DNA of 64,000 nucleotides. Source: an uncultured Verrucomicrobia subdivision 3 bacterium. GTDB taxonomy: Bacteria; Verrucomicrobiota; Verrucomicrobiia; Limisphaerales; DASXHY01. Each line of letters starts with the position of its first letter. Within the stretch, counting starts at the first letter, position 1. Shown here in pieces: positions 1 to 64,000 of this stretch. The stretch is taken from NCBI GenBank assembly GCA_937890005.1, contig CALBZA010000017.1, positions 7,571 through 71,570 on the forward strand. Reading direction: 5' to 3'. Both the position numbers and the translations under genes were made by a program. Below the pieces are notes generated by a model that was given only the letters and a program-made list of their open reading frames with translations, was not told the DNA's origin and did no database searches.

Positions 1-508
1 CACGAAGCCAAGCGCGTTGCCAGACTTCTACAATCGTGTGATGCGCGTGGGCGGGACCGGCGCAAATGCCGACCGCCTCGTGAAACTGAGGATCGAACGG
101 CTTGCCCAGATCATCGCGAGCCTCGAACCCATGTCGGTTGAGAACCGTGGTCAGCTGGCGCAATGTCAGCCCGATTCCCTCACGCAATTGAACGAGCGAC
201 TCAGCCGTGCCTTGAGCTTCGCTCAATGCCCGTTCCAGGTTGTCCACGACCGGCAGGAGGTCGCGGACGAACGCATTCTTCTGTTCCGCGGCGCGCCGAT
301 CGTTTTCACGTGCGATGCGTTTCCTGAAATTGTCGAAATCTGCTGCGAGCCGGAGGTAACGATTCTTCCACTCGGCCAGCTCCGTATGAAGCGGAGCCAT
401 TTCAGGTGCCTGGGACGTGGCGTGAATGGCCGGGTTGAACGTTTCTCCCGCAGGATGAATCGAGTCCTTCCGGGAGACGTTGTCTGCCGGAATCATTTCT
501 TTGTACAT
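1..508 (-). CDS. grpE: Nucleotide exchange factor GrpE (gene continues past window start)
   Basis: Own minus-strand translation from ATG 508-506: MYKEMIPADN...LAEWKNRYLRLAADFDNFRKRIARENDRR...LLPVVDNLERAL...FDPQFHEAV. The DFDNFRKR and DNLERA blocks are GrpE hallmarks. It is missing from the ORF track because there is no stop inside the window. Confidence 0.85.
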   Translation of the reverse strand, partial: MYKEMIPADNVSRKDSIHPAGETFNPAIHATSQAPEMAPLHTELAEWKNRYLRLAADFDNFRKRIARENDRRAAEQKNAFVRDLLPVVDNLERALSEAQGTAESLVQLREGIGLTLRQLTTVLNRHGFEARDDLGKPFDPQFHEAVGICAGPAHAHHTIVEVWQRAWLR

Positions 509-591
509 GTCACTTCCTTTCCTTTCCCGGGCTGTGAACCCGGTTCGGTTTTCTCTTTGAATTGATATCTCCAGACGAGCTGGCGTTCGAA

Positions 592-948
592 TCAGGCTCG
601 CAGCGTCGGCGCGGCGCGATGGATTCGCGCCCGATGATTCCGAACGCGTCGGGCGAGCAGCGCGGTTTTGCGGCGCCGCAGCCGTCGCTCGATTTTTTCC
701 GCAACGAGATCAATGGCTGCGATCGGTTCGTGTGCGCTGTGTTCCGCGAACAGGTCGTTGCCGGGAACTTCATAATGAACCCGTGCGCTGAACTGGTGGG
801 CCGAGCGATAAGGGGAAACTTTCTGCAGTTGCACCCGGGCACGCAGCGCTCGCGGCGCGTATTGCCGCACACGCCCAAGCTTGCGCCGGACCGCCTCCTG
901 CAATTTTTCCGTCAGTTCGACGCCTTCAGTCCGGATGAGGATGTCCAT
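592..948 (-). CDS. hpf: Ribosome hibernation promoting factor / RaiA (sigma54-modulation protein family)
   Basis: ORF 592..1032. The internal start MDILIRTEGVELTEKLQEAVRRKL matches the typical HPF N-terminus, and the size (118 aa) fits. The upstream 28 aa are Arg/Lys-rich and unlikely to be coding. Confidence 0.75.
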   Translation of the reverse strand: MDILIRTEGVELTEKLQEAVRRKLGRVRQYAPRALRARVQLQKVSPYRSAHQFSARVHYEVPGNDLFAEHSAHEPIAAIDLVAEKIERRLRRRKTALLARRVRNHRARIHRAAPTLRA

Positions 949-1359
949 CGCTTCCTGTTTCCACGAACTGACCTTGATTTTCCGTGCTGCCCGGCCGCGT
1001 GGCAAAGCAGTGATGTTTGTGTTTTGTTTCATAGGCTTGTTATGGAGCAGCGCGTTGATCCCGGTTCACGCTGCATTTGTTTCTCAAGCTGGCCTCGTGC
1101 CATCGGCGTTCTTTCCAAATCCCGTGGGGAATTCGGAGAAGTCGGCCGCGAGACAACGACGCTTCCGGCTGTTTTCGTTCCGATGCCGGTCGTTTTTGTT
1201 TCGATTGCAACGAGGAGACCGGCGCTGTCGCCAATTCGAAGCCGTTGTGGAAGGGTGTCGTGTAATTGAAGAAAAGCGCAGCTGCTGCTCGGATGCGGGT
1301 TCTTTTGACCCGTCGATTGAAGCGAGGATTCGACGGGTTCGATTGCATCGTCGCCGCAG

Positions 1360-1375
1360 TGGCACACAGATGGCT
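1360..1375 (+). promoter_or_regulatory. Candidate sigma54 (-24/-12) promoter, TGGCAC-N5-TGGCT
   Basis: tggcacacagatggct has GG and GC at the canonical spacing and one mismatch to TGGCAC-N5-TTGC. It lies 15 nt upstream of ATG 1390, the first gene of the operon that encodes a sigma54 activator. Confidence 0.4.
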
Positions 1376-1389
1376 AAAGGAAGTCCATC

Positions 1390-1917
1390 ATGACTGAAAT
1401 CACAATCATTCGAACCATTGCCGCGATCGCGTTGTTTGGGGCGCTCGGGCTGATTGTCAAAGCGCTCGTCGCACCCCGGCGGCGCGACAAATTCCTGGAG
1501 GAGATTCTGGACAGCATGATGGAGCCCGAACCGGTCGGGTCGTCCGACCGGGTTCCACATGCGTCGGTTGCTCTGGATGACGCGCTTGCCGAAAGTCTGC
1601 TTCGTCATTTTGAACAATCCGCAACGTCGGGTCATGTGCTGGCGGCGCTGGCATCGCACGGCGGTGGAATGCCGGAGCCAGACGTGGCTTCTGCGGTGAA
1701 CGACCGGTTGAGTCGTCTGCACAAACGGGACCTGCCTGAATCGGTGATCCGGAAAGTGGTTAGCATTCTTGCCCGGGCCGACCTGGCGGCGGTGGAAGGA
1801 GGCCGGGTGGAACTCACCACTGCGGGCAAACGTCTCCAGGCGCTGCTCCAAGTGCGTTCGCCCGGACATTCCGCCGCGCCTGTTTTTGTTTCGCGCTCGA
1901 TGGTTGCGGCGGATTAG
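1390..1917 (+). CDS. Hypothetical membrane-anchored protein (N-terminal TM helix, C-terminal helical domain)
   Basis: 175-aa ORF with an aaggaag SD-like sequence upstream. Hydrophobic N-terminus IIRTIAAIALFGALGLIV. Co-directional with and 20 nt upstream of the kinase gene. Confidence 0.5.
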   Translation: MTEITIIRTIAAIALFGALGLIVKALVAPRRRDKFLEEILDSMMEPEPVGSSDRVPHASVALDDALAESLLRHFEQSATSGHVLAALASHGGGMPEPDVASAVNDRLSRLHKRDLPESVIRKVVSILARADLAAVEGGRVELTTAGKRLQALLQVRSPGHSAAPVFVSRSMVAAD

Positions 1918-1936
1918 ACTTCTGCCGTTCCGATCC

Positions 1937-2995
1937 ATGGACGCAAAGGTTTCATTCAGGCTCACTGAACTCGTGATTGCCGCCGCGATCATCGGGGCGG
2001 CGCTTTTTTGGGCGGAGCGAACCGCCTGGCGGGAGATCAGCGCGTTGCGGGCGGAGATGAATGTGGATCAGATCGAGAGGCTCGCCGTCGCTGACCATGC
2101 CCAGGCGGAACGTTTCGTCACGGAAACGAATGCGGCTCTTACCCGGGTGCAACGGTTCCTCTTTCTTTCGTTGCTGGGCTTGCTTGCCAGCGGAACGATC
2201 GTGCTTGTGTTTGCGTATCGCAGAATGATCGCTCCGCTGCGCACGAATCTGACTGAAAGCCGTGCGATCATCGAACGACAGGAGAAACTGGCGTCGCTCG
2301 GCGTGCTGGCCACGGGCATCGCGCATGAAATCCGCAATCCGCTCACGGCGATCAAAGTCCGGCTCTTCAGCCTCAAGGCAAACAATCGGCCCGGCACTTC
2401 CGATCATGAAGACGTGGAAGTGATTGAGAATGAGATCGACCGGCTGGAGAGAATCGTTCGCGATTTCCTGCAATTCGCCCGTCCGTCCGAGCCGGATCTC
2501 CAGGAGGTTTCAGCGGCGAAATTGCTTCAGGATGCCGTCGGGCTGCTGGCATCCGATCTGGCGAAACGATCGGTCATCCTCAAGCTGCAGCTTGAAACCG
2601 ACCAGACCGTCCGGGCCGACTGCAACAAGATGAAGCAGGTGTTGATCAACTTCATTCAGAACGCCGCGGACAGCATGGAGAATGGCGGAACCGTTACACT
2701 TCGCACCTATGTCGATGAACAATCGCTGCAGGGCAGAATCGTTCCTGTGGTCGTGTTGGAGATCGCGGACACCGGCGGCGGAATTCCGCCGGAAGTGCAG
2801 AAGCGGTTGTTCGATCCGTTCTTTACCACGAAGGAAAACGGCACCGGCCTCGGGCTGTGCATCGCGGCGCGGATTGTGGAAACGCATGGCGGTGTGATTC
2901 ATTATGAAACGCAGATGAATCGCGGCACCACCTTCAGCATTGTGCTGCCGCTCGCATTCAAAGATGAAAACCAAACCCAGGATTCTGCTCGTTGA
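1937..2995 (+). CDS. Sensor histidine kinase (HisKA + HATPase_c), NtrB/AtoS-like
   Basis: H-box GIAHEIRNPL, N-box QVLINFIQNAADS, G-boxes DTGGGIP and GTGLGL. Start taken at MDAKVSF, ahead of the TM helix. Confidence 0.85.
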   Translation: MDAKVSFRLTELVIAAAIIGAALFWAERTAWREISALRAEMNVDQIERLAVADHAQAERFVTETNAALTRVQRFLFLSLLGLLASGTIVLVFAYRRMIAPLRTNLTESRAIIERQEKLASLGVLATGIAHEIRNPLTAIKVRLFSLKANNRPGTSDHEDVEVIENEIDRLERIVRDFLQFARPSEPDLQEVSAAKLLQDAVGLLASDLAKRSVILKLQLETDQTVRADCNKMKQVLINFIQNAADSMENGGTVTLRTYVDEQSLQGRIVPVVVLEIADTGGGIPPEVQKRLFDPFFTTKENGTGLGLCIAARIVETHGGVIHYETQMNRGTTFSIVLPLAFKDENQTQDSAR

Positions 2996-4394
2996 GGATG
3001 ACACGAACATCGCCACCGGACTGCAGAAGGTGATGCGTGCGACCGGCTACGACGTCACGGCGGTGAGCCGCGGCGACGATGGCCTGGAGAAAGCGCTTGC
3101 CGAATCGTTTGACATCGTGGTCACCGATTTGAAGCTTCCCGGACTTGATGGTCTGGAGCTGGTGCGTCAGTTGCATCAGGCGAAGCCAAAGCTGCCGATC
3201 ATTCTCGTGACCGCGCACGGCACCACGGAGGTCGCGATCGAGGCGACGCGATGGGGCGCATTTGACTACGTTCCGAAACCGTTCGAAGTGGACGAGCTTC
3301 TCGATCTCACCGCCAAGGCGCTCGAAAGCAGCCGGTTGATGTCCGAGCCGGTGGAAATGGGCGAATCCGTTTCGAACCGCACTGCGATCGTTGGCAACAG
3401 CCGCGTCATGCAAAGCATCTACAAGGAGATCGGCCGCATCGCGGCGACATCCGTCACGGTGCTGATCCGCGGTGAAACGGGAACGGGGAAGGAGCTGATT
3501 GCCCGCGCCATTTACCAGCACAGCGATCGCGCGGGCGCTCCGTTCATTGCGATCAATTGCGCTGCGATTCCGGAGACGTTGCTGGAGAGCGAATTGTTCG
3601 GACACGAACGCGGCTCGTTCACAGGCGCCGACGCGCGACGAATTGGACGATTCGAACAGGCCAATGGAGGAACCATCTTCCTGGATGAAATCGGTGACAT
3701 GAATCCGAACCTGCAGGCCAAGCTGCTGCGGGTGCTTCAGGAGAAAACGATCCAGCGTGTTGGCGGGCGGGAGAATGTTCCGGTCGATGTACGGGTCATT
3801 GCCGCCACACATCGCGATCTGGAGGCGGCGATCCGTGAACGTCTGTTCCGTGAGGATCTTTACTATCGGTTGAGCGTGGTCACGATCAAGCTGCCGCCCC
3901 TCAGCCAGCGGGTGGACGACATTCCGGACATGGTCCGGTATTTCCTGCGTCGCTACGGTCCTGAAGCCGGTGTTGCCGCGCCGGCCATCACGCCCGAGGC
4001 CATTGCATTCCTGCAAAGCCAGCCGTGGCCGGGCAATGTGCGTGAGCTGGAAAACACCGTTCGCAAGGCACTGTTGAATGCGCGCGACTTCACCATCAGC
4101 GCGGATCACGTGCGGGACGTCCTGAACAAGGCACGCGAGCCGGTCGCCAGCTCGCAGCAATCCCACGCCGCGTATATCACGGAGCTCATGGATCGCGTCG
4201 AGCGCGGCGAAATCCGGAATGCGTTTGAAAAGATGCTGTCGGATCTCGAACCGGAACTTTACGCACAGGCCATCCGGCGGGCGGACGGCAACATCACCCG
4301 GGCGGCACAATGGCTTGGCATCACGCGGTTGAAGATGCGGGAGAAGCTAAAGGAATTTGGACTGCATCCGAAACAGGAGGGTGAGGCTGAATAA
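2964..4394 (+). CDS. Sigma54-dependent response regulator (REC + AAA+ + Fis-type HTH), NtrC family
   Basis: REC domain ILLVEDD...DIVVTDLKLPG, Walker A GETGTGKE, the sigma54-contact loop ESELFGHERGSFTGA, and a C-terminal HTH GNITRAAQWLGITRLKMREKLKEFG. The gene overlaps the kinase gene by 32 nt. Confidence 0.9.
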   Translation: MKTKPRILLVEDDTNIATGLQKVMRATGYDVTAVSRGDDGLEKALAESFDIVVTDLKLPGLDGLELVRQLHQAKPKLPIILVTAHGTTEVAIEATRWGAFDYVPKPFEVDELLDLTAKALESSRLMSEPVEMGESVSNRTAIVGNSRVMQSIYKEIGRIAATSVTVLIRGETGTGKELIARAIYQHSDRAGAPFIAINCAAIPETLLESELFGHERGSFTGADARRIGRFEQANGGTIFLDEIGDMNPNLQAKLLRVLQEKTIQRVGGRENVPVDVRVIAATHRDLEAAIRERLFREDLYYRLSVVTIKLPPLSQRVDDIPDMVRYFLRRYGPEAGVAAPAITPEAIAFLQSQPWPGNVRELENTVRKALLNARDFTISADHVRDVLNKAREPVASSQQSHAAYITELMDRVERGEIRNAFEKMLSDLEPELYAQAIRRADGNITRAAQWLGITRLKMREKLKEFGLHPKQEGEAE

Positions 4395-4672
4395 AAGCGC
4401 AAGCAGGGCGGTCAGGAAAGGATTGCCATTTTCGTTGTCCGACGCTCTGATTCTGGCGTGGATTCGTTCATGGGAGGGATTCAGGTGTTGGCGGCAAGCG
4501 TTTACAGATTGGTTGCAATGATCCGTGTCGAAGCTGGCGCAACGGACGTGCAGGCATCGTTGTTTGAAGTTTCTTTGAATGACACGGCCAGGGCGCCATT
4601 AGATTCCGTGCCAAGGCTTTCTTTTAGTTCCGCATGGCGACGGGCGGTTTCCTTTGATTGGAAAGGCGGTCA

Positions 4673-6787
4673 ATGACAGGGCTCCACGATCTGTTGCGAC
4701 AGCAGGCGCTCCGGCATTTCGGCAATGAAGACGCGATTCCGGAGGAATGGCGTGAATTTCTCAGGACGGTCAGTGAGACATACGTGCGTTTTGATCAGGA
4801 ACTCGCGCGCACTTCACCAACTTCGCTTGCGGCATTGGCGCCTCCCGCCGAGTCCGGTTCCGGCCACACGACTTTCGAGGAACGTTCCCGTCTCAAGTTT
4901 ATCTTTGACGCGCTGCCGATCGGCATCTGCCTCAACATCACCCGCGCCGATGGCACCACGTCGCGCGTGATCAACGACGCGCATTTCCGCATCGCAGGAA
5001 TTACTCGCGAACAGGACAAACCAGAAACCTGGCTGCGGATCACACATCCGGAAGATCGGGAACGTCAGGCAAAGCTTTTCCGCGAACTCGAGCAAAAGGG
5101 ATCGGGACAGTTTTCGTGCGATAAACGCTACGTGCATCAGGACGGACGCATCGTCTGGGTGATGTTTTCCCTCGAACGTCGCAGGCGGCCGGATGGCGGA
5201 TTCGAGGATCTTTCGTCCGTGGTGGACATCACACGGCGCAAGGTGGCTGAGGAGGAGCTGCGGCAGCTTCACGAACAGCACGAGCTGATTCTGAACTCGA
5301 TCGGTGAAGGCGTGTTCAGCATCGATTCGCACGGTTGTCTCACCTTCGACAATCCTGCTGCCCGCGGGTTGTTCGGCGATCAGGCAGGTGAATGGATCGG
5401 CCGTCCGGCACATCGGACTTTCAATCACACCCGAGCTAACGGCACGCCGCGTCCGGAACAGGATTGTCCGTTCCTGAAAACGTTGGTCGATGGCCGGATT
5501 CACCATGCCAGCAACGATTTCTTCTGGCGGAAGGACGGCTCGGGATTTCCGGTGGATTACGTCAGTACACCCGTTCATGACATCCGCGGAAAGATCATTG
5601 GAGCGACGGTTGTTTTTACGGACATCAGCGAACGGAAGCGGATTCAGGCGCAGCTGGTTCAATCGCAGAAGATGGAAACGGTCGGGCGCCTGGCGGGCGG
5701 CATCGCGCACGAATTCAACAGCATCATGACGGCCATCATCGGCCACAGCGAACTGCTGCTGCAGGATCTGCCGGCCGGCGATTCTCTTTGTTTCAGTGTC
5801 TCCGAGATTCGCCGCGCTGCCGAACGTGCGGCGACTTTGACGCGGCAACTTCTGGCCTATGGCCGGCGGCAGATTCTCCGGATGGAAGTGCTCGATCTCA
5901 ACGATGTCCTTCGCGGAATGGAGAACACGCTGCGCCATCTCGGCGGCACGAATGTGCAGCTCTCGCTGCGTTATGATCCGGACCTCGATCGTGTGCGCGC
6001 CGACGTCGGCCAGATGGAGCAGGTGATCATCAACATGGCGATGAACGCCGTCGAGGCGATGCCCGCGGGCGGCAAACTGGACCTGACCACTTCGAATGTT
6101 CTCATCAGCGAAGATAGTGCTGAAGAAGGTGAACTCAGGGCTGGCAGCTACGTAACACTTTCGATTGCCGACACCGGACGTGGAATGAGCGACGAGCTGA
6201 AGCAGCGGATTTTCGAACCGTTCTTTACCACGAAGGGAATTGGTCAAGGACCGGGTCTCGGTCTCGCGACCTGTTACGGCATCATCAAGCAGCTGGGTGG
6301 ACACATTGCGGTGACGAGCAAACCGGGCTGCGGTTCCACGTTCACGATTTACCTGCCGAAGGTGATGGATTCGGTGGCGAAAAAAGTTCCCGCCGGTGTG
6401 GAGGATCTTGTGCGCGGGACGGAAGCCATTCTTCTCGTGGAAGACGATCCGATGCTGCGCGACGTCACCGTCACAGTCCTGAAACGCCTGGGTTACGATG
6501 TCCTCGCTGCGGCTGACGGGATCGAGGCGTTGAAGCTTGTCGAAAACCGCACGGGAAAGATCGATCTGCTCCTGACCGACATCCTGATGCCACAGATCGA
6601 CGGTCGGGATCTGGCAGATCGCGTGCGGCGGATTTGTCCGAACACGAAGGTTCTGTTCATTTCTGCATTTCCGGAACATTCGAACGGGAACTTCGATCCT
6701 TCCCAACTCACTGCGCCGCTCCTTCACAAGCCATTCCCCCCGGCGGCGTTGGCCCGAATGGTCCGGCAGGTGTTGGATTGCAGCTGA
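4673..6787 (+). CDS. Hybrid sensor histidine kinase (PAS-PAS-HisKA-HATPase-REC)
   Basis: H-box GIAHEFNSIMTAIIGHSELL, G-boxes DTGRGM and GPGLGL, and a C-terminal receiver ILLVEDD...DLLLTDILMPQIDG. ATG at 4673 preferred over the TTG at 4658. Confidence 0.85.
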   Translation: MTGLHDLLRQQALRHFGNEDAIPEEWREFLRTVSETYVRFDQELARTSPTSLAALAPPAESGSGHTTFEERSRLKFIFDALPIGICLNITRADGTTSRVINDAHFRIAGITREQDKPETWLRITHPEDRERQAKLFRELEQKGSGQFSCDKRYVHQDGRIVWVMFSLERRRRPDGGFEDLSSVVDITRRKVAEEELRQLHEQHELILNSIGEGVFSIDSHGCLTFDNPAARGLFGDQAGEWIGRPAHRTFNHTRANGTPRPEQDCPFLKTLVDGRIHHASNDFFWRKDGSGFPVDYVSTPVHDIRGKIIGATVVFTDISERKRIQAQLVQSQKMETVGRLAGGIAHEFNSIMTAIIGHSELLLQDLPAGDSLCFSVSEIRRAAERAATLTRQLLAYGRRQILRMEVLDLNDVLRGMENTLRHLGGTNVQLSLRYDPDLDRVRADVGQMEQVIINMAMNAVEAMPAGGKLDLTTSNVLISEDSAEEGELRAGSYVTLSIADTGRGMSDELKQRIFEPFFTTKGIGQGPGLGLATCYGIIKQLGGHIAVTSKPGCGSTFTIYLPKVMDSVAKKVPAGVEDLVRGTEAILLVEDDPMLRDVTVTVLKRLGYDVLAAADGIEALKLVENRTGKIDLLLTDILMPQIDGRDLADRVRRICPNTKVLFISAFPEHSNGNFDPSQLTAPLLHKPFPPAALARMVRQVLDCS

Positions 6788-6850
6788 CTTTCGATGACAA
6801 ACCTTTTGAAGTGACTTCGTTCCTCGATCTTCGATCATTGCCATCCACTT

Positions 6851-7354
6851 ATGCAGAAGATTGAACCACCCGATGCGCATCATCTGTCCGCCGCAATTGG
6901 CTGGCTTGAACTCGGAAACATGTCCGAGGCGGAGGCCGAACTGAACCGCGTTTCGGCGACGCTTCAATGTCATCCCGACGTTCTTGAAGTGCGCTGGGTG
7001 CTTGCGGCGGAGGCGGAGAATTGGGACGCAGGGCTGCAGGTCGCACGCACGCTCGTCAAGATGGCTCCGGGCCGTTCGTCCGGCTGGCTGCACCAGGCTT
7101 ACGCGATCCGGCGCGCCACGGGCGGAGGCGTTCGGGCGGCTCAGGAGGCGTTGCTTCCAGCATTTGGAAAATTTCCGAAGGAGCCGACGATTCCCTACAA
7201 CCTGTCGTGTTACGCCTGCCAGTTGAACAATCTCGATGAAGCGCGCGTCTGGCTTCAACGCGCATTCGAGGCGGGAGACAAGGATACGATCAAAACAATG
7301 GCGTTGGCGGATTTGGATCTGAAACCGCTTTGGGAAGAGATCCGCACGCTGTGA
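6851..7354 (+). CDS. TPR-like helical repeat protein
   Basis: 167-aa ORF with repeated A-x-x-x-L/A-x-x-A helical hairpin patterns (WLELGNMSEAEAELNRV, NLSCYACQLNNLDEARVWLQRAFE). Confidence 0.55.
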   Translation: MQKIEPPDAHHLSAAIGWLELGNMSEAEAELNRVSATLQCHPDVLEVRWVLAAEAENWDAGLQVARTLVKMAPGRSSGWLHQAYAIRRATGGGVRAAQEALLPAFGKFPKEPTIPYNLSCYACQLNNLDEARVWLQRAFEAGDKDTIKTMALADLDLKPLWEEIRTL

Positions 7355-7392
7355 TCGAAGTGGGGATTTTCAGGGAACGTCAGATTTCCATC

Positions 7393-7544
7393 TCTCATTA
7401 ACACCGTGCTTCAGCACGGTGATATGGGGCTGAATTGAAGAAGCTGTTTCAACAGCTTTGCTTTCGAAACACAGAAACCTGTTAAAACAGCTGAGCGCCG
7501 CAATGGCCGCCGTTTCACCGCGCTGAAGCGCGGTGCTATGAGAA
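7393..7544. repeat. MITE/REP-like element, copy A (about 28-bp terminal inverted repeats, each itself a hairpin)
   Basis: The 5' end is tctcattaacaccgtgcttcagcacggtg. The 3' end is caccgcgctgaagcgcggtgctatgaga, which is its reverse complement. Related copies lie at 29638..29753 and 63632..63795. Confidence 0.7.
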
Positions 7545-7597
7545 CTGAAATCATCGGAATCAATGCGTTTTCCACCAGCTCGATTTGCTCGCCCACC

Positions 7598-7626
7598 TTG
7601 ACCTGGCTCCTGTGCGTCCTTACGTT
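7598..7626 (+). promoter_or_regulatory. Candidate sigma70-type promoter TTGACC-17-TACGTT; the -10 ends 7 nt before the ATG (leaderless mRNA predicted)
   Basis: ttgacc (7598-7603), a 17-nt spacer, tacgtt (7621-7626), then ccgttac and ATG 7634. Confidence 0.35.
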
Positions 7627-7633
7627 CCGTTAC

Positions 7634-7903
7634 ATGGCGAAATCAAACAGCAAGAAGCCTGCGAAGAAGAAAGCGATTCTGTTGGGCGTTGGACTCGATT
7701 CTGATGGCCACAAGCGCGTGACGACCGGTCCGAACTTTGCGCTGGTCGGTGGTTCAGAGGAGACCCATGAGGTCATGACGGAGAAAGTCATCAAGATCAA
7801 CGAGAAGCTTTCCGCCAAGGGAAAACAGCTGGAAGACGTGAGCCGCGAAGAGTTCGATGACATCGCGCATTCGGTGGGATTGCATCGGCCCAATCGAAAC
7901 TGA
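7634..7903 (+). CDS. Small hypothetical protein (89 aa, Lys-rich N-terminus)
   Basis: Starts MAKSNSKKPAKKKAILLGVGLDSDGHKRVTTG. The composition looks coding and the candidate promoter sits directly upstream. No family recognised. Confidence 0.5.
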   Translation: MAKSNSKKPAKKKAILLGVGLDSDGHKRVTTGPNFALVGGSEETHEVMTEKVIKINEKLSAKGKQLEDVSREEFDDIAHSVGLHRPNRN

Positions 7904-7994
7904 CGCCAACCTGCTTTCCAAACGGAAGTTGTGACGGTCTGACGATCTGGTTGTGTCCGATCTTGCTCTTTAATCCACAAAAATTGCCCATTTC

Positions 7995-8023
7995 TTGACG
8001 GGGCAGGGGTCCGTTGGTACGGT
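7995..8023 (+). promoter_or_regulatory. Candidate sigma70-type promoter of the nuo operon, TTGACG-17-TACGGT
   Basis: tttcttgacg...tacggt lies 29 nt upstream of the nuoA ATG. The same TTTCTTGAC context occurs at 25273. Confidence 0.35.
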
Positions 8024-8052
8024 GCGGCGAACTTTAGAACTGAACAGTTCGT

Positions 8053-8430
8053 ATGTCGTTCACTAATAGCCCTTACCTGCCAATTCTGGTGCTGATGATC
8101 GCAGCTCTGGGGTTTGCGCTAACGCCGCTGGCGCTTGCATGGTTGTGGGCAAGGAAGTTTTCTCCCAAAAAGGCTGGTCCCGACAAGAACGCCACTTATG
8201 AATGCGGGTTGGAATCGAAGGGCGACGCCTGGGTGCAGTTCAAGGCCGAGTATTACCTCTACGCGATCATTTTCCTGATCTTCGATGTGGAGACGATTTT
8301 CCTGCTGCCGTTCGCGGTGGCGTTTACCAGCCTGTCGGCGGGAGCATTCATCACGATGATGGTGTTCCTGTTCCTGCTGGTGGTTGGTCTTGTCTGGGCA
8401 TGGAAGAAAGGAGTGCTCAGCTGGAAATAG
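8053..8430 (+). CDS. nuoA: NADH-quinone oxidoreductase subunit A
   Basis: 125 aa with three TM segments. Contains YECG...FDVE...FLLPFA, the NuoA/ND3 signature. Confidence 0.9.
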
Positions 8431-8507
8431 ACCGGCCGACGGATAGTCCGGCGTTCAGTGATGCTGCGAAGGTTTGCGCCAAACAAGGCGCTGCTGTTTT
8501 TGATAAC

Positions 8508-9119
8508 ATGGACGAAACACTGAGAAGTGAATTGCAGAAGCAGGGGATCGTGGTGACGACCCTTGAAGAGCTGTACAACTGGGGCCGGAAGAATTCCATC
8601 TGGCCTCTGGGGTTCGGGCTCGCCTGCTGTGCGATTGAAATGATCGCGGCGTCGATGTCGCGCTGGGATCTCGCCCGGTTCGGTGCCGAGGTTTTTCGTC
8701 CGTCGCCACGTCAGGCCGATCTGATGATCGTTGCCGGGACCGTGACCAAGAAAATGGCGCCGCAGGTCGTGCGGCTTTACAACCAGATGTCGGAGCCGAA
8801 ATACGTCATCGCGATGGGCGCCTGCGCGATTTCCGGCGGACCGTTCAAGCAGGGATACAACGTGCTGAAAGGCATCGACCGGTTCATTCCGGTGGATGTG
8901 CATATTCCCGGTTGTCCGCCCCGCCCTGAGGCGTTGCTGCATGCGTTCATGACGCTTCAGCAAAGGATTGACGATCAGAAACTCACGGGGGAAAGCCGTC
9001 CGCGTCATTTGAAAGCCGATGCTCCCAGCGAATTTCCGGTGCCGGAATACGGTGAGCACGACCTTGTGCCGTCGAAAAACTCTGAAGTATGGCAGCCGCC
9101 TCAGGTGGCCAGAACGTAA
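8508..9119 (+). CDS. nuoB: NADH-quinone oxidoreductase subunit B
   Basis: [14 protein letters not shown]...[10 protein letters not shown]...IPGCPPRPE are the N2 cluster ligand motifs. Start chosen at MDETLRS; the alternative ATG at 8400 overlaps nuoA. Confidence 0.9.
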
Positions 9120-9159
9120 CGCTTTGAACCCGGCCTGACCGGGTTCGTTCATTTTAACT

Positions 9160-9792
9160 GTGGAAAGTCTCGAACAGATCATAACGCGAATTGAAGCCGC
9201 CGTCCCGGGCGTGCGTTTGGAAATCGTTCCGAACGACAGCCCGTCGGGCCAGCGCTCGCTTCTCGTGGACCGCGAGCACGCTTTTGCCGCGGCGAAGTTT
9301 CTGCGCGACGAACCGTCGCTCCAATTCGACTATCTTTCGAACGCGACAGGCATCGACTGGCTGGACGCCGAGCTGACCGAGAAGATCAAGGTGAAGAAGG
9401 TGGTCGATGGCGTGGAGAAGGAAGTGGAAGAGGTGAAAAAGACGCCGCGGCCGGGTTATCTGGAAGTGGTGTATCACCTATATTCCATGAGCCTGAAACA
9501 CGGTCCGGTCATTCTTCGCGTCCGCACGCCCAATCGCACGGATGTCACATTGCCGTCGCTCACGCCGCTCTGGCGCGGAGCGGAGTTTCAGGAGCGGGAG
9601 ATATTCGATCTTTACGGAATTCAGTTTGAAGGGCACCCGGACCTGCGCCGCATTCTGATGTGGGACGAATTCAAGGATCATCCAATGCGGAAGGATTATG
9701 TTGAGCCGGATGATTTCGAATACGAACCGACGCCGCACGATGAAGTGTTGGAACGGGTCAAGGAACACCAGGCGAAAGAGGTGAAGGCATGA
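9160..9792 (+). CDS. nuoC: NADH-quinone oxidoreductase subunit C
   Basis: Contains [29 protein letters not shown], the 30-kDa subunit signature. GTG start. Confidence 0.9.
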
Positions 9793-10973
9793 GCGCGTCC
9801 GGTGTGGAAATCCCGTCCGATTCGACCAGGAACTACACCCTGCTGCCCGGCCGGAAGAACGGCAGCGCCGTCGATGGCGAATTGCTGGAAATTTCAATGG
9901 GCCCGCAGCATCCGTCCACGCACGGCGTGTTCCGAATGGATGTGGTGCTCGACGGCGAACGCGTGGTGAAGCTCAAGCCGGTGTTCGGCTACCTGCATCG
10001 CAACCACGAAAAGATCGCCGAGGGCACGAGTTACCTGTCTTCGATCCCATATACCGACCGGCTCGATTATTTCTGTTCGATGACGAACAACTGGGCTTAC
10101 TGCCTTTCGGTGGAAAAGCTCGCCGGACTGCAGGTTCCTGAACGCGCGGAATACCTGCGCGTCATTCTCGCCGAACTGACCCGCCTTCAGAATCACGCGT
10201 CGCTCTGCGGCTTCCTGCTCCAGGACATGGGTGCCATGGGCACGCCGCTCATGTATGCGTTCCGCGAGCGCGAAAAGGTGCTCGATCTGTTCGAATCGAT
10301 CAGCGGCGCGCGCATGATGTGCAACTTCATGCGCTTTGGCGGACTGCGCACCGATGCACCGGATGGCTGGCTCGCGCGCGTGCAGAAGCTCGTGGATGAG
10401 TTTCCATCGTTCCTCGACGAATTCGACACGCTGCTCAGCGAGAATGAAATCATCATGGCGCGCACCCAGGGTGTCGGCGTCCTGCCGCGCGAACTGGCAA
10501 TCAACGCCAGCATCACGGGCCCGATGCTCCGTGCCTGCGGCGTGAACTACGATGTGCGGAAAGTCGATAAATACGGGATTTATGACCGGTTCGATTTCCG
10601 CGTGCCGCTCGGCGAGAACGGCGATGTTTACGATCGTTACATGATGCGCGTTCTCGAAATGCGCGAATCGATCAAGATCCTGAAGCAGGCGTTGAAGGAT
10701 ATTCCTGAAGGACCGGTGATCGATCCCAAGGCGAAGCTGCGCGGGTTCCGTCCCAAGCCGGGCGAATCCTACGGCCGGATCGAAGCGCCAAAAGGCGAAC
10801 TCGGTTTTTATCTGATCAGCGACGGTTCGCCGAATCCCTATCGCTACCGCGTGCGACCGCCGAGCTTCATCAACCTGACGGTTCTTGAAGACATGTGCCT
10901 CGGTCACAATGTCGGCGACATCATCATCATCCTCGGTAGCGTGGATATCGTGTTGGGGGAAGTGGACCGATGA
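9789..10973 (+). CDS. nuoD: NADH-quinone oxidoreductase subunit D
   Basis: [13 protein letters not shown]...[11 protein letters not shown]...[10 protein letters not shown] are 49-kDa subunit signatures. ATGA overlap with nuoC. Confidence 0.95.
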
Positions 10974-10979
10974 AGAAAC

Positions 10980-11076
10980 GTTTCAAGTTTGGTGTTTCAT
11001 GTTTCGCGTTTCGTGTTTCGAGACGCCATTGCTCAGGACAATCGGCACGAACTCCGAACTTCAAACCCGGAACTTT
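10980..11076 (+). repeat. 7-nt-periodic intergenic element (six GTTTCNN heptads, then GAACTNN heptads) ending 5 nt before the nuoI ATG
   Basis: gtttcaa gtttggt gtttcat gtttcgc gtttcgt gtttcga ... gaactcc gaacttc aaacccg gaacttt. The 19-mer at 11001-11019 is identical to the reverse complement of 49136-49154. Confidence 0.8.
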
Positions 11077-11081
11077 TTAGC

Positions 11082-11717
11082 ATGTTAGGCGAAGCAATCC
11101 TCAAAGGCATGGCGGTGACCGCCAAGAACTTCTTCGGAAGCTATGTTTCCGAGGAACGATTGCCGACCATTCAATATCCGGAAGAGCGGCAGAAGCTCCC
11201 GGAGGCGACCCGGCAGTTTCCATTTCTGGTTTACGACGGCGAAGATCCGATGAAGGGATTGCGCTGTGTGGCGTGCCAGATCTGCGAGAAGGAATGTCCG
11301 CCGAAGTGCATTTACATCGTCAAGAGCAAGGACAAGCGCGTCGATTACAAGGGCCAGCCGCAGTTTTATCCGGCCACGTTCGACATCGACATCTCGGTCT
11401 GCATGAGTTGTGGGATCTGCGCGGAGGTCTGTCCGTTTGAATCGATCAAAATGGACACCGAGTTTGAACTCGCGAATACGAACCGGTTCGGTGGATTGCT
11501 GGTGAACAAGCATCAGCTCGCCAAATCGAATGAGCATTATCGGAAAATTCATCCCAAGGACGCCGCGGAGTCCGACGCGGTGATCGCGGCAGAAAAGGCG
11601 AAGGCCGAAGCCAAGGCCAAGGCCGATGCCGAGGCAAAGGCAAAAGCTGCTGCAGCTGCCAAAGCCGCTGCCGCTGCTGCTCCGGCCAAAACTGCTCCGG
11701 CGGATGCCGCGAAATGA
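11082..11717 (+). CDS. nuoI: NADH-quinone oxidoreductase subunit I (2x[4Fe-4S]) with an Ala/Lys-rich C-terminal tail
   Basis: Two ferredoxin motifs, CVACQICEKECP and CMSCGICAEVCP. The tail reads EKAKAEAKAKADAEAKAKAAAAAKAAAAAAPAK. Confidence 0.9.
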   Translation: MLGEAILKGMAVTAKNFFGSYVSEERLPTIQYPEERQKLPEATRQFPFLVYDGEDPMKGLRCVACQICEKECPPKCIYIVKSKDKRVDYKGQPQFYPATFDIDISVCMSCGICAEVCPFESIKMDTEFELANTNRFGGLLVNKHQLAKSNEHYRKIHPKDAAESDAVIAAEKAKAEAKAKADAEAKAKAAAAAKAAAAAAPAKTAPADAAK

Positions 11718-12114
11718 GGCCGGGCATTCCAGTTTGTTTTCCGACGCACCGCGCCGAACGGACGGAAATTTGTCTCCGCCGACGTGTGTCTCAACCATGC
11801 GGTGCCCGAGCTATCGGACCACGACTCTGTGAGTTGCAGCGGCATGAATTGGTGGGCAAAGATTCAAAGAATTTCTGTCTCAGGAAGGCGAACATCGCTG
11901 CGGGTCACAGACCCGCGCTTCTCCGTTCGGCACCTCGCTCAGCAGTTTCGCGCCGCAGATGCTTCGCGCCACTTTTCTTCTGGAAATCAAAAGACGTTGC
12001 CGGTTATTTTCCGCCGTCCGCAGCGCCCTGGCTGTGTGCGGCCAATCCAATGCCGCATGGACGTGTTTCCCATCCACCTTCAAGGGCCGCGCATTTTATT
12101 GATGGGATTTGAGC

Positions 12115-13296
12115 ATGGCTGATTCGATAGATCAGATATTTGTGAACCTGAAGCACTGGCTGGTCGGCTTCGCGCCGGAGCCGTGGCAGGGCCTCGCTTC
12201 GATCGTCATCTCCATCGCCGCGCTCATGGGTGTCTTTGCAACTCTGTTCGCGGTCACCACGATTCTCGAGCGCAAGGGACTTGGTCGCATCCAGAATCGT
12301 TACGGACCCAATCGAGTCGGGCCCTTCGGTTTTCTTCAGCCGGCAGCGGATGGCATCAAGGCGTTGATCAAGGAAGACCTGGTTCCGCGCTCCGCGGACA
12401 AGGTGGTTCACTTTCTTGCGCCGCTGGTGCTGGTCATTCCTCCTTTTTTGGTGCTCTCGGTTCTTCCCATCGGCCGCAACATGACGCTTGTTGATTTCGA
12501 TGCCGGCATCCTGTTCTTCTTCTCGGTTGGCGCGATCATGGAGCTGTCGGTCTTCATGGCCGGATGGTCGAGCCGGAACAAATATTCGTTGCTCGGAGCC
12601 ATGCGCGCGATCGCGCAGATGATCAGCTACGAAATCCCGCTGATTCTCTCCAGTGTCACGGTGATCATGATCGTCGGATCACTTTCGCTGAACGAGATCG
12701 TCGCGGCACAAGGCGGTTTCAACGGCGCATTTCCGGACTGGTTCGTCTTCACGCCGTGGGGCTTTGCCGGATTTGTTCTGTTCATGATTGCGGCGACGGC
12801 GGAATCGAATCGTTCGCCATTCGATCTTCCGGAAGGCGAATCGGAAATCATCGCCGGCTATTACATCGAGTATTCCGGATTCAAGTTCGCGCTGTTCTTC
12901 CTCGGCGAATACATCGGGCTTTTTGCGGTCAGCGGGCTCGGCATCACGCTCTTTCTCGGTGGCTGGGGTGCGCCGCTCTCGTTCCTTCAATTCATCCCAT
13001 CGTGGGCGTGGTTCTTTGCGAAGCTTCTGGCATTGATCGCGGTCTTCATCTGGATTCGCGGCACGCTTCCGCGTCTGCGGCAGGATCAGCTGATGAATTT
13101 CGCGTGGAAGTTCATGCTCCCAATGACGCTTCTCAACATTGTTGCCGCGGCTGTCTGGCATTTCATGCTGCCGCTGCCGGCTGCGGCACGCTGGATCGCC
13201 TGCTCGGCGATCATCATCGGCTCCTACATTCTGCTCGGCCGGGGACTGATGGAACGCCGCAAGATTGGCCGCCGCACGTATCGATTTGCTGAATGA
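12115..13296 (+). CDS. nuoH: NADH-quinone oxidoreductase subunit H
   Basis: ERKGLGRIQNRYGPNRVGPFGFLQPAADGIK...ESNRSPFDLPEGESE is the ND1/NuoH signature. Confidence 0.95.
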   Translation: MADSIDQIFVNLKHWLVGFAPEPWQGLASIVISIAALMGVFATLFAVTTILERKGLGRIQNRYGPNRVGPFGFLQPAADGIKALIKEDLVPRSADKVVHFLAPLVLVIPPFLVLSVLPIGRNMTLVDFDAGILFFFSVGAIMELSVFMAGWSSRNKYSLLGAMRAIAQMISYEIPLILSSVTVIMIVGSLSLNEIVAAQGGFNGAFPDWFVFTPWGFAGFVLFMIAATAESNRSPFDLPEGESEIIAGYYIEYSGFKFALFFLGEYIGLFAVSGLGITLFLGGWGAPLSFLQFIPSWAWFFAKLLALIAVFIWIRGTLPRLRQDQLMNFAWKFMLPMTLLNIVAAAVWHFMLPLPAAARWIACSAIIIGSYILLGRGLMERRKIGRRTYRFAE

Positions 13297-13305
13297 ACCG
13301 ATAAC

Positions 13306-13812
13306 ATGACGATCAGTTTCGCCATCATCGCCGTTGTGATCATTGCCGCTTCCGTGGCGGCCATAACGCTGCGCCATTTGATTCACTGTTCGCTCGCGCT
13401 GGTGGTGGCATTCGCCGGACTGGCGGCTGCGTATCTTCAGCTCAACGCGCAGTTTGTCGGTTTTGCACAGCTGCTCGTTTATGTCGGAGCCGTGTCGATT
13501 CTCGTGGTATTTGCCATTCTGCTCACCCGCAGTGGCGAAAATCCGAATGAGGAGATTTTTTCGAAAACGTGGATGGCCGGCGCGGCGGTCGTGGTTGCTG
13601 TGTTGGGCGTTCTCGTATGGGCGATCACGAACAGCGAGGTTGTGAAACGCGAGCCTTCGCCCGCCACTGAAGTGACCGTCCGCGGCATCGGCGATGTTTT
13701 GATGAACCGATTCGTCCTCCCGCTCGAAGTGATCGGCCTCCTGCTGACCGCCGCTCTGATCGGCGCGGTGATCATTGCGATGAGCGACAGGCAAGAAAGG
13801 AAGATGAAGTGA
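13306..13812 (+). CDS. nuoJ: NADH-quinone oxidoreductase subunit J
   Basis: 168 aa, polytopic. FVGFAQLLVYVGAVSILVVFAILL is typical of ND6/NuoJ, and the position in the operon fits. Confidence 0.85.
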   Translation: MTISFAIIAVVIIAASVAAITLRHLIHCSLALVVAFAGLAAAYLQLNAQFVGFAQLLVYVGAVSILVVFAILLTRSGENPNEEIFSKTWMAGAAVVVAVLGVLVWAITNSEVVKREPSPATEVTVRGIGDVLMNRFVLPLEVIGLLLTAALIGAVIIAMSDRQERKMK

Positions 13813-13829
13813 ACGCCTTGAATCAAGCA

Positions 13830-13909
13830 GGGGTGAAAAGGGGAAAAGGAGCAGGGGAGAAAATACCTGCGTTTTTCTCCTTTTCTCCTTTTCTCCCTTT
13901 CTCCTTTTC
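13830..13909 (+). repeat. Homopurine / homopyrimidine imperfect inverted repeat (long hairpin or H-DNA-prone tract) between nuoJ and nuoK
   Basis: The purine arm is ggggtgaaaaggggaaaaggagcaggggagaaaa. The loop is tacctgcg. The pyrimidine arm is tttttctccttttctccttttctccctttctcctttt. Confidence 0.75.
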
Positions 13910-13930
13910 AAAAGGGAAAGGATCGAGCGT

Positions 13931-14245
13931 ATGAGCAACCCGCTTGTCGGCTACCTCCTCCTCTCCGCCTTCCTCTTCGCCATCGGCATGGCCGGTGCCC
14001 TGACGCGGCGGAACGCGATCCTGGTCCTGGTCGGCATCGAGCTGATGCTGAATGCGGCGAACCTGAACTTCATCGCGTTCTGGCGGTTTGGACCGAATCC
14101 GGAGGCGCTGACCGGTGTCATGTTCGTGATCTTTTCGATCGGACTTGCCGCTGCGGAAGCGGCGGTTGGACTGGCGCTGATCATCGCGATTTACCGGCAT
14201 TACAAGACCACGAGCGTGGACGAGATGGATCAATTGAAGGGATGA
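13931..14245 (+). CDS. nuoK: NADH-quinone oxidoreductase subunit K
   Basis: 104 aa with three TM segments. Contains LVLVGIELMLNAANLNFIAF and AAAEAAVGLALIIA, the ND4L signature. Confidence 0.9.
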   Translation: MSNPLVGYLLLSAFLFAIGMAGALTRRNAILVLVGIELMLNAANLNFIAFWRFGPNPEALTGVMFVIFSIGLAAAEAAVGLALIIAIYRHYKTTSVDEMDQLKG

Positions 14246-14306
14246 AGCCGGTTTCTGAAATGTTTTGTCTGCCTCCGCGGCGCAGCGTTGCCGCGGTGTT
14301 AACTGC

Positions 14307-16421
14307 ATGAGTTGGATTGTTAAAAATCTTTGGCTGATTCCCGCGCTGCCGGTTCTGGCGGCGGGATTGAGCGCGCTCGCACCGCAGCGTTGCCGGAAGT
14401 TTTCGGCCGGGCTGGCGATTGGCTCAATGATCGGCGCCTTTCTGCTGTCTCTGTGCGCGTTTGCAAACGTGCTGGGACACCACGGTCACGGCGAGGAAGC
14501 ACGGCAGGTTTTCAACGTCACCTGGTTTCAGTTCGCCGAGGGAAGCGCGGGTGCTCTTCAGCTGGGATGGATCGTCGATCCGCTCACAACGGTGATGCTG
14601 GTGATGGTCACGTTCGTTGGAACGTTGATCTTCATCTACAGCGTCGGCTACATGGCGCACGACCAGAACTTCACGCGATTCTTCACGTTCCTTGCGCTGT
14701 TCGCCGGGGGAATGCTGGGAGTCGTCATCGCCAACAGCCTGCTGCTGCTGTTCATCTCGTGGGAAATTGTCGGGCTGACCTCCTATCTGCTCATTGGTTT
14801 CTGGTATCACAAACCGACCGCCGCCGCCGCGGCAAAGAAGGCGTTCATCACCACACGCATTGGCGACGTCGCTTTCCTGCTCGGAATGGTCTGGCTGTAT
14901 TCGCAAACCGGAACGCTGTTGTTCTACACCGAAGAGGGCACCGGCTGCATGCAGCAGGCGGCGCTGACAAAGCTGGTGGCGCAGACGACCGGAGTTGGAA
15001 TGGCTGTTTCCACTGCGATTGGGCTGCTGATCTTTTTTGGCGCTGTCGGTAAATCCGGTCAGGTGCCGTTGCATGTCTGGCTGCCGGACGCGATGGAAGG
15101 TCCCACGCCTGTCAGCGCACTGATTCATGCTGCGACCATGGTGGCCGCGGGCGTGTTTTTGGTGGCGCGGGTGTATCCGCTGATGAGTGTCGTTCCGGAA
15201 GGATCGACGGCCACACCGGTGGCGCTTCAGGTGGTCACGTGGATTGGTGCCATCACCGCCATCTTTGCCGCCTCAATCGCTGTGGCTCAGAACGACATCA
15301 AACGCATTCTCGCATACTCCACCGTTTCGCAGCTTGGTTACATGATGATGGGTCTCGGCGTTGGCGGGGTGGCGGTTGCGATGTTCCATCTCATCACACA
15401 CGCGTTCTTCAAGGCGCTGCTGTTCATGGGCGCGGGCTCGGTGATTCATGGCTGTCACGAAGAACAGGACATCCGGCGCATGGGCGGCGTGAAGAAATAC
15501 ATGCCCATTACATTCATCACTTACGCCATCGGCATGCTGGCGCTCGCCGGATTCCCGGTGTTGTTCTCCGGATTCTGGAGCAAGGACGAAATCCTGCACG
15601 CGGCGCACGGATGGCCGGTGTCGCACGTTCCATTCTATCTTGGAATTGCCGGCGCGCTGCTGACGGCGTTTTACATGACACGGCAGGTCGTGCTGGTTTT
15701 CTTTGGCAGTTATCGCGGCGGACACGATCACAATCATTCTCGTTCCGTATCCAAATCTCATGGCAAGAAAGCGGAGTCTTCACACTCCGCTTCCGAACCG
15801 CATGAAAGTCCTCTCGTGATGACAGCGCCGCTCATGATTCTTGCGGCGTTTGCCATTTTATTGGGCTTCATCGGAACGCCCACATGGCCGTGGTTCCAGA
15901 CGTTTCTCGGTACGCATCATGAGGGCGGCGGGTTCACGAAGGATGTCGTTTCACTGATGATTATTTCTTCCGCAATCGTCTTCGCCGGTCTTGGCCTTGG
16001 CTGGTGGTTCTATGGCCGCAAGCCGATTGCGAAGGCGGATCAGCCTGATGTTCTCGAAACGCTGCGTCCCGACATCTACAAGGTTCTCGAAAACAAGTAT
16101 TGGATCGACGAGCTGTACGAGAAGTCGGTGATCGCCTTCAATGCCTGGTTCGCGAAGGTGTGCGACTTCCTCGACACCTGGATCTGGAGCGGACTGGTGC
16201 ATCTGGTTTCTTACGTCGTGATCGGTTTTTCCTGGGTGAATCGCGTGATCGACGAATACGTGGTGAACCTCGGCTTTGACCAGGGCTGCAAACGGATCTC
16301 GCTGGGCGGCGGATTTTTCTCCCGGCTGCAGGATGGGCGGATTCAGGGTTACCTGCGGGCGATCGGAATCGCGCTCGTGCTGCTGGTCATCTGGCTGATC
16401 TGGGGAGGAAGCGGTTCATGA
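14307..16421 (+). CDS. nuoL: NADH-quinone oxidoreductase subunit L (704 aa, longer than typical)
   Basis: Contains FISWEIVGLTSYLLIGFWYHKPTAAAAAKKAFITTRIGD, the ND5/NuoL signature, and a C-terminal amphipathic region. Start taken at MSWIVKNLW. Confidence 0.9.
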   Translation: MSWIVKNLWLIPALPVLAAGLSALAPQRCRKFSAGLAIGSMIGAFLLSLCAFANVLGHHGHGEEARQVFNVTWFQFAEGSAGALQLGWIVDPLTTVMLVMVTFVGTLIFIYSVGYMAHDQNFTRFFTFLALFAGGMLGVVIANSLLLLFISWEIVGLTSYLLIGFWYHKPTAAAAAKKAFITTRIGDVAFLLGMVWLYSQTGTLLFYTEEGTGCMQQAALTKLVAQTTGVGMAVSTAIGLLIFFGAVGKSGQVPLHVWLPDAMEGPTPVSALIHAATMVAAGVFLVARVYPLMSVVPEGSTATPVALQVVTWIGAITAIFAASIAVAQNDIKRILAYSTVSQLGYMMMGLGVGGVAVAMFHLITHAFFKALLFMGAGSVIHGCHEEQDIRRMGGVKKYMPITFITYAIGMLALAGFPVLFSGFWSKDEILHAAHGWPVSHVPFYLGIAGALLTAFYMTRQVVLVFFGSYRGGHDHNHSRSVSKSHGKKAESSHSASEPHESPLVMTAPLMILAAFAILLGFIGTPTWPWFQTFLGTHHEGGGFTKDVVSLMIISSAIVFAGLGLGWWFYGRKPIAKADQPDVLETLRPDIYKVLENKYWIDELYEKSVIAFNAWFAKVCDFLDTWIWSGLVHLVSYVVIGFSWVNRVIDEYVVNLGFDQGCKRISLGGGFFSRLQDGRIQGYLRAIGIALVLLVIWLIWGGSGS

Positions 16422-17977
16422 ACGGTCTGCCACTCATCACATTGCTTACCCTGCTGCCGATCGTTGCCGGCTTGCTGGTCATTGGAATCGGAAGCGAAAA
16501 CCGGAAGGTCGGACGCAATCTGGCTTTTGGAACGGGCCTTCTGACATTTGTCATCACACTATGGCTGTGGAAATCGTTCGACGCTTCCTCCGGCGCATTG
16601 CAGTTCGAGGAAAAGCATCTCTGGATTCCGACGCTCGGCATTGAATACCGCGTCGCGGCGGACGGCCTCAGCCTGCTGATGCTGGTGCTGACGGCGATGG
16701 TCACGCTGCTGTCGATGCTTGCTTCCTGGCGGATGGATGACCGGTCGCATCTGTATTATGGACTGGTGCTGTTTCTTCAGGGCGGACTCTTTGGAACTTT
16801 CACCGCACTGAATTTCTTCCACTGGTTCCTGTTCTGGGAACTGAGTCTGATCCCGGCGTTTTTCCTTGTTCGATTGTGGGGCGGACCTCAACGCGCCGCG
16901 GCATCGACGCAGTTCTTTGTTTACACGATGGTCGGCAGCATCGGGATGTTGCTCGCGTTTCTCGCAATCTTTTTGGCGACGGGACATGTCTCTGATTTCA
17001 CGGCATTGGCTGAACTGGCGCGCAAAGGTGAAATTGCCTCGGCCATTTCATCCGATCTCACCTGGACCGGGCTGAGCGGAAAAGCACTGGTCGGAATCAT
17101 CTTCCTGGGCGCGCTGCTTGGATTTGCAGTCAAGGTGCCGTTGATGCCGTTCCACACGTGGCTGCCTGCGACCTACACCGAAGCGCCGTCGGCGACGACG
17201 ATGCTGCTGACCGGTGTGATGTCGAAGATGGGCGTTTATGGTTTCCTGCGAATTCTGCTGCCGATCTTCCCGGCGGAAATTCAACAATACCGGACTCCGC
17301 TGCTTGTGCTGGCGGTGATCACGATTGTGTTCTCCGCGTGCGCTGCCTTCGCGCAACGCGACCTGAAGCGCATCCTCGCTTATTCTTCAATCAACCATCT
17401 CGGCTATTGCCTGCTGGCGATGTTCGCAGTCGCGACGGGTTCGACAACATCTCCGGCGCCGGACGTGGAACGCGCGGCTGCATTGAACGGCGTGTTGCTC
17501 CAGATGTTCAATCACGGCCTGACGGCGGCGACGTTGTTCTGGTTCGTGAGCCTGATCGAACAGCGCAGCGGCGGTTTGCGTGGACTGAATGATTTTGGCG
17601 GCTTGCGGAAAGTGGCGCCGGTCTTCTGCGGACTGATGGGGATTGCTCTGTTCTCGTCGCTCGGACTGCCCGGCCTGAATGGATTCATCGGCGAATTCCT
17701 GATCTTCAAGGGTGTATTCCCGCTGGCGATGTGTTCCGCTTCGGTCTCGGTGATTGGCCTGCTTGTCACGGCGATTTTCATCCTGACGATTTTGCAGCGG
17801 GTCTTCAACGGACCGTTGAATGAGAAATGGACCGGTTTTCCGGACCTGACGACGTCCGAGCGCGTGCTGCTGGCGATACCGATTGCCTTGATGTTTGTGC
17901 TGGGCGTTTACCCGCAGCTGGTGCTCGGAACGATCAACGCCACTGTGGTGCAGCTGGTGAAGCAACTGCCGTTTTGA
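16418..17977 (+). CDS. nuoM: NADH-quinone oxidoreductase subunit M (copy 1)
   Basis: LGIEYRVAADGLSLLMLVLT...FLFWELSLIPAFFLVRLWGG...HTWLP are ND4/NuoM signatures. ATGA overlap with nuoL. Confidence 0.9.
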   Translation: MNGLPLITLLTLLPIVAGLLVIGIGSENRKVGRNLAFGTGLLTFVITLWLWKSFDASSGALQFEEKHLWIPTLGIEYRVAADGLSLLMLVLTAMVTLLSMLASWRMDDRSHLYYGLVLFLQGGLFGTFTALNFFHWFLFWELSLIPAFFLVRLWGGPQRAAASTQFFVYTMVGSIGMLLAFLAIFLATGHVSDFTALAELARKGEIASAISSDLTWTGLSGKALVGIIFLGALLGFAVKVPLMPFHTWLPATYTEAPSATTMLLTGVMSKMGVYGFLRILLPIFPAEIQQYRTPLLVLAVITIVFSACAAFAQRDLKRILAYSSINHLGYCLLAMFAVATGSTTSPAPDVERAAALNGVLLQMFNHGLTAATLFWFVSLIEQRSGGLRGLNDFGGLRKVAPVFCGLMGIALFSSLGLPGLNGFIGEFLIFKGVFPLAMCSASVSVIGLLVTAIFILTILQRVFNGPLNEKWTGFPDLTTSERVLLAIPIALMFVLGVYPQLVLGTINATVVQLVKQLPF

Positions 17978-18052
17978 TGCGCCGATGAACACGAGACGAA
18001 ACAATTTGTGGGATGCGACCAGAACACGGTTTGCGCAATCCGCAATCTGAAG

Positions 18053-19588
18053 ATGCTGGCCTGGACGATTTACATTTCATTTCTCGGTGTGCTGGTGCTG
18101 ATGCTCCTGCCGAAGGACAATCCGCGCGCGGCGCGCGGCGTGGCATTCGCAACGGCTTTTGCGGGGCTGGTGATTGCCTTGGTCGCTTACGCCGGGTTCA
18201 AGGCCGGTGAACTGCTGACCATCGCCGACAAAGCATGGATTCCGACGCTTGGATTCCGATACCAGCTGGCTGCGGACGGCGTGAGCCTGACGCTGGTTCT
18301 GCTGACGGGACTGGCAGCGGTCGCGGGAATTCTTTTCTCCTGGAACATCGAGCATCGCGCGAAGGAATTTTTCGCCTTCTATCTCGCGCTGATCGGCGGT
18401 GTGTATGGCGTGTTCCTGAGCTTCGATCTGTTCCTGCTTTTTGTGTTCTACGAAATCGCGATCATTCCCAAGTATTTCATCATCGCGATCTGGGGTTCGA
18501 CGCGCCGCGAGTACGGCGCCATGAAACTCGCGCTCTATTCGTTCATCGGCAGCGCCATGGTGCTGGTGGGAATGATTGCGGCGTATGTGGTTTCCGGCGC
18601 GGAGACCATGAGCCTTGTGGAACTGGCGAAGTTTTCGTTCCCGCACAGTTTTCAAATGTGGGCGTTCCCGCTGGTGTTCGTCGGTTTTGCCATCCTGGCC
18701 GGCATGTGGCCGTTCCACACCTGGGCGCCGACCGGTCACGTGGCTGCGCCGACCGCTGCTTCGATGCTGCTGGCCGGCGTGGTGATGAAGCTCGGCGCGT
18801 ATGGCTGTTTGCGTGTGGCGATGACGCTTTTCCCGCAGGGACTGGAACCGTGGGGCTGCACGGTGCTCGGATTCGGATCGTGGCGCGATGTGTTCGCGGT
18901 GCTGGCGGTGATCGGAATCGTTTACGGCGCAATGGTCGCGCTGGTGCAGAAGGATTTCAAATTCGTCATCGGTTATTCGAGCGTCAGCCACATGGGATTC
19001 GTTCTGCTTGGACTCGTGACGTTGAACACGATCGGTGTCAGCGGTGCGGTGTTGCAGATGTTTTCGCACGGCGTGATCGCGGGCCTGCTGTTCGCTGTGG
19101 TCGGAAGGATGGTTTACGAACGAACCCACACACGCGAGCTGCCGATGCTGGAAGCGATGCGGCTTTCGAAGATGCTGCCGTTCGCGGCGGTGACGTTTGT
19201 GATTGCCGGCGTGGCATCGATGGGCATGCCGGGCTTCAGCGGATTCATCGCGGAATTGCAGGTGTTGATCGGCGCGTGGAAGTCGTATCCCGCACTCGCG
19301 ATCATCACCGGTGTAGGCATTCTGATTGGCGTTGCCTACACCTTGCGTGCGACACAGAAAGCCTTCTTTGGTGACGACACCACTGCCGCGGCCACGGCTG
19401 ATGCCGATGAAAACAGCCACGGCCATGAACCGCTTCAGCCGATCTCCGTGCCCGAACGTTTGGGAGCGACGCTTTTGATCGGCGCATCCGTTCTGGTCGG
19501 CCTTTATCCGCACGTGCTGTTGAAAATCATCGTTCCGAGTTTTGAATCGCCGTTGTTCCAATGGATTCAGAAAGGAGGTGCTCAATGA
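18053..19588 (+). CDS. nuoM: NADH-quinone oxidoreductase subunit M (copy 2, divergent paralog)
   Basis: LGFRYQLAADGVSLTLVLLT...FVFYEIAIIPKYFIIAIWGS...HTWAP is the same NuoM signature set as the preceding gene. Confidence 0.85.
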   Translation: MLAWTIYISFLGVLVLMLLPKDNPRAARGVAFATAFAGLVIALVAYAGFKAGELLTIADKAWIPTLGFRYQLAADGVSLTLVLLTGLAAVAGILFSWNIEHRAKEFFAFYLALIGGVYGVFLSFDLFLLFVFYEIAIIPKYFIIAIWGSTRREYGAMKLALYSFIGSAMVLVGMIAAYVVSGAETMSLVELAKFSFPHSFQMWAFPLVFVGFAILAGMWPFHTWAPTGHVAAPTAASMLLAGVVMKLGAYGCLRVAMTLFPQGLEPWGCTVLGFGSWRDVFAVLAVIGIVYGAMVALVQKDFKFVIGYSSVSHMGFVLLGLVTLNTIGVSGAVLQMFSHGVIAGLLFAVVGRMVYERTHTRELPMLEAMRLSKMLPFAAVTFVIAGVASMGMPGFSGFIAELQVLIGAWKSYPALAIITGVGILIGVAYTLRATQKAFFGDDTTAAATADADENSHGHEPLQPISVPERLGATLLIGASVLVGLYPHVLLKIIVPSFESPLFQWIQKGGAQ

Positions 19589-21063
19589 GCTACCTCGAAC
19601 TTCTGAAACTGGCGCTGCCTGAAACGATTCTTGTCGCGACGGCATTTTTCATCCTGGTCGCGGACCGTTCCACGGGCGGACTCGACCGGCGGCTTCGATT
19701 CCGCATTGGCGGATTGATTGCGAGTGTTGGTTGTGCCTTGGCGGCCGGCTGGATCGCTGTGACGCCGGCGCACGCCAATGTGATGAATGGCTTGCTGGTG
19801 ATTGATCCGCTCACGCGCCTGGTGAAAGCGGGCATTCTCATTTTGACCATCCTCACGGTGCTGCTTTCATCCGACTCGGATTTCACGGAGCACGTGGGCG
19901 AATACATGGCGCTGATTTTGTTCGCCGCGGTGGGAATGATGTTTCTGGTGAGCGCGGAGGACATCCTGATGATCTTCGTTTCGCTGGAACTGACGAGCCT
20001 GTCGCTTTACATCCTGACCGCGTTCAACAAACGGAACATCAAGTCGGCCGAGGCGGCGTTGAAATATTTCCTGTTTGGTGGAATGGCCGCGGCATTCACG
20101 TTGTTTGGCCTGAGCCTCGTGTATGGCCTTTCTGGATCGACCAACCTTCACCAGATCGCTGCTGCGCTGGCGGGGAAGGGACTTGATCCGTTGCTGGTCG
20201 TTGCGGTTGTGATGACCATTGTCGGATTCGGCTTCAAAGTGGCGGCGGTTCCGTTTCATCTCTGGGCGCCGGATGCCTATGAAGGCGCGCCGGCACCGAG
20301 CGCGGCGTTTATTGCGTCAGGGTCGAAGGTCGCGAGCTTCTTTATTTTTGCGAAGCTGTTGATGATCGGTTTCGCCGGAGTGGAAGGAAGCGGGGCGTGG
20401 CGCAGCTTCGTTTCTGGCTGGATTCCCACCGTGGCGGTCATTGCTGGTGCATCCATGATTCTCGGCAATCTTGCGGCCATCGTGCAGGGAAGCGTGCGAA
20501 GGCTGCTGGCGTATTCGGCGATTGCACATGCCGGTTATGCACTGCTGGGAATTGCGGCGAACAACGAAGACGGCGTGGCATCGCTGCTTTATTACGTTTT
20601 GACCTACGGCCTCACAACGGTGGGCGCGTTTGGTGTGATTGCAGTGGTGGAAAACAGAACTGGCGGTGACACGATGAGCCACTTCGCCGGACTGAGCCGG
20701 CGGGCGCCGTTGATTTCGTTTTGCATGTTCGTGTTTCTGCTTTCGCTGGCAGGCATTCCGCCGCTGGCAGGTTTCTTCGGAAAATTCTATCTCTTTGCCG
20801 CGGCGGTGAAGGGTGGAGAAAACCTGGGCCTGCTCTGGCTGGTGATCCTGGCCATCGCAACGAGTGCAGTGTCGCTTTACTACTACCTCAAGGTGCTGAA
20901 GCAGATTTACGTGGCGGCACCTGAAACGAATGAACCGGTGCAGGTGCCGATTCTTCAGCAGATCGTTCTTGGCTTGATCGCGGCTGCTGTGGTGATCCTC
21001 GGTTGCGTGCCGGCCGTGGTAGTCGATGCGTTGAAGACGGCGATCCAGGCGGCAGGCCACTGA
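19585..21063 (+). CDS. nuoN: NADH-quinone oxidoreductase subunit N
   Basis: Contains FVSLELTSLSLYILTAF...KYFLFGGMAAAFTLFG...FHLWAPDAYEGAP, the ND2/NuoN signature. 4-nt overlap with nuoM2. Confidence 0.9.
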   Translation: MSYLELLKLALPETILVATAFFILVADRSTGGLDRRLRFRIGGLIASVGCALAAGWIAVTPAHANVMNGLLVIDPLTRLVKAGILILTILTVLLSSDSDFTEHVGEYMALILFAAVGMMFLVSAEDILMIFVSLELTSLSLYILTAFNKRNIKSAEAALKYFLFGGMAAAFTLFGLSLVYGLSGSTNLHQIAAALAGKGLDPLLVVAVVMTIVGFGFKVAAVPFHLWAPDAYEGAPAPSAAFIASGSKVASFFIFAKLLMIGFAGVEGSGAWRSFVSGWIPTVAVIAGASMILGNLAAIVQGSVRRLLAYSAIAHAGYALLGIAANNEDGVASLLYYVLTYGLTTVGAFGVIAVVENRTGGDTMSHFAGLSRRAPLISFCMFVFLLSLAGIPPLAGFFGKFYLFAAAVKGGENLGLLWLVILAIATSAVSLYYYLKVLKQIYVAAPETNEPVQVPILQQIVLGLIAAAVVILGCVPAVVVDALKTAIQAAGH

Positions 21064-21147
21064 GCCGGCAACCGGGATTCTTCTCGTCGAGACAGATTTC
21101 CCCTCGCGTGTGCGGGAGAACTTTGCTTTGCTTCGCGCGGGACGCAA

Positions 21148-24100
21148 ATGACCTCATCCAGAAATCTTCTCGCCTGGCCGGCCATACTTCTGAGCCTGTT
21201 TGGAATCAGCTCCTCCAACGCGCAATCGACCAACGACGCCAAAATCTGGGTTCGAACGGCGGGAAATCCGCGCCCGGAAGAGCGCTGGGTTGAGCCGGAT
21301 CGTGGTGAATATTTCACCCTGGATCAGGTTGCATTCAGAGCCGTCGCGCAAAAGGCGTCGCGCGGTGAGCCATCGTCGGCGCGCGCCAGTGGAATGGAAG
21401 TCGAACTGCCGATGCCGGATGGAACGACCGCGCGATTCGCGATTGTGGAAGCGCCGATCATGGAGCCCGAGCTCGCGGCGAAGTTTCCGCAGATTACAAC
21501 CTACGCCGGACAGGGAATTAATGATCCCGACGCGACCGTGCGGCTGGATCTGACGCCATTGGGATTTCATGCGCAGGTGCTGTCGCCGCGCGGTGCGATC
21601 TACGTTGATCCTGCGTTTCGCGGTGACACCAACACCCACGTGGCCTATTGGAAGCGCGATTTGCGGAGGAACACGACATTTCGATGTTCTCCTCCGATTC
21701 CCATTGGTTCGGCCATTCGCCCGGATCTGTCTCTCCAGGTGCGACGACCGCTTTCAGGAGGCAGTCTCAGAACGTTCCGGCTGGCGGTATCCACGACTGG
21801 CGAATATACGGCTTTCTTCGGCGGGACTGTGGAAGCGGCGATGTCGGCAGTCGTCACCGCCGTCAATCGCGTGACGGGCATTTACGAACAGGAACTGGCC
21901 GTGCGGCTCGTGCTCGTGGCGAACAATGACCTTCTGATTTTCACCGACGGGAACAGCGATCCATTCACGAACGAGAATGAGAGCTGGATGCTCGACGAGA
22001 ATCAGGGCGTCGTCGATTCGATCATCGGCAGTGCCAACTATGACATTGGACATGTCTTCGGCACTGGCGGTGGAGGAATTGCAACGCTAGGGAGTGTTTG
22101 TCATCCCTCCTACAAGGCCCGAGGCGCAACCGGTGCTTTCTCCCCTGTTGGCGATGCCTTTTACATCGATTACGTCGCGCACGAAATGGGACATCAGTTC
22201 GGAGCGAATCATACGTTCAACAGCACCTCGGGCGCATGCGGTAGCGGGAACCGGCATGGACCAACGGCGTATGAACCGGGAAGCGGATCGACGATCATGG
22301 CCTATGCGGGAATCTGTACGGGAAACGATCTCCAGTTTCACAGCGACCCTTATTTTCACGCCGGCAGTCTGGACGAAATCCACACATTCCTGAACACGGA
22401 TGCCGGTTGCGCAATGGGATCCGCAACCGGCAATTCTCCGCCCGTGCCAAACGCCGGGGCAAACTATGTGATCCCGGCAAACACACCGTTTGTGCTTACC
22501 GCCAGCGCCACTGACCCGGATGGAGATGCGCTGACTTATTGCTGGGAGCAAATGGATCTCGGTCCCTCGGCATCGCTTTCAGCCGGCGATTCAGGGAGCG
22601 GCCCGCTGTTCCGCTCATTTCTGCCGACCACAAGTCCGGTTCGATACTTCCCGAAACTCAGCAGCGTTCTGGCGAATACCAACTGGAATCAGGAAAAACT
22701 GCCCACCACGAGCCGGACGATGAACTTCCGCGTTACTGTCCGGGATAATCGACCGGGCGGTGGTGGTGTGGCTGATGACGACATGACGGTCACAGTTGTT
22801 GGAACCGCCGGGCCGTTCCGGGTGACTTCGCCCAACACGGCTGTGGCCTGGGCAGGAAACCAGACCGTGACATGGAATGTTGCGGGAACGACTGCCGCCC
22901 CGATCAATGCCTCGAGCGTGAACATCTTTCTCTCTGTAGATGGTGGCCAGACTTTTTCGTATCAGCTGGCGACGAATGTGCCGAACACCGGTTCCCGACT
23001 CGTCACGCTTCCGAACGTGAGCACGTCACAGGCGCGGGTGAAGGTTCAGGCGGCAGGAAACATTTTTTACGACATTTCCGACGCCAACTTCACCATCGTT
23101 CCCAGCGGCCCGTTCGTTTCTGTTTCAAATGCCGTGGTGACCTCGGAATCGTGTTTTCCAACGAACGGCTGGATCGATCCGTTTGAAACGGTCACGGTGA
23201 ATTTCACATTTCAGAACACCGGGACAGCTCCCACGACCAATCTGGTTGTGACGCTTCTGCAAACGAATGGAATCTATTATCCAGGCGCTCCGCAGAACAT
23301 CGGGGTGATTCCGGTCGGAAGCACAGCGACGCGGTCATTTCAGTTCACTCCATCGGGAAGCTGCGGCGGTTCGCTCACAGCTCTGTTTCAGCTGTCCGAC
23401 AACGGCACGTCCCTTGGAACGGCAGCCTGGCCATTCACCCTGGGGAGCGTGCAATCGACGATCGTGACGCAGGTGTTCAACAATCCGGGTTTCATCGTAA
23501 TTCAGGATGCCGATGTTGCCTGGCCGTATCCGTCATCAATCAATGTGGGTGGCGTTTCAGGCGAGGTGGTGAAAGTGACCGTGACATTGAACGGGCTCAG
23601 CCACACTTATCCCGATGACATCGGGATGCTGCTGGTCGCCCCGAACGGGCGGGCGGTGAAGTTGATGGATGCATGTGGCGGTGATGGTGATCTGTCGTTC
23701 ATCAATCTGACCTTTGATGACGCCGCCCCGGCCTCTCTACCCGATTCGACGCAGATATTCGGCGGAACGTATCGCCCGACCGATAATTTTCCAAATGACG
23801 GATTGGAGGGAACGCCGCCGCCTCCGTATCAAACCACTTTGCTTTCGCTGGGGACAGTTCCGAACGGAACATGGTCTCTTTATATTCAGGATTTCAACGT
23901 GGCCGATTTTGGTGACATCAGCGGCGGCTGGACGTTGCGGATCGTTTCGTCGAACGCCGTCGTCAGCTGTTGTTCGACTTTCCCGCAGCCATCGTTCACG
24001 AGCATGACGAGGGAAGGCGAACTGGTTCGTTTCAGCTGGAGCGCGATTCCCGGTCCGAACTATCAGGTTCAATATCGAACCAACCTGACTGTCGGTTCAT

Positions 24101-24207
24101 GGCAGAATTTCGGCGGACCGATTCCGGGAACCAACATGGTGCTGACCGTGACGGACTCAGTCGCAGCGGAACCGGTTAGGTTCTACAGAGTGATTGTGTT
24201 GCCGTGA
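21148..24207 (+). CDS. Secreted zinc metalloprotease (metzincin, reprolysin/M12B-like) with a proprotein-convertase P-domain and C-terminal beta-sandwich domains
   Basis: Signal peptide MTSSRNLLAWPAILLSLFGISSSNAQS. Zinc site HEMGHQFGANH (HExxHxxGxxH). P-domain-like block YPDDIGMLLVAPNGRAVKLMD...LTFDD. The C-terminus ends in FYRV. Confidence 0.75.
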   Translation: MTSSRNLLAWPAILLSLFGISSSNAQSTNDAKIWVRTAGNPRPEERWVEPDRGEYFTLDQVAFRAVAQKASRGEPSSARASGMEVELPMPDGTTARFAIVEAPIMEPELAAKFPQITTYAGQGINDPDATVRLDLTPLGFHAQVLSPRGAIYVDPAFRGDTNTHVAYWKRDLRRNTTFRCSPPIPIGSAIRPDLSLQVRRPLSGGSLRTFRLAVSTTGEYTAFFGGTVEAAMSAVVTAVNRVTGIYEQELAVRLVLVANNDLLIFTDGNSDPFTNENESWMLDENQGVVDSIIGSANYDIGHVFGTGGGGIATLGSVCHPSYKARGATGAFSPVGDAFYIDYVAHEMGHQFGANHTFNSTSGACGSGNRHGPTAYEPGSGSTIMAYAGICTGNDLQFHSDPYFHAGSLDEIHTFLNTDAGCAMGSATGNSPPVPNAGANYVIPANTPFVLTASATDPDGDALTYCWEQMDLGPSASLSAGDSGSGPLFRSFLPTTSPVRYFPKLSSVLANTNWNQEKLPTTSRTMNFRVTVRDNRPGGGGVADDDMTVTVVGTAGPFRVTSPNTAVAWAGNQTVTWNVAGTTAAPINASSVNIFLSVDGGQTFSYQLATNVPNTGSRLVTLPNVSTSQARVKVQAAGNIFYDISDANFTIVPSGPFVSVSNAVVTSESCFPTNGWIDPFETVTVNFTFQNTGTAPTTNLVVTLLQTNGIYYPGAPQNIGVIPVGSTATRSFQFTPSGSCGGSLTALFQLSDNGTSLGTAAWPFTLGSVQSTIVTQVFNNPGFIVIQDADVAWPYPSSINVGGVSGEVVKVTVTLNGLSHTYPDDIGMLLVAPNGRAVKLMDACGGDGDLSFINLTFDDAAPASLPDSTQIFGGTYRPTDNFPNDGLEGTPPPPYQTTLLSLGTVPNGTWSLYIQDFNVADFGDISGGWTLRIVSSNAVVSCCSTFPQPSFTSMTREGELVRFSWSAIPGPNYQVQYRTNLTVGSWQNFGGPIPGTNMVLTVTDSVAAEPVRFYRVIVLP

Positions 24208-24220
24208 ACTTCGGGCGCGA

Positions 24221-25243
24221 TCATTGAGTCACCTTGACCACGCGAATTTTCCCGGGATTGGAAATGCCGAGTTCCAGCAATTCCGCATTTGAGTAGAGTT
24301 CCATATTGGTTTTCAAACGCGGCGCCTTGGATTTTTCCCGTTGCTGTTCCAGTTCCTGAAGCGACAACGCGTCCAGCGCCACGGGATCTTTGCTGAAACG
24401 AAGTTGATTCAAAGGCGTTGAGTAGTGCAGAAGCGTGCGTTCCTCTCCTTCGTACTGGCAGATCAGGGCATCGACAATGTTCAGAACCACCTTGTCGCTG
24501 AGAGCGGGCAGAGCATAGATTTCCGGCACGGCAGTGGCGAGTCGGGCGGGATCGTTCTCGAAGCGGCGCGAGTTGTCCACGCTGCCGAGCGCGAGACTGT
24601 ACAGGTTTCCCACCACGCCGACCTGATTGTGATTCATCAGCGGCGTGATGTTGATGATCTTCGTGATGTCACGACTCACGAGCTTCGATACGAACGATCT
24701 TTTTCCCACGCCCTCGCCCTTGCGACCGAACTCCAGGTCACCCCAGACCAACGTGCCGATCAGCGACGATTCATAATACGTTTTCTCGTCGAAACCGGCT
24801 TCGGCGCTGCCGACGAGACGGATTCCCAGTTGCTCGCTCAGTCTGTTGAATCCGGCCAGCTTCAGGTCGCCGAGGCGTTTGTCCCAAACGATGATGTTGT
24901 TCGTTGGAATTCCCGCTGCGATCAGGCTTTGAACCACAGCAGCGACGACACTTTGCCGGGTGCCGCTGTTGGGACCCGGTTCGGAAAACACTTTGATGCC
25001 GACAACATCATTCGTTCTGACAAGTGAAAGCCACGCATCACGGATGGTCGCGGTCTGTGTCAGTCTGGTGAGTCCTTGAACGAGCATTGGCTCCATCTGA
25101 TCCGGCCGGGGGCGAAACGCTTCGGTGGCGAGCGGGTTTTCCACCACGAACACGGTCGATCGCGCCGGGCCCTGCGTGCGGATCGATTGATCGAACTGTG
25201 CGTGCAGTCCGGGGAGGAAGCAGAGCAACACCAGCGCAAACAT
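24221..25243 (-). CDS. Secreted DUF362-like protein
   Basis: Signal peptide MFALVLLCFLPGLHAQ at an internal ATG of the 574-aa ORF. VVGIKVFSEPGPNSGTRQSVVAAVVQSLIAAGIP...IIVWD resembles the DUF362 core. The family call was made from memory only. Confidence 0.5.
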   Translation of the reverse strand: MFALVLLCFLPGLHAQFDQSIRTQGPARSTVFVVENPLATEAFRPRPDQMEPMLVQGLTRLTQTATIRDAWLSLVRTNDVVGIKVFSEPGPNSGTRQSVVAAVVQSLIAAGIPTNNIIVWDKRLGDLKLAGFNRLSEQLGIRLVGSAEAGFDEKTYYESSLIGTLVWGDLEFGRKGEGVGKRSFVSKLVSRDITKIINITPLMNHNQVGVVGNLYSLALGSVDNSRRFENDPARLATAVPEIYALPALSDKVVLNIVDALICQYEGEERTLLHYSTPLNQLRFSKDPVALDALSLQELEQQREKSKAPRLKTNMELYSNAELLELGISNPGKIRVVKVTQ

Positions 25244-25275
25244 TGCGCGGCAACCTTGATTTATCAGTGCGTTTC

Positions 25276-25304
25276 TTGACACGTCAGGGCGCGAATGGTA
25301 CCAC
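25276..25304 (+). promoter_or_regulatory. Candidate sigma70-type promoter TTGACA-17-TACCAC; the -10 ends 8 nt before ATG 25313 (leaderless mRNA predicted)
   Basis: tttcttgaca (25273-25281), a 17-nt spacer, taccac (25299-25304), then gggttcca and the ATG. Confidence 0.3.
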
Positions 25305-25312
25305 GGGTTCCA

Positions 25313-26950
25313 ATGCTGATCATCAAAAATTGGGGGGTGAAATGTGCTCTTCTTCTGCTGCTGGCGATGGGGTTGGCAGGGTGCATGCCCGCGGGGCCGA
25401 AAGCGCTCCTGAACGGGCAGAAACTGATCGAAGAAGGTGATTTCCCCAATGCAGTCGCGAAGCTCCAGACGGCGACATCGCTGATGCCGACGAATGCGGC
25501 GGCCTGGAATTACCTCGGGATCGCGTTGCAACACATGGGACAATCGACGAACGCCGAAGCAGCGTATCTCAAGGCATTGTCTCTCGATCGGAACCTTTCC
25601 GAAGCCCAGTTCAATCTTGGCTGTCTGCGGCTTGAGGAACAGCGGCTTGACGCGGCGAAGTCGGCGCTCATTTCCTACACCGCGTTGCGTGGAAATTCGA
25701 TTGAAGGCTGGCTGAAACTCGGGACCGTGCAATTGCGGCTGAGGGAACTCGCGGCAGCGGAAAAAAGTTTCAACGAAGTGCTCGCGCTCGATGAGAAAAA
25801 CCCGGAGGCGTTGAACAATCTCGGGGTCATTCATCTTCAACGTCGCGATGCGCGCCAGGCAGCGGCATTCTTCAATCGTGCCCTGGAGGCGAAACCGGAT
25901 TACGGTCCCGCGCTTTTGAATCTCGCAGTCGTCAATCACGTTCACCTGAACAATCCCGCCCCGGCGCTTCGAAACTACAAGGAATATCTGGCGCTCTCCG
26001 ATGAGAACGCGGATTCGGAAACAGTTCTCGCCATAGCCGCGTCACTTGAACAGCAGCTCAATCCCGCCCCGGCGACTGCTTCAACAACGCGCGAGGTCGA
26101 ACCGGCAGAGGTTGCAGCGGCCAGGCCTCCGGTGACGCGGACGACGACGAATCCACCGCCTCGGACAACAACTCAGGTGGCAAGGGCTGCTGACAGTTCT
26201 CGTTCCGGTGCTGACGCTGCTCCTACCAGAACGACGCCGACCGACAGCCCGGCAAATGCAGCCGCGACCCAGCCGCGGACCGAAACCCCGACAAACAAAC
26301 CGGGCATTCTTCGCCAGATGAATCCAATGCGGCTGTTTCGTTCCGACGAAAGAACGGAACCGCAATCGACGGCGTCCGCGTCCAGACCGTCATCGACTCA
26401 AGCCACACAAGGTTCAACGGATGCCAAAGCACTGGCCGCGTTTCCGCGTTACAAATACAAGAACCCGCGAAAACCGGAGGCGGGTGATGTTCCTGCCGCG
26501 CGGAGAGTTTTTCAGGAAGGATCTCGTGCGCATCAGGGGCACCGCTACGACGAGGCGTTGGCGGCATATCAGCAGGCGACGAAGCTTGATCCAGCCTTTT
26601 ATGAGGCCTACTACAACATGGCGCTTGCGTCTTTGGGCGTCGGAAATCTGTCCCAAGCTTTGACAGCCTACGAATCCGCGCTCGCGATTCGTCCGGATTC
26701 GCTGGATGCGCGATATAATTTCGCCGTGGCATTGCGGCAGGGGAATTTCATTGCGGACGCCATTCGCGAGTTTGAGAACGTTCTCTCCCGCTATCCCCGC
26801 GAAGCCCGGGTTCACATAGCCCTGGGAAGCATCTATGCCCAGCAGCTTCGGAACAACGCCAGGGCGAAGGAACACTACAACCGGGCGCTGGAGCTGGATC
26901 CGAAGAATCCCCAGGCAGCCACCATCCGATACTGGCTCAGTTCTCACTGA
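25313..26950 (+). CDS. TPR-repeat lipoprotein with a Pro/Thr-rich linker
   Basis: Lipobox LAMGLAGC. Multiple TPR units (AWNYLGIALQHMGQSTNAEAAYLKAL, EAYYNMALASLGVGNLSQALTAYESAL). The central tract is PPVTRTTTNPPPRTTT. Confidence 0.75.
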   Translation: MLIIKNWGVKCALLLLLAMGLAGCMPAGPKALLNGQKLIEEGDFPNAVAKLQTATSLMPTNAAAWNYLGIALQHMGQSTNAEAAYLKALSLDRNLSEAQFNLGCLRLEEQRLDAAKSALISYTALRGNSIEGWLKLGTVQLRLRELAAAEKSFNEVLALDEKNPEALNNLGVIHLQRRDARQAAAFFNRALEAKPDYGPALLNLAVVNHVHLNNPAPALRNYKEYLALSDENADSETVLAIAASLEQQLNPAPATASTTREVEPAEVAAARPPVTRTTTNPPPRTTTQVARAADSSRSGADAAPTRTTPTDSPANAAATQPRTETPTNKPGILRQMNPMRLFRSDERTEPQSTASASRPSSTQATQGSTDAKALAAFPRYKYKNPRKPEAGDVPAARRVFQEGSRAHQGHRYDEALAAYQQATKLDPAFYEAYYNMALASLGVGNLSQALTAYESALAIRPDSLDARYNFAVALRQGNFIADAIREFENVLSRYPREARVHIALGSIYAQQLRNNARAKEHYNRALELDPKNPQAATIRYWLSSH

Positions 26951-27019
26951 CCTTGTGGCATGGAAATGGCTCGGTTTGGGACGTCGTGTCGCATTCATCA
27001 ACCGCGGCGCGCGTCTCAA

Positions 27020-27628
27020 ATGAATTTTAATCTGCCATTTAACTGGTTCGACGTCCTCACGGTCGTGTTGCTCTTTGTCGGAATCCAGTGTGGACGCAAA
27101 CACGGACTGTCGGTCGAACTGCTCAAAACTTTGATGTGGATATCGATCGCGGCGATCTGCGGGCTGGCTTACGCACCGGTCGGTTCGATCCTGGCGCAAA
27201 AATCGGTGTTCAGCCTGCTGTCCGGCTACCTGATGGCCTATGTTGCCATTGCTGGCCTGGTTGCAATCGCTTTTGTCTATGTGAAACGTGCGCTGGGCGG
27301 AAAACTGATTGGAAGTGACACATTCGGCGGAAGTGAATTTTACCTGGGCATGCTGGCGGGAATGATCCGGTTTGCATGCATTCTCATCTCGGTGCTGGCC
27401 CTGTTGAATGCCCGCTATTACAACCCCGCTGAAATTCGGGCGAAGCAAAAATTCCAGAGTGAAGTCTATGGAAGCAATTTCTTCCCGGAACTCTATGAGA
27501 TTCAGGCGCAGGTGTTCGAGAAATCGCTCCTCGGTCCGGTATTTCGCAATCAGCTCGGGTTTCTCCTCATCAAGCCCACCGCACCCGAGGTGAAGGAATT
27601 CAAGCAGCGCGAATACGCGACGCCCTGA
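27020..27628 (+). CDS. cvpA: CvpA-family membrane protein
   Basis: MNFNLPFNWFDVLTVVLLFVGIQCGRKHGLSVELLK is the typical CvpA N-terminus, followed by four TM segments. Confidence 0.65.
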   Translation: MNFNLPFNWFDVLTVVLLFVGIQCGRKHGLSVELLKTLMWISIAAICGLAYAPVGSILAQKSVFSLLSGYLMAYVAIAGLVAIAFVYVKRALGGKLIGSDTFGGSEFYLGMLAGMIRFACILISVLALLNARYYNPAEIRAKQKFQSEVYGSNFFPELYEIQAQVFEKSLLGPVFRNQLGFLLIKPTAPEVKEFKQREYATP

Positions 27629-27701
27629 TGGCGGCCTCATCGAAGGCACGCGTTCGCACAAACGTCTTTCTCTCCTTTTTCCTGCGCTCTAACCTTGGCG
27701 C

Positions 27702-29519
27702 GTGTCCGGTTTCATCTCCGATGCCACCAAAGAACGAATTCGCGCCGCGAGTGACATCGTGGACGTGATCGGTTCGTACATCCCGCTCAAGCGGGCGGGG
27801 GCGAACTTCGTGGCGTTGTGTCCGTTTCACAAGGAGAAGTCGCCCAGCTTCAACGTCAATCCCTCCAGGCAGATTTTTCACTGCTTCGGCTGTCACAAGG
27901 GCGGCGATGTTTTCACGTTCGTGAAGGAATACGAAAGCATCGATTTCCTCGAAGCGCTCAAACGCCTCGCCGACCGCGCAAAAATCCCGCTGGAATACGA
28001 TCAGGGCGGACCCGATCAGCAGACGCGGCATCTCAAGGACACGTTGCTGCAGATTCACGAACAAATTACGCAACGCTGGCAGAATTGCCTGGCGTCCGAA
28101 GCGGCAGGACAGGTTGCGCGCGATTATCTCGCAAAACGCGGCGTTTCGGACGAAGCCATCAAACTGTTCCGCATCGGTTGCGCGCCGGAAGCCTGGGACG
28201 ACACGGTCAACTGGGCGAAGAGCCGGGATTACGATCTCGCCATGATGGAACGGGCCGGATTGATCCTGAAAAAGGAGGGAACGGATCATTACTACGATCG
28301 TTTTCGCGGACGGCTCATGTTTCCGATCTGCGACGAACAGGGCAGGGTGATCGGATTCAGCGGACGCATTCTCGTCGGCGACGAAAAGCAGGCCAAATAC
28401 GTCAATTCACCCGAGACGCCGATCTTCACGAAGAGCAAGGTGTTCTTCGGACTCGACAAGTCCAAACGCGCCATTCTCAACGAAGGTTTCGCCATCATTT
28501 GTGAAGGCCAGCTGGATTTGATCGCATGTTTCATGGCCGGGATTGAAAACATCGTCGCGCCGCAGGGAACCGCCTTCACTTCGGACCACGCCCGCATCCT
28601 CAAGCGTTACGCGAATGAAGTGGTGCTGTGTTTCGATTCCGACAACGCCGGACAGAATGCCGCGGTGCGCGCGCTCGATCATCTGCTGGAATCCGAGCTG
28701 GCGGTTCGCGTTGCAGTGGTGCCGGCACCGCATGATCCGGACAGTTACATCAAGGCGTCCGGAGGTGAGGCGTTCCGTCAGCTGATTCAAAACGCGGAAG
28801 GATTCTTCGACTACTATCTCAAGCGACTTTGTGCCACGAACGATGGTTCGACCGACAAAGGGCGGCTCGCGATTCTCCGGTCAATGGCCGAGGCGGTTCA
28901 CAAAACCGGCAACGTCGTGTTGATCGACAAATACGCGCAGAAGACGGCGTTGCAACTGGGCGTTTCGGCAGATGCGGTCCGCGCCGAGTTCAAGAAACTT
29001 CGGGTTCGGGGAACACGATTCCGTCCGGACAATGAGGAATCACACGAGCTGGAGTCGTCCGGCCAGGAAGAAGAACTGCCGCGTCCGCAAACGCATGAAT
29101 TCTGGCTACTGAAACTGCTGTTTCTTCACGACGATCTCGTGCCGTGGTGCGCTGAACAATTGCGATTGGAATGGATTCAGCATCCGCTTGTTCGTGAAGC
29201 GGTGCAGAAACGAATCGAGAAATTCGCCGACGACACTTGGAGCAGTCTGGCAGCATTTCTCGACACCTGTGAAAACCCGGCCCTGCGAAGTCTCATCACC
29301 GAAGCCGCGACGGATGAACGTCCACTTCCCAATCCGCCTCAACAGCTTGCCGACGTGGTCCAACGCTTGCGCAATCAGTTCATCGATCGGCAGCTGGCGG
29401 CATTGATTCATCAGGCGGCGCAGCCGGATGTCGATGATGTCCGCCGTCTGGAATTTCTCCGTCAGCAACAGGAACTTCGCGTGTTGAAACGGCAGCCGGT
29501 CGTGCCACCGGCAATTTGA
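27702..29519 (+). CDS. dnaG: DNA primase
   Basis: Zinc ribbon CPFHKEKSPSFNVNPSRQIFHCFGCHKGGDVFTFV and TOPRIM block AIICEGQLD...VVLCFDSDNAGQNA. GTG start. Confidence 0.95.
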   Translation: MSGFISDATKERIRAASDIVDVIGSYIPLKRAGANFVALCPFHKEKSPSFNVNPSRQIFHCFGCHKGGDVFTFVKEYESIDFLEALKRLADRAKIPLEYDQGGPDQQTRHLKDTLLQIHEQITQRWQNCLASEAAGQVARDYLAKRGVSDEAIKLFRIGCAPEAWDDTVNWAKSRDYDLAMMERAGLILKKEGTDHYYDRFRGRLMFPICDEQGRVIGFSGRILVGDEKQAKYVNSPETPIFTKSKVFFGLDKSKRAILNEGFAIICEGQLDLIACFMAGIENIVAPQGTAFTSDHARILKRYANEVVLCFDSDNAGQNAAVRALDHLLESELAVRVAVVPAPHDPDSYIKASGGEAFRQLIQNAEGFFDYYLKRLCATNDGSTDKGRLAILRSMAEAVHKTGNVVLIDKYAQKTALQLGVSADAVRAEFKKLRVRGTRFRPDNEESHELESSGQEEELPRPQTHEFWLLKLLFLHDDLVPWCAEQLRLEWIQHPLVREAVQKRIEKFADDTWSSLAAFLDTCENPALRSLITEAATDERPLPNPPQQLADVVQRLRNQFIDRQLAALIHQAAQPDVDDVRRLEFLRQQQELRVLKRQPVVPPAI

Positions 29520-29637
29520 CGAAAGGGCTCGGTCGCGTATCGAGAGTGTGGAAAGGAATCCCATCCGTTCCATATCAATTGCGTTCTCAAACAGCAGCCA
29601 TCGAACAGGACGAACACGTGAACTCAGGCAAATTAAA

Positions 29638-29753
29638 TCTCATTAACACCGTGCTTCAGCGCGGTGTTAACGGCTTCGGCAATCAAGCCATTCAAAACGG
29701 CTTATCCAGTTCCCGTCCAAGTTCACCGCACTGAAGCACGGTGCTGGTGAGAC
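29638..29753. repeat. MITE/REP-like element, copy B
   Basis: The 5' end is tctcattaacaccgtgcttcagcgcggtg and the 3' end is caccgcactgaagcacggtgctggtgaga. These are the same termini as copy A with a different internal segment. Confidence 0.7.
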
Positions 29754-29861
29754 ATTCGAGTGGTGCGGCTGTCTGATGCGGTTGCGGCTTCAGACTTGCG
29801 TTGAATGCTTCCATACCCCTGAATTCCGTTCGGACGCGAATCGACCCTTTGCGACATCATT

Positions 29862-30248
29862 ATGGAATTCGAAGGCTACTCAGACCGGCAGAAGGAAATC
29901 CTTCTCGATCTTCTGTTATACGGGATGTATCTGGACGGGAATCTGACCGCGATTGAGGACCGTCGGATCGGAGAGTTGCTCGACACCATGAATTTCCCGT
30001 CGGAGGAAGCCCGGAACCGGTTCCTCGATGCGGCCTACACGCGAACCCGTCAGCGCAGTTCCTCGCCGGAGGGAATTCGTTCGTTTATCGACTTTGTCGC
30101 GTCTGAAATCACCACGCCCGAGCTGCGCCGCCGCACGTTCAATCTTCTCGCCGCCATCGTCGCCAGTGACAACAAGCTGGAGGAAAACGAACGTCTGGTG
30201 CTGCAGATCCTGCGCGAGGCGTTCAAGCTGCGGACGGGAACGAACTGA
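29862..30248 (+). CDS. TerB-like (DjlA N-terminal domain-like) protein
   Basis: 128 aa with two copies of the D-x-x-L/I-x-x-x-E pattern (YLDGNLTAIEDRRIGELL and ASDNKLEENERLVLQIL), as in TerB-fold proteins. Confidence 0.55.
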   Translation: MEFEGYSDRQKEILLDLLLYGMYLDGNLTAIEDRRIGELLDTMNFPSEEARNRFLDAAYTRTRQRSSSPEGIRSFIDFVASEITTPELRRRTFNLLAAIVASDNKLEENERLVLQILREAFKLRTGTN

Positions 30249-30279
30249 CCGGGGGCGGCCTCCAGCAGCGGCCTTCATC

Positions 30280-31146
30280 ATGCAGCCGTCTCCCCTCCAA
30301 CGGTGGCTTCGGAAGAAACGACGGGAGGGCCTTTCCATGGCGGCAGGTTACGCCGTGCTCACGTTTCTGGGCGGAACGATCTTCCTCGGCCTGACATTCT
30401 GGATCGTTTTCATGATCGTGAAACTGATCCTGCTTTCCGCGATCGGGCTGTCCGGCTGGGTCACCCTGGGCAGCGTAGCCGCAGCGGCGGCGTTCTGCAT
30501 GCTTCTGTTCTTCGACAGCCTCCGTTCGCCACGCGACGACATGTCGGCTCTCAGCATTTGGCTGATCCGCGAATACATCGACATCGGTCCGCGCCTGATG
30601 CTTGAGGTTGTTCCCGCCATCAGAAAATTTCGGCACTGGAAAAAATTCGACCTCGATCTCAACGGCCGCGTCCTGCTGTTCCTCGCCGGGCGCGATTCGC
30701 CGGTCAGAAAATCGGACGTGTTGCGACTCTTTCCCGAAACCGACTGGGATCGATTGCGTGCCGAACTCAAGTTGATTCCCGGAGTCATCTTTTTCCAGCC
30801 GGACGAACTTCGAATGACACTCACGCTTCCGTTGAGGCTGCAGATGCGCCTGTTCCGTGGACGACAGCGCGTGCATGTGAATGAACCTTCGCACGATCCG
30901 GATCCGGAACCGGAACCGATCAGGCCGCGCGAGCCGCAATCGCTCAGTCCGGCCGAAATTCTCGGCGTCGCACCGAACGCTTCGATCGCCGAAATCAAAT
31001 CCGCCTATCGCCGTCGGATGAAGGAATGCCATCCCGACCGCCACGCCACACTTGACGAACACTCGCGAACGCTCGCTGAGGAGTGGGCGAAATCGGTCAA
31101 CGCAGCCTACAACGCCCTGCTTTCGAAACGGGGCGAGCGGCGTTGA
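30280..31146 (+). CDS. Membrane protein with a C-terminal J-domain
   Basis: Three or four TM helices, then SPAEILGVAPNASIAEIKSAYRRRMKECHPDRH (J-domain with an HPD motif). Confidence 0.75.
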   Translation: MQPSPLQRWLRKKRREGLSMAAGYAVLTFLGGTIFLGLTFWIVFMIVKLILLSAIGLSGWVTLGSVAAAAAFCMLLFFDSLRSPRDDMSALSIWLIREYIDIGPRLMLEVVPAIRKFRHWKKFDLDLNGRVLLFLAGRDSPVRKSDVLRLFPETDWDRLRAELKLIPGVIFFQPDELRMTLTLPLRLQMRLFRGRQRVHVNEPSHDPDPEPEPIRPREPQSLSPAEILGVAPNASIAEIKSAYRRRMKECHPDRHATLDEHSRTLAEEWAKSVNAAYNALLSKRGERR

Positions 31147-31270
31147 AACCGTAAAAACAGCACATTCAAAAAGCGTTTCCCGCCAATAACTGCGCAGGTT
31201 TTGCGCACTTGATCAGCAGGATCAAACTCCGATTGCGCCGCCGGAAGATTGGGCGTATCAATCCTCTTGC

Positions 31271-33817
31271 ATGCCCAGTTCGAAGACGTTTCCGAGATGT
31301 CGTGCGCCGAAGTGGTTCTGGTTCGGATTGGGATTTCTTCTGCTCTGCTTTCCCGGTTTTGCGCAAACGCTGATTGAATCTCAGAAACTGTTTCTTGGCG
31401 GTGATTACAACGCCGTGATCCGTGCTGCCGAAGCGCGCAGCCACAGTCTTTCGACCGACTGGCATGTGCTTTATGTCAAATCGCTGCTGATGGTCGGGCG
31501 TTATGATGAGGCGCGAGCGCGCGCGAAAGTGGCGGTTGACTATTCGCCGTTGGACCTGCGGGTTCTCATGCTCGCGCGCGAGGCGGCTTTGTATGGAAAC
31601 AATCCCGTCGAGGCGAACCGCCGGTTGTTGGAAATGCGGCTGGTGATCGAACGCAGAGGCTTGAATGTGTCGGATGGTGAAAGCCTCGTCGCAGCGGGCG
31701 AGGCGTTGCTGCTGCTGGGGGTCGAGCCGCGGGTGATTCTGGAAAATTGTTTCCGACGCGCGGAACGGATGACGGCTCCGCCGCGCGAAGCGTTTCTGGC
31801 GATCGGGAAACTTGGGTTGGAAAAACGCGATTTCGCACTGGCGGCAGAAACGTTTCGCGCAGGTTTGAAAAAGTTTCCCGATGACGCCGACATGTACGGC
31901 GGACTGGCACAGGCGTTTCAAACCGGCGACCGGAAGGAAATGCTTTCGGCGATTGAATCGGCGCTGGCGAGAAACGCCAATCACATCCCCAGCCTGCTGC
32001 TGCTCACGGATCATCTCATCGATGGCGAGCAATATGACGAAGCGGAAAAACAGGCGCAGCTCGTGTTGAAGGTGAATCCCTCGCATCCCGAAGCCTTCGC
32101 TTACCGCGCCGTGATCGCACATCTCCGGAATGAACGCGACCGGGAACAGCAGTTGCGCGCGGAGGCCCTGAAGTTCTGGAAAACGAACCCGAATGTGGAC
32201 CATCTGATCGGCCGGAAGTTGTCGCAGAAATATCGTTTCGAGGAAGGCGCCGCCGCGCAGAAAAAGGCTTTGGAATTTCAGCCCGATTTCCTTCCCGCCC
32301 AACGGCAGCTCGCGGAAGATCTGCTTCGCCTCGGTTACACGGAAGAGGGCTGGAAGCTGGCGGAAGCGGTTCACAAGCACGACGAATACGACGTCACAGC
32401 GTTCAACCTCACCGTGCTGCGCGACAAGATGGGCGGATTCAAAAGCCTCACGAATGGAAACTTCATCGTCCGCATGTCTGAACGCGAGGCGGCGATTTAT
32501 GGCGATCGTGTCCTCGCGCTGCTGGAACGGGCACATTCGGTGTTGTGCGGCAAATACGGCGTCAGGCTGACGCGGCCGACGATCGTGGAGATTTTTCCCG
32601 AGCAGAAGGATTTTCAGGTTCGGACATTCGGCATGCCCGGAAATCCCGGTTACCTGGGTGTTTGCTTTGGATCGGTGATCACCGCCAACAGCCCTGCCTC
32701 GCAGGGAAGTTCTCCGGCGAACTGGGAAAGCGTTCTCTGGCATGAGTTCTGTCACGTCGTCACTCTGAACGCGACCCGGAACAAAATGCCGCGCTGGCTG
32801 AGCGAAGGCATTTCGGTTTACGAGGAACGTCAGGCGAATCCCGCGTGGGGCGAGAGAATGAATCTGGCGTATCGCGACATGATCCTTGGCGACGATTTCA
32901 CTCCAATCGGAAAATTGAGCGGCGCCTTCCTCGCTCCAAAAAGCAGCCAGCATCTGATGTTCGCCTATTACGAATCATCGCTCGCCGTGGAGTTCATGAT
33001 TGAGAAATACGGACTGGAGGCGATCCGGAACATTCTGCGCGATCTCGGAGCCGGCGAAGAAATCAACAAAACCATCGCCGCGCACACCGCGGAATTGTCG
33101 AAGGTGGAAAAGGAGTTTGAAGCTTATTGCCGGGAAAGAGCGAAGAATCTTGCGCCGGACATCGATCTGACCCGTCCGCCCGGGCGCGGCTCGGAATCCG
33201 AGCTGACCGTATGGCAGGCGACGAATCCGAGGAATTACTTCGTGCAGATGCGCAAGGCGCGGCTGGCGATGGAAGAAAAGCGGTGGAACGACGCCAAACC
33301 GATCCTTGAATCTGTTTCCAAAGCGTACGCGGGCGAAACCGGCGGCGACAATCCGCTCTGGCTGCTGGCCGTGGTGGAACGGAATCTCGGAAACACCAAC
33401 GCCGAACTGGCGTTGCTGGAGCGGCTGGCAAAACAGGATGCCGATTTTATCGAACTGTTTCAGAGATTGATCGAGCTGTCCGAACAGCGGCAGGACTGGA
33501 CGAACGTGATGCATTACACCGAAAAGCTTCTCGCGGTAAATCCATTGATCTCACTGCCGTATCGCGCCCTGGCGCGCGCGGCGACGGCGATGGAACGAAA
33601 CGATCAGGCCATCGGTGCGTATCGAGCGCTCCTGTTGTTGAATCCGCCTGATCCGGCGGATGCTCATCTGCAACTCGCGCGATTGCTTCACAAGCGCGGC
33701 GATTCGCGGACCGAGGCGAAAAGGCATGTGCTGAAAGCACTGGAAGAGGCGCCGCGCTTCCGGGCCGCGCAGCAGTTGCTGCTGGAACTGCGCGAAGGCG
33801 AAGCGGTGACGAATTGA
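31271..33817 (+). CDS. Secreted TPR-repeat protein with an embedded gluzincin (peptidase MA-like) domain
   Basis: Signal peptide; HExxH motif LWHEFCHVV followed by WLSEGISVYEE (third-ligand Glu context); TPR units at both ends. Confidence 0.7.
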   Translation: MPSSKTFPRCRAPKWFWFGLGFLLLCFPGFAQTLIESQKLFLGGDYNAVIRAAEARSHSLSTDWHVLYVKSLLMVGRYDEARARAKVAVDYSPLDLRVLMLAREAALYGNNPVEANRRLLEMRLVIERRGLNVSDGESLVAAGEALLLLGVEPRVILENCFRRAERMTAPPREAFLAIGKLGLEKRDFALAAETFRAGLKKFPDDADMYGGLAQAFQTGDRKEMLSAIESALARNANHIPSLLLLTDHLIDGEQYDEAEKQAQLVLKVNPSHPEAFAYRAVIAHLRNERDREQQLRAEALKFWKTNPNVDHLIGRKLSQKYRFEEGAAAQKKALEFQPDFLPAQRQLAEDLLRLGYTEEGWKLAEAVHKHDEYDVTAFNLTVLRDKMGGFKSLTNGNFIVRMSEREAAIYGDRVLALLERAHSVLCGKYGVRLTRPTIVEIFPEQKDFQVRTFGMPGNPGYLGVCFGSVITANSPASQGSSPANWESVLWHEFCHVVTLNATRNKMPRWLSEGISVYEERQANPAWGERMNLAYRDMILGDDFTPIGKLSGAFLAPKSSQHLMFAYYESSLAVEFMIEKYGLEAIRNILRDLGAGEEINKTIAAHTAELSKVEKEFEAYCRERAKNLAPDIDLTRPPGRGSESELTVWQATNPRNYFVQMRKARLAMEEKRWNDAKPILESVSKAYAGETGGDNPLWLLAVVERNLGNTNAELALLERLAKQDADFIELFQRLIELSEQRQDWTNVMHYTEKLLAVNPLISLPYRALARAATAMERNDQAIGAYRALLLLNPPDPADAHLQLARLLHKRGDSRTEAKRHVLKALEEAPRFRAAQQLLLELREGEAVTN

Positions 33818-33893
33818 AGCCAGGGAACGTATGACGAGCATCGATTCGAGTTGGACAATCAGGAACGGAACGCGAGTCCGAAGCTTGTGGCGT

Positions 33894-33911
33894 GCGGCGA
33901 CATGTCGCCGC
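33894..33911. repeat. Perfect 18-bp palindrome GCGGCGACATGTCGCCGC (REP-like, or operator/terminator candidate)
   Basis: gcggcgaca/tgtcgccgc is self-complementary, and the core GCGACATGTCGC is shared with 33951..33968. Confidence 0.8.
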
Positions 33912-33950
33912 TTTCCAACCGCGGGTGAGACATTTTGCGGTGATAAAAGA

Positions 33951-33968
33951 GCTGCGACATGTCGCAGC
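33951..33968. repeat. Perfect 18-bp palindrome GCTGCGACATGTCGCAGC
   Basis: Self-complementary. It lies 57 bp centre-to-centre from the first palindrome and ends 33 nt before ATG 34002. Confidence 0.8.
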
Positions 33969-34001
33969 ATTCCCAAAACGCCGGGCGATCGAGATTTTTA
34001 G

Positions 34002-34937
34002 ATGAAACGCGCCATTCTCATTTTTCTGCTCGTGTGTGTGCTGGGCACGATTGTGTATGCGCAGCGTCGTCGTGGCTTTGGTGGTGGCTGGGGCGGAGGG
34101 GATGATGGGGGCATTGTTTATACGGAAGGCGGAATCCCGGTCGATCTCGACCGCGTGCGCACGGCGCGTGAGGTTGCGACGCACAGCACGGATACGCCGA
34201 TGTGGACAAACAATCCTGCATTTGCGCGCGATACCTTCACATTTGTCCGAATCATTTATGGTCGTAAAACGCAGGGTTACCTGCCAGGGCGGGCGGGCAA
34301 CTGGATAACGGATTTTCCCGACAGCGATCTGAATCTCTCATTCCGCGTGCAGCAGATGACGTCGATCAAGGTGGATCCCTACGGACGCATCCTGCGCCTC
34401 ACCGATCCCGACCTGTTCAACTATCCGTGGATTTACATGGTTGAACCCGGCCGGCTTGAGTTCAAGGAAGAGGAAGTGCCCATCCTGCGGCGGTTCCTGC
34501 TCAACGGCGGTTTCATGCTCGTGGATGACTTTTGGGGTGAAGTGCAGTGGCGGAACTTTCAGATGGAAATGAAACGTGTGTTTCCCGAGCGCGATTTCGT
34601 GGATGTGCCGATGGATCACCCGATCTTCAACTGTGTTTTCCCGCTGAAAGGTCCCAAGAATGCGCTGCAAGTGCCAAATTTCCGGGCCGGCATCGATACC
34701 CAACGCGGCGGACCCACCTGGGAATATCACGATGGCGAGCAATGCACGGAAGTGCACATCCGCGCGCTTTACGACGACAAGGGCCGGATCATCGTGCTTG
34801 CCCTGCACAACACCGACAACGGCGATGGCTGGGAGCGCGAGGGGGAGGGGCAGACGGATTACTTTTTCCGCCGGTTTTCCGAGAACATTTCGTTCCCGCT
34901 CGGCATCAACGTCATTTTCTATTCAATGACGCACTAG
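34002..34937 (+). CDS. Secreted DUF4159-like protein
   Basis: Signal peptide MKRAILIFLLVCVLGTIVYAQ, and DFPDSDLNLSFRV...YPWIYMVEPGRLEFKEEEVPILRRFLLNGGFMLVDDFWG as in DUF4159. The family call was made from memory. Confidence 0.6.
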   Translation: MKRAILIFLLVCVLGTIVYAQRRRGFGGGWGGGDDGGIVYTEGGIPVDLDRVRTAREVATHSTDTPMWTNNPAFARDTFTFVRIIYGRKTQGYLPGRAGNWITDFPDSDLNLSFRVQQMTSIKVDPYGRILRLTDPDLFNYPWIYMVEPGRLEFKEEEVPILRRFLLNGGFMLVDDFWGEVQWRNFQMEMKRVFPERDFVDVPMDHPIFNCVFPLKGPKNALQVPNFRAGIDTQRGGPTWEYHDGEQCTEVHIRALYDDKGRIIVLALHNTDNGDGWEREGEGQTDYFFRRFSENISFPLGINVIFYSMTH

Positions 34938-35007
34938 CTGGAACCGGAAGAGCGGCGGAAGCGTCCGGTAAGTTGAGCCCGGAGCTGCATTAACGAAGAA
35001 AGGCATT

Positions 35008-36012
35008 GTGGAAACGACAATTCATGAAACAGACGCGCAGACGGTTGAGAAACTGATCGCCGGACGCGCGCATATTGAGACCGAACTTTCCAAGGTGATC
35101 GTCGGCCAGAAGGATGTGCTCGAGCAGATTCTGCTGGCGCTGTTTTCCGGCGGGCATTGCCTCATCACCGGCGCGCCCGGCCTGGCGAAAACGTTGCTCG
35201 TGAAATCCATCGCGCGAATCTTTCACCTGAACTTCCAGCGCATCCAGTTCACGCCCGACCTGATGCCCGCAGACATCACCGGCACTGAAATTCTTTCCGA
35301 AACCGAAGCCGGCCGGCGCCTGACCTTCGTCAAAGGCCCTATCTTCGCCAACATGATTCTGGCCGATGAAATCAACCGCACACCGCCAAAGACGCAGTCG
35401 GCGCTTTTGGAAGCGATGCAGGAACATCAGGTGACCGCGGTCGGAATCCGTCATGCGCTGCCGGAACCGTTCTTCGTTCTTGCGACGCAGAATCCGATCG
35501 AAATGGAAGGCACCTATCCGCTGCCCGAAGCGCAGCTCGACCGGTTCATGTTCAACGTCGTCATCAATTATTTGCCTGAGGACGACGAGGTGGAGGTGGT
35601 TCAGCAAACGACAGCGCGGAAGCAATTGAACATCGAACCGCTGTTCACGGGCGAAGATGTGCTTCGGTTTCATGAACTCGTGAAACAGGTGCCGATCGCG
35701 CAAAGCCTGGTTCGTTACGCGGTGCGGCTTGCCGCGGCCACGCGACCCGGCCAGAACGGAACGCCGGAGTTCGTCAATCAATGGGTGAGCTGGGGCGCTG
35801 GAACACGCGCATCGCAGTTTCTGGTGCTTGGCGCCAAGGCACGGGCGCTGTTGCAGGGGCGCACCCACGTCACCGGCGACGACATCCGGACGCTTGCGGC
35901 GCCGGTGTTGCGGCATCGTGTACTCGTGAATTATCGCGCCGAGGCGGATGGTGTTGGTGTTGAAACCATCATTTCCAAACTGTTGCAGCACGTCACTGAA
36001 CCGGTTGCGTGA
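35008..36012 (+). CDS. MoxR-family AAA+ ATPase
   Basis: Walker A GAPGLAKT, Walker B ILADEINR, and ATQNPIEMEGTYPLPEAQLDRF, a MoxR hallmark. Confidence 0.9.
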   Translation: METTIHETDAQTVEKLIAGRAHIETELSKVIVGQKDVLEQILLALFSGGHCLITGAPGLAKTLLVKSIARIFHLNFQRIQFTPDLMPADITGTEILSETEAGRRLTFVKGPIFANMILADEINRTPPKTQSALLEAMQEHQVTAVGIRHALPEPFFVLATQNPIEMEGTYPLPEAQLDRFMFNVVINYLPEDDEVEVVQQTTARKQLNIEPLFTGEDVLRFHELVKQVPIAQSLVRYAVRLAAATRPGQNGTPEFVNQWVSWGAGTRASQFLVLGAKARALLQGRTHVTGDDIRTLAAPVLRHRVLVNYRAEADGVGVETIISKLLQHVTEPVA

Positions 36013-36028
36013 AGATTCTTTCCTGTTA

Positions 36029-36988
36029 ATGCCTGTCGTTTCTCCAGCTTCCTCCGCCGATCGCGGCCGCGGTTACGCCGATCCGAAAACGTTGATGGCG
36101 ATCCGCAACCTGGAGCTCCGCGCACGCGTGGTTGTGGAGGGATTTTGGAACGGTCTGCATCGCAGTCCGTATCATGGCTTTTCCGTGGAGTTCACGGAAT
36201 ACCGGCAATACAGCCCCGGCGATGACACGCGGTATCTCGACTGGCGCCTGTTCGCACGATCGGATCGTTATTACCTGAAAAAGTTCGAGGACGAAACTAA
36301 CCTGCGATGCCATCTGCTCGTCGATCAAAGCCGGTCGATGGAATACGGCTCGATCGGTTATTCGAAGTCGGACTTCGCCCGCACACTGGCCGCGACGCTT
36401 GCGTGGTTTTTGCATGGACAGGGCGATGCGGTCGGCTTGTTCACGTTCGGAGAACAGGTGAACGATTATCTTCCCGCACGGAACCGTCAGGGCCATTTGC
36501 GGCAGCTGATGCTGGCGCTGGAAAAGCAGGTGCCCGGACGAGAAACGAACGTCGCCGGAGTGCTTCAGCGGGTGTCGGAGACCGTGCGGAAACGCGGTTT
36601 GATCGTTCTTGTTTCCGACCTGCTCGCGCCGGTCGAACCGCTGGAAAACAACCTGGCCCGGCTGACGGCGGCAGGGCACGAAACGATGGTGTTTCAGATA
36701 CTCGATCCGAACGAGCTGGCGTTTGAGTTTTCGCAGGCAACGCTGCTGGAGGATCTGGAAAGCGGGCGGGAAATCGCACTCGATCCGGACAGCATTCGTT
36801 CTGAATACCAGCGCAAGCTGAGCGCTCATCTCGAACTGATCGATTCGAACTGCCGTCGCCTCGGTATTCCGGTTCATCGTCTTGTGACAAATCAGCCGCT
36901 GGAAATCGCTTTGCTGGAATTGCTCAAGAGCCGGAATCGGCGCGGCAAATGGCAGCGGCGCTCGGGCTCAACAGGACGGTCGTCATGA
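36029..36988 (+). CDS. DUF58 protein (vWA-like, MIDAS DQSRS)
   Basis: GFSVEFTEYRQYSPGDDTRYLDWR is the DUF58 signature. The MIDAS-like motif is LLVDQSRSM. Confidence 0.85.
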   Translation: MPVVSPASSADRGRGYADPKTLMAIRNLELRARVVVEGFWNGLHRSPYHGFSVEFTEYRQYSPGDDTRYLDWRLFARSDRYYLKKFEDETNLRCHLLVDQSRSMEYGSIGYSKSDFARTLAATLAWFLHGQGDAVGLFTFGEQVNDYLPARNRQGHLRQLMLALEKQVPGRETNVAGVLQRVSETVRKRGLIVLVSDLLAPVEPLENNLARLTAAGHETMVFQILDPNELAFEFSQATLLEDLESGREIALDPDSIRSEYQRKLSAHLELIDSNCRRLGIPVHRLVTNQPLEIALLELLKSRNRRGKWQRRSGSTGRSS

Positions 36989-39120
36989 GTTTCCTCGCGC
37001 CCATCTTTCTGATCGCCGGCGCGGCCATCGCCGGACCGATTCTGTTTCACCTGATCCGCCGGGTCGCACGGGAACGGGTTCAGTTCAGCTCGACGCTGTT
37101 TCTTCATCCGACGCCGCCCAAGGTCACGCGCCGGAAACGTGTGGATGACGTGTTGCTGCTGGTTTTGCGCTGTCTGTGTGTGCTGTTGATGGCGCTGGCA
37201 TTTGCGCGGCCGCTGTTCTCGCGCAGTTCCATCGCGCCGCTGGTCACAGATGATCGACGGCAGAAATTGCTGTTGATCGACACGAGTGCGAGCATGCAAC
37301 GCGACGGGGTCTGGGAAAAAGCGCGTTCAATCGCAGAACGTCATCTTGCCGATGCCGGACCGGATGACCAGGTGGCGATTGCTTCTTTCGACCGGCGTTT
37401 TCAATCGGTGATCACGTTCGAGGAATGGAACGGCTGGTCGGCCGATCAGCGAAAAGCTCTCGCGCTGGCGAGGCTGGAGACGCTTTCACCCAACTGGAAC
37501 GCCACGCAACTCGGCGCGGCAATGATCAGCGCCGTCGAGCATTTCCAACATCAGGCTGTTTCCGGAAATGCGCCGGAACGGAAGGAGTTGATCCTGATCT
37601 CCGATCTTCAGGAAGGCGCGAAGCTCGATGGATTGCAGGGCTATGAATGGCCGCGTGATTTGACCGTGGTCGTCGATACCGTCGCTCCCGCGCGGCGCGG
37701 CAATGTGGGAATTCACGTTGTGTCGTCTGAAGGCAAGGCAGCGGGACCATCGTTCCGGGTCGTGAACGCACGGGATACAGCGCGGGAACGATTCAAGGTG
37801 CAGGTTCTCCACAGCAGCGCGTCGCCAGAGATGGCATCGGATCAAATTGTCGAAGCCTACGTGGCGCCGGGACAGATGAAGACGATGGCGCTTGAGCTGA
37901 ATGAATCCGCCCGAACCGCTGAACTTCGTCTTGAAGACCCGGAGCCGTTCGACAACCGGGCTTATGTCGTCGTTCCCCAAACCGAGCATGTGGCCATCGC
38001 GTGGCTTGGAAGTGAAGCGGCGAACGATCCGGCGCAGATGCGGTTTTACTTCGACAAAGCGTTTCCCGAAACCAAACGCCGACGGGTCGAAGTGGCGGTT
38101 GTTGGAAACAATCAGCCGGTTTCAGCCGCAGCGTTGCGGGAGGCATCGCTGACGGTTGTTTCGCGCGCGTTGAATGCCGCCGAAGCGGATGTTTTGAAAC
38201 AATGGATCGCATCCGGAAACGCTGTGTTGATGATGTTGCCGGAGGATGCGACGACCGACTCGCTGGTGGCGCTGACCGGTGTTGATGCGTTGCGTGTGAG
38301 TGAAGCTTCCGGCCGATTCGTGCTGCTCGGGAAGATCGATTTCAATCATCCGCTCTTCGCACCGTTTGCCGATCCGCGGTTCAGCGACTTTACAAAGATT
38401 CATTTCTGGAAACATCGGCGATTGGATTTGCCGGCGGAGACGGACGCGCGTGTGGTCGCGGGCTTCGATGACGATTCGCCGGCCTTGGTTCAGTTCACCA
38501 TCGGGAAAGGTTCTTTGCTGGTGCTCACATCAGGATGGCATCCGGCCGACAGTCAACTGGCTGTTTCGAGCAAGTTCCCACCGCTGATGCAGACACTATT
38601 GTCGTGGGCCATGGCGGCCACTCCGTCGCGATCGCAATTTGTCGTCGGCGACTCCATCCCGTCGCCGATTTCGACTGGTTCGGCGGTGGAATGGCAATCG
38701 CCGGATGGGAAACGGGAAACGCTCCCGGCGGGAACGGCTTTTGTGCGGACGGACGTCCCCGGATTTTACACCGCCCGTTTCGATGGGAAGGAACGCCAAT
38801 TTGCCGTGAACCTTTCCGCTGACGAAAGTCGCACGACTCCGGGCAGTGTGGATCAGCTGGCGAAACTCGGTGTGCCGTTGAAGGGCAATGAAACCAGGCT
38901 CACCGCTGCTGCGGCGGCGAGCCAGTCGGTGCTGTCGCAAAAGCATGAGCTGGAGGGTCGGCAGAAATTGTGGCGGTGGTTGATTGCGGGCGCGCTGTTG
39001 ACTTTGATTGCTGAAATGGTGTTGAGCGGCCGATTGATGCGGAAGAACGATCGTCGGACGAAAGATGAATCGCAGCCGGCTGCGGCACCTGTCGAGACGC
39101 GGAAGGAGGAGTTCGCTTGA
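36985..39120 (+). CDS. BatA-N-domain / vWA membrane protein
   Basis: MSFLAPIFLIAGAAIAGPILFHLIRR matches the aerotolerance-regulator N-terminal motif. MIDAS motif LLLIDTSASM, and a C-terminal TM helix. ATGA overlap with the DUF58 gene. Confidence 0.8.
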   Translation: MSFLAPIFLIAGAAIAGPILFHLIRRVARERVQFSSTLFLHPTPPKVTRRKRVDDVLLLVLRCLCVLLMALAFARPLFSRSSIAPLVTDDRRQKLLLIDTSASMQRDGVWEKARSIAERHLADAGPDDQVAIASFDRRFQSVITFEEWNGWSADQRKALALARLETLSPNWNATQLGAAMISAVEHFQHQAVSGNAPERKELILISDLQEGAKLDGLQGYEWPRDLTVVVDTVAPARRGNVGIHVVSSEGKAAGPSFRVVNARDTARERFKVQVLHSSASPEMASDQIVEAYVAPGQMKTMALELNESARTAELRLEDPEPFDNRAYVVVPQTEHVAIAWLGSEAANDPAQMRFYFDKAFPETKRRRVEVAVVGNNQPVSAAALREASLTVVSRALNAAEADVLKQWIASGNAVLMMLPEDATTDSLVALTGVDALRVSEASGRFVLLGKIDFNHPLFAPFADPRFSDFTKIHFWKHRRLDLPAETDARVVAGFDDDSPALVQFTIGKGSLLVLTSGWHPADSQLAVSSKFPPLMQTLLSWAMAATPSRSQFVVGDSIPSPISTGSAVEWQSPDGKRETLPAGTAFVRTDVPGFYTARFDGKERQFAVNLSADESRTTPGSVDQLAKLGVPLKGNETRLTAAAAASQSVLSQKHELEGRQKLWRWLIAGALLTLIAEMVLSGRLMRKNDRRTKDESQPAAAPVETRKEEFA

Positions 39121-40766
39121 TCGACGCGCGGTTACAGGTCCGGTTGGAAAGACTCGAAGCGCTGCGGAAGAAAGCGCGTCTGTGGAACCGCGCCGCAATT
39201 TGCTGGTGGATCGTTGCCGCCGCTCTGGCGGTGATTCAATTCAGCAAGGTGACGTCAGTGGAGTTGCGACCAATTTGCCTGATGACGCTTCTGGCGGCAG
39301 GCGTGGTTGCGGTCATTTCGATCTGGATTGTTGAGCGTCGTCGCGCGAACGATTTCCGGGCGCTCGTGCAGGGCCTTGAAGCGGAACATCCCGATTTGCA
39401 TCCGCTGCTTTCAACGGCGTACGAGCAGGAACGCGATCCGGATTCAAAGGAATTTCATTTCCTTCAGCAACGCGTGGTGACGCAGGCGCTGCAACATCCG
39501 TCGCTGCGCAGTTTGCAGGAGAGCCTTGAGAAAAAGCTGCTGACCGCCAAAACGAATCATGCGTTCGGCCTGGCGATCGCGGTGGTTTTGATTTCGATCT
39601 CGGGAATCGATCACGGCAAACCGCAACGCAAATCACCGAGCAAATCGTTGTTTGCGGAATCGATTCAGGTCGAGCCCGGCGACATCGAACTGGAGCGCGG
39701 ACGCAGTTTCGTCGTGACCGTCCGATTCGATCGCCAGCCGCCCAGTGAAGCCACGCTTGTTCTGGCAACGGGAGAGGGCATCAGGCGAATACCCCTGGAA
39801 CGGCATCTGGACGATCCGCTGTTTGGAACGAGCTTGCGTGAGGTTATGGAAAGCGGCTCGTATCACATTGAGTATGGATCGAAAAAGACCCGCGATTATC
39901 GGATCACCGTTTTCGAATACCCCGTGCTCGTCCGCGCCGACGCATCGTTGGAATTTCCCGCCTACACCGGACTCACGAACAAGGCGATTCCGGACACGCT
40001 GCGGATCACTGCGGTGGAGGGAACGCGTTTGAGTTACACGTTTCAGCTCAACAAACCCGTGGCTGAAGCGAGCCTGGTTTCCAAGGAACAAACCATCCGC
40101 CTGATGCCCGGAACGAATGCGGCTCTGGAATTGAGCGATTTTGCGTTAACCAGCAGCGGCAGGTTTGCGCTTCATCTGCGGGATCACGATGGACGGACGA
40201 ATCGACGCAGCAGTGAATTTGTTTTTCAGGTGCTGCCGAATCGTCCGCCTGATTTGAAACTGAATTTCCCCCGCGGTGATCAGCGCGTGTCGCGATTGCA
40301 GGAACTGCGATTGGAAGGCGAAGTGATGGACGACTTCGGCGTGGTGCGATACGGCCTTGGCTACGGAATCGCGGGAGACGAACCCAAATTCGTGGAACTT
40401 GGCGCCGGCGCCGCGCGCAACGAAAAACGGCCGCTCCAATACGAGATCGATCTGGAACAGCTCGGCGTCGATATCGACCAGGTGGTGTCGTATTTCGTCT
40501 GGGCCGATGACGTCGGACCTGCGGGAGAGATTCGGCGGAATTACGGCGACATGTTTTTCGCGGAGATTCGTCCGTTCGATGAAATTTTCAGAGCGGACCA
40601 ATCTGGCGGCGATGGCAGTGGGCAGGAACAGCAGGGTGGGGAAGGTGGCCAGGAGGGCGGTGGCGGTCAACAGACGCGACTGACCGAGCTGCAAAAACAA
40701 ATCGTGATCGCGACCTGGAAAATCCAGCGCGAGAAAGGAGCCGCTCCGGCGGTATCGAAGCCATGA
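39117..40766 (+). CDS. Hypothetical membrane protein (beta-rich ectodomain, Gly/Gln-rich C-terminus; possibly DUF4175-like)
   Basis: Two N-terminal TM helices. TTGA start/stop overlap upstream and ATGA overlap downstream. No catalytic motif seen. Confidence 0.65.
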   Translation: MIDARLQVRLERLEALRKKARLWNRAAICWWIVAAALAVIQFSKVTSVELRPICLMTLLAAGVVAVISIWIVERRRANDFRALVQGLEAEHPDLHPLLSTAYEQERDPDSKEFHFLQQRVVTQALQHPSLRSLQESLEKKLLTAKTNHAFGLAIAVVLISISGIDHGKPQRKSPSKSLFAESIQVEPGDIELERGRSFVVTVRFDRQPPSEATLVLATGEGIRRIPLERHLDDPLFGTSLREVMESGSYHIEYGSKKTRDYRITVFEYPVLVRADASLEFPAYTGLTNKAIPDTLRITAVEGTRLSYTFQLNKPVAEASLVSKEQTIRLMPGTNAALELSDFALTSSGRFALHLRDHDGRTNRRSSEFVFQVLPNRPPDLKLNFPRGDQRVSRLQELRLEGEVMDDFGVVRYGLGYGIAGDEPKFVELGAGAARNEKRPLQYEIDLEQLGVDIDQVVSYFVWADDVGPAGEIRRNYGDMFFAEIRPFDEIFRADQSGGDGSGQEQQGGEGGQEGGGGQQTRLTELQKQIVIATWKIQREKGAAPAVSKP

Positions 40767-43192
40767 AGAGCAAAGGAAAAAAATCGGTGTTGGGCGACGG
40801 CTTGTCCACAAAGGCTTCAAGGCAGCCATCGCGAACCCTGCGGCGGGCACTGATCGGTTCGGCGCTGTTCGTGGCGTTGGGAATGTTCGTTCCGCAATCC
40901 GGGTTCAGTCAGCAGCGTCAGAACCGGCCTCTCTCCGCCCCTTCAGTTTCTCCGGCTTCAGGAAACTATTCCTCCAACCTGGTCGTCATTCGCGAGGCAC
41001 AGCAGCAGGCTTTGACACAGGCGCGCGAGATGATGAACCAGATCGAGAGCGATCGCGACCGGGTGGCTCTTCAGGCCGCGATCAAGGAGATGGAGCGTTC
41101 GCAGGAAGCGCTTGAAGCCGCCGAAAAATCACCGGAGAAACTTGCCGCGGCGACCGCTGCGCAGCAGAACGCGTATCAGGCGTTGCTCAAGATGATGCCG
41201 CGCGAATATCGGATGCAACGAAGTCAGCGCAATCAGAATCAGGGCCGCGGGCAATCCGGCCAGCCCCAGCGGCAGCAGATGGAGCAGCTCGAGATGAGCC
41301 GCGAGGAGAATCGTTACGAAACGGAACGGCAGGCACGTGCCGAAGCGACGCCGCAGCAGCGGGAGCAGTTGGAGACGTCCAATAAATTGCGGGAGCTCGC
41401 GCAACGGCAGCAGGATTTGAACGAACGATTGCGGGAACTGCAGACAGCGCTTCAGGCGGCACGAACCGAACCGGAAAAGGAGGAGCTGCGCCGCGAATTG
41501 AAACGCCTTCAGGACGAGCAACGGCAGATGCTGGCCGACGTGGATCAGATGCGTCAGGAGATGGAACAGTCCTCAAACGCCACATCCGAGGCGCGCGAGC
41601 AGATGGAGCAGACCCGTGCCGACATGCAACGCGCGGCTGAGGAGATGCAGAATGAATCCGCATCGGGCGCCCTGGCCGCCGGCACGCGCGCGCAACAGAA
41701 CATGCAGAACCTGCGCGACGAATTGCGGCGTCAGGCTTCAAGCCAGTTCACAGACCAGATGCGCGACATGCGCAATGATGCCCGGGAACTGGCCCGGCGA
41801 CAGGAGGAGATCGCGCGTCAGCTCGATCAGCTGGAGAATGGCCGGGAACGGTCACTCGACAATTCGCGCGAGCGGCAGGAATTGGTCCGTCAGATGACCC
41901 AGCAACACAACGCATTGACGAATCTTCTCTCGAACATGCGCGCCGTAACCGAACAGGCCGAGAACACCGAACCGCTTCTTTCGAAACAGCTTTACGACAC
42001 GCTTCGCCGGGCGGATCAGGCGCGAACGGATGAAATGTTGCAAATGGGAGCGCAGCTGGCGGAACGCGGTTTCCTTCCGCAGGCGAGCGAAGTCGAACGT
42101 GGTATTCGACAGAACGTGAATGACCTTCGGCAAAGCATCGAGCGTGCGGCGGAAAGCGTGCTTGGAAACGAAGCCGAATCGCTGCGTTACGCGGAACGGG
42201 AACTGAATCAGCTCTCCGAACAGATTGAGAGGGAACTCGCCGGTGGCGGTGGAACCAATTCGCTGGCTGGGGCGGGCGGACGGTCTGGTTCGGAAACCAA
42301 TCGTTTGCGGGAAGCCGGGGGAGGAATGGGAATGGATCGGCAGGGTCAGTCCGGACAACAAGCCCGAACGGGAGAGCGAGAGGGAAATGAACCCGGCGGA
42401 CGAGGTTCCGAACGCAGCAATGGGCAACCCACTCAAGCAGGTTCAGATCAACCGGGCACGCAATCCGGTGCCAGTGAGGAAACTCGAGTCGCCCAGGCCC
42501 AGACGGGGCAGCGCGGCGAAGGCTCTCAACAGAACGAGCAGCCATCCGGTCAGGGAAATGGAACTGCCGGCCAGGGCGAAGGCCAGGAGCAACGTTCAGG
42601 AAATCAACAGGCGCAAAATGGCGACCGCGGTCAGCGCGGACAGTCCGGCCAGCAGGGTCAGTCCGGCCGGTCTGATCAGGGAAATCAAGGTGGCGAGCGT
42701 TCGAGCCCGACCGAGGGTCAGGGTCAGATTGCAGATGCAAACCCGCAGAGTGGTGGAGGTGGCGGCGGTAGAGGCGGTGGTGGTCGTGATGGCGATCGAT
42801 TGAGGCAGATTGCCGAACAGATTGGCGCCGGCAACGACGGCAGGCTGGATGGCGGACCGATCACGGGGGGCGGTTTTGTGAATTGGGCCGACCGGCTGCG
42901 CGATGTGGAACGCGTGCTGGAAGATCCGGAGCTTCGCAACGAACTGGCCTCGGTTCGTGAACGGGTTGCAGCGATGCGGGCCGAGTTTCGCGAATCCGGA
43001 CGGCGTCCGTCCGAGGAGGTGTTGAAGCACAACATCGTGAAACCGTTGAGTGAGGTGCGGGTCTGGTTGCGTCAGGAACTGGCGCGTCGCGAAACGCCGG
43101 AGGGACTTGTGCCGTTGGACCGCGATCCGGTACCGGAGACCTTCTCCGAACTGGTGCGCCAGTATTACGAAAATCTTGGAACGACCCGGTGA
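40763..43192 (+). CDS. Secreted coiled-coil / intrinsically disordered Gln-Glu-Arg-Gly-rich protein
   Basis: Signal/TM segment LIGSALFVALGMFV. Roughly 400 aa of heptad-like QQ/EE/RR sequence are followed by GQ(G/S)-rich low complexity. The structured C-terminus reads GGFVNWADRLRDVERVLEDPELR. Confidence 0.7.
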   Translation: MKSKGKKSVLGDGLSTKASRQPSRTLRRALIGSALFVALGMFVPQSGFSQQRQNRPLSAPSVSPASGNYSSNLVVIREAQQQALTQAREMMNQIESDRDRVALQAAIKEMERSQEALEAAEKSPEKLAAATAAQQNAYQALLKMMPREYRMQRSQRNQNQGRGQSGQPQRQQMEQLEMSREENRYETERQARAEATPQQREQLETSNKLRELAQRQQDLNERLRELQTALQAARTEPEKEELRRELKRLQDEQRQMLADVDQMRQEMEQSSNATSEAREQMEQTRADMQRAAEEMQNESASGALAAGTRAQQNMQNLRDELRRQASSQFTDQMRDMRNDARELARRQEEIARQLDQLENGRERSLDNSRERQELVRQMTQQHNALTNLLSNMRAVTEQAENTEPLLSKQLYDTLRRADQARTDEMLQMGAQLAERGFLPQASEVERGIRQNVNDLRQSIERAAESVLGNEAESLRYAERELNQLSEQIERELAGGGGTNSLAGAGGRSGSETNRLREAGGGMGMDRQGQSGQQARTGEREGNEPGGRGSERSNGQPTQAGSDQPGTQSGASEETRVAQAQTGQRGEGSQQNEQPSGQGNGTAGQGEGQEQRSGNQQAQNGDRGQRGQSGQQGQSGRSDQGNQGGERSSPTEGQGQIADANPQSGGGGGGRGGGGRDGDRLRQIAEQIGAGNDGRLDGGPITGGGFVNWADRLRDVERVLEDPELRNELASVRERVAAMRAEFRESGRRPSEEVLKHNIVKPLSEVRVWLRQELARRETPEGLVPLDRDPVPETFSELVRQYYENLGTTR

Positions 43193-45600
43193 TCACCCTT
43201 TCTGCCATTGTCATTGTTGGTCGCGACTGGTTGATTCCCGCGCTGATTCTCACCGGAGTGGCGATTGCGGCGTTGATCCGGTCCTGGCGTGAAACGGGAA
43301 CATCCCGGCGCACCGCTCCCATTTGTGCCGGCTTGAAGCTGCTCGGCGTTCTGCTTCTCGCACTTGCTTTGATGGAACCAATCTGGGCAGGTCAGCGGGC
43401 GAAACCGGGTGCGAACCTGTTCGGGATCATTGTGGATAATAGCCAGAGCATGACTGTGAAGGATGGCGGTGCGACTCGCGCGGAAAATGTTCGCGAATGG
43501 GTTGCGGGAAATGAACATCGCTGGCGCGCGCAGCTGGAGGAGGATTTTCAGGTGCGACGTTACACATTCGACTCGCGGCTGGAACATACGAAGGATTTCG
43601 CGCAGTTGAACTTCAACGGTTCCGTTTCCAGTCTGGCCAATGCGTTGCGGACGGCTGCGGAACAATGGCGCGGACAACCCGTTGCCGGCGTTCTGCTGTT
43701 CACGGACGGCAACGCCACTGACATTCGGGATGAACTTCCTGATCTCACCGGTTTCCCGCCAGTTTATCCTGTGATTGCCAACAGCCGGTCGCGACTGAAC
43801 GATCTGGCGCTCCGAAAAGTGACGATGAGCCAGACAGCGTTCGAGGATGCACCGGTGAACATTCAGGCGTCCGTTCGCGCTTCGGGATTCAGCGGATCGG
43901 ATGTGGTTGCCACGTTGACCGAAGTGGCGGTGCAGGATGTCGCTGATTCGAACCGGACGTTCAAAGCTTCCGTTTCAGCGCAGTCGAACACGGTTGCGTC
44001 TTTGACCTCGCGCGCACGCGGAGCGGAATCGGATTTGACGTTTCGCTTTAAACTCCAGCCGGATCAGCCCGGCATCCATGTTTATTCGCTCGATATTGCG
44101 AGCGGGAATGGACGGTCCGACGATGCCGGCGAGGCCACACTGGTGAACAACAGGCGCATGCTGGTCGTGGATCGCGGCCAGCAGCCATTCCGCGTGCTTT
44201 ACGTGAGTGGCAGGCCGAACTGGGAATACAAGTTTCTGAATCGCGCGATTCAGGAGGATCATCAGGTGCAGATGGTCTCGCTGATCCGCGTCGCGAAACG
44301 CGAACCGAAGTTTGAGTTCAAAGGACGTGCCGGCGAGTCGAGCAATCCATTGTTTCGCGGATTCAACGAAGCGGACGAGGAACGCGCCCGTTACGATCAG
44401 CCTGTTCTGGTCCGGTTGAACACGAAGGATGAACTCGAACTGCGCGGTGGTTTTCCAAAAACAGCCGGGGAACTCTTTCAGTATCACGCGCTGATTCTCG
44501 ACGATGTGGAAGCGGAATTCTTCACGCGCGATCAGTTGTCGCTGATCCAGCAGTTCGTCTCCGAACGCGGCGGCGGATTTCTCATGTTGGGCGGAGCGGA
44601 ATCGTTTCGCGAAGGGGATTACGCCGGAACCCCGATCGCGTCGCTGCTGCCGGTTTATGTCGATCGACCGGTGGAGGTTCATCTTCCTTCGCAATTGCGG
44701 CTGACGTTGAGCAGGGAAGGATGGCTTCAGCCCTGGACGCGGTTGCGTCCGACCGAATCCGAAGAGAACGAACGGCTGGAAACAATGCCGGCGTTTGAAG
44801 TCTTCAATCCCGTGCGCGACGTGAAACCGGGCGCGAGTGTGCTGGCCACGGTTTCCGATCCGGATGGCAGGAATTATCCCGCTCTCGTGGTGCAGCGTTT
44901 CGGTCTGGGACGCACGGCTGCATTGACCGTTGGTGATCTGTGGCGCTGGGGATTGCGGGACGAAACGATGCAGAAGGATTTGGGGCGGAGCTGGCGTCAG
45001 TTGGTCCGCTGGCTCGTGGCCGATGTTCCGGCGCGGATCACGGTGGCGGTGGAACCGTCTGAATCCGGCGATGCTTCAGCTGTGCGGCTTCGTGTGAAGG
45101 CTCGGGATGAAGATTTCAAGCCGATCGAATCCGCGAATGTGACGTTGAACCTGCGGCGAATTGTGGCCGCGGGGGAAAACAATGTTTCTGACAATCTCGT
45201 GCAGCTTCCGGCGGAACCGGTTGTGAATGAGCCGGGAACGTTTGATGCCACTTACATCGCGCGCGATCCCGGCGCCTACATGGTGGAGGCGTCCGTCGCG
45301 GATTCTGCCAACGTGAAAATCGGTTCCGCGGTCGCAGCGTGGGCATCCGAGCCGGATGCGGAGGAGTTCCAGAACCTTGAGGTCAATCGCGCCCTGCTGG
45401 AGAACATCGCACGCAAAACCGGTGGCGAAGTGATCGATTATCATGATCTCGAGAATTTTGCGAAGCGGCTGCCGAAGGAACGCGCGCCGGTGATGGAAGC
45501 GACGAGCACGCCATTGTGGCATCGACCTGAAGTTCTCGCGCTGGCCCTGGGATGCTTTCTTGTCGAGTGGGGATTGCGTCGGCGGAAAGGATTGCCATGA
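43189..45600 (+). CDS. Polytopic membrane protein with a vWA (MIDAS DNSQS) domain and a glutamine-amidotransferase-like fold domain
   Basis: N-terminal TM helices, the motif FGIIVDNSQSM, YHALILDDVEAEFFTRDQLSLIQQFVSERGGGFLMLGG (class-I GATase-like fold without an obvious catalytic Cys), and a C-terminal TM helix. GTGA overlap. Confidence 0.75.
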   Translation: MITLSAIVIVGRDWLIPALILTGVAIAALIRSWRETGTSRRTAPICAGLKLLGVLLLALALMEPIWAGQRAKPGANLFGIIVDNSQSMTVKDGGATRAENVREWVAGNEHRWRAQLEEDFQVRRYTFDSRLEHTKDFAQLNFNGSVSSLANALRTAAEQWRGQPVAGVLLFTDGNATDIRDELPDLTGFPPVYPVIANSRSRLNDLALRKVTMSQTAFEDAPVNIQASVRASGFSGSDVVATLTEVAVQDVADSNRTFKASVSAQSNTVASLTSRARGAESDLTFRFKLQPDQPGIHVYSLDIASGNGRSDDAGEATLVNNRRMLVVDRGQQPFRVLYVSGRPNWEYKFLNRAIQEDHQVQMVSLIRVAKREPKFEFKGRAGESSNPLFRGFNEADEERARYDQPVLVRLNTKDELELRGGFPKTAGELFQYHALILDDVEAEFFTRDQLSLIQQFVSERGGGFLMLGGAESFREGDYAGTPIASLLPVYVDRPVEVHLPSQLRLTLSREGWLQPWTRLRPTESEENERLETMPAFEVFNPVRDVKPGASVLATVSDPDGRNYPALVVQRFGLGRTAALTVGDLWRWGLRDETMQKDLGRSWRQLVRWLVADVPARITVAVEPSESGDASAVRLRVKARDEDFKPIESANVTLNLRRIVAAGENNVSDNLVQLPAEPVVNEPGTFDATYIARDPGAYMVEASVADSANVKIGSAVAAWASEPDAEEFQNLEVNRALLENIARKTGGEVIDYHDLENFAKRLPKERAPVMEATSTPLWHRPEVLALALGCFLVEWGLRRRKGLP

Positions 45601-46604
45601 GATTTCGTTTCATGAAGGCGATCATTTGGCGGCTTGCGATTCTTCTGCTGGCGACGGTTACCGCATTTCCCGTTACGGCACAGAATAGTTCGACAGTTCA
45701 AACGAATGAGGCGCGATCGCTTGTCCTGGTGATTGGCGCTGCGGGCGAACTGGAATATGGCGAGGCGTTTGCCAGATCGGCGGACCTTTGGACGGAAGCG
45801 GCGCGACAGGGCGGATTCCGAACCGTTGTGATCGGGCAGGGGACGAACTCAGTTGCCGACGACAAAGTGCAGTTGCTGACGACGATTACGAATGAAATCG
45901 CAGCGTCGGGTGGAGAACTCTGGGTCGTTTTGATCGGGCACGGAACGTTTGATGGCAAAACGGCAAAGTTCAATTTGCGCGGACCTGATATTTCCTCGGA
46001 TGAATTGGCGGCCGCGTTGAAGAACTGTCGGCGTCCTCTCGCGGTCATCAATTGCGCTTCCGCGAGCGGACCTTTTCTGAAGGCGCTGTCGGGTCCGGGC
46101 CGCGTGGTGATCACTGCGACGCGGAGCGGATACGAACTGAATCTGACGCGTTTCGGTGATTATCTGGCCAAGGCGATCGGCAGTCCGGAAGCCGATCTGG
46201 ACAAGGACGGTCAGACTTCGCTGCTGGAGGCCTATTTGATGGCGTCGCGGCAGGTCGAGCAGTTTTACACGGAGTCGGGCCGGCTCGCGACGGAGCATTC
46301 CTTGATGGATGACAATGGCGATGGACTGGGCACGCCGGCGGAATTTTTCGTGGGAGTGCGGGCGACGAAAAAGGCTGAGGGCGGTCGGAGCACGGATGGG
46401 GTCCGCGCGCACCAGATGAATGTGATTCGCGGAACGGAGGAGGCGCGGCTGTCACCGGAACGCCGCGCGCAACGCGATGCATTGGAGAGTGAATTGAACG
46501 CGTTGCGCGAACGCAAAACGTCCATGGCGGAGGACGATTACTATCGCGAGCTGGAGCGTGTTCTCGAAGCCATTGCCCGGATTTACCTTCAACCCGAAAC
46601 CTGA
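45597..46604 (+). CDS. Secreted clan-CD (legumain/C13- or caspase-like) fold protein
   Basis: Signal peptide MRFRFMKAIIWRLAILLLATVTAFPVTAQ. A His-Cys dyad sits in the canonical strand-end context: WVVLIGHG (His115, codon 45939-45941) and LAVINCASASG (Cys153, codon 46053-46055), 38 residues apart. It is followed by VVITATRSGYE. ATGA overlap. Confidence 0.6.
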   Translation: MRFRFMKAIIWRLAILLLATVTAFPVTAQNSSTVQTNEARSLVLVIGAAGELEYGEAFARSADLWTEAARQGGFRTVVIGQGTNSVADDKVQLLTTITNEIAASGGELWVVLIGHGTFDGKTAKFNLRGPDISSDELAAALKNCRRPLAVINCASASGPFLKALSGPGRVVITATRSGYELNLTRFGDYLAKAIGSPEADLDKDGQTSLLEAYLMASRQVEQFYTESGRLATEHSLMDDNGDGLGTPAEFFVGVRATKKAEGGRSTDGVRAHQMNVIRGTEEARLSPERRAQRDALESELNALRERKTSMAEDDYYRELERVLEAIARIYLQPET

Positions 46605-46623
46605 GCGCGAAGCGGATGTGCGC

Positions 46624-47058
46624 CTACGAGAGTTCGTCGATCAGTTCGATGCGTCGTTGGTGGCGTCCACCTTCGAACGGAGTGTCGAGCCAGACGCGGA
46701 CGATTTCGAGGGCCTGATCGAGGGACATCATTCGCTGGCCGAGCGAGAGCACGTTGGCGTTGTTGTGAAGGCGTCCGAAGCGGGCGGATTCGAGATCCCA
46801 GCAGAGTGAGCAGCGGATTCCTTTCACGCGATTGGCGGTCATCGCTTCGCCGTTTCCGGAACCGCCGAGGACGATGCCGCGTTCGGCTTCTCCCTTTGCG
46901 ACCGCTTCGGCCACGGGACGGATGAAGAGAGGGTAATCGACGGGAGAATCGGATTCCGGTCCGAAATCCTTAACGGTATGGCCCATGTTGGTGAGCATGG
47001 CCTTGATTTGTTCCTTATACTTGAACCCTGCGTGGTCAGATCCGATCGCAATCTTCAT
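46624..47058 (-). CDS. rpiB: Ribose-5-phosphate isomerase B
   Basis: MKIAIGSDHAGFKYKEQIK...GIVLGGSGNGEAMTANRVKGIRC...HNNANVLSLG are RpiB/LacAB signatures. Confidence 0.9.
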   Translation of the reverse strand: MKIAIGSDHAGFKYKEQIKAMLTNMGHTVKDFGPESDSPVDYPLFIRPVAEAVAKGEAERGIVLGGSGNGEAMTANRVKGIRCSLCWDLESARFGRLHNNANVLSLGQRMMSLDQALEIVRVWLDTPFEGGRHQRRIELIDELS

Positions 47059-47187
47059 AGGCTGCGCACGAAGATGGCAGGGATGCGGAAGAATGGCCAG
47101 CCGCTTTGTCTGAGGTTAGGGGAAGGGGAGAGGCAAAAGACAAAAGGCTATAGGCGATGGACGATGGGCGGTATCCAGCGTGATGTT

Positions 47188-47222
47188 GGCAATTCCCATT
47201 CCGCAATCCGAAATCACCAATC
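47188..47222. repeat. NNCAATC-type heptad tract (5 units) at the flhB stop codon
   Basis: ggcaatt cccattc cgcaatc cgaaatc accaatc. The same unit type occurs at 50231..50293 on the opposite strand and at 18033..18047. Confidence 0.6.
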
Positions 47223-48306
47223 AACCCGCGCTTTGCTCCGCGTAATAACGGTATCGATTCACCCGATAAACCCAGGCGAGAACTTCGGCGACCGCTGCGT
47301 ACAAATCTGCAGGAACTTCAGCGCCCACCTTCGCGTGTTTGAATAGCATTCGCGCCAGCGGTTTGTTTTCGATGATCGGAATCTGATGCTGTTTTGCGAT
47401 GTCGCGAATTTCTTTCGCATTCAAACGAATCCCTTTTGCCACCACCCTGGGCGCACGCATCGTCTTGCGATCGTAACGCAGCGCAACGGCGATACGCGTC
47501 GGGTTGGTGACGATCACGTCCGCCGTGGGAACATCCGCCAGCATTTTCTTCTTTGAGACTCCCCGGCGACGGCGGCGCGCAGCTTTGATCTGCGAATTGC
47601 CTTCCGTGTTCTTCATTTCCTCCTTCAGTTCCTGCTTGGTCATCATCAGATCCCGATGATTCCGCCACCATTGATAGCCATAGTCAGCGGCCGCAATGAC
47701 GAGCAGCGCGAGACTGACGCGGACAAAGATGCGCAGGCTCGTTTCGGCAAGAAACTGTGCAATGCGCGAGACGTTGACGGAGGTGGCGAAGATGGGGTCG
47801 GTCAGAATGCTTTGAACCTCGTTGTAGGTGAGCGCGACGATGATTGCGAGTTTCGTCACCGACAACATGGCCGGGACAGCGGAGCGAAAGGAGAAGATTC
47901 GCTTGAGACCTTCAATTGGATTCAGACGGTTCCAGTTCGGTTCCAACGCCTCCGAGGCGGTGTTGAAGCGATTCTGAACCGCACCGGCCAGCAGACCGCA
48001 CAACATGCATGCGAGCACGACCGGAGCGACGCACTTGAGCATGATCAGCGCGCCGGAGACACCGTAGCCTTGAATTTCGTTGATGCTGAGAGAGGTGTCG
48101 TGAAGGTGGCCGAGTGAATTGAGCGTTACGCCGACCAGCTGCCGCCAGATTTCCTGGCCGCTGAAACTGAGCGCGGTCAGGGCGCCGAGCAGAACGAACG
48201 CGGTCTGAACCTCCGGGCTGCGGGCAATCTGACCTTTCTTTAACGCATCCTCGATCTTCTTTTGCGTCGGTTGTTCTGTCTTCTCGCCTTGTTGCTCGCT
48301 GCTCAT
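47221..48306 (-). CDS. flhB: Flagellar export apparatus protein FlhB
   Basis: EKTEQPTQKKIEDALKKGQIARSPE at the N-terminus and the NPTRIAVAL autocleavage (NPTH-like) site. Confidence 0.95.
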   Translation of the reverse strand: MSSEQQGEKTEQPTQKKIEDALKKGQIARSPEVQTAFVLLGALTALSFSGQEIWRQLVGVTLNSLGHLHDTSLSINEIQGYGVSGALIMLKCVAPVVLACMLCGLLAGAVQNRFNTASEALEPNWNRLNPIEGLKRIFSFRSAVPAMLSVTKLAIIVALTYNEVQSILTDPIFATSVNVSRIAQFLAETSLRIFVRVSLALLVIAAADYGYQWWRNHRDLMMTKQELKEEMKNTEGNSQIKAARRRRRGVSKKKMLADVPTADVIVTNPTRIAVALRYDRKTMRAPRVVAKGIRLNAKEIRDIAKQHQIPIIENKPLARMLFKHAKVGAEVPADLYAAVAEVLAWVYRVNRYRYYAEQSAG

Positions 48307-48321
48307 GGAAGGGCGTGGGCG

Positions 48322-49083
48322 TCAGACGTTGAGCAACCGGGCGATGTTCAACAGGTCATCGGGCAGCCGGTTCAGGTAATTGGAGACGTGCTGCGCTGTC
48401 AGATGCAGCGTGAAGCCGAACACGGCCAGCCCGCTCGCAATACGGAAAGGAAAGCTCAGAATGAACACGTTCATTTGCGGAACCGCCCGGCTCAACACTC
48501 CGAAAACGATCGTCACCACGAATGACACTGCCATCACCGGCGCGCAAATCTGCAGGGCAACCACGAAAATCTTGCTGGTGTGAGTGAGGACGGTTTCGAA
48601 CAGCGGCCCGTTCAACTGCGCGCCGCCGATCGGCAGCACGGTGTAGGTCTGTTGAAAGCCGACGAGAACCCAGTGATGCAGATCGAGTGTCAACATGACG
48701 ATCGCCGCGAGGAAAAAGAGAATGGTGCTCGGAACCGGTGCGGACTGGCTGGTGAGCGGATTGAATACCGGCGCCATGTTCAAGCCGATTTCAGTGGCAA
48801 TGATGTTGCCCGCGAGGTCTGCGGCGAAGAAGACCATTCGTGAGATGAACCCGAGGAGGAGGCCGACCGCGACTTCCTTCGTCATGACACCAAACATGCC
48901 GAAGAAGGTGAGTTCACTGAGATGAACCGGCGGGATCATCGGCAGCATCAGCATCGCCGTGAGCGCGCCGAGAGCGATGCGCATCGCGACCGGGAAATTG
49001 GTGGCCGAGAAGAATGGCAGGACGAGCAGGAACGCGCTCATCCGCATGAACACCAGCATCCAGGTCTGATAATCAATCAGCAT
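48322..49083 (-). CDS. fliR: Flagellar export apparatus protein FliR
   Basis: 253 aa, polytopic. Contains FMRMSAFLLVLPFF, and the position between fliQ and flhB fits. Confidence 0.9.
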   Translation of the reverse strand: MLIDYQTWMLVFMRMSAFLLVLPFFSATNFPVAMRIALGALTAMLMLPMIPPVHLSELTFFGMFGVMTKEVAVGLLLGFISRMVFFAADLAGNIIATEIGLNMAPVFNPLTSQSAPVPSTILFFLAAIVMLTLDLHHWVLVGFQQTYTVLPIGGAQLNGPLFETVLTHTSKIFVVALQICAPVMAVSFVVTIVFGVLSRAVPQMNVFILSFPFRIASGLAVFGFTLHLTAQHVSNYLNRLPDDLLNIARLLNV

Positions 49084-49095
49084 TCTTCAATCTAA

Positions 49096-49165
49096 GTTTT
49101 GAGTTTTGAGTTTTGAGTTGGATAACTCGCAACTTGAAACACGAAACGCGAAACGTGGAATAACA
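49096..49165 (-). repeat. 7-nt-periodic intergenic element (GTTTCNN heptads then AACTCAA heptads on the sense strand), ending about 12 nt before the fliR ATG
   Basis: The sense (minus) strand reads gtttcgc gtttcgt gtttcaa gttgcga gttatcc aactcaa aactcaa aactcaa aacttag. It shares a 19-mer with the nuoD-nuoI spacer. Confidence 0.8.
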
Positions 49166-49435
49166 TTACTGCACCATCTGCGGAATTTTCTGTATCACCG
49201 CAGTTGTGAACTCGACGCTCGATCGCACCATCCACGGGAGCATCAGGAGCATGATGCCGACGATCGCCAACGCTTTTGGCACGAACGTAAGTGTCTGCTC
49301 GTGAATCGATGTCACTGCCTGGAACAGACTGACCGCCAGGCCGATGACCATGGCTGTCAGGAGGAACGGCGCGGAGAGGGTCAGAGCCTGAAGCATCATG
49401 TTCTTCAGCAGTTCGATTGCGAATTCAGGATTCAT
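49166..49435 (-). CDS. fliQ: Flagellar export apparatus protein FliQ
   Basis: 89 aa with two TM segments. Contains LSAPFLLTAMVIGLAVSLFQAVTSIHEQTLTFVPK, the FliQ signature. Confidence 0.95.
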   Translation of the reverse strand: MNPEFAIELLKNMMLQALTLSAPFLLTAMVIGLAVSLFQAVTSIHEQTLTFVPKALAIVGIMLLMLPWMVRSSVEFTTAVIQKIPQMVQ

Positions 49436-49462
49436 AAATAGCGATGGGTTGGACGCGCGAGG

Positions 49463-50314
49463 CTAGAGGCCGAAACTTCTTACGAGCGATTGCACGACCA
49501 GTTCCCAGCCATCCACGAGCACGAAGAGCAGCAGCTTGAGCGGCAGTGAGAACGTGGTTGGCGGCATCATCATCATGCCCATGCTCATGAGCACTGTCGC
49601 GACGACAAGGTCGATGAGGATGAATGGGACGAAAATCAGGAAGCCCATTTGAAACGCGGTGCGCAGTTCGCTGATGATGAAGCCGGGGATGACGACGCGC
49701 ATCGGGAGTTGTTCCGGTGCGGTGGGCTCGAGCTTCGCCATGGATGCGAACAGTTCGACATCTTTGGGCCGGGCCTGGCGGAGCATGAAGGTGCGAATGT
49801 GGCCTGAAGCCTTGTCCAGCGCTTCGGTGCCGCTGATCTGCTTTGCCTGGAAAGGTGCGAGCGCGTCGCGGTTGATGTTTTCCCAGACCGGTGCCATGAC
49901 GAAATAGGTCATAAACAGGGCGAGGCCGATGATGATCTGATTGGCTGGCGTGCCCTGGAGCTGAAGCGCGGTGCGGACGAATGAAAGAACGATGACGATC
50001 CGGGTGAAGCAGGTCATCAAAAGCAGAATCGCCGGTGCGAGCGACAGCATGGTGATGACGAACAAGAGCTGGAGGGCGGTATCGACATTGCCAACGCCGT
50101 CGTTGCCACCAACGGTGATTGAGACCGGTCCGAGACTCGGCGCGTTCGTGGTCTGCGCCGAGGCGGAGAAGGTGACGAACAGGGCGACCAGGACGAGAAC
50201 GGTCGAGATCAGCCGAAGGAAGGACGGTTTGCGATTGCGGATTAGGGATTGGGGATTGCCATCGCCACATTGGCGATTGGCGATTGGCGATTGGCTGTTT
50301 CGAATGGTGCTCAT
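49463..50314 (-). CDS. fliP: Flagellar export apparatus protein FliP (N-terminal extension encoded by a heptad-repeat tract)
   Basis: Contains MTCFTRIVIVLSFVRTALQLQGTPANQIIIGLALFMTYFVMAP, the FliP signature. The ATG at 50314 overlaps the fliO stop (ATGA). Confidence 0.9.
   Translation of the reverse strand: MSTIRNSQSPIANRQCGDGNPQSLIRNRKPSFLRLISTVLVLVALFVTFSASAQTTNAPSLGPVSITVGGNDGVGNVDTALQLLFVITMLSLAPAILLLMTCFTRIVIVLSFVRTALQLQGTPANQIIIGLALFMTYFVMAPVWENINRDALAPFQAKQISGTEALDKASGHIRTFMLRQARPKDVELFASMAKLEPTAPEQLPMRVVIPGFIISELRTAFQMGFLIFVPFILIDLVVATVLMSMGMMMMPPTTFSLPLKLLLFVLVDGWELVVQSLVRSFGL
50231..50293 (-). repeat. Nine CAATCNN-type heptads, including 3 perfect GCCAATC units, inside the fliP 5' coding region
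   Basis: The plus strand reads gcgattg cggatta gggattg gggattg ccatcgc cacattg gcgattg gcgattg gcgattg. Confidence 0.8.
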
Positions 50315-50880
50315 GGGCGTTTTCCTCCCTTGAGCATCTGGGCGAGTGTTTCGCCAAATGAAGGTTGTGTTGCGGGTGGTGCCGGTTTCGCGTCGGATCC
50401 GGCTTCCTCAGCCGAGTGCAAATGCGTCAGCATGTTGATGCCGGCGGGCGAGGAGGCGATCAGAAAGCGTTCATGTTCGTAACCGACAACAAACAGCGCA
50501 TGACGTCCTCCCAGCGAACGAGTTTCAATGATGTTCAGCTTCGGCGCCTGTCCGCGCGGCATCGTAAGCCGCTGCCAGTTGCGAAAGACCCAGACACCAC
50601 CGAGAAACAGCGCGATGACCAGCGCGAGCATTCCCATCACGCGGATGAGTGCGCCCGTCACGTTCGCCTGGGGAATCTCCGGGTTTACTGCAATGCGATT
50701 GGTTGAAACCAAAGTTGCGGGAGCGTTGGTTTCTGCGACAACCGGGGCTGGTGTTTCAACAACCGATGCGTCTGCAGGCAAACCGGCAGAATTTGTCAGG
50801 TCAGTTTGAGCCGGTGCGGAAAAAATTGCCGCCACCAGCAACAACAAGGGCAGAATCCGCCTGGAAAGGGGAAGGTTCAT
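50311..50880 (-). CDS. fliO: Flagellar protein FliO
   Basis: Single TM helix VMGMLALVIALFLGGVWVF followed by LNIIETRSLGGRHALFVVGYEHERFLIASSPAGI, a FliO/FliZ signature. Confidence 0.8.
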   Translation of the reverse strand: MNLPLSRRILPLLLLVAAIFSAPAQTDLTNSAGLPADASVVETPAPVVAETNAPATLVSTNRIAVNPEIPQANVTGALIRVMGMLALVIALFLGGVWVFRNWQRLTMPRGQAPKLNIIETRSLGGRHALFVVGYEHERFLIASSPAGINMLTHLHSAEEAGSDAKPAPPATQPSFGETLAQMLKGGKRP

Positions 50881-50891
50881 GGCCCAAGCGG

Positions 50892-51161
50892 TCAGGCTGC
50901 GACAGAATTGCCGATCACCTCGGTAATTTTTACCCCGAAGCGATCCTCAATGACGACGACTTCACCGCGGGCGATGAGCTTGCCGTTGACGCTGAGTTCG
51001 ACGGGGGCATCGGCGGGCTTATCCAGCTGGACGACGGAGCCGATGTTGAGCTGCAGGACTTCTTTCATCGGCAACTGGCAGCTGCCCAGCTCAATCGTGA
51101 GGCTGACAGGCACATCCAGCACCAGATTCAGGTTGTTCGGAATTTCTGCGGTTGCGTTCAT
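50892..51161 (-). CDS. fliN: Flagellar motor switch protein FliN (SpoA domain only)
   Basis: Contains VPVSLTIELGSCQLPMKEVLQLNIGSVVQLDKPADAPVELSVNGKLIARGEVVVIEDRFGVKI. Confidence 0.9.
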   Translation of the reverse strand: MNATAEIPNNLNLVLDVPVSLTIELGSCQLPMKEVLQLNIGSVVQLDKPADAPVELSVNGKLIARGEVVVIEDRFGVKITEVIGNSVAA

Positions 51162-51167
51162 AGTCGC

Positions 51168-52154
51168 TTAAGTCTTCACCGGAGCGGTCAGTTCCACCGC
51201 CCATTTACCGGCCCTGGTTCCTGGGCGCCCGGTAAATTTCGGCATTTGACTCAAGCGTAGCTGGACTTGTGCCGCGCAGCTCGGATCGAGCATAAGGACG
51301 TCGCCAGGCTTCAAACGGGTGATTTCCCCGGCGGAAAGTTTCAATCCTTCCCACTCGGCAACCACCGGGACGGGAACGTCGTTCAGTTCATTGTTCCACT
51401 TCGGCCTGGCAGCACGCGCCGCCGGGGTGTCGTTGGCGGAAACGCCGACCGGTGAAAGCAGCCGAACCAGCGGTTCCACCGTGGCGTAAGGAAAAGCAAT
51501 GTGAATCGGCTCCAGCTGATCGCCAAACCCTGCATTCAGCGTCAAAACCAGCATCGCGGTGTCGCCGGTCGCGGTCTGGAGAAACTTGGGGTTGTTTTCA
51601 TGGCCGAGCAGGGTGGGGCGCATGTCGCGCATCTCGGGCCATGATCCGCACCATTCACTCAGCAACAGCGTGGCGACCTGGTCGATCAGCGCGACTTCAA
51701 TTTCGCTGAGATCGCGATTGCTGTTCGGCGCCTGTCCGGGGCCGCCCAGCAGGCGATCGACGAGGGGCAATCCGATTCGCGGCGGAATGACCAGCAGGCC
51801 GGTTCCCTTGAGGGGATCGGTCTTGAACAGCGTGATGTGATTCGGGCTGGGCAGGCCGTCGATGAACTTCTGGTAACCGACGATCTGAAGCTTGCCGAGC
51901 TGGACCGTGTATTCGACGCGGAGAAAAATCGCGAGACGGGCGGCAAGGCTGCGAACGAACTGTTCGTGGCGCAGGCGAATTCGGCGCAATTCGCTCGGCG
52001 CGAGAAATCCCGACTGGCGGAAATCGTGGCTGCGGATGGCATCGACCTGTTTCTGCTCACGCGCGCCTTTCGAATTCAGCACGGTGACCGTGCCGGCGGC
52101 GACCGGCGCGGGATCGTTCTCGGAAGGCGGTGTCGGAGGTGTGGACGCGCTCAT
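51168..52154 (-). CDS. fliM: Flagellar motor switch protein FliM
   Basis: Contains RSHDFRQSGFLAPSELRRIRLRHEQFVRSLAARL and a C-terminal SpoA-like domain. Confidence 0.9.
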   Translation of the reverse strand: MSASTPPTPPSENDPAPVAAGTVTVLNSKGAREQKQVDAIRSHDFRQSGFLAPSELRRIRLRHEQFVRSLAARLAIFLRVEYTVQLGKLQIVGYQKFIDGLPSPNHITLFKTDPLKGTGLLVIPPRIGLPLVDRLLGGPGQAPNSNRDLSEIEVALIDQVATLLLSEWCGSWPEMRDMRPTLLGHENNPKFLQTATGDTAMLVLTLNAGFGDQLEPIHIAFPYATVEPLVRLLSPVGVSANDTPAARAARPKWNNELNDVPVPVVAEWEGLKLSAGEITRLKPGDVLMLDPSCAAQVQLRLSQMPKFTGRPGTRAGKWAVELTAPVKT

Positions 52155-52191
52155 GCCGTGTGTTGCTTATCCATTGACCCGTCAGGGACTG

Positions 52192-52752
52192 TTACTGGAT
52201 CGCGAATTCGGTCAGGAAGATTTCCTGAACCATGGGCGCTCCCAGGATGTTGTTGAAGCCGGAGATCAATTCGGTGCGGATCAAATTTCTCGCACCGGGC
52301 TTTTCCAGGTCCGCCAGTGTCTTGGTGCAGAGCGTGCCGGAAGTGAAGTCCTTGAATTGATCGCGGGCATCTTCGACCCGGGCCTTGAAGTCCGGATCGG
52401 TCCCGACGAGCGAAAGACTCACCAGCAGGTAACGCTGGCCCATCGTGCCGGCGACGTTCACCACCAGTTTGTTGATGGTGACTGTTTCCTTTCTGGCGTT
52501 CGGGTTCAGTTTTTTGCCCGTGACTTTTTCGGCAGACTTGTCCCCGGATGCAAGGGAGACGCCGAGTTCGCTTTTCAACTTCGGCAGCAGCACGAAGCTC
52601 GTCATGGCATAAGCCAGAACCGGCATGAGAACCACCGTGATGATCAGGGGCATGAAAGCTTTGATTCCACCGCCCGCAGCCGAGGAGGCTCTGGCTGCGG
52701 CGTCGCCGGCCGCGGAAGCGGATTCGGCACCGGGTTCTATGCGATTGGCCAT
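52192..52752 (-). CDS. fliL: Flagellar basal-body-associated protein FliL
   Basis: Single TM helix, then VVNVAGTMGQRYLLVSLSL...IRTELISGFNNIL...QEIFLTEFAIQ, the FliL pattern. Confidence 0.85.
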   Translation of the reverse strand: MANRIEPGAESASAAGDAAARASSAAGGGIKAFMPLIITVVLMPVLAYAMTSFVLLPKLKSELGVSLASGDKSAEKVTGKKLNPNARKETVTINKLVVNVAGTMGQRYLLVSLSLVGTDPDFKARVEDARDQFKDFTSGTLCTKTLADLEKPGARNLIRTELISGFNNILGAPMVQEIFLTEFAIQ

Positions 52753-52758
52753 GGGAGA

Positions 52759-53757
52759 TTAGCGTTTGAGGTTGACGAGTTCCTGAAGGATTTCGTCGCT
52801 GGTTGAGATGATGCGGGCGCTGGCCTGGAAGGCGCGCTGCGTGGTGATCAGCGAGGAGAACTGGTTTGCGAGATCGACGTTCGACATTTCGAGGGCGCCG
52901 GACTGGATTTTTCCGAGGCCGTTCGTGCCGGGCGCTTCGATCTGCGAAAGCGGACCCGCGCCGGCGATTCCGGAGAACAGGTTGTTGCCTTCCTTGGCGA
53001 GGGCTTTCGGATTCTGAAAGTTCTGCAACAGGACCTGGCCGCGGACGTATTCGGTGCCGTCGTTCAGGCGGACATTCACCTTGCCTTCGATGTCGATGTT
53101 GAAAGAGGAAACCTTGAGTCCCTGCGCCGAGGTCAGCGAATCCTGGGCATCTTCAAGCTGTGCGTTCGCCGCAGCCAGCTGGGCGTTGGCGGCATCGACA
53201 GCAGCCTGATCGTTCGGATCGGCGGCATTGACAGCAGCCTGTGCGGCCGTGACGGCGGCCTGGGCGGCTGTGACGGCGGTGTTCGCATCCGCAATGCGTG
53301 TCACGCGGATGTCGTCCGCGTTGATGATCACGTCGCCACGAGTGGTGAGATTGGAATCATTGAAACCCTGCACGCGCAAGCCGCCGCTGGTGACGAGGTA
53401 GCCGTTGGCATCCACGTGGAAGCTGCCGTCCCGCGTTGCGAAATCCGCGCCGCTGAGGCTGTCGCGGACCATGAAGAATCCGCTGCCGGAAACGGCGAGA
53501 TCGGTGTTGGTGCCTGTGTTGGTGATGGCGCCCTGGATAAACTGGTTGGTGATGGCATTGGTGCCCACGCCGGTGCCGATCTGCATGGAAACGCCGCCTG
53601 CGCCGGAGCTGAGCGTCTGGCTGAAGGCATCCGCGAAATCGATTCGGGCGCCCTTGTAGCCGGTGGTGTTGACGTTGGCGATGTTGTTGCCGATGACGTC
53701 CATGCTCTGCTGGAATTGCTGCATGGCGCTGACGCCGGAGTTGAGTGAACGAAGCAT
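52759..53757 (-). CDS. flgE: Flagellar hook protein FlgE (short form with an Ala-rich repeat insert)
   Basis: N-terminus MLRSLNSGVSAMQQFQQSMDVIGNNIANVNTTGYK and C-terminus ALEMSNVDLANQFSSLITTQRAFQASARIISTSDEILQELVNLKR. Confidence 0.85.
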   Translation of the reverse strand: MLRSLNSGVSAMQQFQQSMDVIGNNIANVNTTGYKGARIDFADAFSQTLSSGAGGVSMQIGTGVGTNAITNQFIQGAITNTGTNTDLAVSGSGFFMVRDSLSGADFATRDGSFHVDANGYLVTSGGLRVQGFNDSNLTTRGDVIINADDIRVTRIADANTAVTAAQAAVTAAQAAVNAADPNDQAAVDAANAQLAAANAQLEDAQDSLTSAQGLKVSSFNIDIEGKVNVRLNDGTEYVRGQVLLQNFQNPKALAKEGNNLFSGIAGAGPLSQIEAPGTNGLGKIQSGALEMSNVDLANQFSSLITTQRAFQASARIISTSDEILQELVNLKR

Positions 53758-53772
53758 AATTTGAGTCGGAGG

Positions 53773-54021
53773 TTAGTTGAGTGATGCCGGCAGGACCGTG
53801 AGGACCTGGTTGATGTCATATCGGCGTCCGTTCACCAAAATCTTCGGCTTCCCTGCCTCAGTCAAAACGCCGCTGACAATTCCGTGCAGGATCGTTCGCG
53901 ATCCGACGAGAATTTCAACAACGTTGCCAATCAGATGGTTCGCCATCTGGCGCCGCACGTTCGAAAGTGCGCGGTCTTTTTTCCCTGAACGCCCCGTGTT
54001 GGATTTGAGTGGGTTCAGCAT
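53773..54021 (-). CDS. Small FlgD-C-terminal-like protein (paralog of the end of the adjacent flgD)
   Basis: ANHLIGNVVEILVGSRTILHGIVSGVLTEAGKPKILVNGRRYDINQVLTVLP aligns with FlgD ANTLIGRDVSIQDDGTTVMGTVSSVLLEKGVPKVVVDGTAYDLSKVVTISP. Start taken at MLNPLKS. Confidence 0.55.
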   Translation of the reverse strand: MLNPLKSNTGRSGKKDRALSNVRRQMANHLIGNVVEILVGSRTILHGIVSGVLTEAGKPKILVNGRRYDINQVLTVLPASLN

Positions 54022-54034
54022 AAAGGAAATTGAA

Positions 54035-54457
54035 TCATTCAGCCTGCGGCGAGATCGTGACGACCTTGCTGAGATCGTAGGCAGTTCCGTCAACGACCAC
54101 CTTCGGAACACCCTTCTCCAGCAGAACGCTGCTCACCGTTCCCATGACGGTGGTTCCGTCATCCTGGATTGAAACGTCCCGGCCGATCAGCGTGTTGGCC
54201 TGCAGCATCTGCTGCTCGTTGCGCATCTTGGAAATCGTCGTTTCCAGCGAACGCGTCTGCTCGAGCGCGCTGAACTGCGCCATCTGGCCCATGAACTCCG
54301 CGTTCGACAGCGGATTCATCGGATCCTGCGCTGTCATCTGCGCGATCAGGAGCTGGAAAAAATCTTCCTGGCTCAGCGTTTTTGGAGGCAGCGTGGATGT
54401 CGTCGTCTGGGTTTCGTAACCCGTGGTGGCTGCGGTGACTGGAGAGACGTTTGACAT
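54035..54457 (-). CDS. flgD: Flagellar hook assembly (capping) protein FlgD
   Basis: Contains LSQEDFFQLLIAQMTAQDPMNPLSNAEFMGQMAQFSALEQ, the FlgD N-domain signature. Confidence 0.9.
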   Translation of the reverse strand: MSNVSPVTAATTGYETQTTTSTLPPKTLSQEDFFQLLIAQMTAQDPMNPLSNAEFMGQMAQFSALEQTRSLETTISKMRNEQQMLQANTLIGRDVSIQDDGTTVMGTVSSVLLEKGVPKVVVDGTAYDLSKVVTISPQAE

Positions 54458-54464
54458 AAAATGA

Positions 54465-56072
54465 TCAGGCCCAGGATTCCCAGCCGCGCGGACTGGTGAC
54501 TTTGTTCGTGCGCTTGGGAACGAGGACGCTCGTGAGCGCGAATTCGGCGAAGGCGCCGGTGCGCGCCGGTTTTTCCTCTGATTGTTCGCGGCGCGAATGC
54601 TGCGAGAAACTGTTGTTGCTGGACTGGCTGGAATTGTTGTTCGCGTGGTTCTCGGACTGGCTCAAGGGAGCGAGCCGGATGCCGCGTGATTCCAGCTGCT
54701 GCTGAAGCTCTGCCCAATGACGGTTCAGCAATTCGAAGTCGCCCTTCTGCAGATTCGCCGTCACCTCCACCGCGCCGTCGCGCATCTGAACATTCAACGA
54801 AAGGTGGAGATTTTGATCCGGCTTGATGATCACCTGCATTGACTCCGTTCCGAAGTCGCGCAACCGGAAGGCGTGCAAAGCGATCAAATCCTGTGTTCGT
54901 TCAAGTGTGCGGGCGGAAGTGATTGAAGCCAGCGTGATCGACGCGGTCTGCGTCTCGGTGGAACTCGTAACCGCCTGAAAAGACATTTGCGGGTCGAGCC
55001 TGGCGTCCGTCCGGTCAACACGGGCGGCCTGTGCGGGCTCGAAAGCGGGGCGGGGCGCAGGCCGAACGGCAGCGGTCGAGTCGTTGACCGGCAAGTTTTG
55101 CTCGTTTGACCCGGCAGATTGTTTCACTTTTTCGGCCTTTTGCATGGGCGAGGCGTATTTAGCACTGGATGTGCCAGCAACTTCTCCAAGCACTGAGGAG
55201 GTCCGCGAAGCGGCATTCTTCCTGTCTGAGATCGCTTTTTCTCCGTTTGGCGTCGCAGGGAGATTTTGCCCGGCAAAAGTTTCCTCTGACTCCGATTCGG
55301 CGGATTGATCCGACGCGAGTGCCGCTTCGGTTTCAGAAACCACTTCCACGCTGCTGTCGAGCGCGGACGGTGAAGAAGGCATCTGTTCCGCCTTCGACAC
55401 ATCCGGTGTGATCGGCGCATTCAAATTCGCCGCAACTTTCTCCGCGGCTGCGTCGGTTCGCATTTCGGAGGCGGAATTGGATGATCCCAATCGGTCCGGA
55501 TGCAAGTTGCCGGCAACGTCATCGTTTGCTGCGGTGCCTGATGGAACTTCCTTGGCAGTCGTCTGGGTTGAGTCGGTTGCTGATCCCTGAGCATTCTGTT
55601 GTGCCGTTTCCAGGACCGCTGCATTTGAGGAAGCCGTTGTTGATGATGTTTCCGTGAACGGCGTCGTGCTGGTGCCTGAAACGTTCTGTCCGGCAGTTCC
55701 ATCGCCCGCGATCGCTTCCTGCGGAACCGATGTTTCCGCTTCGCCTTCAATCGCTGCTGTCGTCGTCTGTTGCGGCTGTGTTGGCGCGGAGAGAATCAAT
55801 GAGACGATGTATTCCGATGCGGAAGAAATCGTGGACTGTTCATCGGTTGCGGATGTGTCGTCCAAGGGCTGTTCAAGCGCCGGCGTTTCGGAATCGGTTT
55901 CCGTCGCAGCGGCTTCACTTGAGATTTGATCTGGCGCGTCGCCGAGTGCCTGATCCATGAGGTCGCGGAAGGCTTCGGTGCTTCCGGCGGAAGCTCCGGA
56001 CGCGTCCGGAAGGGAAGGGCAGAGAGCGTTTCCGGCGGGAAGCGCGGCGGTGGGAACGTTGAATGATTGCAT
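54465..56072 (-). CDS. fliK: Flagellar hook-length control protein FliK
   Basis: Long Ser/Thr/Ala-rich disordered region followed by the C-terminal domain LRDFGTESMQVIIKPDQNLHLSLNVQMRDGAVEVTANLQ...LQQQLESRGIRL. Confidence 0.8.
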   Translation of the reverse strand: MQSFNVPTAALPAGNALCPSLPDASGASAGSTEAFRDLMDQALGDAPDQISSEAAATETDSETPALEQPLDDTSATDEQSTISSASEYIVSLILSAPTQPQQTTTAAIEGEAETSVPQEAIAGDGTAGQNVSGTSTTPFTETSSTTASSNAAVLETAQQNAQGSATDSTQTTAKEVPSGTAANDDVAGNLHPDRLGSSNSASEMRTDAAAEKVAANLNAPITPDVSKAEQMPSSPSALDSSVEVVSETEAALASDQSAESESEETFAGQNLPATPNGEKAISDRKNAASRTSSVLGEVAGTSSAKYASPMQKAEKVKQSAGSNEQNLPVNDSTAAVRPAPRPAFEPAQAARVDRTDARLDPQMSFQAVTSSTETQTASITLASITSARTLERTQDLIALHAFRLRDFGTESMQVIIKPDQNLHLSLNVQMRDGAVEVTANLQKGDFELLNRHWAELQQQLESRGIRLAPLSQSENHANNNSSQSSNNSFSQHSRREQSEEKPARTGAFAEFALTSVLVPKRTNKVTSPRGWESWA

Positions 56073-56074
56073 GT

Positions 56075-56686
56075 TCAGGAAGCTTTTGACTTGGGCGGGG
56101 GAAGTGTGCGGCGGATTTTTTCGGTGATGCTGGCCGCGCGTCTGGATTCGACTTTGCCCATTCTGCTGAGCGTTTCGAGAATCGCGCTCACGTCGTCGTT
56201 TTTCATCAGGTAAAGAATCTTCACGGCCTCGTCCTCAGCCATCTCGCTGATCAGCGCCGCAACGGCATCAGAGCTCATGTTGGCGAACACCTTGGCCTGG
56301 CGCTTGAGGTTGTCGGCCTCCTGTTCCTGGATGCGAAGGACGTTCTTGTCGAACTCGGCCTGGAGCTGCGCGACCATCTGGGTGATTGAAGTCAGTTCGT
56401 TGCGTTCCGCCTCGATTCGCAGCGCGAGTTCCTGCAGCTGCTGCGCCCGCAATTCAAGCGCCTCCTTCTCACGCTTCAATTCGGTGACCCACTGTTCGAA
56501 TTCGGGATTCTGGAACTTCCAGGAGGGATTGTTGTCGGGCGGCAGAGTTTTCGGTTCCGTCTCAGCATGTGTGGCGGCGGCGACGTTTTCGAACTTCGCG
56601 GAGTTCAACACGAGGAACGTGACCAAAAGATAGAGAACTCCGCCGATGGCGGCGGTGAACCAGGTGGATTGCAGAATGCGTTTCAT
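56075..56686 (-). CDS. MotE/YlxF-like flagellar protein (TM + coiled coil + MgtE-N-like domain)
   Basis: TM helix FTAAIGGVLYLLVTFLVL, a coiled coil, then AKVFANMSSDAVAALISEMAEDEAVKILYLMKNDDVSAILETL. It occupies the same position as B. subtilis ylxF. Confidence 0.65.
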   Translation of the reverse strand: MKRILQSTWFTAAIGGVLYLLVTFLVLNSAKFENVAAATHAETEPKTLPPDNNPSWKFQNPEFEQWVTELKREKEALELRAQQLQELALRIEAERNELTSITQMVAQLQAEFDKNVLRIQEQEADNLKRQAKVFANMSSDAVAALISEMAEDEAVKILYLMKNDDVSAILETLSRMGKVESRRAASITEKIRRTLPPPKSKAS

Positions 56687-56693
56687 GACGGAT

Positions 56694-57161
56694 TCAATGC
56701 GATTGGATTCGGCTGAATGAGTGCGCGGCAGACGACCGGCGCAGCCCGAGTTCATCCAGTTCCTTCTGCTCGTGGCGCTGGACGTCGCGTTCGTAGGCGG
56801 CGCGGCGTTTGTCGTGGTAATTGTCGATCGCTTCCCGGTCGCGCGTGGCAAGAAGCATCTCCTGCATGGCGGCCTCCATGGCGCGTTTCGCGCGCTGAAG
56901 CGCTTCCGCGCGTTCCTTCTGGCGCAGCTCGAGGACGTTGCACCAGGCGCGGGATTTCGTGAGTTGCGAGGCGTTCACGCCGGAGGACATTTCCCGGCAA
57001 AGCGCATTCCATCCCGCCACAAGCTCATCGCTCGCGTTCTTCAGCTGAAGAACGGCGTTGTCATACGACCGCATGGCCTCGCCGAAAGCCTTCTGGGCCT
57101 TCTGCTCCTTCTGCTCGCGCAGAATGCGGATCGGTTGCAATGAGAAGCGGAACGGTTTCAT
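56694..57161 (-). CDS. fliJ: Flagellar export chaperone FliJ
   Basis: N-terminus MKPFRFSLQPIRILREQKEQKAQKAF, all-helical, 155 aa, located after fliI. Confidence 0.8.
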   Translation of the reverse strand: MKPFRFSLQPIRILREQKEQKAQKAFGEAMRSYDNAVLQLKNASDELVAGWNALCREMSSGVNASQLTKSRAWCNVLELRQKERAEALQRAKRAMEAAMQEMLLATRDREAIDNYHDKRRAAYERDVQRHEQKELDELGLRRSSAAHSFSRIQSH

Positions 57162-57165
57162 TTCA

Positions 57166-57603
57166 TCATTCCTTCGCAGCGACGGCCATCGGACCTGTCG
57201 CTGTTGTTTTCGGCTGAAGCAGCAGCGTCCAGGTTTTTGAAAACAGGTTTTCGGCGGCGTTCTTCGGCTGGTGGCGATGATTCAATTCATGCTTGCGGGC
57301 CGTGCTCATCAGGCTCTTCCAGACGGCGTCAACCGTGTGACGCGCCTCTTCGAGTTCGGCGGTCTGTTCGCGGAGGCGGAGTTCGATCACGTTGCACCAG
57401 GCGCGGCGTTTCAAGAGGTCCGTGCGTGTGGCACCAGTGGCGATCTCGATGCCGAGCGCCGTCCAGCAGGCGGTGAGTTCCTCGCTGGTCGATTTCACCC
57501 GCGCGGCCAGCTGTTCGCATCGGCGAACGGCTTCCTCGCAACGGTGCGACTGCCTGGCTTTTTCCCCTGTCGGGACGGATGGAGTGGAGTGGGCGTGCTT
57601 CAT
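57166..57603 (-). CDS. FliJ-like paralog (divergent tandem duplicate)
   Basis: LLKRRAWCNVIELRLREQTAELEEARHTVD aligns with FliJ LTKSRAWCNVLELRQKERAEALQRAKRAME. It lacks the FRF N-terminal motif. Confidence 0.6.
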   Translation of the reverse strand: MKHAHSTPSVPTGEKARQSHRCEEAVRRCEQLAARVKSTSEELTACWTALGIEIATGATRTDLLKRRAWCNVIELRLREQTAELEEARHTVDAVWKSLMSTARKHELNHRHQPKNAAENLFSKTWTLLLQPKTTATGPMAVAAKE

Positions 57604-57610
57604 AGGTGCT

Positions 57611-58981
57611 TCATCTGACTGATTTGGCCGGCTGCGGCGGAACCGGTTTCGTGCTGGAAAGCGTTTGCGAAAGGAGCTGCCAGCTTTGCGCGGCGTTGAA
57701 ACCTTCCGTCACGCCCTGCCGGAGAAAACGTTTGATCGGATCGTGCAGTGCGATCGCGTGGTCAATGGGGGCACTGCTGCCAGCGGAGTAGGCGCCGATG
57801 TTGATCAGATCCTGATTTTTCCGGTAGGTCGCCATGTGTTCACGCGCGGCGGCTGTGACGGCGAGCTGATTCTGATCGAGCAGATCGCGGGTGAGACGGC
57901 TCACGCTCTCAAGGACATCGATCGCAGGATAATGATTCTGCGTCGCCAGTTCGCGGGTCAGAACGATGTGTCCGTCGAGAATCGATCGAACGGCGTCCGC
58001 AATCGGATCGTTCATGTCGTCGGCTTCAACCAGCACGGTGAAAAGACCGGTGATCGCGCCCTTTTCGCCGGTGCCTGCGCGTTCCAGCAACTGAGGCAGC
58101 ATGGAAAACACGGAAGGGGTGTAACCGCGCGTGGCGGGCGGTTCGCCGACAGCCAGACCAATCTCGCGCTGTGCCATGGCGAAACGCGTGACGGAATCCA
58201 TCATCAGAAGAACGCTTTGTCCGGCGTCGCGGAAATACTCGGCAATCGCCATTGCCAGGAACGCGCCTTTGACACGATGCAGCGCGGGTTCGTTGGAGGT
58301 GGCGACGATGACGATGGATTTCTTGCGACCGACTTCGTCGAGATCGCGTTCGAGAAACTCGCGGACTTCACGACCGCGTTCGCCAATCAGCGCGATGACG
58401 TTCACATCCGCTTCCGCGTGCGACGCCATCATGCCCAGCAGGGTCGATTTGCCGACGCCGCTGCCGGCGAAGATGCCCATGCGCTGGCCGCGTCCGCAGG
58501 GAGTGAACGTGTCGATCGCCTTGATGCCGGTCTGAAAAACATTCTTGATCCGCTCGCGCTTGAGCGGATGCGGCGGCAGGAGATTGAGTCCGACCGTTTG
58601 ATCTGCGGTGATCGGCGGCAATCCATCGAGCGGCTTGCCAAGGCCGTCGAGAATCCGGCCCTTGAGCGCGTTGCTGACCGGAATTCGCATGGCCGAGCCG
58701 GTGGCGAAAACTTCGCTGCCGGGATGAATGCCGTGCAGTTCGCCCAGCGGCATCAGGAGCAGGTGATTGTTTCGAAAGCCGACCACTTCCGCGAGCGTGT
58801 GGCCGTCGTGACGTGCGGATTCGATTCGCACCACTTCTCCAACCGCTGCGAGCGGGCCTTCCGATTCGATCACGAGGCCGATCACCTGGACGACGCGGCC
58901 GCATGTTTCGGTGACGCGCGTCTGCCGGACACGGCTGAGCGCGGCGCCGAGGCGATTGGTGGAGCAGGGGAGCGTGTTCAT
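57611..58981 (-). CDS. fliI: Flagellum-specific ATPase FliI
   Basis: Walker A GSGVGKST, Walker B VLLMMDSVTR. Start taken at MNTLPCS, giving an ATGA overlap with the fliH stop. Confidence 0.95.
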   Translation of the reverse strand: MNTLPCSTNRLGAALSRVRQTRVTETCGRVVQVIGLVIESEGPLAAVGEVVRIESARHDGHTLAEVVGFRNNHLLLMPLGELHGIHPGSEVFATGSAMRIPVSNALKGRILDGLGKPLDGLPPITADQTVGLNLLPPHPLKRERIKNVFQTGIKAIDTFTPCGRGQRMGIFAGSGVGKSTLLGMMASHAEADVNVIALIGERGREVREFLERDLDEVGRKKSIVIVATSNEPALHRVKGAFLAMAIAEYFRDAGQSVLLMMDSVTRFAMAQREIGLAVGEPPATRGYTPSVFSMLPQLLERAGTGEKGAITGLFTVLVEADDMNDPIADAVRSILDGHIVLTRELATQNHYPAIDVLESVSRLTRDLLDQNQLAVTAAAREHMATYRKNQDLINIGAYSAGSSAPIDHAIALHDPIKRFLRQGVTEGFNAAQSWQLLSQTLSSTKPVPPQPAKSVR

Positions 58982-59583
58982 GCGAGCGACTTCCGCAGCT
59001 GTTCGATCTTTGTTTCGCGCCGGGCATCGAGCAGGCCGAAGCGTGTGTGAATGATGCATCCGCCGCGCGTGACTTCTGGAGAACTGGCGTAGCGGACCGT
59101 GTCTGCGCCGGGCAATCCGTTCAGGATTTTGGAATCGTTCTTTTGAAGCAGCGCGAAATCTTCGGGATGCAGTTGAACGGAAATTTCCGTCGTCTGCTCA
59201 AGCTGGCTGACTGCTTCGCGCACTTCGGCTTCGATCATCTCGGTGGTGACCGGCAGCGCGGTGACGATCTTCTGGGCCAGTTCCAACGTGAGATCCACGA
59301 GAGCTTTCTCCGAGTCCTGGATCAGCCGGGGAACGGCGTTCTGAAGCGAGGTCAGCACGCCCTGTTGCAGTTCGAGGATTTCGGCGCGCTGTTGAAGGAG
59401 CTGTTCGCTCAAAGCCTTTTCGGCGTCGCGGCGTCCGCGTTCGTAGGCGGCGGCCTCGGCTTCGCGCTGCTTCTGTTCCATCTCGATGCGATTGCCTTCG
59501 GTCACGAGGCAGACGTCGCGCAACGGGGTGGCGAGCGAAATGGCCTTATACGATCTCATACTCCGCGGAATTGCGGGATTCAT
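58978..59583 (-). CDS. fliH: Flagellar assembly protein FliH
   Basis: Coiled-coil N-terminal half, then C-terminal VRYASSPEVTRGGCIIHTRFGLLDARRETKIEQL (FliH/YscL type). The start could instead be the ATG at 59559. Confidence 0.8.
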   Translation of the reverse strand: MNPAIPRSMRSYKAISLATPLRDVCLVTEGNRIEMEQKQREAEAAAYERGRRDAEKALSEQLLQQRAEILELQQGVLTSLQNAVPRLIQDSEKALVDLTLELAQKIVTALPVTTEMIEAEVREAVSQLEQTTEISVQLHPEDFALLQKNDSKILNGLPGADTVRYASSPEVTRGGCIIHTRFGLLDARRETKIEQLRKSLA

Positions 59584-60598
59584 CGAGGTCGATCTCGCCC
59601 TCGGCTTCGAGCTTGCGAACGGCGTCGATGATTCGGAACTGGGCGGCTTCGACGTCGCGCAGTTTCACATGGCCCAGCATGTCGATTTCTTCCTGAACCG
59701 CCTCTGCGGCGCGGCGGGAAATGTTCGCCAGCAGCAGTTTCTTGAGCGGTTCCGTCGCCTTCTTGAGCGCGAGTGAAAGGTCGCGCATGTCGATCTCGCG
59801 CATGATCCGCTGAATGGTTTGCGCGTTGAGCAACAACAGGTCTTCGAAGGTGAACATCTTCTTCCGGATCGCCTGGCAGAGATCGGGATTGCGTTCCTCG
59901 ATCGCGGTCAGCAACGAACGGCTGACGGTCTTGTCGATGGCGTTCAACAGGTCGGCGGCTGATGTGACACCGCCCGTTTGCGAAAACGCGCGGGTCTGCT
60001 TGATGCCGAGTTTGGCGTTCAGAACATCGACAACTTTTTCAGCGACTTCGATCGGTGTCGGCGCAAGCGTGGCAAGGCGTTCAACGATCTGGTCGCGCAA
60101 ATCCGGGCGGACGAGATTGAAGACCTGCGACGCCTTTTCCGGCGAAAGATAGCTCATGATGAATGCAATCGTCTGAGCCTGCTCGTCGCGGATGAGATTG
60201 AAAATGTGCCGCGGATCCATGTCGGCGATGGTTTGCATCGCGCCGATCGGCGTCTTGCTGGGAACCACGCGGCCCATGATGTCGCTGGCCTTGAAGGTGC
60301 CGAGCGCCTTTTCGAGTGTGTTGCGAGTGACTTCAACGCCTGCGGAAAGGGAGGTGCTGGCTGCGATCGCGACGTCGGAGAACTCGGCGAGGATGTCCTC
60401 CTGCTGCTCGAGCGTGATCAGGTTGAAGCGCGCCATTTCGCGCGAGATCGCCTCGATTTCACGCGGGGTGAAATCCTTGAGGATCTGTCCGGCGCTGTCG
60501 GGTCCGAGCATGACGAGAAGCGCGGCGAGCTTCTGAATCTTTGTCAGTGCGCCGGCTTCCTGCGGTGCGGCTTCTGTGGGGGTTGCGGTTGCAGCCAT
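59546..60598 (-). CDS. fliG: Flagellar motor switch protein FliG
   Basis: LTKIQKLAALLVMLGPDSAGQILKDF...MFTFEDLLLLNAQTIQRIMREI...RAAEAVQEEID are FliG signatures. Confidence 0.95.
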   Translation of the reverse strand: MAATATPTEAAPQEAGALTKIQKLAALLVMLGPDSAGQILKDFTPREIEAISREMARFNLITLEQQEDILAEFSDVAIAASTSLSAGVEVTRNTLEKALGTFKASDIMGRVVPSKTPIGAMQTIADMDPRHIFNLIRDEQAQTIAFIMSYLSPEKASQVFNLVRPDLRDQIVERLATLAPTPIEVAEKVVDVLNAKLGIKQTRAFSQTGGVTSAADLLNAIDKTVSRSLLTAIEERNPDLCQAIRKKMFTFEDLLLLNAQTIQRIMREIDMRDLSLALKKATEPLKKLLLANISRRAAEAVQEEIDMLGHVKLRDVEAAQFRIIDAVRKLEAEGEIDLDESRNSAEYEIV

Positions 60599-60606
60599 GG
60601 GTCGAA

Positions 60607-62235
60607 TCAGTTTTCAGCCGTGCGGCCTTTGTTCATCCACTCACGAATCGCCTGGGTCATGTTGGTCGGATTTTCCTTCACCAGGCGGTTGAGGACATCG
60701 ATGGTGACGACGCCGGGCTGGAGTTCGCCCTGGCCGTGGCCGTTTCCATTCCCATTCCCATTGCCGTTACCATTCGCGCGGTGTCCGACGATGCGGCCAA
60801 CGGGAACGCCGATCGGAATTTCCTGAACGGGCGTTTTCTTGAACATCGTGATGAGAACCAGAAGCGCGACGAGACCGAGCGCGGGATAGACGGCGTTGCG
60901 GGCGAGATCCCACCAGAACTGACGTTTTTCCTGCTGGGTCAGCTCCTGCGTGATGGTGGCCGCGAACTGGTCGTTGAAAGGAAGTTCTTCAAGCGCGATC
61001 TGATCGCCGCGGGTGGCATCGGTTCCGACGGCGTTCTGAACGATGCGGCGGAGCTTCTCGATTTCCTCGTTGGAACGCGGCACGGCCTTCCGCTCGGTGC
61101 CGTCGCCTTCCATGCGTGAGGCAATCGTGACCGCGGTGGAGAGGCGTTTGATGCCGCCTGCGGCCTGAATGACGCTGCTGGTGCTCTTGCCGATTTCGTA
61201 TTCGACCGTGGAGGTGGTCTTGCGATTCTTCGAGTTGCTGACCGGCGTGGCTGCGACGGACAAGGCGTTTGTCTCGGTGGCGGTGTTTGACGTGATGCCG
61301 GCAGCCATCGGAGCGTTGTTCGCCGTTGTGGAATCGTTGTTCTCGTCGTTCTTGGTCTGGGTTTTCACCACCTGACCATCCGGGTCGAACTTCTCTTCGG
61401 TGCGGGTGACGGTGTCGAAATTGATTTCCGCCGATACGCGGACAATCGCCTGGCCGGGGCCGAGAACTTTCTCGAGAACATCCTGCGCTTTCTTGGCGAG
61501 GTATTGTTCGAGATTGCGGCGGGCGGTGAGTTGCGTGGTGGTCAGGCCGGTGAGGGAATCGTTGTCCGTGTTCTCTGAAAGCACATTGCCGAGGTTGTCC
61601 ACGATCGAAACGTTGTTGGGCTTGAGGCCTTCAACCGAATTCGCCACGAGGAAACGGATTGAATTGATCGCCATCGTTTGCAGCTGGGTGTTTCCGCGAA
61701 CACGAACAAAGACAGACGCTGTCGGCTGTTTGTCCCGGTCGAGCAGAAGACGATTTTCGGGAAGAACGATCATCACGCGGGCGGATTCGATTTCGTCGAG
61801 CTGGCTGATCGTGCGGCTGAGTTCGCCCTGGACGGCGCGAATGTAGTTGGCGCGCTGGACGAAGTCGGAGATGCCGAAGTTCGGTTTGTCGAAGATTTCG
61901 AATCCGACGCCTTCGCCCTGCGGAATGCCGCGCGAGGCGAGCTGCATGCGCATCAGGTGAACTTTGTCAGACGGCACCATGATGGAACCGCCACCCTTGC
62001 TGATCTTGTAGGGAACCTTCGCGTCGTCGAGAGCGGCAACGACCTTGGCGGCTTCGCTGTCGGACAGCTTTCCGTAAAGGAGGCCGTAGTCGGTGCGGGA
62101 AGACCAGGTGGCAAGCGCGACGAGGCCGCCGATCACGACCACAGTGGCGGCGAGGACGCTGACCTTCTGGCTTGGGCCGAGGTGCTTCCAGATTTCGAGG
62201 AGCTGGCTTCCGAGTTTGGAAAGGTTCCGGTTCAT
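60607..62235 (-). CDS. fliF: Flagellar M-ring protein FliF
   Basis: N-terminal TM helix, then YGLLYGKLSDSEAAKVVAALDDAKVPYKI...GISDFVQRANYIRAVQGELSRTI. The C-terminal region carries a (GN)6 repeat. Confidence 0.95.
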   Translation of the reverse strand: MNRNLSKLGSQLLEIWKHLGPSQKVSVLAATVVVIGGLVALATWSSRTDYGLLYGKLSDSEAAKVVAALDDAKVPYKISKGGGSIMVPSDKVHLMRMQLASRGIPQGEGVGFEIFDKPNFGISDFVQRANYIRAVQGELSRTISQLDEIESARVMIVLPENRLLLDRDKQPTASVFVRVRGNTQLQTMAINSIRFLVANSVEGLKPNNVSIVDNLGNVLSENTDNDSLTGLTTTQLTARRNLEQYLAKKAQDVLEKVLGPGQAIVRVSAEINFDTVTRTEEKFDPDGQVVKTQTKNDENNDSTTANNAPMAAGITSNTATETNALSVAATPVSNSKNRKTTSTVEYEIGKSTSSVIQAAGGIKRLSTAVTIASRMEGDGTERKAVPRSNEEIEKLRRIVQNAVGTDATRGDQIALEELPFNDQFAATITQELTQQEKRQFWWDLARNAVYPALGLVALLVLITMFKKTPVQEIPIGVPVGRIVGHRANGNGNGNGNGNGHGQGELQPGVVTIDVLNRLVKENPTNMTQAIREWMNKGRTAEN

Positions 62236-62238
62236 GAA

Positions 62239-62607
62239 TCAAATCTGCATGCGCATCATCTCCTGGTACGATTCCAGGAGTTTGTTGCGGACTTCGACCA
62301 TCAGTTGGAAAGAGACGCTGGCTTCCTCCATCGCGATCACGGCCTGGTGGAGCGAGACATTGCCGCCGGACTGGAGCGATTGAACGGCTTCCATGGAGGC
62401 GTTCTGCTTGGCGTTCACCTCCTGAACCAGCTTGCCCAGCATGCTGCCGAAGGAGTCGCCCGTGTTCTGGCCGGGATTAACCTCGCCCGGTTTGCCGGCG
62501 GGCGCGATGGTGTCGATCCCCGGCATCCGGATCGCCTCGGCGGCGTCCTGCATTTGCCGGATCGCCTGGAGCGGCAGTGCTTGCGGAATGTTGGAGATCG
62601 GCAGCAT
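62239..62607 (-). CDS. fliE: Flagellar hook-basal body complex protein FliE
   Basis: The C-terminus LHQAVIAMEEASVSFQLMVEVRNKLLESYQEMMRMQI is the typical FliE end. Confidence 0.9.
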   Translation of the reverse strand: MLPISNIPQALPLQAIRQMQDAAEAIRMPGIDTIAPAGKPGEVNPGQNTGDSFGSMLGKLVQEVNAKQNASMEAVQSLQSGGNVSLHQAVIAMEEASVSFQLMVEVRNKLLESYQEMMRMQI

Positions 62608-62624
62608 GTCAGTTCAGCGCGAGA

Positions 62625-63047
62625 TTATTTCTTGCCGATGGAAAGAGTTTGAAGCGCCATGCTCTTGGCGGTTTTGACGACGGCGAGATTCGCTTCGAAT
62701 GCCCGTGAGGCGGTGATCATGTCGGCCATTTCCTCGTGAACGCTGATGTTCGGCATGGCAACCATGCCGTTGCTGTCTGCGTCGGGATGGCCGGGTTGGT
62801 AAACGAGCTGTGCGGGCCGCGTGTCTCTTTCGATGCGTGTGCCCTTGAGGCCGGCGACCTGGCCGTTGCCGTCGAGGGCCTGTTGCAGCGCGGTTTCGAA
62901 CATCACGACCTTGCGCTGATACGGTTTGCCGTCGATGCCGCGCGTGGTGTGGGCGTTGGCAATGTTCTCGGAAATCACGTCCATGCGGGTCCGTTCGGCG
63001 CTCAGTGCGGCCGCGGTGCTTTGGATTCCTGAGAGGATGTTGACCAT
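62625..63047 (-). CDS. flgC: Flagellar basal-body rod protein FlgC
   Basis: Contains RTRMDVISENIANAHTTR...VAMPNISVHEEMADMITASRAFEANLAV. Confidence 0.95.
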   Translation of the reverse strand: MVNILSGIQSTAAALSAERTRMDVISENIANAHTTRGIDGKPYQRKVVMFETALQQALDGNGQVAGLKGTRIERDTRPAQLVYQPGHPDADSNGMVAMPNISVHEEMADMITASRAFEANLAVVKTAKSMALQTLSIGKK

Positions 63048-63055
63048 ATAAAACG

Positions 63056-63436
63056 TCAGGCTTTGCCGGTGATGGCTAGTTTCAGGCGGAGGAGGCGTCC
63101 GCTGACGAGCTGCACCTGCAGCGCATGTTCAACGGTGTTCTGGCTGAGCTGCAGCATCTCGTTTTCGAAATTCACGGTGTTGCCGTCCTTGCTGTTGGGA
63201 ACGGCGTTGGGATCGGCGGCGAGTGCCGGTTTGAGCGTGGCCAGCTGCTGGGCGTTGCCGGCGGCACAGGCCTTGGCGAGCTCCGCTTTGAACGAAGGGG
63301 CGAGATCGACGCGCTTGTATCCCGGCGTTTCCAGGTTGGCGATGTTGCTGGCGATGGCTTCCTGGCGCAAAGCAACTGCATCCAGCGATTTCTTCGCCGC
63401 CAGATACCCGGATGTGTTGAACAGTGCTTCGATCAT
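63056..63436 (-). CDS. flgB: Flagellar basal-body rod protein FlgB
   Basis: Starts MIEALFNTSGYLAAKKSLDAVALRQEAIASNIANLETPGYKR. The start is downstream of the sigma54 promoter that sits inside the longer ORF. Confidence 0.9.
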   Translation of the reverse strand: MIEALFNTSGYLAAKKSLDAVALRQEAIASNIANLETPGYKRVDLAPSFKAELAKACAAGNAQQLATLKPALAADPNAVPNSKDGNTVNFENEMLQLSQNTVEHALQVQLVSGRLLRLKLAITGKA

Positions 63437-63458
63437 GCAAACTTTTCCGAGTCTGCTG

Positions 63459-63474
63459 AGCAACGGCAGTGCCA
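63459..63474 (-). promoter_or_regulatory. Sigma54 (-24/-12) promoter of the flagellar operon, TGGCAC-N5-TTGCT
   Basis: The minus strand reads tggcac tgccg ttgct, a perfect match to the TGGCAC-N5-TTGCW consensus. The -12 GC lies 24 nt upstream of the flgB ATG. Confidence 0.75.
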
Positions 63475-63631
63475 TGGGCAAAAAGGGCCTGTTTACAGGG
63501 GTTTTCGAAGGGGTTTTCCCTGAACGCGGCAAATGTTTCCCAGTTGGGCAGGGAAGGTAGGCAAGTTTTGGTGAGCGAAGATTTCGGGGAGGGTCCCGGT
63601 TGAAGAACAGCAAGGCGAACCGGATTGGAAC

Positions 63632-63795
63632 TCTCCTCAGCACCGCGCTTCAGCGCGGTACTGGCTGGCCTGGCCGTTGCGGCCGATGAGCCGTTTTAAC
63701 GGCTTTATCGTGGGCCGCAAAGGAAAAGGACGGGTCTTTCCGCCCACATCACTCGAGCTGCTTCCGCTTGAAGCGGCGGTTGCATCGTTGAAAAC
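63632..63795. repeat. MITE/REP-like element, copy C (3' terminus degenerate)
   Basis: The 5' end tctcctcagcaccgcgcttcagcgcggta matches the termini of copies A and B. The internal agccgttttaacggct hairpin resembles copy B. The 3' hairpin is ccgcttgaagcgg. Confidence 0.55.
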
Positions 63796-64000
63796 CCAAT
63801 CCCCACCCCAGATTGTTCCCCGAACACGCACCCGACCGACCGGCCTGATGCAGGCCTCGGAGTTTGTCGGCGGTGGAGTGTCATCAGTTCAGGCTGGGGC
63901 GATGGCGGTGGCGGGGCAGGCGTGGGAACCGGCATTATTGTTACCCATTAATCCCGATTGACCTGTCTGTGGTCCGACGCGGTTTAGTCTTCAGACTCCG

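Follow-up and report, generated by a model that had tools for sequence, protein, structure and literature searches.

A 12-gene complex I cluster of the 2M type without nuoEFG in an uncultured verrucomicrobial genome

From which carrier does a complex I take its electrons when its gene cluster lacks the NADH-oxidising module, and what would a second NuoM subunit add to its membrane arm? Nature offers few experiments on the number of pump modules that complex I can drive. Complex I of the 2M type, reportedly described by Chadwick, Hemp, Fischer and Orphan in 2018 (ISME J 12:2668), is one of them, and to our knowledge it has been studied neither structurally nor biochemically. Here we analyse a nuo cluster from an uncultured Verrucomicrobia subdivision 3 bacterium, within a window of 64,000 nt (the whole stretch of DNA studied). 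The host has a soil-type, heterotrophic-looking Verrucomicrobiota genome. A preliminary description of the DNA had linked the cluster to the published 2M type, and the second NuoM, longer NuoL and lack of nuoE/F do agree with the literature (PMC6606698, PMC9040806). The cluster matches the described 2M complex I: it adds a further case to a variant already known and does not represent a new system.

An intact operon without its own NuoEFG

Pfam and NCBIfam profiles were used to assign the open reading frames of the + strand. All 12 genes of the cluster (8053-21063, +) are intact and form an operon in the order nuoA-B-C-D-I-H-J-K-L-M-M-N, as first read. Its features are listed below, with the basis of each assignment in brackets.

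8053-8430, +: nuoA, 125 aa (PF00507, 114 bits)
8508-9119, +: nuoB, 203 aa, start at M103 of ORF 8202-9119 (PF01058; NF011394, 357 bits, cut-off 312)
9160-9792, +: nuoC, 210 aa, separate from nuoD, no fusion (PF00329, 131 bits)
9789-10973, +: nuoD, 394 aa (PF00346, 323 bits; TIGR01962 and NF004739 above cut-off)
11082-11717, +: nuoI, 211 aa, ahead of nuoH, with two CxxCxxCxxxCP (4Fe-4S) motifs (Fer4 families)
11580-11714, +: C-terminal tail of NuoI, Ala/Lys/Glu-rich (motif recurrence in orthologues)
11718-12114, no strand: nuoI-nuoH spacer, 397 nt, non-coding, with pieces of dispersed repeats (blastn, orthologue spacing)
12115-13296, +: nuoH, 393 aa (PF00146, 375 bits)
13306-13812, +: nuoJ, 168 aa (PF00499, 115 bits)
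13931-14245, +: nuoK, 104 aa (PF00420, 94 bits)
14307-16421, +: nuoL, 704 aa (PF00662 and PF00361; NF005141, 636 bits, cut-off 556)
16050-16328, +: lateral amphipathic helix region (HL) of NuoL, residues ~582-674, TM15-TM16 interval (AF2)
16200-16268, +: 2M-specific HL insertion, NuoL 632-654, HLVSYVVIGFSWVNRVIDEYVVN (alignment and anchor distance)
16418-17977, +: first nuoM (Ma), adjoining nuoL, 519 aa (TIGR01972, 468 bits)
18053-19588, +: second nuoM (Mb), adjoining nuoN, 511 aa (TIGR01972, 431 bits)
19585-21063, +: nuoN, 492 aa, ATG overlapping the Mb stop (TIGR01770, 401 bits)

The nuoB start was inferred from orthologue spacing; the protein contains the N2 cluster motifs CCxxE, C and CPP and has a C-terminal extension of ~45 aa. 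NuoD has a His in a 10-residue motif and a Tyr in DRLDY, which we take to be quinone-site residues by equivalence to H38 and Y87 of T. thermophilus Nqo4. Both membrane glutamates of NuoK (GIELM, AAEAA) and the TM5 Glu, TM7 Lys and TM12 Lys of NuoN are present. For nuoN we prefer the start at 19585, with its ATGA overlap and Shine-Dalgarno site (junction AAAGGAGGTGCTCAATGA); the previously proposed start at 19561 is also possible.

One small correction to the first description is that a 397-nt non-coding gap sets nuoI and nuoH apart. Most orthologous loci have <100 nt between the nuoI stop codon and the point where the nuoH match begins. Pieces of the spacer were matched by blastn on eight other contigs, and the spacer had no Rfam match. 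A 132-aa ORF within it was rejected as a gene (no family match; Arg-rich, noise-like composition). The canonical operon of the same genome carries similar repeat insertions. Upstream of the cluster lie genes for a hybrid histidine kinase and a TPR protein and an 89-aa ORF, and downstream an M12B metalloprotease gene. A simple scan found no sigma-70-like promoter for the cluster.

A profile search of the window's ORFs found no nuoE, nuoF or nuoG in the cluster or its flanks, in line with the earlier reading; the cluster does not encode the NADH-oxidising NuoEFG that canonical Nuo needs. The wider search that the preliminary description had proposed traced the sole nuoEFG set to contigs C13/C58, where it belongs to a second, canonical operon. 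The genome is 98% complete, and its one match to PF01512 (NuoF) is a gene divided between two contigs (end of C13, start of C58); tblastn found no second nuoE, nuoF or nuoG in the genome. The nuoG of the canonical operon is read in two frames in the assembly. Identity between the cluster and the canonical subunits of the same genome is 44% for NuoD, 37% for NuoI and 55% for NuoB.

The 12-gene order recurs exactly in 31 loci, and in a few more with split matches, in Verrucomicrobiota and Acidobacteriaceae. About 27 of the 61 sampled genomes of class Verrucomicrobiae have the 2M type, showing it to be common there. The closest cross-phylum relatives are from Acidobacteriaceae (62-75% identity), and sequence comparison indicates that the cluster has crossed between phyla, into this family, without nuoEFG.

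The lateral helix and the two NuoM subunits

NuoL, whose length of 704 aa is as previously given, has E153, K249 and K426 at canonical positions. Cyanobacterial NdhF1 was its best PDB sequence match (6hum_F, 442 bits) and also the top Foldseek match; the AF2 model (pLDDT 81, pTM 0.83) gave target-normalised TM-scores of 0.82-0.85 against NdhF and the mycobacterial, E. coli and T. thermophilus NuoL chains. Helices are predicted at residues 582-595, 597-651 and 662-674, followed by TM16 at 679-703. The suggestion that the extra length of NuoL falls in HL is borne out for 23-25 of 79 residues, about a third, which lie inside the predicted helix 597-651; the rest fall in loops. Two conserved motifs bracket HL. 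They lie 75 residues apart in 106 of the 109 relatives of the cluster NuoL, 49-50 apart in canonical verrucomicrobial NuoL (n=119) and 46 apart in E. coli (n=1), for which the amphipathic-helix residues come from PMC3274701. In an alignment with 40 canonical verrucomicrobial NuoL sequences, at least 80% of these lack block 632-654. The 23-25-residue insertion corresponds to the ~26-aa HL insertion in the lengthened NuoL of the 2M type (PMC6606698, PMC9040806). Compared with the canonical NuoL of the same genome, HL is 25 residues longer. At a helix rise of 1.5 Å per residue, 25 residues would add ~37 Å, roughly the width of one antiporter-like subunit, so that HL could clamp four such subunits rather than three.

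Two NuoM-family genes, distinct from nuoL and nuoN, lie between these genes. Ma and Mb both exceed the TIGR01972 (NDH_I_M) cut-off of 264, at 468 and 431 bits respectively, and are 30% identical to each other. The preliminary description had called them divergent paralogues and proposed a phylogeny, in which each proved monophyletic (support 0.978 for Ma, 0.998 for Mb); on this evidence they are old, deep paralogues, each conserved across two phyla. Neither is a pseudogene, a possibility raised earlier: each gene is full-length, with 67-78 orthologues across which it is conserved, and the Glu residues of TM5 and TM12 and the TM8 Lys are retained in both. The Ma clade (support 0.978) comprises 26 representatives; all four looked up (4/4) come from J-K-L-M-M-N clusters in which they are the first M and NuoL has 655-676 aa. 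This relates the extra M studied here to that of other 2M clusters.

The two proteins have different sets of charged residues. Ma has all four canonical ones (E141, K239, K270 and E426). Mb keeps E134, K246 and E401 and has Leu215 (18695-18697) at the site of the TM7 lysine; this site is Leu in 67/67 orthologues, and the same holds for four 2M clusters that are more distant. A clade-specific lysine, Lys140 (18470-18472), lies on TM5 of Mb, where the 'PK' lysine (E-x4-P-K) was present in 17/17. Mb falls together with the NuoM of canonical verrucomicrobial complexes; this NuoM is Leu-type in 16/16 and is the sole M of canonical complex I in sampled Verrucomicrobiae, a group that probably uses menaquinone.

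The extra pumping module mentioned earlier for the second M is to be read as an inference. Current pumping models use the TM5 Glu/TM7 Lys ion pair of NuoM (PMC9271201), and a fifth proton is not assured because Mb is without this lysine. Mb might even be a non-pumping structural or charge-relay spacer, in which case no more than four protons would be moved per electron pair and the 2M arrangement would tune coupling or stability. The invariant leucine and the reliance of the models on the missing lysine fit such a role. We nevertheless consider it unlikely, since Mb keeps its TM5 Glu, TM8 Lys and TM12 Glu, its invariant extra TM5 lysine resembles a relocated partner, Leu-type NuoM is the only M of a presumably working canonical verrucomicrobial pump, and Mb is highly conserved, with 71-75% identity between phyla. 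If confirmed, the Leu-for-Lys exchange in Mb and canonical verrucomicrobial NuoM would put the current 'electrostatic wave' models, which need the TM5 Glu/TM7 Lys pair, to a natural test; it would also bear on whether '2M' truly means five protons.

A candidate electron partner and a proposed mechanism

NuoI scored 79-83 bits against TIGR01971 and NF004536, below their cut-offs. Homology gives no pointer to a ferredoxin site, because the protein is nearer to E. coli NuoI, its best PDB match (60 bits), than to ferredoxin-binding cyanobacterial NdhI (34 bits). Genes for the ferredoxin-docking NdhS, NdhV and NdhO were likewise not found in the cluster. The NuoI tail reads AEKAKAEAKAKADAEAKAKAAA... 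and continues into an Ala/Pro-rich end. An AEKAKAEAKAK-type motif, in some cases with substitutions, is found at the equivalent position in nearly every one of the 46 NuoI orthologues from Verrucomicrobiota and Acidobacteriaceae, and the distal part of the tail is variable among them. This conserved Lys/Ala-rich tail is the sole candidate for ferredoxin docking.

The futalosine pathway is represented by MqnA/MqnD-type matches (246 and 162 bits), and neither MenD nor UbiG gave a match above cut-off in the genome; the organism probably uses menaquinone, apparently as the only quinone it makes. Electron transfer from NADH to menaquinone spans ~0.25 V and yields only ~0.5 eV per electron pair, so five protons would be unaffordable. 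Menaquinone use therefore favours a low-potential partner such as ferredoxin, and the genome has PFOR/OFOR-type genes that could supply it in reduced form. Ferredoxin has been hypothesised as the partner of the 2M type (PMC6606698, PMC9040806, PMC12342949), and in NDH-1, which lacks the N-module, ferredoxin electrons enter at N6a of NdhI (PMC7021789).

The cluster thus likely encodes a 12-subunit 2M-type complex I with four antiporter-like subunits and a low-potential partner. We infer the subunit order, proton number, partner identity and direction of operation in the scheme that follows. NuoB, C, D and I would form the Q-module of the complex. Its membrane part would contain H, A, J and K, joined by four antiporter-like subunits that are probably arranged L-Ma-Mb-N and clamped by the longer HL. 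With no N-module of its own, the complex would most likely exchange electrons with a ferredoxin- or flavodoxin-type carrier at the NuoI clusters, as cyanobacterial NDH-1 does. In the forward mode, ferredoxin would reduce menaquinone and extra protons would be pumped; in reverse, the proton gradient would drive ferredoxin reduction by menaquinol.

Alternatively, the 2M membrane and Q modules could borrow NuoEFG from the canonical operon and work as an NADH:menaquinone oxidoreductase, a condition-specific isoenzyme with an altered arm. The genome has a single nuoEFG set, NuoI is nearer to NuoG-binding bacterial NuoI than to NdhI, and in Acidobacterium capsulatum, where both complexes are co-expressed, the 2M form is called an NADH dehydrogenase (PMC11636273). 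This seems less probable still than a non-pumping Mb, given that the NADH-menaquinone span leaves no room for pumping beyond what the canonical enzyme achieves, that NuoD, NuoI and NuoB diverge strongly from their canonical counterparts, that the C-terminal tails of NuoI and NuoB would sit on the NuoG-binding surface, that the cluster moved between phyla without nuoEFG, and that nuoG is in two frames in the assembly. Decay or silencing of a complex I duplicate, for which the unusually long spacer with its repeat fragments and the lack of a sigma-70-like promoter in the simple scan might speak, is very improbable, with 12/12 genes intact, overlapping or tight junctions, conserved catalytic residues, the same order held in dozens of genomes of two phyla, and similar repeat insertions in the canonical operon.

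Returning to the ferredoxin-linked 2M complex, we tentatively extend it, as a possibility we consider less likely than not: the two M subunits of 2M complexes may be non-equivalent, the L-proximal one being of the standard Glu/Lys/Lys/Glu type and the N-proximal one of the Leu-type lineage, and the NuoI tail may dock the partner. If this held, an entire complex I lineage would run with a rewired or silenced central pump, and the 2M form may then stem from a standard M that joined a Leu-type enzyme in the verrucomicrobial lineage and later have reached Acidobacteriaceae. In the secondary literature on the 2M type we found no mention of a Leu-type Mb with a TM5 Lys, of its grouping with Leu-type canonical verrucomicrobial NuoM, or of a conserved Ala/Lys-rich NuoI tail.

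Comparison with known systems

All core Q- and P-module subunits and key residues are shared with canonical 14-subunit complex I (E. coli NuoA-N and the host's own C13/C58 operon), from which the cluster differs in the missing N-module, the extra M, the longer HL, the gene order D-I-H and the tailed NuoI.

Secondary sources describe the 2M type by a second NuoM, a lengthened NuoL and clusters without nuoE/F (PMC6606698, PMC9040806), with Nitrospira CI_1 as an example (PMC6606698, PMC12342949); A. capsulatum has an 'unusual complex I with duplicated nuoM', and this acidobacterial 2M operon is transcribed (PMC11636273). The family of A. capsulatum holds close relatives of the cluster. By these descriptions, the Nitrospira and A. 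capsulatum forms share with ours a second nuoM between nuoL and nuoN, an HL insertion of ~25-26 residues, separate NuoC and NuoD, the lack of nuoE and nuoF, and a canonical complex I in the same genome. Nitrospira (clade 3) clusters, however, reportedly keep an enlarged nuoG homologue (PMC6606698), whereas ours has no nuoG; here nuoI also stands ahead of nuoH, and the host is heterotrophic-looking rather than a chemolithoautotroph with a reductive TCA cycle. The cluster adds a clean, complete nuoG-less example from a menaquinone-type heterotroph lineage.

Cyanobacterial and chloroplast NDH-1L is likewise built from the 11 core subunits without NuoEFG, but contains one NdhD (M) per complex instead of two NuoM, and needs NdhS, V and O, none of them encoded in the cluster, for ferredoxin binding. 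Rhizobial 'green' complex I and 'Ca. Manganitrophus' Complex_I_3 (PMC9040806) resemble the cluster in having more than three antiporter-like subunits and a spanning HL-type insertion; in these, two MrpD-like subunits replace NuoL, whereas the NuoL encoded here is a genuine one that retains both Proton_antipo_N and the HL/TM16 tail.

Gene content of the cluster and a separate canonical operon

The twelve contiguous forward-strand genes at window positions 8053–21063 were assigned with Pfam and NCBIfam to nuoA, B, C, D, I, H, J, K, L, M, M and N. Several junctions are short or overlapping: nuoC/nuoD and nuoL/first nuoM overlap by 4 nt each, and the second nuoM and nuoN share an ATGA.

Likely gene starts in the cluster, and two flanking genes (window coordinates)
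7634–7903, + strand: 89-aa ORF with a basic-headed product (MAKSNSKKPAKKK...), directly 5′ of nuoA
8508, + strand: likely start of nuoB
11082, + strand: likely start of nuoI
12115, + strand: likely start of nuoH
14307, + strand: likely start of nuoL (704 aa)
18053, + strand: likely start of the second nuoM (511 aa)
19585, + strand: likely start of nuoN, at the ATGA overlap, with a AAAGGAGG site ahead
21148–24207, + strand: M12B (reprolysin-like) metalloprotease of secreted type, 1019 aa, with PKD-like and P-domain matches

The preliminary description placed no nuoEFG next to the cluster, and this holds: Pfam analysis of the flanks on both sides found no adjoining N-module gene. A hybrid histidine kinase, a TPR protein and the small ORF lie on the 5′ side, and the metalloprotease gene directly follows nuoN. 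The 89-aa ORF is very highly conserved, with more than 6800 database relatives (79–94% identity among the best 120), and has no match in Pfam or NCBIfam. We considered it as an accessory subunit. It is present in 27 of 61 Verrucomicrobiae genomes, with or without a 2M cluster (2M complex I being the known form with two NuoM subunits and a lengthened NuoL), and where the cluster exists it can lie on other contigs; since its occurrence is irrespective of the cluster, it does not belong to the complex.

The spacers within and ahead of the operon carry dispersed repeat elements. Pieces of the nuoI–nuoH spacer (11718–12114) recur on eight other contigs, and a 132-aa ORF in this space (11714–12112) was rejected as a gene, being Arg-rich, unconserved and lacking a Pfam match. 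The nuoJ–nuoK spacer (13813–13930) forms a long hairpin, copies of which occur on contigs C83, C15, C80 and C3; an Rfam scan of window positions 7000–22000 returned only sub-threshold ‘miRNA’ hairpin matches, at this repeat. A palindromic element of ~150 nt, 5′ of the small ORF (~7392–7544), recurs on more than 25 contigs. A simple scan for promoters and terminators was uninformative, giving no promoters, and terminators at background rate.

A search of the whole genome (4.6 Mb, 98% complete; the window covers bases 7571–71570 of the 219 kb contig C17) bore out the separation from the N-module, locating a single nuoEFG set in a canonical operon elsewhere. PF01512 (NuoF) matches one gene only, interrupted by a break between contigs. 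The peptide AYICGEETGLIESLEGKR is encoded both at the end of contig C13 and at the start of C58; this 18-codon overlap inside nuoF indicates that the two contigs adjoin and that the operon was split by the assembly. The C13 part reads B-C-D-E-F′, and the C58 part ′F, a PD-(D/E)XK gene (PF13366) and G-H-I-J-K-L-M-N. No further copies of nuoE, nuoF or nuoG were found by tblastn of the genome with the canonical proteins. The seven genes matching PF00361 genome-wide are the four of the window cluster and three of the canonical operon, and window subunits share 27–55% identity with their canonical counterparts. A copy of the ~150-nt palindromic element sits between the canonical nuoH and nuoI. The canonical nuoG (C58 ~1363–3047) lies in two frames, with the Fer2_4 and NADH-G_4Fe-4S_3 domains in the N-terminal part and the remainder in another frame after a switch near C58:1850–1865; the switch reflects an error in assembly or a genuine frameshift.

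Two NuoM lineages and their distribution

The first NuoM (519 aa) and the second (511 aa) share 30% identity, and each is 32–34% identical to E. coli NuoM. Key residues were read by alignment to E. coli E144, K234, K265 and E407, and correspond to E141, K239, K270 and E426 in the first copy and to E134, L215, K246 and E401 in the second. The TM7 lysine is kept in all 78 orthologues of the first NuoM, and leucine occupies the position in all 67 orthologues of the second. Four more distant clusters (reached via the representatives P0122, P0125, P0133 and P0146) are all ordered J-K-L-M-M-N and encode NuoL of 655–676 aa; on one contig, only the 3′ part of the gene preceding the first nuoM is present. 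Their first NuoM has Lys at TM7, and their second has Leu at TM7 together with a TM5 Lys in the motif Y-E-x-A-x-x-P-K.

In phylogenies of 174 and 190 sequences (FastTree, LG+gamma), the first-NuoM genes form one clade (support 0.978) and the second-NuoM genes a separate one (0.998), in agreement with the earlier suggestion of two divergent paralogues. The second clade pairs as sister group with canonical NuoM from Verrucomicrobiae (0.998) in trees where the canonical NuoM of other phyla were only representatives picked for similarity to the first copy. The single canonical NuoM of Verrucomicrobiae also has Leu at the site of the essential TM7 Lys234 of E. coli, in 16 of 16 sampled (C58:8249–10162; loci L114–L133), and lacks the TM5 Lys, having instead a conserved His and Lys-Lys on TM8. 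The canonical NuoM of eight Acidobacteriaceae genomes is of the ordinary Lys type at TM7. A literature search on loss of the TM7 lysine found nothing relevant, and no description of a Leu-type NuoM next to NuoN was found in the accessible literature, which does not include the defining paper (Chadwick et al. 2018).

A scan of species genomes found at least 592 loci whose products are related to the first NuoM; the best 80 of these loci belong to Verrucomicrobiota (subdivision 3, Limisphaerales and Pedosphaera labels) and Acidobacteriaceae. The exact A-B-C-D-I-H-J-K-L-M-M-N order occurs at 31 loci and, with split matches, at a few others, and shorter contigs carry fragments consistent with it. 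Of 301 genomes sampled evenly across the phylum, 16 have a close first NuoM, and of 61 sampled evenly across the class, ~27 have an orthologue of the second. Because acidobacterial sequences are nested inside verrucomicrobial ones in the second-NuoM clade, and are more similar to the window protein (71–75% identity) than are most same-class verrucomicrobial orthologues (47–71%), the sequences suggest that the cluster passed from Verrucomicrobiota to Acidobacteriaceae.

NuoL and its lateral helix

NuoL is 704 aa long, compared with 625 aa for its canonical counterpart in the same genome. We gauged the lateral helix (HL) by counting residues between the conserved DELY and Q-x-G-x-x-Q-x-Y motifs, the latter just before TM16. 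This distance is 75 residues in the window NuoL and 106 of 109 close homologues, compared with 49–50 in 118 of 119 canonical verrucomicrobial NuoL and 46 in E. coli. A profile alignment of 48 long and 40 canonical NuoL sequences resolved the difference to one 23-residue block, 632–654. In an AlphaFold2 model built from this 88-sequence alignment (pLDDT 81, pTM 0.83), which superseded an unusable model from 28 close homologues (pLDDT 53), this block falls within a 55-residue helix (597–651), followed by a short break, a helix at 662–674 and TM16 at 679–703. At 1.5 Å per residue, 23–25 inserted residues would add ~35–37 Å.

The HL insertion is thus genuine, and accounts for only about one third of the extra length. 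The earlier proposal that the additional NuoL residues lengthen HL therefore stands for block 632–654; the remaining extra residues fall in loops at 210–219, 297–305, 474–497 (His-rich, before TM15) and 572–577. Foldseek hits for the model were NdhF and NuoL chains, with mitochondrial ND5 also among the top 50, and the best matches had TM-scores of 0.82–0.85 normalised to the target. The rmsd was ~14 Å over the whole chain and ~4 Å for some targets, in shorter alignments or focus-refined membrane-tip entries. This gap would fit a displaced C-terminal anchor of NuoL, a weak indication given a single-chain model.

Electron partner and comparison with 2M complex I

The Q-module looks complete: NuoB has N2 motifs, NuoI has two 4Fe-4S motifs, and NuoD has a His and a Tyr that we take to correspond to the quinone-site residues of T. 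thermophilus Nqo4. Two genes match VitK2_biosynth (futalosine MqnA/MqnD-type) above cut-off (C74:11069–11857 and C33:19329–20030), and neither MenD nor UbiG does so in the genome; menaquinone is therefore the likely quinone, probably made via the futalosine route. PFOR/OFOR-type enzymes, which could make reduced ferredoxin, are also encoded. The relevant textbook potentials are ~−320 mV for NADH, ~−74 mV for menaquinone and ~−420 to −500 mV for ferredoxin. Electron transfer from NADH to menaquinone yields ~0.5 eV for each electron pair, not enough to drive five protons at normal proton-motive force, and transfer from ferredoxin yields 0.7–0.85 eV. These energetics fit the published hypothesis that 2M complexes without an N-module couple quinone and ferredoxin in either direction (PMC6606698, PMC9040806).

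Homology does not support NuoI as an NdhI-like ferredoxin acceptor, as it scores 60 bits against E. coli NuoI and 34 bits against NdhI. NdhS-, NdhV- or NdhO-like genes are also absent, and together these observations argue against a simple analogy with NDH-1. NuoI ends in an Ala/Lys/Glu-rich tail (11580–11714) with a variable, Ala/Pro-rich distal end. An AEKAKAEAKAK-type motif is found, with some substitutions, in the proximal tail of nearly all of 46 orthologues from Verrucomicrobiota and Acidobacteriaceae. One may speculate that the tail is a docking element. A literature search on Lys-rich FpoI/NuoI tails returned nothing relevant, and the tail was not found described in the accessible literature, to which Chadwick et al. 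(2018) again does not belong.

According to secondary sources, 2M complex I has a second NuoM, a NuoL with an HL insertion of ~26 aa, no nuoE or nuoF, and a canonical complex I alongside (PMC6606698, PMC9040806, PMC12342949, PMC7117926, PMC11636273). Every testable feature of the window cluster agrees with that account, and the fit to the 2M pattern proposed in the preliminary description is upheld by its second NuoM, HL insertion, lack of nuoE/F and canonical complex I in the same genome. It differs from the Nitrospira clade of 2M complexes in having no nuoG homologue. On the basis of these secondary descriptions, the cluster is a further example of the already described 2M complex I.

Follow-up and report, generated by a model that had tools for sequence, protein, structure and literature searches.

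Nine genes, P0 to P8, follow one another on the + strand between positions 31271 and 46604 of the window, the whole stretch of 64,000 nucleotides that was analysed (Table 1). A preliminary description of this DNA had recognised a unit of eight co-directional genes between 34002 and 46604. The positions of the open reading frames agree with this; however, the unit has nine members, as the upstream TPR/Peptidase_MA gene at 31271-33817 had been missed. The start of the DUF58 gene, P3, is uncertain: its open reading frame opens at 35948, with 36029 being the likelier start.

Table 1. Features of the P0 to P8 gene cluster, with positions in the window
Feature	Coordinates	Strand	Basis
P0, predicted secreted TPR - Peptidase_MA_2 - TPR protein, 848 aa	31271..33817	+	TPR families and PF13485
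P1, predicted secreted DUF4159 protein, 311 aa	34002..34937	+	PF13709 E 4e-43; hydrophobic N-terminus aa 3-21
P2, cytoplasmic MoxR AAA+ ATPase (AAA_3, MRP type), 334 aa	35008..36012	+	PF07726 E 3e-63, AAA_lid_2 E 6e-17
P3, cytoplasmic DUF58 vWA adaptor, MIDAS DQSRS	36029..36988	+	PF01882 E 7e-51, VWA_2 E 5e-10
P4, inner-membrane protein: BatA_N double-TM, periplasmic vWA, GATase1/GIFT-like region, C-terminal TM	36985..39120	+	Pfam/TIGR02226
P5, probable N-terminal half of split DUF4175-like protein	39117..40766	+	PF13779, AF2 model, Foldseek
P6, probable C-terminal half of split DUF4175-like protein	40763..43192	+	Composition, HSP coverage, Gemmatirosa fusion
P7, inner-membrane protein: double TM, probable vWA (DNSQS), GATase1_like, Ig-like domain, C-terminal TM	43189..45600	+	PF07090
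P8, predicted secreted caspase/legumain-fold (C13-like) protein	45597..46604	+	AF2 and Foldseek, legumain alignment
Five consecutive 4-nt NTGA start/stop overlaps	36985..45600	+	Read directly in sequence

The five overlaps reported at 36985, 39117, 40763, 43189 and 45597 are all present, the junctions reading ATGA, TTGA, ATGA, GTGA and ATGA, respectively. Overlaps of 4 nt are common elsewhere in the window (about 16%), and a baseline from a crude gene selection over its whole length gave ten among 39 co-directional neighbour pairs, five of the ten belonging to the P3-P8 run. A run of five would not be expected by chance. At the orthologous junctions of other genomes, the 4-nt overlap is found at P7/P8 in 67 of 78 cases, at P4/P5 in 40 of 55, at P3/P4 in 33 of 46 and at P6/P7 in 30 of 65. 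Further upstream the intergenic distances are 184 nt between P0 and P1, 70 nt between P1 and P2 and about 16 nt between P2 and P3, enough for internal promoters. A promoter scan of the window returned a single promoter-like site, which lay on the wrong strand, and a terminator scan gave terminator-like sites no more often than in shuffled sequence; both were uninformative. An Rfam search of the window found no RNA family.

Domains and folds of the nine proteins

The earlier calls of DUF4159, MoxR AAA_3, DUF58, BatA_N with vWA, and GATase1_like are essentially right, judging by Pfam and TIGRFAM E-values. P0 matches several TPR families as well as PF13485, the latter at 38.1 bits against a Pfam cutoff of 32.4, and its N-terminus resembles a signal peptide. 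It has the gluzincin motif HEFCH at aa 491-495, followed downstream by WLSEG, which is conserved with the orthologue in Gemmatirosa (a match at E 2e-63, beside a DUF4159 gene). All 32 orthologues have the HExxH. By motif and score P0 qualifies as a Peptidase_MA gluzincin with putative peptidase activity. The DUF4159 family of P1 has been placed in the class-I glutamine-amidotransferase-like clan (PMC4702930). P2 has intact Walker A (GAPGLAKT) and Walker B (ILADE) motifs, both read in sequence, and its orthologues are 66-86% identical. P3 contains no TM segment, and its MIDAS motif keeps the form DxSxS in 125 of 125 sequences.

Topology was predicted from hydrophobic segments together with the positive-inside distribution. 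P4, with TM segments at 3-21, 56-74 and 662-680, matches BatA_N (PF07584, E 1e-15; TIGR02226, E 4e-18) and VWA_2 (E 8e-10), and its Gemmatirosa orthologue matches GATase1_like (E 7e-4). Its MIDAS motif is DTSAS, with DxSxS in 108 of 108 sequences. P7 matches GATase1_like (PF07090) at E 4e-9. Pfam found no VWA in the P7 of the window, while the Gemmatirosa orthologue of P7 matches VWA (E 6e-4) and a Big_1/Filamin-like domain. When P7 was compared with the vWA of P4 by hhalign, a probability of 51% and an E-value of 1.6e-4 were obtained; direct BLASTP between P4 and P7 was not significant. The three MIDAS motifs that had been noted, DQSRS, DTSAS and DNSQS, can each be read in the sequence. The third, in P7, is intact in the window but degenerate in most of its 90 orthologues, 36 of which have DxSxS and 54 DxSxG.

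P5 had been described as a two-TM protein; instead, it has three hydrophobic segments. It is predicted to start with a TM hairpin, followed by a helical, cytoplasmic and conserved segment of ~75 aa and a third TM segment, after which come three periplasmic Ig-like domains, a Gly-rich linker and a helix. Foldseek finds tandem Ig/macroglobulin-like folds with its AF2 model (pLDDT 81). P5 scores 29.3 bits on PF13779, for which the cutoff is 27.3; this marginal match spans only profile positions 184-320, and 14 of 26 P5 orthologues match the profile, in its N-terminal and beta region. P6 has a signal/anchor, then a helical region rich in Q, E and R (~aa 90-500), a linker rich in G, Q and S, and the C-terminus; by the HSP coverage profile across 87 loci the helical region and the C-terminus are conserved and the linker is variable. 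Its composition is 12.6% Q, 12.2% R, 11.2% E and 10.3% G.

In Gemmatirosa the equivalents of P5 and P6 are fused in a 1268-aa ORF (L083, 24954-28760), which also matches DUF4175 profile positions 621-766. A profile of P6 aa 75-330 matches this fusion at 577-730, and the middle and C-terminal profiles of P6 gave no match to it. In the window P5 and P6 are split in two genes with a 4-nt overlap, and the same is seen in the PVC loci examined. The beta-rich and coiled-coil genes of the preliminary description are both present, but rather than being separate proteins they appear to be the two halves of one DUF4175-type protein, albeit with DUF4175 scores that are marginal.

P8 matches no family in Pfam or NCBIfam, and a profile of its homologues found nothing significant in the PDB by sequence. 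The core of its AF2 model has a pLDDT of about 90 (aa 40-160), and the top Foldseek matches in the PDB are Dronc, MALT1, caspases 7, 9 and 11, and GSU0716, with E-values of 1e-5 to 1e-3 and TM-scores of only 0.3-0.5. PF01650 (Peptidase_C13) does not match the P8 of the window and matches one of 31 close homologues at E 0.024. Relatives in the Gemmatimonadaceae do pass this model (26-33 bits against a cutoff of 22.8), and it was only the fold comparison together with these more distant relatives that revealed the C13 link. The earlier label of clan-CD peptidase-like therefore holds for the predicted fold, since the model of P8 qualifies as a caspase-haemoglobinase (clan CD) fold, but less so for the active site.

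His115-Gly116 is invariant in 97 of 97 sequences and in alignments A1, A2 and A6, and the catalytic His of both legumain and metacaspase falls on the GHG of P8. The legumain segment IEACESG aligns with NTASASG, placing Cys189 of legumain opposite Ser155 of P8, which is Ser in 92 of 97 sequences; this alignment of legumain with the P8 family is itself sub-significant (E 0.2), the same protein matching PF01650 at E 5e-8. Cys153 of P8, which is invariant among close homologues, was considered as a candidate for the catalytic Cys. It was rejected on broader sampling, in which 43 of 97 sequences have C at this position, 40 have T, 7 have S and 5 have A, and on the legumain alignment, which places it opposite a Glu. 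With Ser155 at the legumain Cys position and Cys153 variable, P8 therefore does not look like a canonical cysteine peptidase, and its catalytic activity is uncertain. Ser157, in the 'SASG' that also includes Ser155, is invariant, as are His115 and the canonical EF-hand loop at D200-E211. P8 also contains a loop with DDNGDG and, at its C-terminus, helices.

Conservation of the cluster

The window itself is placed in Verrucomicrobiota by its nearest homologues. In Verrucomicrobia, Planctomycetes and Gemmatimonadetes the gene cluster is conserved. Of 55 genome loci centred on P8, taken from Verrucomicrobiota and Planctomycetota, 52 show P4 to P8 as colinear genes. Of 26 metagenome loci centred on DUF58, 24-25 have P0, P1 and P2 upstream, with P0 upstream of P1 in 25 and P1 between P0 and the MoxR gene in 24. 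These counts answer the concern, raised at the outset, that the accessory genes might not be syntenic with moxR in related genomes. The set is evenly diverged, at 45-80% identity across two phyla. A Gemmatirosa replicon (Gemmatimonadota) carries the same genes, P0 included, in the permuted order P7-P8-P0-P1-P2-P3-P4-P5/6, and the retention of the set in a changed order argues that its linkage is functional and not merely inherited. The flanking genes, dnaG, a DnaJ-domain gene, rpiB and flhB, are not conserved beside the cluster elsewhere, and P0 and P8 are therefore taken as its ends.

In a few genomes the set is split: P7-P8 occur alone (L017, L073), P5 to P8 are found without P4 (L025), and P0 to P4 are found without P5 to P8 within 10 kb (L138, L139). 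Not all parts are therefore obligatorily adjacent. In L001 and L003 a DUF4159 gene follows downstream of P8. It was considered as a relocated P1 and rejected, as it is a more distant paralogue (41% versus 46-61% identity); it adjoins a MauG-type peroxidase gene.

Comparison with known MoxR systems

Operons of the MoxR/Bat type occur widely, and since 1999 genetic work has connected them with aerotolerance, stress resistance, virulence and envelope integrity. To our knowledge no biochemical mechanism has been established for them, including how a cytoplasmic AAA+ protein acts on periplasmic domains. The loci of Bacteroides fragilis (BatI), Borrelia and Leptospira, and the cmd genes, are MoxR-DUF58-BatA/vWA-TPR operons with envelope or stress phenotypes (PMC5700661, PMC3557215, PMC11834572). 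In Bat operons (B. fragilis BatI; Riemerella, Leptospira, Borrelia bb0170-bb0176) the leading gene encodes an MRP-type MoxR, and after it come DUF58, a BatA_N double-TM vWA protein with a MIDAS, another membrane vWA protein and a TPR protein. The present cluster likewise consists of co-directional and largely envelope-located genes, with DUF58 immediately downstream of moxR, and it has an MRP MoxR, a DUF58 protein, a BatA double-TM vWA protein and a TPR protein, with P7 as a candidate for the second, BatB-like membrane vWA protein. The domain assignments thus support the earlier view of a MoxR/DUF58/BatA-vWA operon with extra envelope genes.

There are also differences from Bat operons. Pfam found no BatD (PF13584) among the nine proteins, and an SH3/TPR BatE is also missing; the TPR protein, P0, is encoded upstream and has an inserted Peptidase_MA domain and no SH3. 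The vWA proteins have about 700-800 aa and carry GATase1-like domains, while DUF4159, the split DUF4175 protein and the C13-like P8 are additional. The phylogenetic range, PVC and Gemmatimonadota, also differs. In Rhizobium leguminosarum, cmdA-cmdD (RL3499-RL3502) have been called a 'broadly conserved operon' (Vanderlinde et al. 2011, as cited in PMC5700661). That operon has four genes, as opposed to nine here. Its two membrane proteins, cmdC and cmdD, presumably resemble P4 and P7, with BatA_N and DUF4159/DUF1355-type domains, and we know of no TPR-peptidase, DUF4175 or C13-like gene reported for it.

P8 departs from the C13 peptidases (legumain, GPI8) in having Ser155 at the position aligned with legumain Cys189, in being extended by an EF-hand loop and by helices at the C-terminus, and in always being encoded after P7 in a MoxR-operon setting. 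P5 and P6 would represent a split, translationally coupled form of the DUF4175 proteins (PF13779; TIGR02302-type low-complexity membrane proteins), in which the TM, beta-rich and low-complexity/helical parts would be expected in one polypeptide. Literature searches turned up no description of the PVC cluster. It is best read as an uncharacterised variant of the Bat/Cmd/Mxa-type MoxR-DUF58-vWA systems.

Possible modes of action

The analysis establishes the gene content, the domain and fold assignments, the predicted topology, and the fact that the set, its order and its overlaps are conserved. From these we infer a physical complex, its direction of action and a physiological role. In the explanation that we favour, with moderate confidence in the full model, the nine genes at 31271-46604 form an operon-like unit encoding an extended Bat/Cmd-type MoxR system. 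The MoxR AAA+ ring (P2), with the DUF58 protein P3 as adaptor, would drive the ATP-dependent assembly or remodelling of a mostly periplasmic complex anchored in the inner membrane. P4 and P7, the BatA-like double-TM vWA/GATase1-like proteins, would make up this complex along with a split DUF4175 stalk. To the stalk P5 would contribute three Ig-like domains, as well as the one conserved cytoplasmic segment of any size, and P6 a long helical, low-complexity part. The secreted partners would be the TPR-gluzincin P0, the DUF4159 protein P1 and P8, a predicted Ca-binding legumain-fold protein with His and Ser. Coupling across the membrane would most likely involve the P5 cytoplasmic segment together with basic loops and tails in P4 and P7, while the periplasmic MIDAS domains may hold acidic ligands of partner proteins. 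Physiologically, the system may serve to maintain the envelope or to withstand stress, like its genetically studied relatives. The tight stoichiometric co-expression and the envelope-spanning assembly machine proposed in the preliminary description are likewise reasonable suppositions.

A combination of MoxR and a DUF58-type vWA protein with a membrane-proximal peptidase-fold protein, in MoxR-vWA-YebA-like transglutaminase peptidase operons, has earlier been predicted to be an ATP-dependent degradation system (Zhang and Aravind 2012, PMC3495828). By analogy, the vWA proteins might recruit substrates for MoxR to unfold or extract and for P0 and P8 to cleave close to the membrane. Two peptidase-fold proteins are indeed strictly co-conserved with MoxR/DUF58, and P7-P8 is the tightest pair, with its overlap in 67 of 78 cases. 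However, the peptidase folds here are gluzincin and C13-like, not transglutaminase-like, six further genes are conserved, and P0 and P8 are predicted to be secreted, whereas the earlier peptidase domain lies in a cytoplasmic loop. With MoxR in the cytoplasm, the direct hand-over of an unfolded chain would be topologically awkward; P8 lacks the canonical catalytic Cys and there is no evident substrate. Such proteolysis is an unlikely function.

The mxaRSACKL genes are required for Ca2+ insertion into the periplasmic methanol dehydrogenase, a precedent for a system in which MoxR, DUF58 and membrane vWA proteins would serve to load periplasmic clients from their own operon with a metal, P8 with Ca2+, through its EF-hand, or the gluzincin P0 with Zn2+. 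According to PMC8926400, MoxR-vWA pairs release inhibition or stimulate the insertion of cofactors. The invariant canonical EF-hand loop and second DDNGDG loop of P8, the invariant HExxH of P0 and the invariant MIDAS motifs of P3 and P4 would all suit such metal loading or maturation. EF-hand and zinc sites, though, normally fill spontaneously in the periplasm, and metal loading offers no role for the conserved P5/P6 stalk, DUF4159 or the GATase1-like domains; we regard it as unlikely, slightly more so than proteolysis.

A bolder version of the favoured model is improbable but worth stating. The cluster might encode a trans-envelope machine of Planctomycetota, Verrucomicrobiota and Gemmatimonadota, not described before, whose cytoplasmic MoxR motor switches the periplasmic MIDAS domains by an integrin-like 'inside-out' route via the P5 cytoplasmic segment. 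P8 would then be the first clan-CD (legumain-fold) enzyme with a His/Ser dyad and Ca2+ control, processing or transpeptidating envelope proteins with the TPR-gluzincin.

That there is no single functional unit, the Bat-like core P2 to P4 being merely adjacent to unrelated envelope genes, is very improbable. The split sets and the gaps before P1, P2 and P3 fit such a view, but it is largely refuted by the colinearity (52 of 55 loci for P4 to P8, 24-25 of 26 for the genes upstream), the conserved start/stop overlaps and the survival of the whole set through rearrangement in Gemmatirosa.

A role in conflict or defence, in a ternary system of the Kaur/Aravind type that would use the caspase-fold protein as its effector, was rejected and is hardly credible: MoxR-vWA pairs do occur with caspase-like effectors in some VMAP ternary systems and have threat-sensing roles there (Kaur et al. 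2020, PMC7159879; Esr pathway, bioRxiv 10.64898/2026.09.08.750141), and P2 scores on bpMoxR at E 3e-11, but its AAA_3 match (E 3e-63) is far better, PADLOC gave no family match among the nine proteins beyond weak generic AAA hits, there is no sensor beta-propeller, VMAP, effector toxin or kinase/FHA module, the putative effector is predicted to be secreted, and the colinear, evenly diverged, housekeeping-like set is the opposite of the patchy, hypervariable defence islands.

On the favoured model of an extended Bat/Cmd-type system, the cluster is unusually complete, with candidate clients or partners within one conserved operon: a gluzincin, a Ca-binding protein of legumain fold, and a stalk of Ig-like and helical parts, anchored in the membrane and predicted to lie in the periplasm. 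It thereby provides concrete hypotheses on the targets of the MoxR-DUF58-vWA core, and suggests that DUF4175 proteins belong functionally with MoxR systems. P8 in addition defines a large family without a Pfam or NCBIfam model, comprising 3035 clusters at 50% identity, with confirmed matches at 597 stretches of a one-genome-per-species collection.

Gene content and limits of the cluster

The eight co-directional genes reported in the preliminary description between 34002 and 46604 (P1 to P8) are all present as + strand open reading frames in the window, and Pfam and NCBIfam bear out most of the domains then assigned to them (DUF4159, MoxR, DUF58, BatA_N and GATase1_like). The three MIDAS motifs proposed for the vWA domains (DQSRS, DTSAS and DNSQS) are likewise found in the sequence. 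Although the eight genes are real, synteny indicates that the conserved unit contains nine, the additional gene, P0, lying directly upstream. In a DUF58-centred metagenome scan followed by tblastn, the order P0-P1-P2 was found upstream of DUF58 in 24-25 of the 26 loci with sufficient sequence, and the HExxH motif of P0 is invariant in 32/32 orthologues. The flanking genes of the window adjoin the cluster in no other fetched locus except L002, which carries a copy of the window's own sequence; P0 and P8 are thus the ends of the conserved block.

Genes of the cluster and its flanks in the window
Gene	Position	Strand	Annotation
dnaG	27702-29519	+	DnaG primase; upstream flank
DnaJ-domain gene	30028-31146	+	372 aa; follows dnaG, upstream flank
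P0	31271-33817	+	848 aa, secreted; TPR – Peptidase_MA_2 – TPR, HEFCH at 491-495
P1	34002-34937	+	DUF4159, E 4e-43 (Pfam)
P2	35008-36012	+	MoxR AAA_3, E 3e-63, with AAA_lid_2
P3	36029-36988	+	DUF58/VWA_2, E 7e-51; start at 36029 probable
P4	36985-39120	+	BatA_N, E 1e-15; TIGR02226, E 4e-18; VWA_2
P5	39117-40766	+	DUF4175, marginal (29.3 bits against a cutoff of 27.3)
P6	40763-43192	+	no family match in Pfam or NCBIfam
P7	43189-45600	+	GATase1_like, E 4e-9
P8	45597-46604	+	no family match in Pfam or NCBIfam
rpiB	46624-47058	-	between P8 and the flagellar genes
flhB (Bac_export_2), fliR (Bac_export_1), fliP	47221-50357	-	flagellar type III export; convergent with the operon

The sole Pfam match of the DnaJ-domain protein is a J domain at aa 310-366, at the very C-terminus. 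Since flhB, fliR and fliP are present, the source organism is probably a flagellated verrucomicrobium.

Topology was predicted from hydrophobic segments and from where the basic residues lie. P2 and P3 are predicted to be cytoplasmic, and the N-termini of P1, P6 and P8 to be signal-like. P4 and P7 would each have an N-out double transmembrane (TM) segment, a big periplasmic body and a C-terminal TM segment, while P5 is predicted to form a TM hairpin followed by a cytoplasmic segment of ~75 aa, a third TM segment and a periplasmic body. The mature N-terminus of P1 begins with an Arg/Gly-rich low-complexity stretch (aa 21-37), RRRGFGGGWGGGDDGG, which precedes the DUF4159 domain.

The five 4-nt start/stop overlaps claimed from P3 to P8 are all present on direct reading: ATGA at 36985, TTGA at 39117, ATGA at 40763, GTGA at 43189 and ATGA at 45597. 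By a crude gene selection over the whole window, such overlaps occur at 10 of 39 co-directional neighbour pairs, five of which form this run; outside it the rate is ~16%, which points to overlaps being common in the source genome. At that background, five in succession are unlikely to arise by chance. Among genomes with proteins 35-65% identical to those of the window, the overlap is kept at 67/78 orthologous P7/P8 junctions, 40/55 for P4/P5, 33/46 for P3/P4 and 30/65 for P6/P7. The remaining five overlaps in the window join long neighbouring open reading frames at 562, 9789, 16418 and 19585 (+) and 58978 (-), and therefore mark further putative translationally coupled operons.

Conservation across genomes

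The preliminary description would have been refuted by accessory genes that are not syntenic with moxR in related genomes; instead, P4-P8 are colinear in 52 of the 55 loci for which the whole 10 kb preceding P8 is available. P7 occurs in all 55, P5 and P6 in 53 each and P4 in 52, every complete P4-P8 locus is colinear (52/52), and DUF58 and MoxR are present in every P8-centred locus whose flank extends that far. An independent ENA contig has the identical gene order, judged by precomputed Pfam labels. On the megaplasmid of Gemmatirosa kalamazoonensis (Gemmatimonadota) the genes lie on one strand in the permuted order P7-P8-P0-P1-P2-P3-P4-P5/6; that the set has survived such reshuffling argues strongly for a functional link.

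P8 itself is widespread, with more than 6,698 homologues, all unnamed, in a set of 5.8 billion proteins. The family comprises 3,035 clusters at 50% identity, 913 of them at E<1e-30. A scan of a one-genome-per-species collection with a diverse P8 alignment gave at least 597 confirmed stretches, the best 80 of which belong to Verrucomicrobiota (Limisphaerales/Pedosphaera, Opitutales) and Planctomycetota (Phycisphaerae, Sedimentisphaerales, Pirellulales, Isosphaeraceae).

In some loci the set is split: P7-P8, the tightest pair, stand alone in L017 and L073, P5-P8 occur without P4 in L025, and P0-P4 lack P5-P8 within 10 kb in L138 and L139. L030 holds P5-P8 only, with ~3 kb available upstream of P5, so that a split is not established there. 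The split loci suggest three modules, P0-P4, P5/P6 and P7/P8.

A simpler paralogous cluster is found on the 81-kb plasmid pPL62-3 of Planctomyces sp. SH-PL62 (L084, 1-18216). It holds a MoxR fragment, a DUF58 gene that the annotation divides in two, and genes for a protein with a BatA domain and for a 'VWA domain-containing protein' resembling P7. Beyond these lie hypothetical, NPCBM/NEW2 and WD40 genes; P5, P6 and P8 are absent. Several metagenome-assembled genome records (L020, L033-L035, L043, L045, L046 and L049) bear Bifidobacterium, Klebsiella or Akkermansia muciniphila in their titles, labels that are probably wrong, the cluster being of verrucomicrobial/planctomycetal type.

The vWA proteins, P5/P6 and P8

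The MIDAS DxSxS motif is invariant in P3 (125/125) and P4 (108/108), and in P7 it reads DxSxS in 36/90 and DxSxG in 54/90. P4 and P7 have no detectable BLASTP similarity to one another. In profile comparisons the P4 vWA domain matches P3 with a probability of 95% and P7 with a probability of 51% (E 1.6e-4). As, in addition, the Gemmatirosa orthologue of P7 matches Pfam VWA (E 6e-4) and that of P4 matches GATase1_like (E 7e-4), P4 and P7 probably have a common architecture.

A single Gemmatirosa open reading frame of 1268 aa is colinear with both P5 and P6. P5 aligns with its residues 75-557 (E 4e-33) and a profile of P6 aa 75-330 with residues 577-730. On the DUF4175 profile, the fusion matches positions 621-766; P5 and 14 of 26 P5 orthologues match positions ~184-320. 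On these alignments, P5 and P6 are read as one protein divided between two genes. In the AlphaFold2 (AF2) model of P5 (pLDDT 81), a TM hairpin leads into cytoplasmic helices and the third TM segment, beyond which come three beta-sandwiches of Ig type, a linker rich in Gly and a final helix; Foldseek returned only generic tandem Ig or macroglobulin-like folds. P6 has two conserved regions, ~aa 90-500 and 720-809, joined by a variable linker rich in G, Q and S, and its putative coiled coil is a reading of composition.

P8 had been described as clan-CD peptidase-like. The fold stands: its AF2 model, with a core pLDDT of ~90 and a poorly modelled region at aa 200-280, matches caspases, the MALT1 paracaspase and bacterial GSU0716 (E 1e-5 to 1e-3, modest TM-scores). 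No Pfam family is assigned to P8 of the window or its close homologues, but Gemmatimonadaceae members of the family pass the Peptidase_C13 threshold and one is named a "C13 family peptidase" by NCBI. Profile and single-sequence searches align the 'GHG' of P8 with the catalytic His both in metacaspases and in legumain. Legumain IEACESG pairs with NTASASG of P8, an alignment that is sub-significant alone (E ~0.2) and agrees with the significant Pfam match and with the His-to-nucleophile spacing. The catalytic Cys of legumain thus corresponds to Ser155 (Ser in 92/97), and P8 is not a canonical cysteine peptidase. Cys153 was rejected as the catalytic Cys; it pairs with the legumain Glu, varies among 97 sequences (C 43, T 40, S 7, A 5) and is invariant among close relatives only. 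P8 has an invariant His115 and Ser157, an invariant and canonical EF-hand loop of 12 residues (D200-x-D-x-D-G-x-x-S-x-x-E211) and an equally invariant DDNGDG loop. P8 is a C13-like fold with predicted Ca2+ binding, and either a predicted His/Ser hydrolase or a pseudo-peptidase.

Proposed working of the cluster

MRP-type MoxR operons, encoding MoxR, DUF58, BatA-type vWA membrane proteins and a TPR protein, are known from Bacteroides (BatI), Riemerella, Leptospira and Borrelia (PMC5700661, PMC11834572, PMC3557215), and loss of the Rhizobium cmd operon is reported to cause morphology and envelope defects (PMC5700661). The core of the window cluster resembles these classical operons. The Bat, cmd and ternary MoxR systems are already described; literature searches returned no description of the PVC/Gemmatimonadota cluster, the P8 family or a DUF4175-MoxR link. 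We infer the function of the cluster, and the findings here overturn no expectation. The cluster is real and widespread, adds concrete candidate partners to the known MoxR-vWA kind, and holds an unannotated family, P8, with an unusual active-site configuration.

By analogy, MoxR (P2) and DUF58 (P3) would, on the most likely reading, assemble or remodel a membrane-anchored periplasmic complex of P4, P7 and a P5/P6 stalk, which would recruit P0, P1 and P8. The TM2-TM3 segment of P5, in which E88, P92, L98, A101 and Q104 show little or no variation, is the only substantial conserved cytoplasmic element besides P2 and P3, and hence the best candidate docking site. That the cluster is instead an ATP-dependent processing or degradation system, as predicted for MoxR-vWA-transglutaminase operons (PMC3495828), appears unlikely, and Mxa-like metal loading of EF-hand or zinc clients we consider likewise unlikely. 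A MoxR-vWA defence system is disfavoured by the lack of a PADLOC match beyond weak generic AAA hits, the absence of sensor and effector modules, and a colinear, housekeeping-like conservation.

In two close relatives, L001 (11471-14080, -) and L003 (~12668-13366), a DUF4159 paralogue ~41% identical to P1 lies downstream of the cluster, where its neighbours are a gene for a di-haem peroxidase (CCP_MauG) and a two-component system; this could reflect a redox link or be a coincidence.

Follow-up and report, generated by a model that had tools for sequence, protein, structure and literature searches.

The gene and its operon

The locus raises the question of whether the last gene of a MoxR-vWA operon encodes a processing protease of the legumain/caspase type. 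In the window, by which we mean the whole stretch of 64,000 nucleotides that was analysed, this gene encodes a protein of 335 aa in which an earlier note had read a His-Cys dyad of clan CD, formed by His115 and Cys153, and a role in proteolytic maturation. On translation of 45597-46604 the reading frame proved real, as did its motifs WVVLIGHG, LAVINCASASG and VVITATRSGYE (residues 170-180) and the ATGA overlap with the preceding gene; His115 (CAC, 45939-45941) lies within the first motif and Cys153 (TGC, 46053-46055) within the second, 38 residues further on. The genes and signals of the region are the following:

35008-45600, + strand: six upstream operon partners, from Pfam/NCBIfam matches and conserved order
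35008-36012, + strand: MoxR AAA_3
about 36098-36988, + strand: DUF58/vWA
36949-39120, + strand: BatA-N/vWA
39117-40766, + strand: 549-aa DUF4175-like protein
40763-43192, + strand: 809-aa coiled-coil protein
43189-45600, + strand: 803-aa vWA/GATase1_like protein
45597-46604 including the stop codon, + strand: whole gene (P0001) of the 335-aa legumain/caspase-fold protein, putatively exported, from ORF translation and homologs
45597-45600, + strand: ATGA start/stop overlap with the gene of the 803-aa vWA/GATase1-like membrane protein, from the sequence and a neighbour kept in 78/80 loci
45597-45683, + strand: predicted signal peptide (residues 1-29, ending in PVTA before Q), from the sequence and a lone helix 2-30 in the model

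The ATG of the 335-aa gene overlaps the TGA of the 803-aa gene, the junction reading ...GCCATGAGA..., and an AAGGA sequence is found about 8 nt 5' of the start. The next ORF 3' of the gene (46624-47058) is on the opposite strand, such that the 335-aa gene is the terminal gene of a co-directional run. This run carries MoxR AAA_3, DUF58 and BatA-N (two_anch) vWA genes in the same direction, which makes it an envelope operon of the MoxR/Bat type (profile matches PF07726, 3e-63; PF01882, 9e-51; PF07584, 1e-15; TIGR02226, 3.7e-18). PADLOC matched nothing but the MoxR ATPase, whose AAA+ hits to DolB and mad8 were weak (E about 2e-4). A metallopeptidase-like gene (HExxH, Peptidase_MA_2) adjoins the operon.

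The order MoxR-DUF58-BatA/vWA-549 aa-coiled coil-GATase1-like-335 aa is conserved across Verrucomicrobiota and Planctomycetota; it was found complete in 52 of the 56 genome loci whose upstream flank covers 9 kb or more, and also in loci L001-L003. As the start codon overlaps the preceding stop codon and the gene order is kept in 78 of 80 related loci, the 335-aa gene can be regarded, as had been proposed, as the terminal and translationally coupled member of the operon. It is very improbable that its product is a mere neighbouring exported protein with no functional tie to the MoxR-vWA genes: of the 80 loci, L078 lacks the usual upstream neighbour and so does L080, whose short length allows no verdict, but the association spans two phyla, and the genes 3' of the homologs vary from one locus to another.

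The N-terminal sequence MRFRFMKAIIWRLAILLLATVTAFPVTAQ resembles a Sec signal peptide, and the mature protein would therefore be exported to the periplasm. In the partner proteins, a double-TM domain of the two_anch/BatA kind and its R/K-rich loops place the vWA domains in the periplasm too.

A clan CD fold visible by structure and profiles

The folded part of the protein was delimited on the AF2 model, Foldseek and hhalign:

45702-46352, + strand: caspase-hemoglobinase (clan CD) fold domain, residues 36-252

The clan CD fold that had been suspected was borne out by the model of this domain (pLDDT 93.5, pTM 0.92), in which the order of the secondary structure elements fits the caspase-type sheet beta1-alpha1-beta2-alpha2-beta3-...-beta4-alpha4-beta5-alpha5-beta6 of an alpha/beta/alpha sandwich. 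Foldseek matched it to CED-3, Dronc, caspase-7/9/11, MALT1, PIGK and Raptor (E 5e-7 to 4e-5, TMq 0.46-0.64), with a probability of 1.00 for caspases, MALT1, PIGK, a metacaspase and Raptor. In this confidently predicted sheet His115 comes immediately after beta3 and Cys153 immediately after beta4, and such a placement within a clan CD fold means that the two motifs singled out by the earlier note are not a matter of chance.

Direct searches with peptidase profiles were negative, whereas profile-profile comparison revealed homology to Peptidase_C13 (PF01650, curated gathering cut-off 22.8 bits). Scans of the 335-aa protein with Pfam, NCBIfam and PADLOC gave nothing meaningful, and PF01650 matched neither P0001 at E<=10 nor anything in its own genome in a six-frame search; among 81 orthologs, seven matched PF01650, all below the cut-off (best E 0.0085), and 11 of the 81 members of the domain alignment had weak Pfam matches to C13/C25/C14. 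However, hhalign of the family profile against two bacterial C13-like domains, which pass or come near the PF01650 cut-off, gave 94.2% (E 1.2e-7) and 96.3% (E 1.5e-9, residues 32-260), and the family HMM matched the PF01650-positive domain G073:C56 at 7.8e-6. The link to clan CD is thus visible only through fold and profile-profile comparison; still, the protein is homologous to the clan CD peptidases, with the C13 domains of the legumain/GPI8 type as its nearest relatives. PDB sequence searches with the protein and three family profiles were set aside, their matches (e.g., WbdD and TGA7) being at chance level.

The His-Gly motif is invariant and Cys153 is not

We then asked whether the residues of the proposed dyad stand where clan CD catalysis needs them. 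The segments concerned are these:

45936-45947, + strand: G114-H115-G116-T117 right after beta3, catalytic-type His-Gly motif, from conservation and profile alignment
46053-46055, + strand: Cys153 (TGC), the earlier proposed nucleophile, aligned to Cys-2, the S1-pocket position, from profile register, conservation and tree
46059-46067, + strand: Ser155-Ala156-Ser157, with Ser155 at the canonical catalytic-Cys position, from profile register and conservation

The histidine half of the dyad stood up well. G114-H115-G116 follows the strand 107-113, so that the His-Gly pair is found at the C-terminal end of beta3 as in clan CD, and His115 is invariant in 231 of 231 members and aligned with the DHG/SHG of the C13-like domains in both hhalign runs. 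The cysteine half did not. Both runs place P147...S157-G158-x-F160 without gaps on the P...C-x-S-G-x-F of the C13-like domains, a register which puts Ser155 on the catalytic Cys and Cys153 at Cys-2; the column of the canonical Cys after beta4 (P+8, C-x-S/G-G) is thus occupied by Ser155, as judged from the sequence register of two profile-profile alignments. Ser157-Gly158 is the counterpart of the C-x-S-G motif and caps helix 4, which begins at 158 in the AF2 model. The Cys-2 position of the S1 pocket we take to be Gln161 in caspase-3, Glu187 in legumain and Asp462 in MALT1.

Residue 153 is, in addition, rather free to vary. It is Cys in 122 of the 231 members (53%) and otherwise T (28%), G (8%), S (5%) or A (5%), with Leu twice and Asn once, and a tree of 81 orthologs from the same operon requires no fewer than 16 changes of state at this position; remote paralogs within the phylum also lack the Cys. 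Ser155 (207/231, 90%) and Ser157 (98%) are far more constant. In 16 of the 231 members both Cys153 and Ser155 are absent, and these still keep the His, D131, T175, E180, E233 and D239. As Cys153 is exchanged freely for Thr, Ser, Gly or Ala among orthologs, the conserved job of the family needs no thiol. A compensating thiol, sought in the members without Cys153, was found as Cys156 in only 9 of 61. Raw counts associate Cys153 with G158 (26 of 33 members with the Cys, 11 of 48 without), but a test for covariation of residue 153 with 158 or other loop residues that allows for phylogeny has only two supported independent pairs to work on, and hence no power. A disulfide between Cys144 and Cys153 was discarded, as the two are separated by the length of beta4 and Cys144 is confined to the window's clade.

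Register and ortholog conservation together overturn the assignment of the protein as a clan CD His-Cys peptidase, and proteolytic maturation by such a dyad is unlikely as a conserved role. Cys153 appears as a lineage-specific small residue at an S1-lining position. In the clade of the window, however, it may have a catalytic part. There it is fixed, in 51 of 51 close relatives and in the 13-row all-Cys clade that contains the window's protein; it follows directly upon beta4, its distance of 38 residues from His115 is inside the clan CD range, and since in caspases, legumain and MALT1 the residue at Cys-2 is part of the wall of the catalytic pocket, the thiol should be near His115. An active cysteine-peptidase dyad which matures or degrades the partners of the operon in this clade is nevertheless doubtful: the Cys is two residues out of register in both profile alignments, the Thr, Ser, Ala or Gly found at 153 in orthologs of the same operon makes the function of the operon independent of Cys153, and a bona fide metallopeptidase-like gene already adjoins the operon.

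The occupation of the Cys column by serine suggests another chemistry, in which the protein would be a Ser-His dyad hydrolase or transpeptidase on the caspase/legumain scaffold, with Ser155 as nucleophile, His115 as base, Gly116 in the oxyanion hole and a possible Ca2+ switch, and would process or ligate a periplasmic MoxR-vWA partner. The 90% conservation of Ser155 speaks in its favour, as do the invariant GHG, the near-invariant crown of the active site and the small polar residue (C/T/S, 86%) at position 153 of the S1 pocket; even among the 24 of 231 members without Ser155, about 9 have Ser156 and several a Ser or Thr at 154. On the other hand, about 12 of these exceptions have neither Ser nor Thr nor Cys at 155/156 and retain only Ser157, with all the other conserved residues intact, and the loop consists of small residues in a row, as is typical of a tight structural turn. 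To our knowledge, there is no serine-type enzyme in clan CD. We hold this reading to be unlikely, if somewhat less so than the cysteine dyad. Ser155 and Ser157 are encoded by TCN and AGY codons, respectively, which are uninformative on catalysis.

A maintained site, a putative Ca2+ loop and the proposed role

Beyond the residues of the dyad, the domain has further conserved features:

46101-46136, + strand: beta5 and its loop, R169-VVITAT-RSG-Y-E180, equivalent of the substrate-binding loop, from conservation
46194-46229, + strand: 12-residue loop of EF-hand type, putatively for Ca2+, D200-L-D-K-D-G-Q-T-S-L-L-E211, from pattern and conservation
46293-46325, + strand: beta6 and a second DxDxDG-like acidic loop, E233-H-S-L-M-D-D-N-G-D-G243, with E233 and D239 invariant, from conservation
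46353-46430, + strand: low-confidence linker, residues 253-278, pLDDT <50
46434-46589, + strand: C-terminal helical hairpin, residues 280-331, with R293, E297, L303 and Y315 conserved, from conservation and model

R169, T175, G178 and E/Q180 are near-invariant, and the near-invariant residues of the domain cluster directly behind beta1, beta3, beta4 and beta5 and in front of beta6, which are the usual places of a clan CD active site; the site is therefore maintained rather than decayed. The loop DLDKDGQTSLLE fits the pattern D-x-D/N-x-D/N-G-x-x-x-x-x-E (ligands 1, 3, 5, 9 and 12) and is near-invariant, D200 being strictly so and D202, D204, S208 and E211 conserved in at least 97%; its pLDDT is low in the full-length model. 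Pfam EF-hand_5 matches it below threshold in 28 of 81 members (best 0.011), and the motif DxDxDGxxSxxEA is also present in bacterial C13/C14-like domains. From its pattern, the loop would bind Ca2+.

The protein is thus probably a Ca2+-binding and non-cutting (or at least non-cysteine) subunit and not a classical processing protease. Somewhat better than an even chance may be given to the more specific proposal that it is a periplasmic pseudo-legumain, a non-proteolytic binder of peptide or protein in a MoxR/DUF58/BatA-vWA envelope complex. The protein keeps the whole caspase-type sheet, the His-Gly, the x-S-G turn, the beta5 loop and the EF-hand-type loop; its preserved active-site crown of His115, Asn126, Asp131, Ser157, Thr175, Glu180 and Glu233 would hold a segment of a partner in a Ca2+-dependent way without cutting it, this segment would lie within the periplasmic part of the complex, and the tight translational coupling would let the 335-aa protein be made together with the complex.

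Three observations run counter to a pseudo-legumain: a His-Gly without a single exception is not what one expects of a dead peptidase and is suggestive of chemistry, Ser155 (or Ser157) could be a nucleophile, and Cys153, fixed in the clade of the window, may matter there. At their boldest, they would make the family the first catalytically active non-cysteine enzyme of clan CD, a Ca2+-switched Ser-His hydrolase/transpeptidase in which C/T/S at 153 tunes the S1 pocket and which processes or ligates the periplasmic vWA partners of the MoxR chaperone machine, perhaps with extra thiol chemistry from Cys153 in the clade of the window; this seems to us improbable.

Comparison with known systems

The protein has its closest relatives in C13, which comprises legumain and the GPI transamidase subunit PIGK/GPI8 (PF01650). 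They share the fold (Foldseek to PIGK chains 7wld_K and 8imy_K) and several of its landmarks: an H-G comes after beta3 with a short beta-hairpin behind it, beta4 leads into the x-S-G-x-F turn, and beta5 into the T-A-x...E loop. The best profile-profile matches were bacterial PF01650-positive domains. By analogy with PIGK, the 335-aa protein would be exported and belong to a membrane complex of several subunits. Unlike C13, it has Ser155 in place of the catalytic Cys and Cys/Thr/Ser/Gly/Ala instead of Glu/Asp at the S1-pocket position, and no member of the family reaches the Pfam cut-off (best 0.0085); where legumain has its LSAM prodomain, the family has the EF-hand-type loop and the C-terminal helical hairpin.

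C14 caspases, metacaspases, orthocaspases and MALT1 gave the top Foldseek matches (TMq 0.58-0.64), and the DxDxDGxxSxxE loop is common to the family and to bacterial C14/C13-like domains; the 335-aa protein differs from C14 in its presumably periplasmic location, and no p20/p10 processing loop was seen in it. In cyanobacterial pseudo-orthocaspases, Ser occupies the Cys position and the His is also lost (Tyr-Ser; PMC6426788); the 335-aa family shares the former trait but keeps its His throughout. A precedent for the proposed role is the N-terminal caspase-like domain of Raptor in mTORC1 (Foldseek matches 9ed4_C, 7uxc_C, 6zpn_B and 6bcu_W), where the caspase fold serves for binding instead of cleavage, although Raptor is eukaryotic, cytosolic and devoid of the putative Ca2+ loop, and has no detectable sequence relation to the family.

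At the level of the operon, the MoxR-vWA(DUF58)-transglutaminase-like peptidase (YebA) and Bat operons likewise join a MoxR AAA_3 ATPase, DUF58 and a BatA-type vWA to a peptidase-fold protein, and the components MoxR, DUF58 and BatA of the Bat (aerotolerance) operon are all present here. Active as well as inactive, peptide-binding versions have been proposed for the MoxR-linked TGL peptidases (PMC3495828). The peptidase fold in the operon of the window is, in contrast, of clan CD instead of transglutaminase/papain-like and putatively periplasmic instead of in a cytoplasmic loop, and only the Verrucomicrobiota/Planctomycetota version has the 549-aa, coiled-coil and GATase1-like partners. The operon is to be distinguished from the MoxR-vWA ternary conflict systems, which have cytoplasmic caspase effectors (PMC7159879).

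A family annotated as hypothetical

MoxR-vWA operons of the Bat type are widespread, and their PVC version gains here a concrete and testable last subunit, with a legumain fold, an intact His-Gly, a maintained crown and a putative Ca2+ loop, but without the canonical cysteine. Should it be a binding module, it would indicate which segment or partner the complex handles in the periplasm; should it be active, the caspase fold would gain a new type of catalysis. As to annotation, a His and a Cys at the right spacing do not suffice to call a clan CD peptidase. A search of the literature found neither the family nor the seven-gene PVC operon described. No Pfam or NCBIfam model covers the family, whose members are annotated solely as hypothetical, such that many genomes would be better annotated if only the domain were defined: the homologs number more than 6,698 at 90% clustering and form 3,056 clusters at 50% identity. 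Within Verrucomicrobiota and Planctomycetota, the family is present in at least 596 species. In the genome of the window, the 335-aa gene is present as a single copy.

Predicted fold and family of the terminal gene product

The target gene (335 residues) closes a co-directional run of genes, those upstream of it being assigned from Pfam and NCBIfam:

34002-34937, DUF4159 protein with a signal peptide
35008-36012, MoxR AAA_3 (3e-63)
about 36098-36988, DUF58/vWA (9e-51)
36949-39120, BatA-N/two_anch and vWA protein, 723 aa
39117-40766, membrane protein, 549 aa, weakly DUF4175-like
40763-43192, coiled-coil protein, 809 aa
43189-45600, vWA and GATase1_like membrane protein, 803 aa
45597-46604, forward strand, target

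The ATG of the target overlaps the TGA stop of the 803-aa gene (GCCATGAGA), and the gene is indeed the last of the MoxR-vWA operon, as the earlier note held, because the next downstream ORF is on the opposite strand; this convergent ORF of 144 aa (46624-47058, reverse strand) ends 20 nt past the target stop. All the motifs from which a His-Cys protease of clan CD had been proposed were found in the translation: WVVLIGHG with His115 (CAC, 45939-45941), LAVINCASASG with Cys153 (TGC, 46053-46055) at a spacing of 38 residues, and VVITATRSGYE at residues 170-180.

Sequence searches returned nothing for the target in Pfam or NCBIfam, nor for the target and its family profiles in PDB. In Foldseek, the full-length AF2 model (pLDDT 79) matched caspases, MALT1, PIGK and a metacaspase, and a domain-only model of residues 36-252 built from an 81-sequence alignment (pLDDT 93.5, pTM 0.92) matched CED-3, Dronc, caspases 6/7/9/11, MALT1, PIGK and Raptor (E 5e-7 to 4e-5, TMq 0.46-0.64), the domain matched in Raptor being its non-catalytic caspase-like domain. 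The strands and helices of the model follow the clan CD order, with His115 two residues past beta3 (107-113) and Cys153 directly past beta4 (148-152). Given these matches and this order, the fold had been predicted correctly. A low-confidence linker (253-278) and a conserved helical hairpin (280-331) follow the domain.

We then compared the family profile by hhalign with two different sets of bacterial Peptidase_C13-matching domains (Pfam) from genomes of the same phylum, obtaining 94.2% probability (E 1.2e-7) for the first and 96.3% (E 1.5e-9, residues 32-260) for the second. The family HMM also matched one PF01650-positive domain directly (7.8e-6), and the 81 orthologs, each scanned alone, gave sub-threshold Pfam matches to Peptidase_C13 (7), C25 (3) and C14 (1). 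A DxDxDGxxSxxEA loop is common to the target and the C13-matching domains. Paralogs only distantly related to the family (E 1e-11 to 1e-23) sit inside 370-890-aa proteins of other Verrucomicrobiota (loci L108-L114, in genomes G193, G173, G119, G054, G180, G144 and G096); the canonical Cys is absent from all of them (loops NFSGSSG, GSEESGG, NTMSAPF and DFTSCSG), one has GTS instead of GHG, and they may form a bridge between the target family and true C13 peptidases.

The family is large and unannotated: at 90% clustering the homologs number more than 6,698, all unnamed or 'hypothetical' and none with a Pfam domain, and a profile search gave 3,056 clusters at 50% identity. A member is present in at least 596 species genomes, and the target is single-copy in its own. 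Within the phylum the distribution is patchy, with matches in 14 of 301 evenly sampled genomes, strong in only 6 of the 14.

Conservation and probable compartment of the operon

The order MoxR, DUF58, BatA/vWA, 549-aa protein, coiled coil, GATase1_like and target recurs in three metagenome contigs. A homolog of the 803-aa gene lies directly upstream of the target in 78 of 80 species-level genome loci, and of the 56 loci that extend at least 9 kb upstream, 52 keep the order of the four membrane genes and target. The genes downstream vary from locus to locus. These loci belong to Verrucomicrobiota (Limisphaerales, Opitutales, Pedosphaera-like) and Planctomycetota (Pirellulales, Sedimentisphaerales, Phycisphaerales, Singulisphaera). 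Several MAG records with this operon of the Verrucomicrobiota/Planctomycetota type bear the names Klebsiella, Bifidobacterium, Akkermansia muciniphila, Acidoferrum or Binatia in their titles (L051, L052, L053, L059-L061, L063, L069, L096); these look like taxonomic mis-assignments, since their proteins group within Limisphaerales and other Verrucomicrobiota. The gene of the exported DUF4159 protein accompanies the operon in variable position: in the window and in locus L106 it immediately precedes MoxR, whereas in loci L001, L027 and L041 it lies downstream and on the other strand.

By its sequence, the N-terminus of the target resembles a Sec signal peptide with its end at PVTA|Q, and the protein is probably exported. 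Arg/Lys-rich loops connect the double-TM anchors of the operon proteins, which would make their large vWA domains periplasmic, in the compartment of the putatively exported target. In PADLOC the operon matched no known defence system, the MoxR ATPase alone giving weak AAA+ matches; it also differs from MoxR-vWA ternary conflict systems, whose caspase effectors are cytoplasmic (PMC7159879).

The proposed dyad and the conserved site

In both hhalign alignments the GHG of the target pairs with the catalytic-His DHG/SHG of the C13-like domains, and P147-L-A-V-I-N-C-A-S-A-S-G-P-F aligns without gaps to P-x-x-x-x-x-[EDN]-x-C-x-S-G-x-F, so that the catalytic Cys falls on Ser155 and Cys153 stands two positions earlier, at Cys-2. 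From these two concordant profile-profile alignments and the motif anchors, Ser155 would occupy the canonical catalytic-Cys position. The residue at Cys-2 lines the S1 pocket in caspase-3 (Gln161), legumain (Glu187) and MALT1 (Asp462).

Conservation was scored in 231 distinct members, drawn from 150 representatives that share less than 50% identity with one another and from 80 genome orthologs.

Residues at four positions among the 231 members
His115: His 231
Position 153: Cys 122, Thr 64, Gly 19, Ser 12, Ala 11, Leu 2, Asn 1
Position 155: Ser 207, Ala 20, Pro 3, Glu 1
Position 157: Ser 98%

Residue 153 changed state at least 16 times on an 81-ortholog tree built without the loop columns, and 16 members have neither Cys153 nor Ser155 while keeping His115, Asp131, Thr175, Glu180, Glu233 and Asp239. 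Whatever the family does in common, it cannot require a thiol at residue 153. The note had named lack of conservation of His115 or Cys153 among homologs as grounds for refutation; on this count the His passes and the Cys fails. The earlier interpretation is partly supported: fold, operon position and the conserved His stand, but the His-Cys dyad does not.

A Cys153-His115 enzyme limited to the clade of the window would save that model there. Cys153 is fixed in every row of the well-supported 13-row clade that holds the target and in 51 of 51 of the target's closest relatives, and Cys-2 is near the catalytic centre; against the register and the turnover of residue 153, we consider such an enzyme quite improbable. 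The invariant His-Gly would also suit a true Ser-His enzyme, with a serine in place of the catalytic Cys, which would be new for the caspase/legumain fold and seems to us unlikely. As to these serines, the Ser155 codon is TCN in 74 of 76 Ser-bearing orthologs and the Ser157 codon AGY in 80 of 81 (window 46059-46067), the two codon classes being strictly separate across two phyla.

The invariant or near-invariant residues (G47, G50, G114-H115-G116-T117, N126, G129, D131, S157, R169, T175, G178, E180, E233 and D239) lie right behind the parallel strands and ahead of beta6, in the crown at which substrate is bound and cut in clan CD enzymes; selection therefore maintains this site, which has not decayed. 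A loop of the EF-hand type, D200-x-D-x-D-G-x-x-S-x-x-E211, varies hardly at all and may bind Ca2+; a second loop, DDNGDG, follows beta6. A putative non-proteolytic Ca2+-binding subunit is the reading that we rank as most likely, with modest confidence; with its retained crown it would bind a segment of a partner on the periplasmic side of the MoxR/vWA complex. Comparable cases are the caspase-like domain of Raptor, the pseudo-orthocaspases (PMC6426788) and those MoxR-linked transglutaminase-like peptidases for which inactive versions have been proposed (PMC3495828).

The DUF4159-MoxR run is closely preceded by the gene of an 848-aa TPR protein (31271-33817, forward strand) with a Peptidase_MA_2 domain, an HExxH motif (WHEFCHV...EGISVYEE) and weak flagellinolysin/MXAN_6640 HExxH matches; should the system need a protease, this protein would be a more conventional choice than the target.
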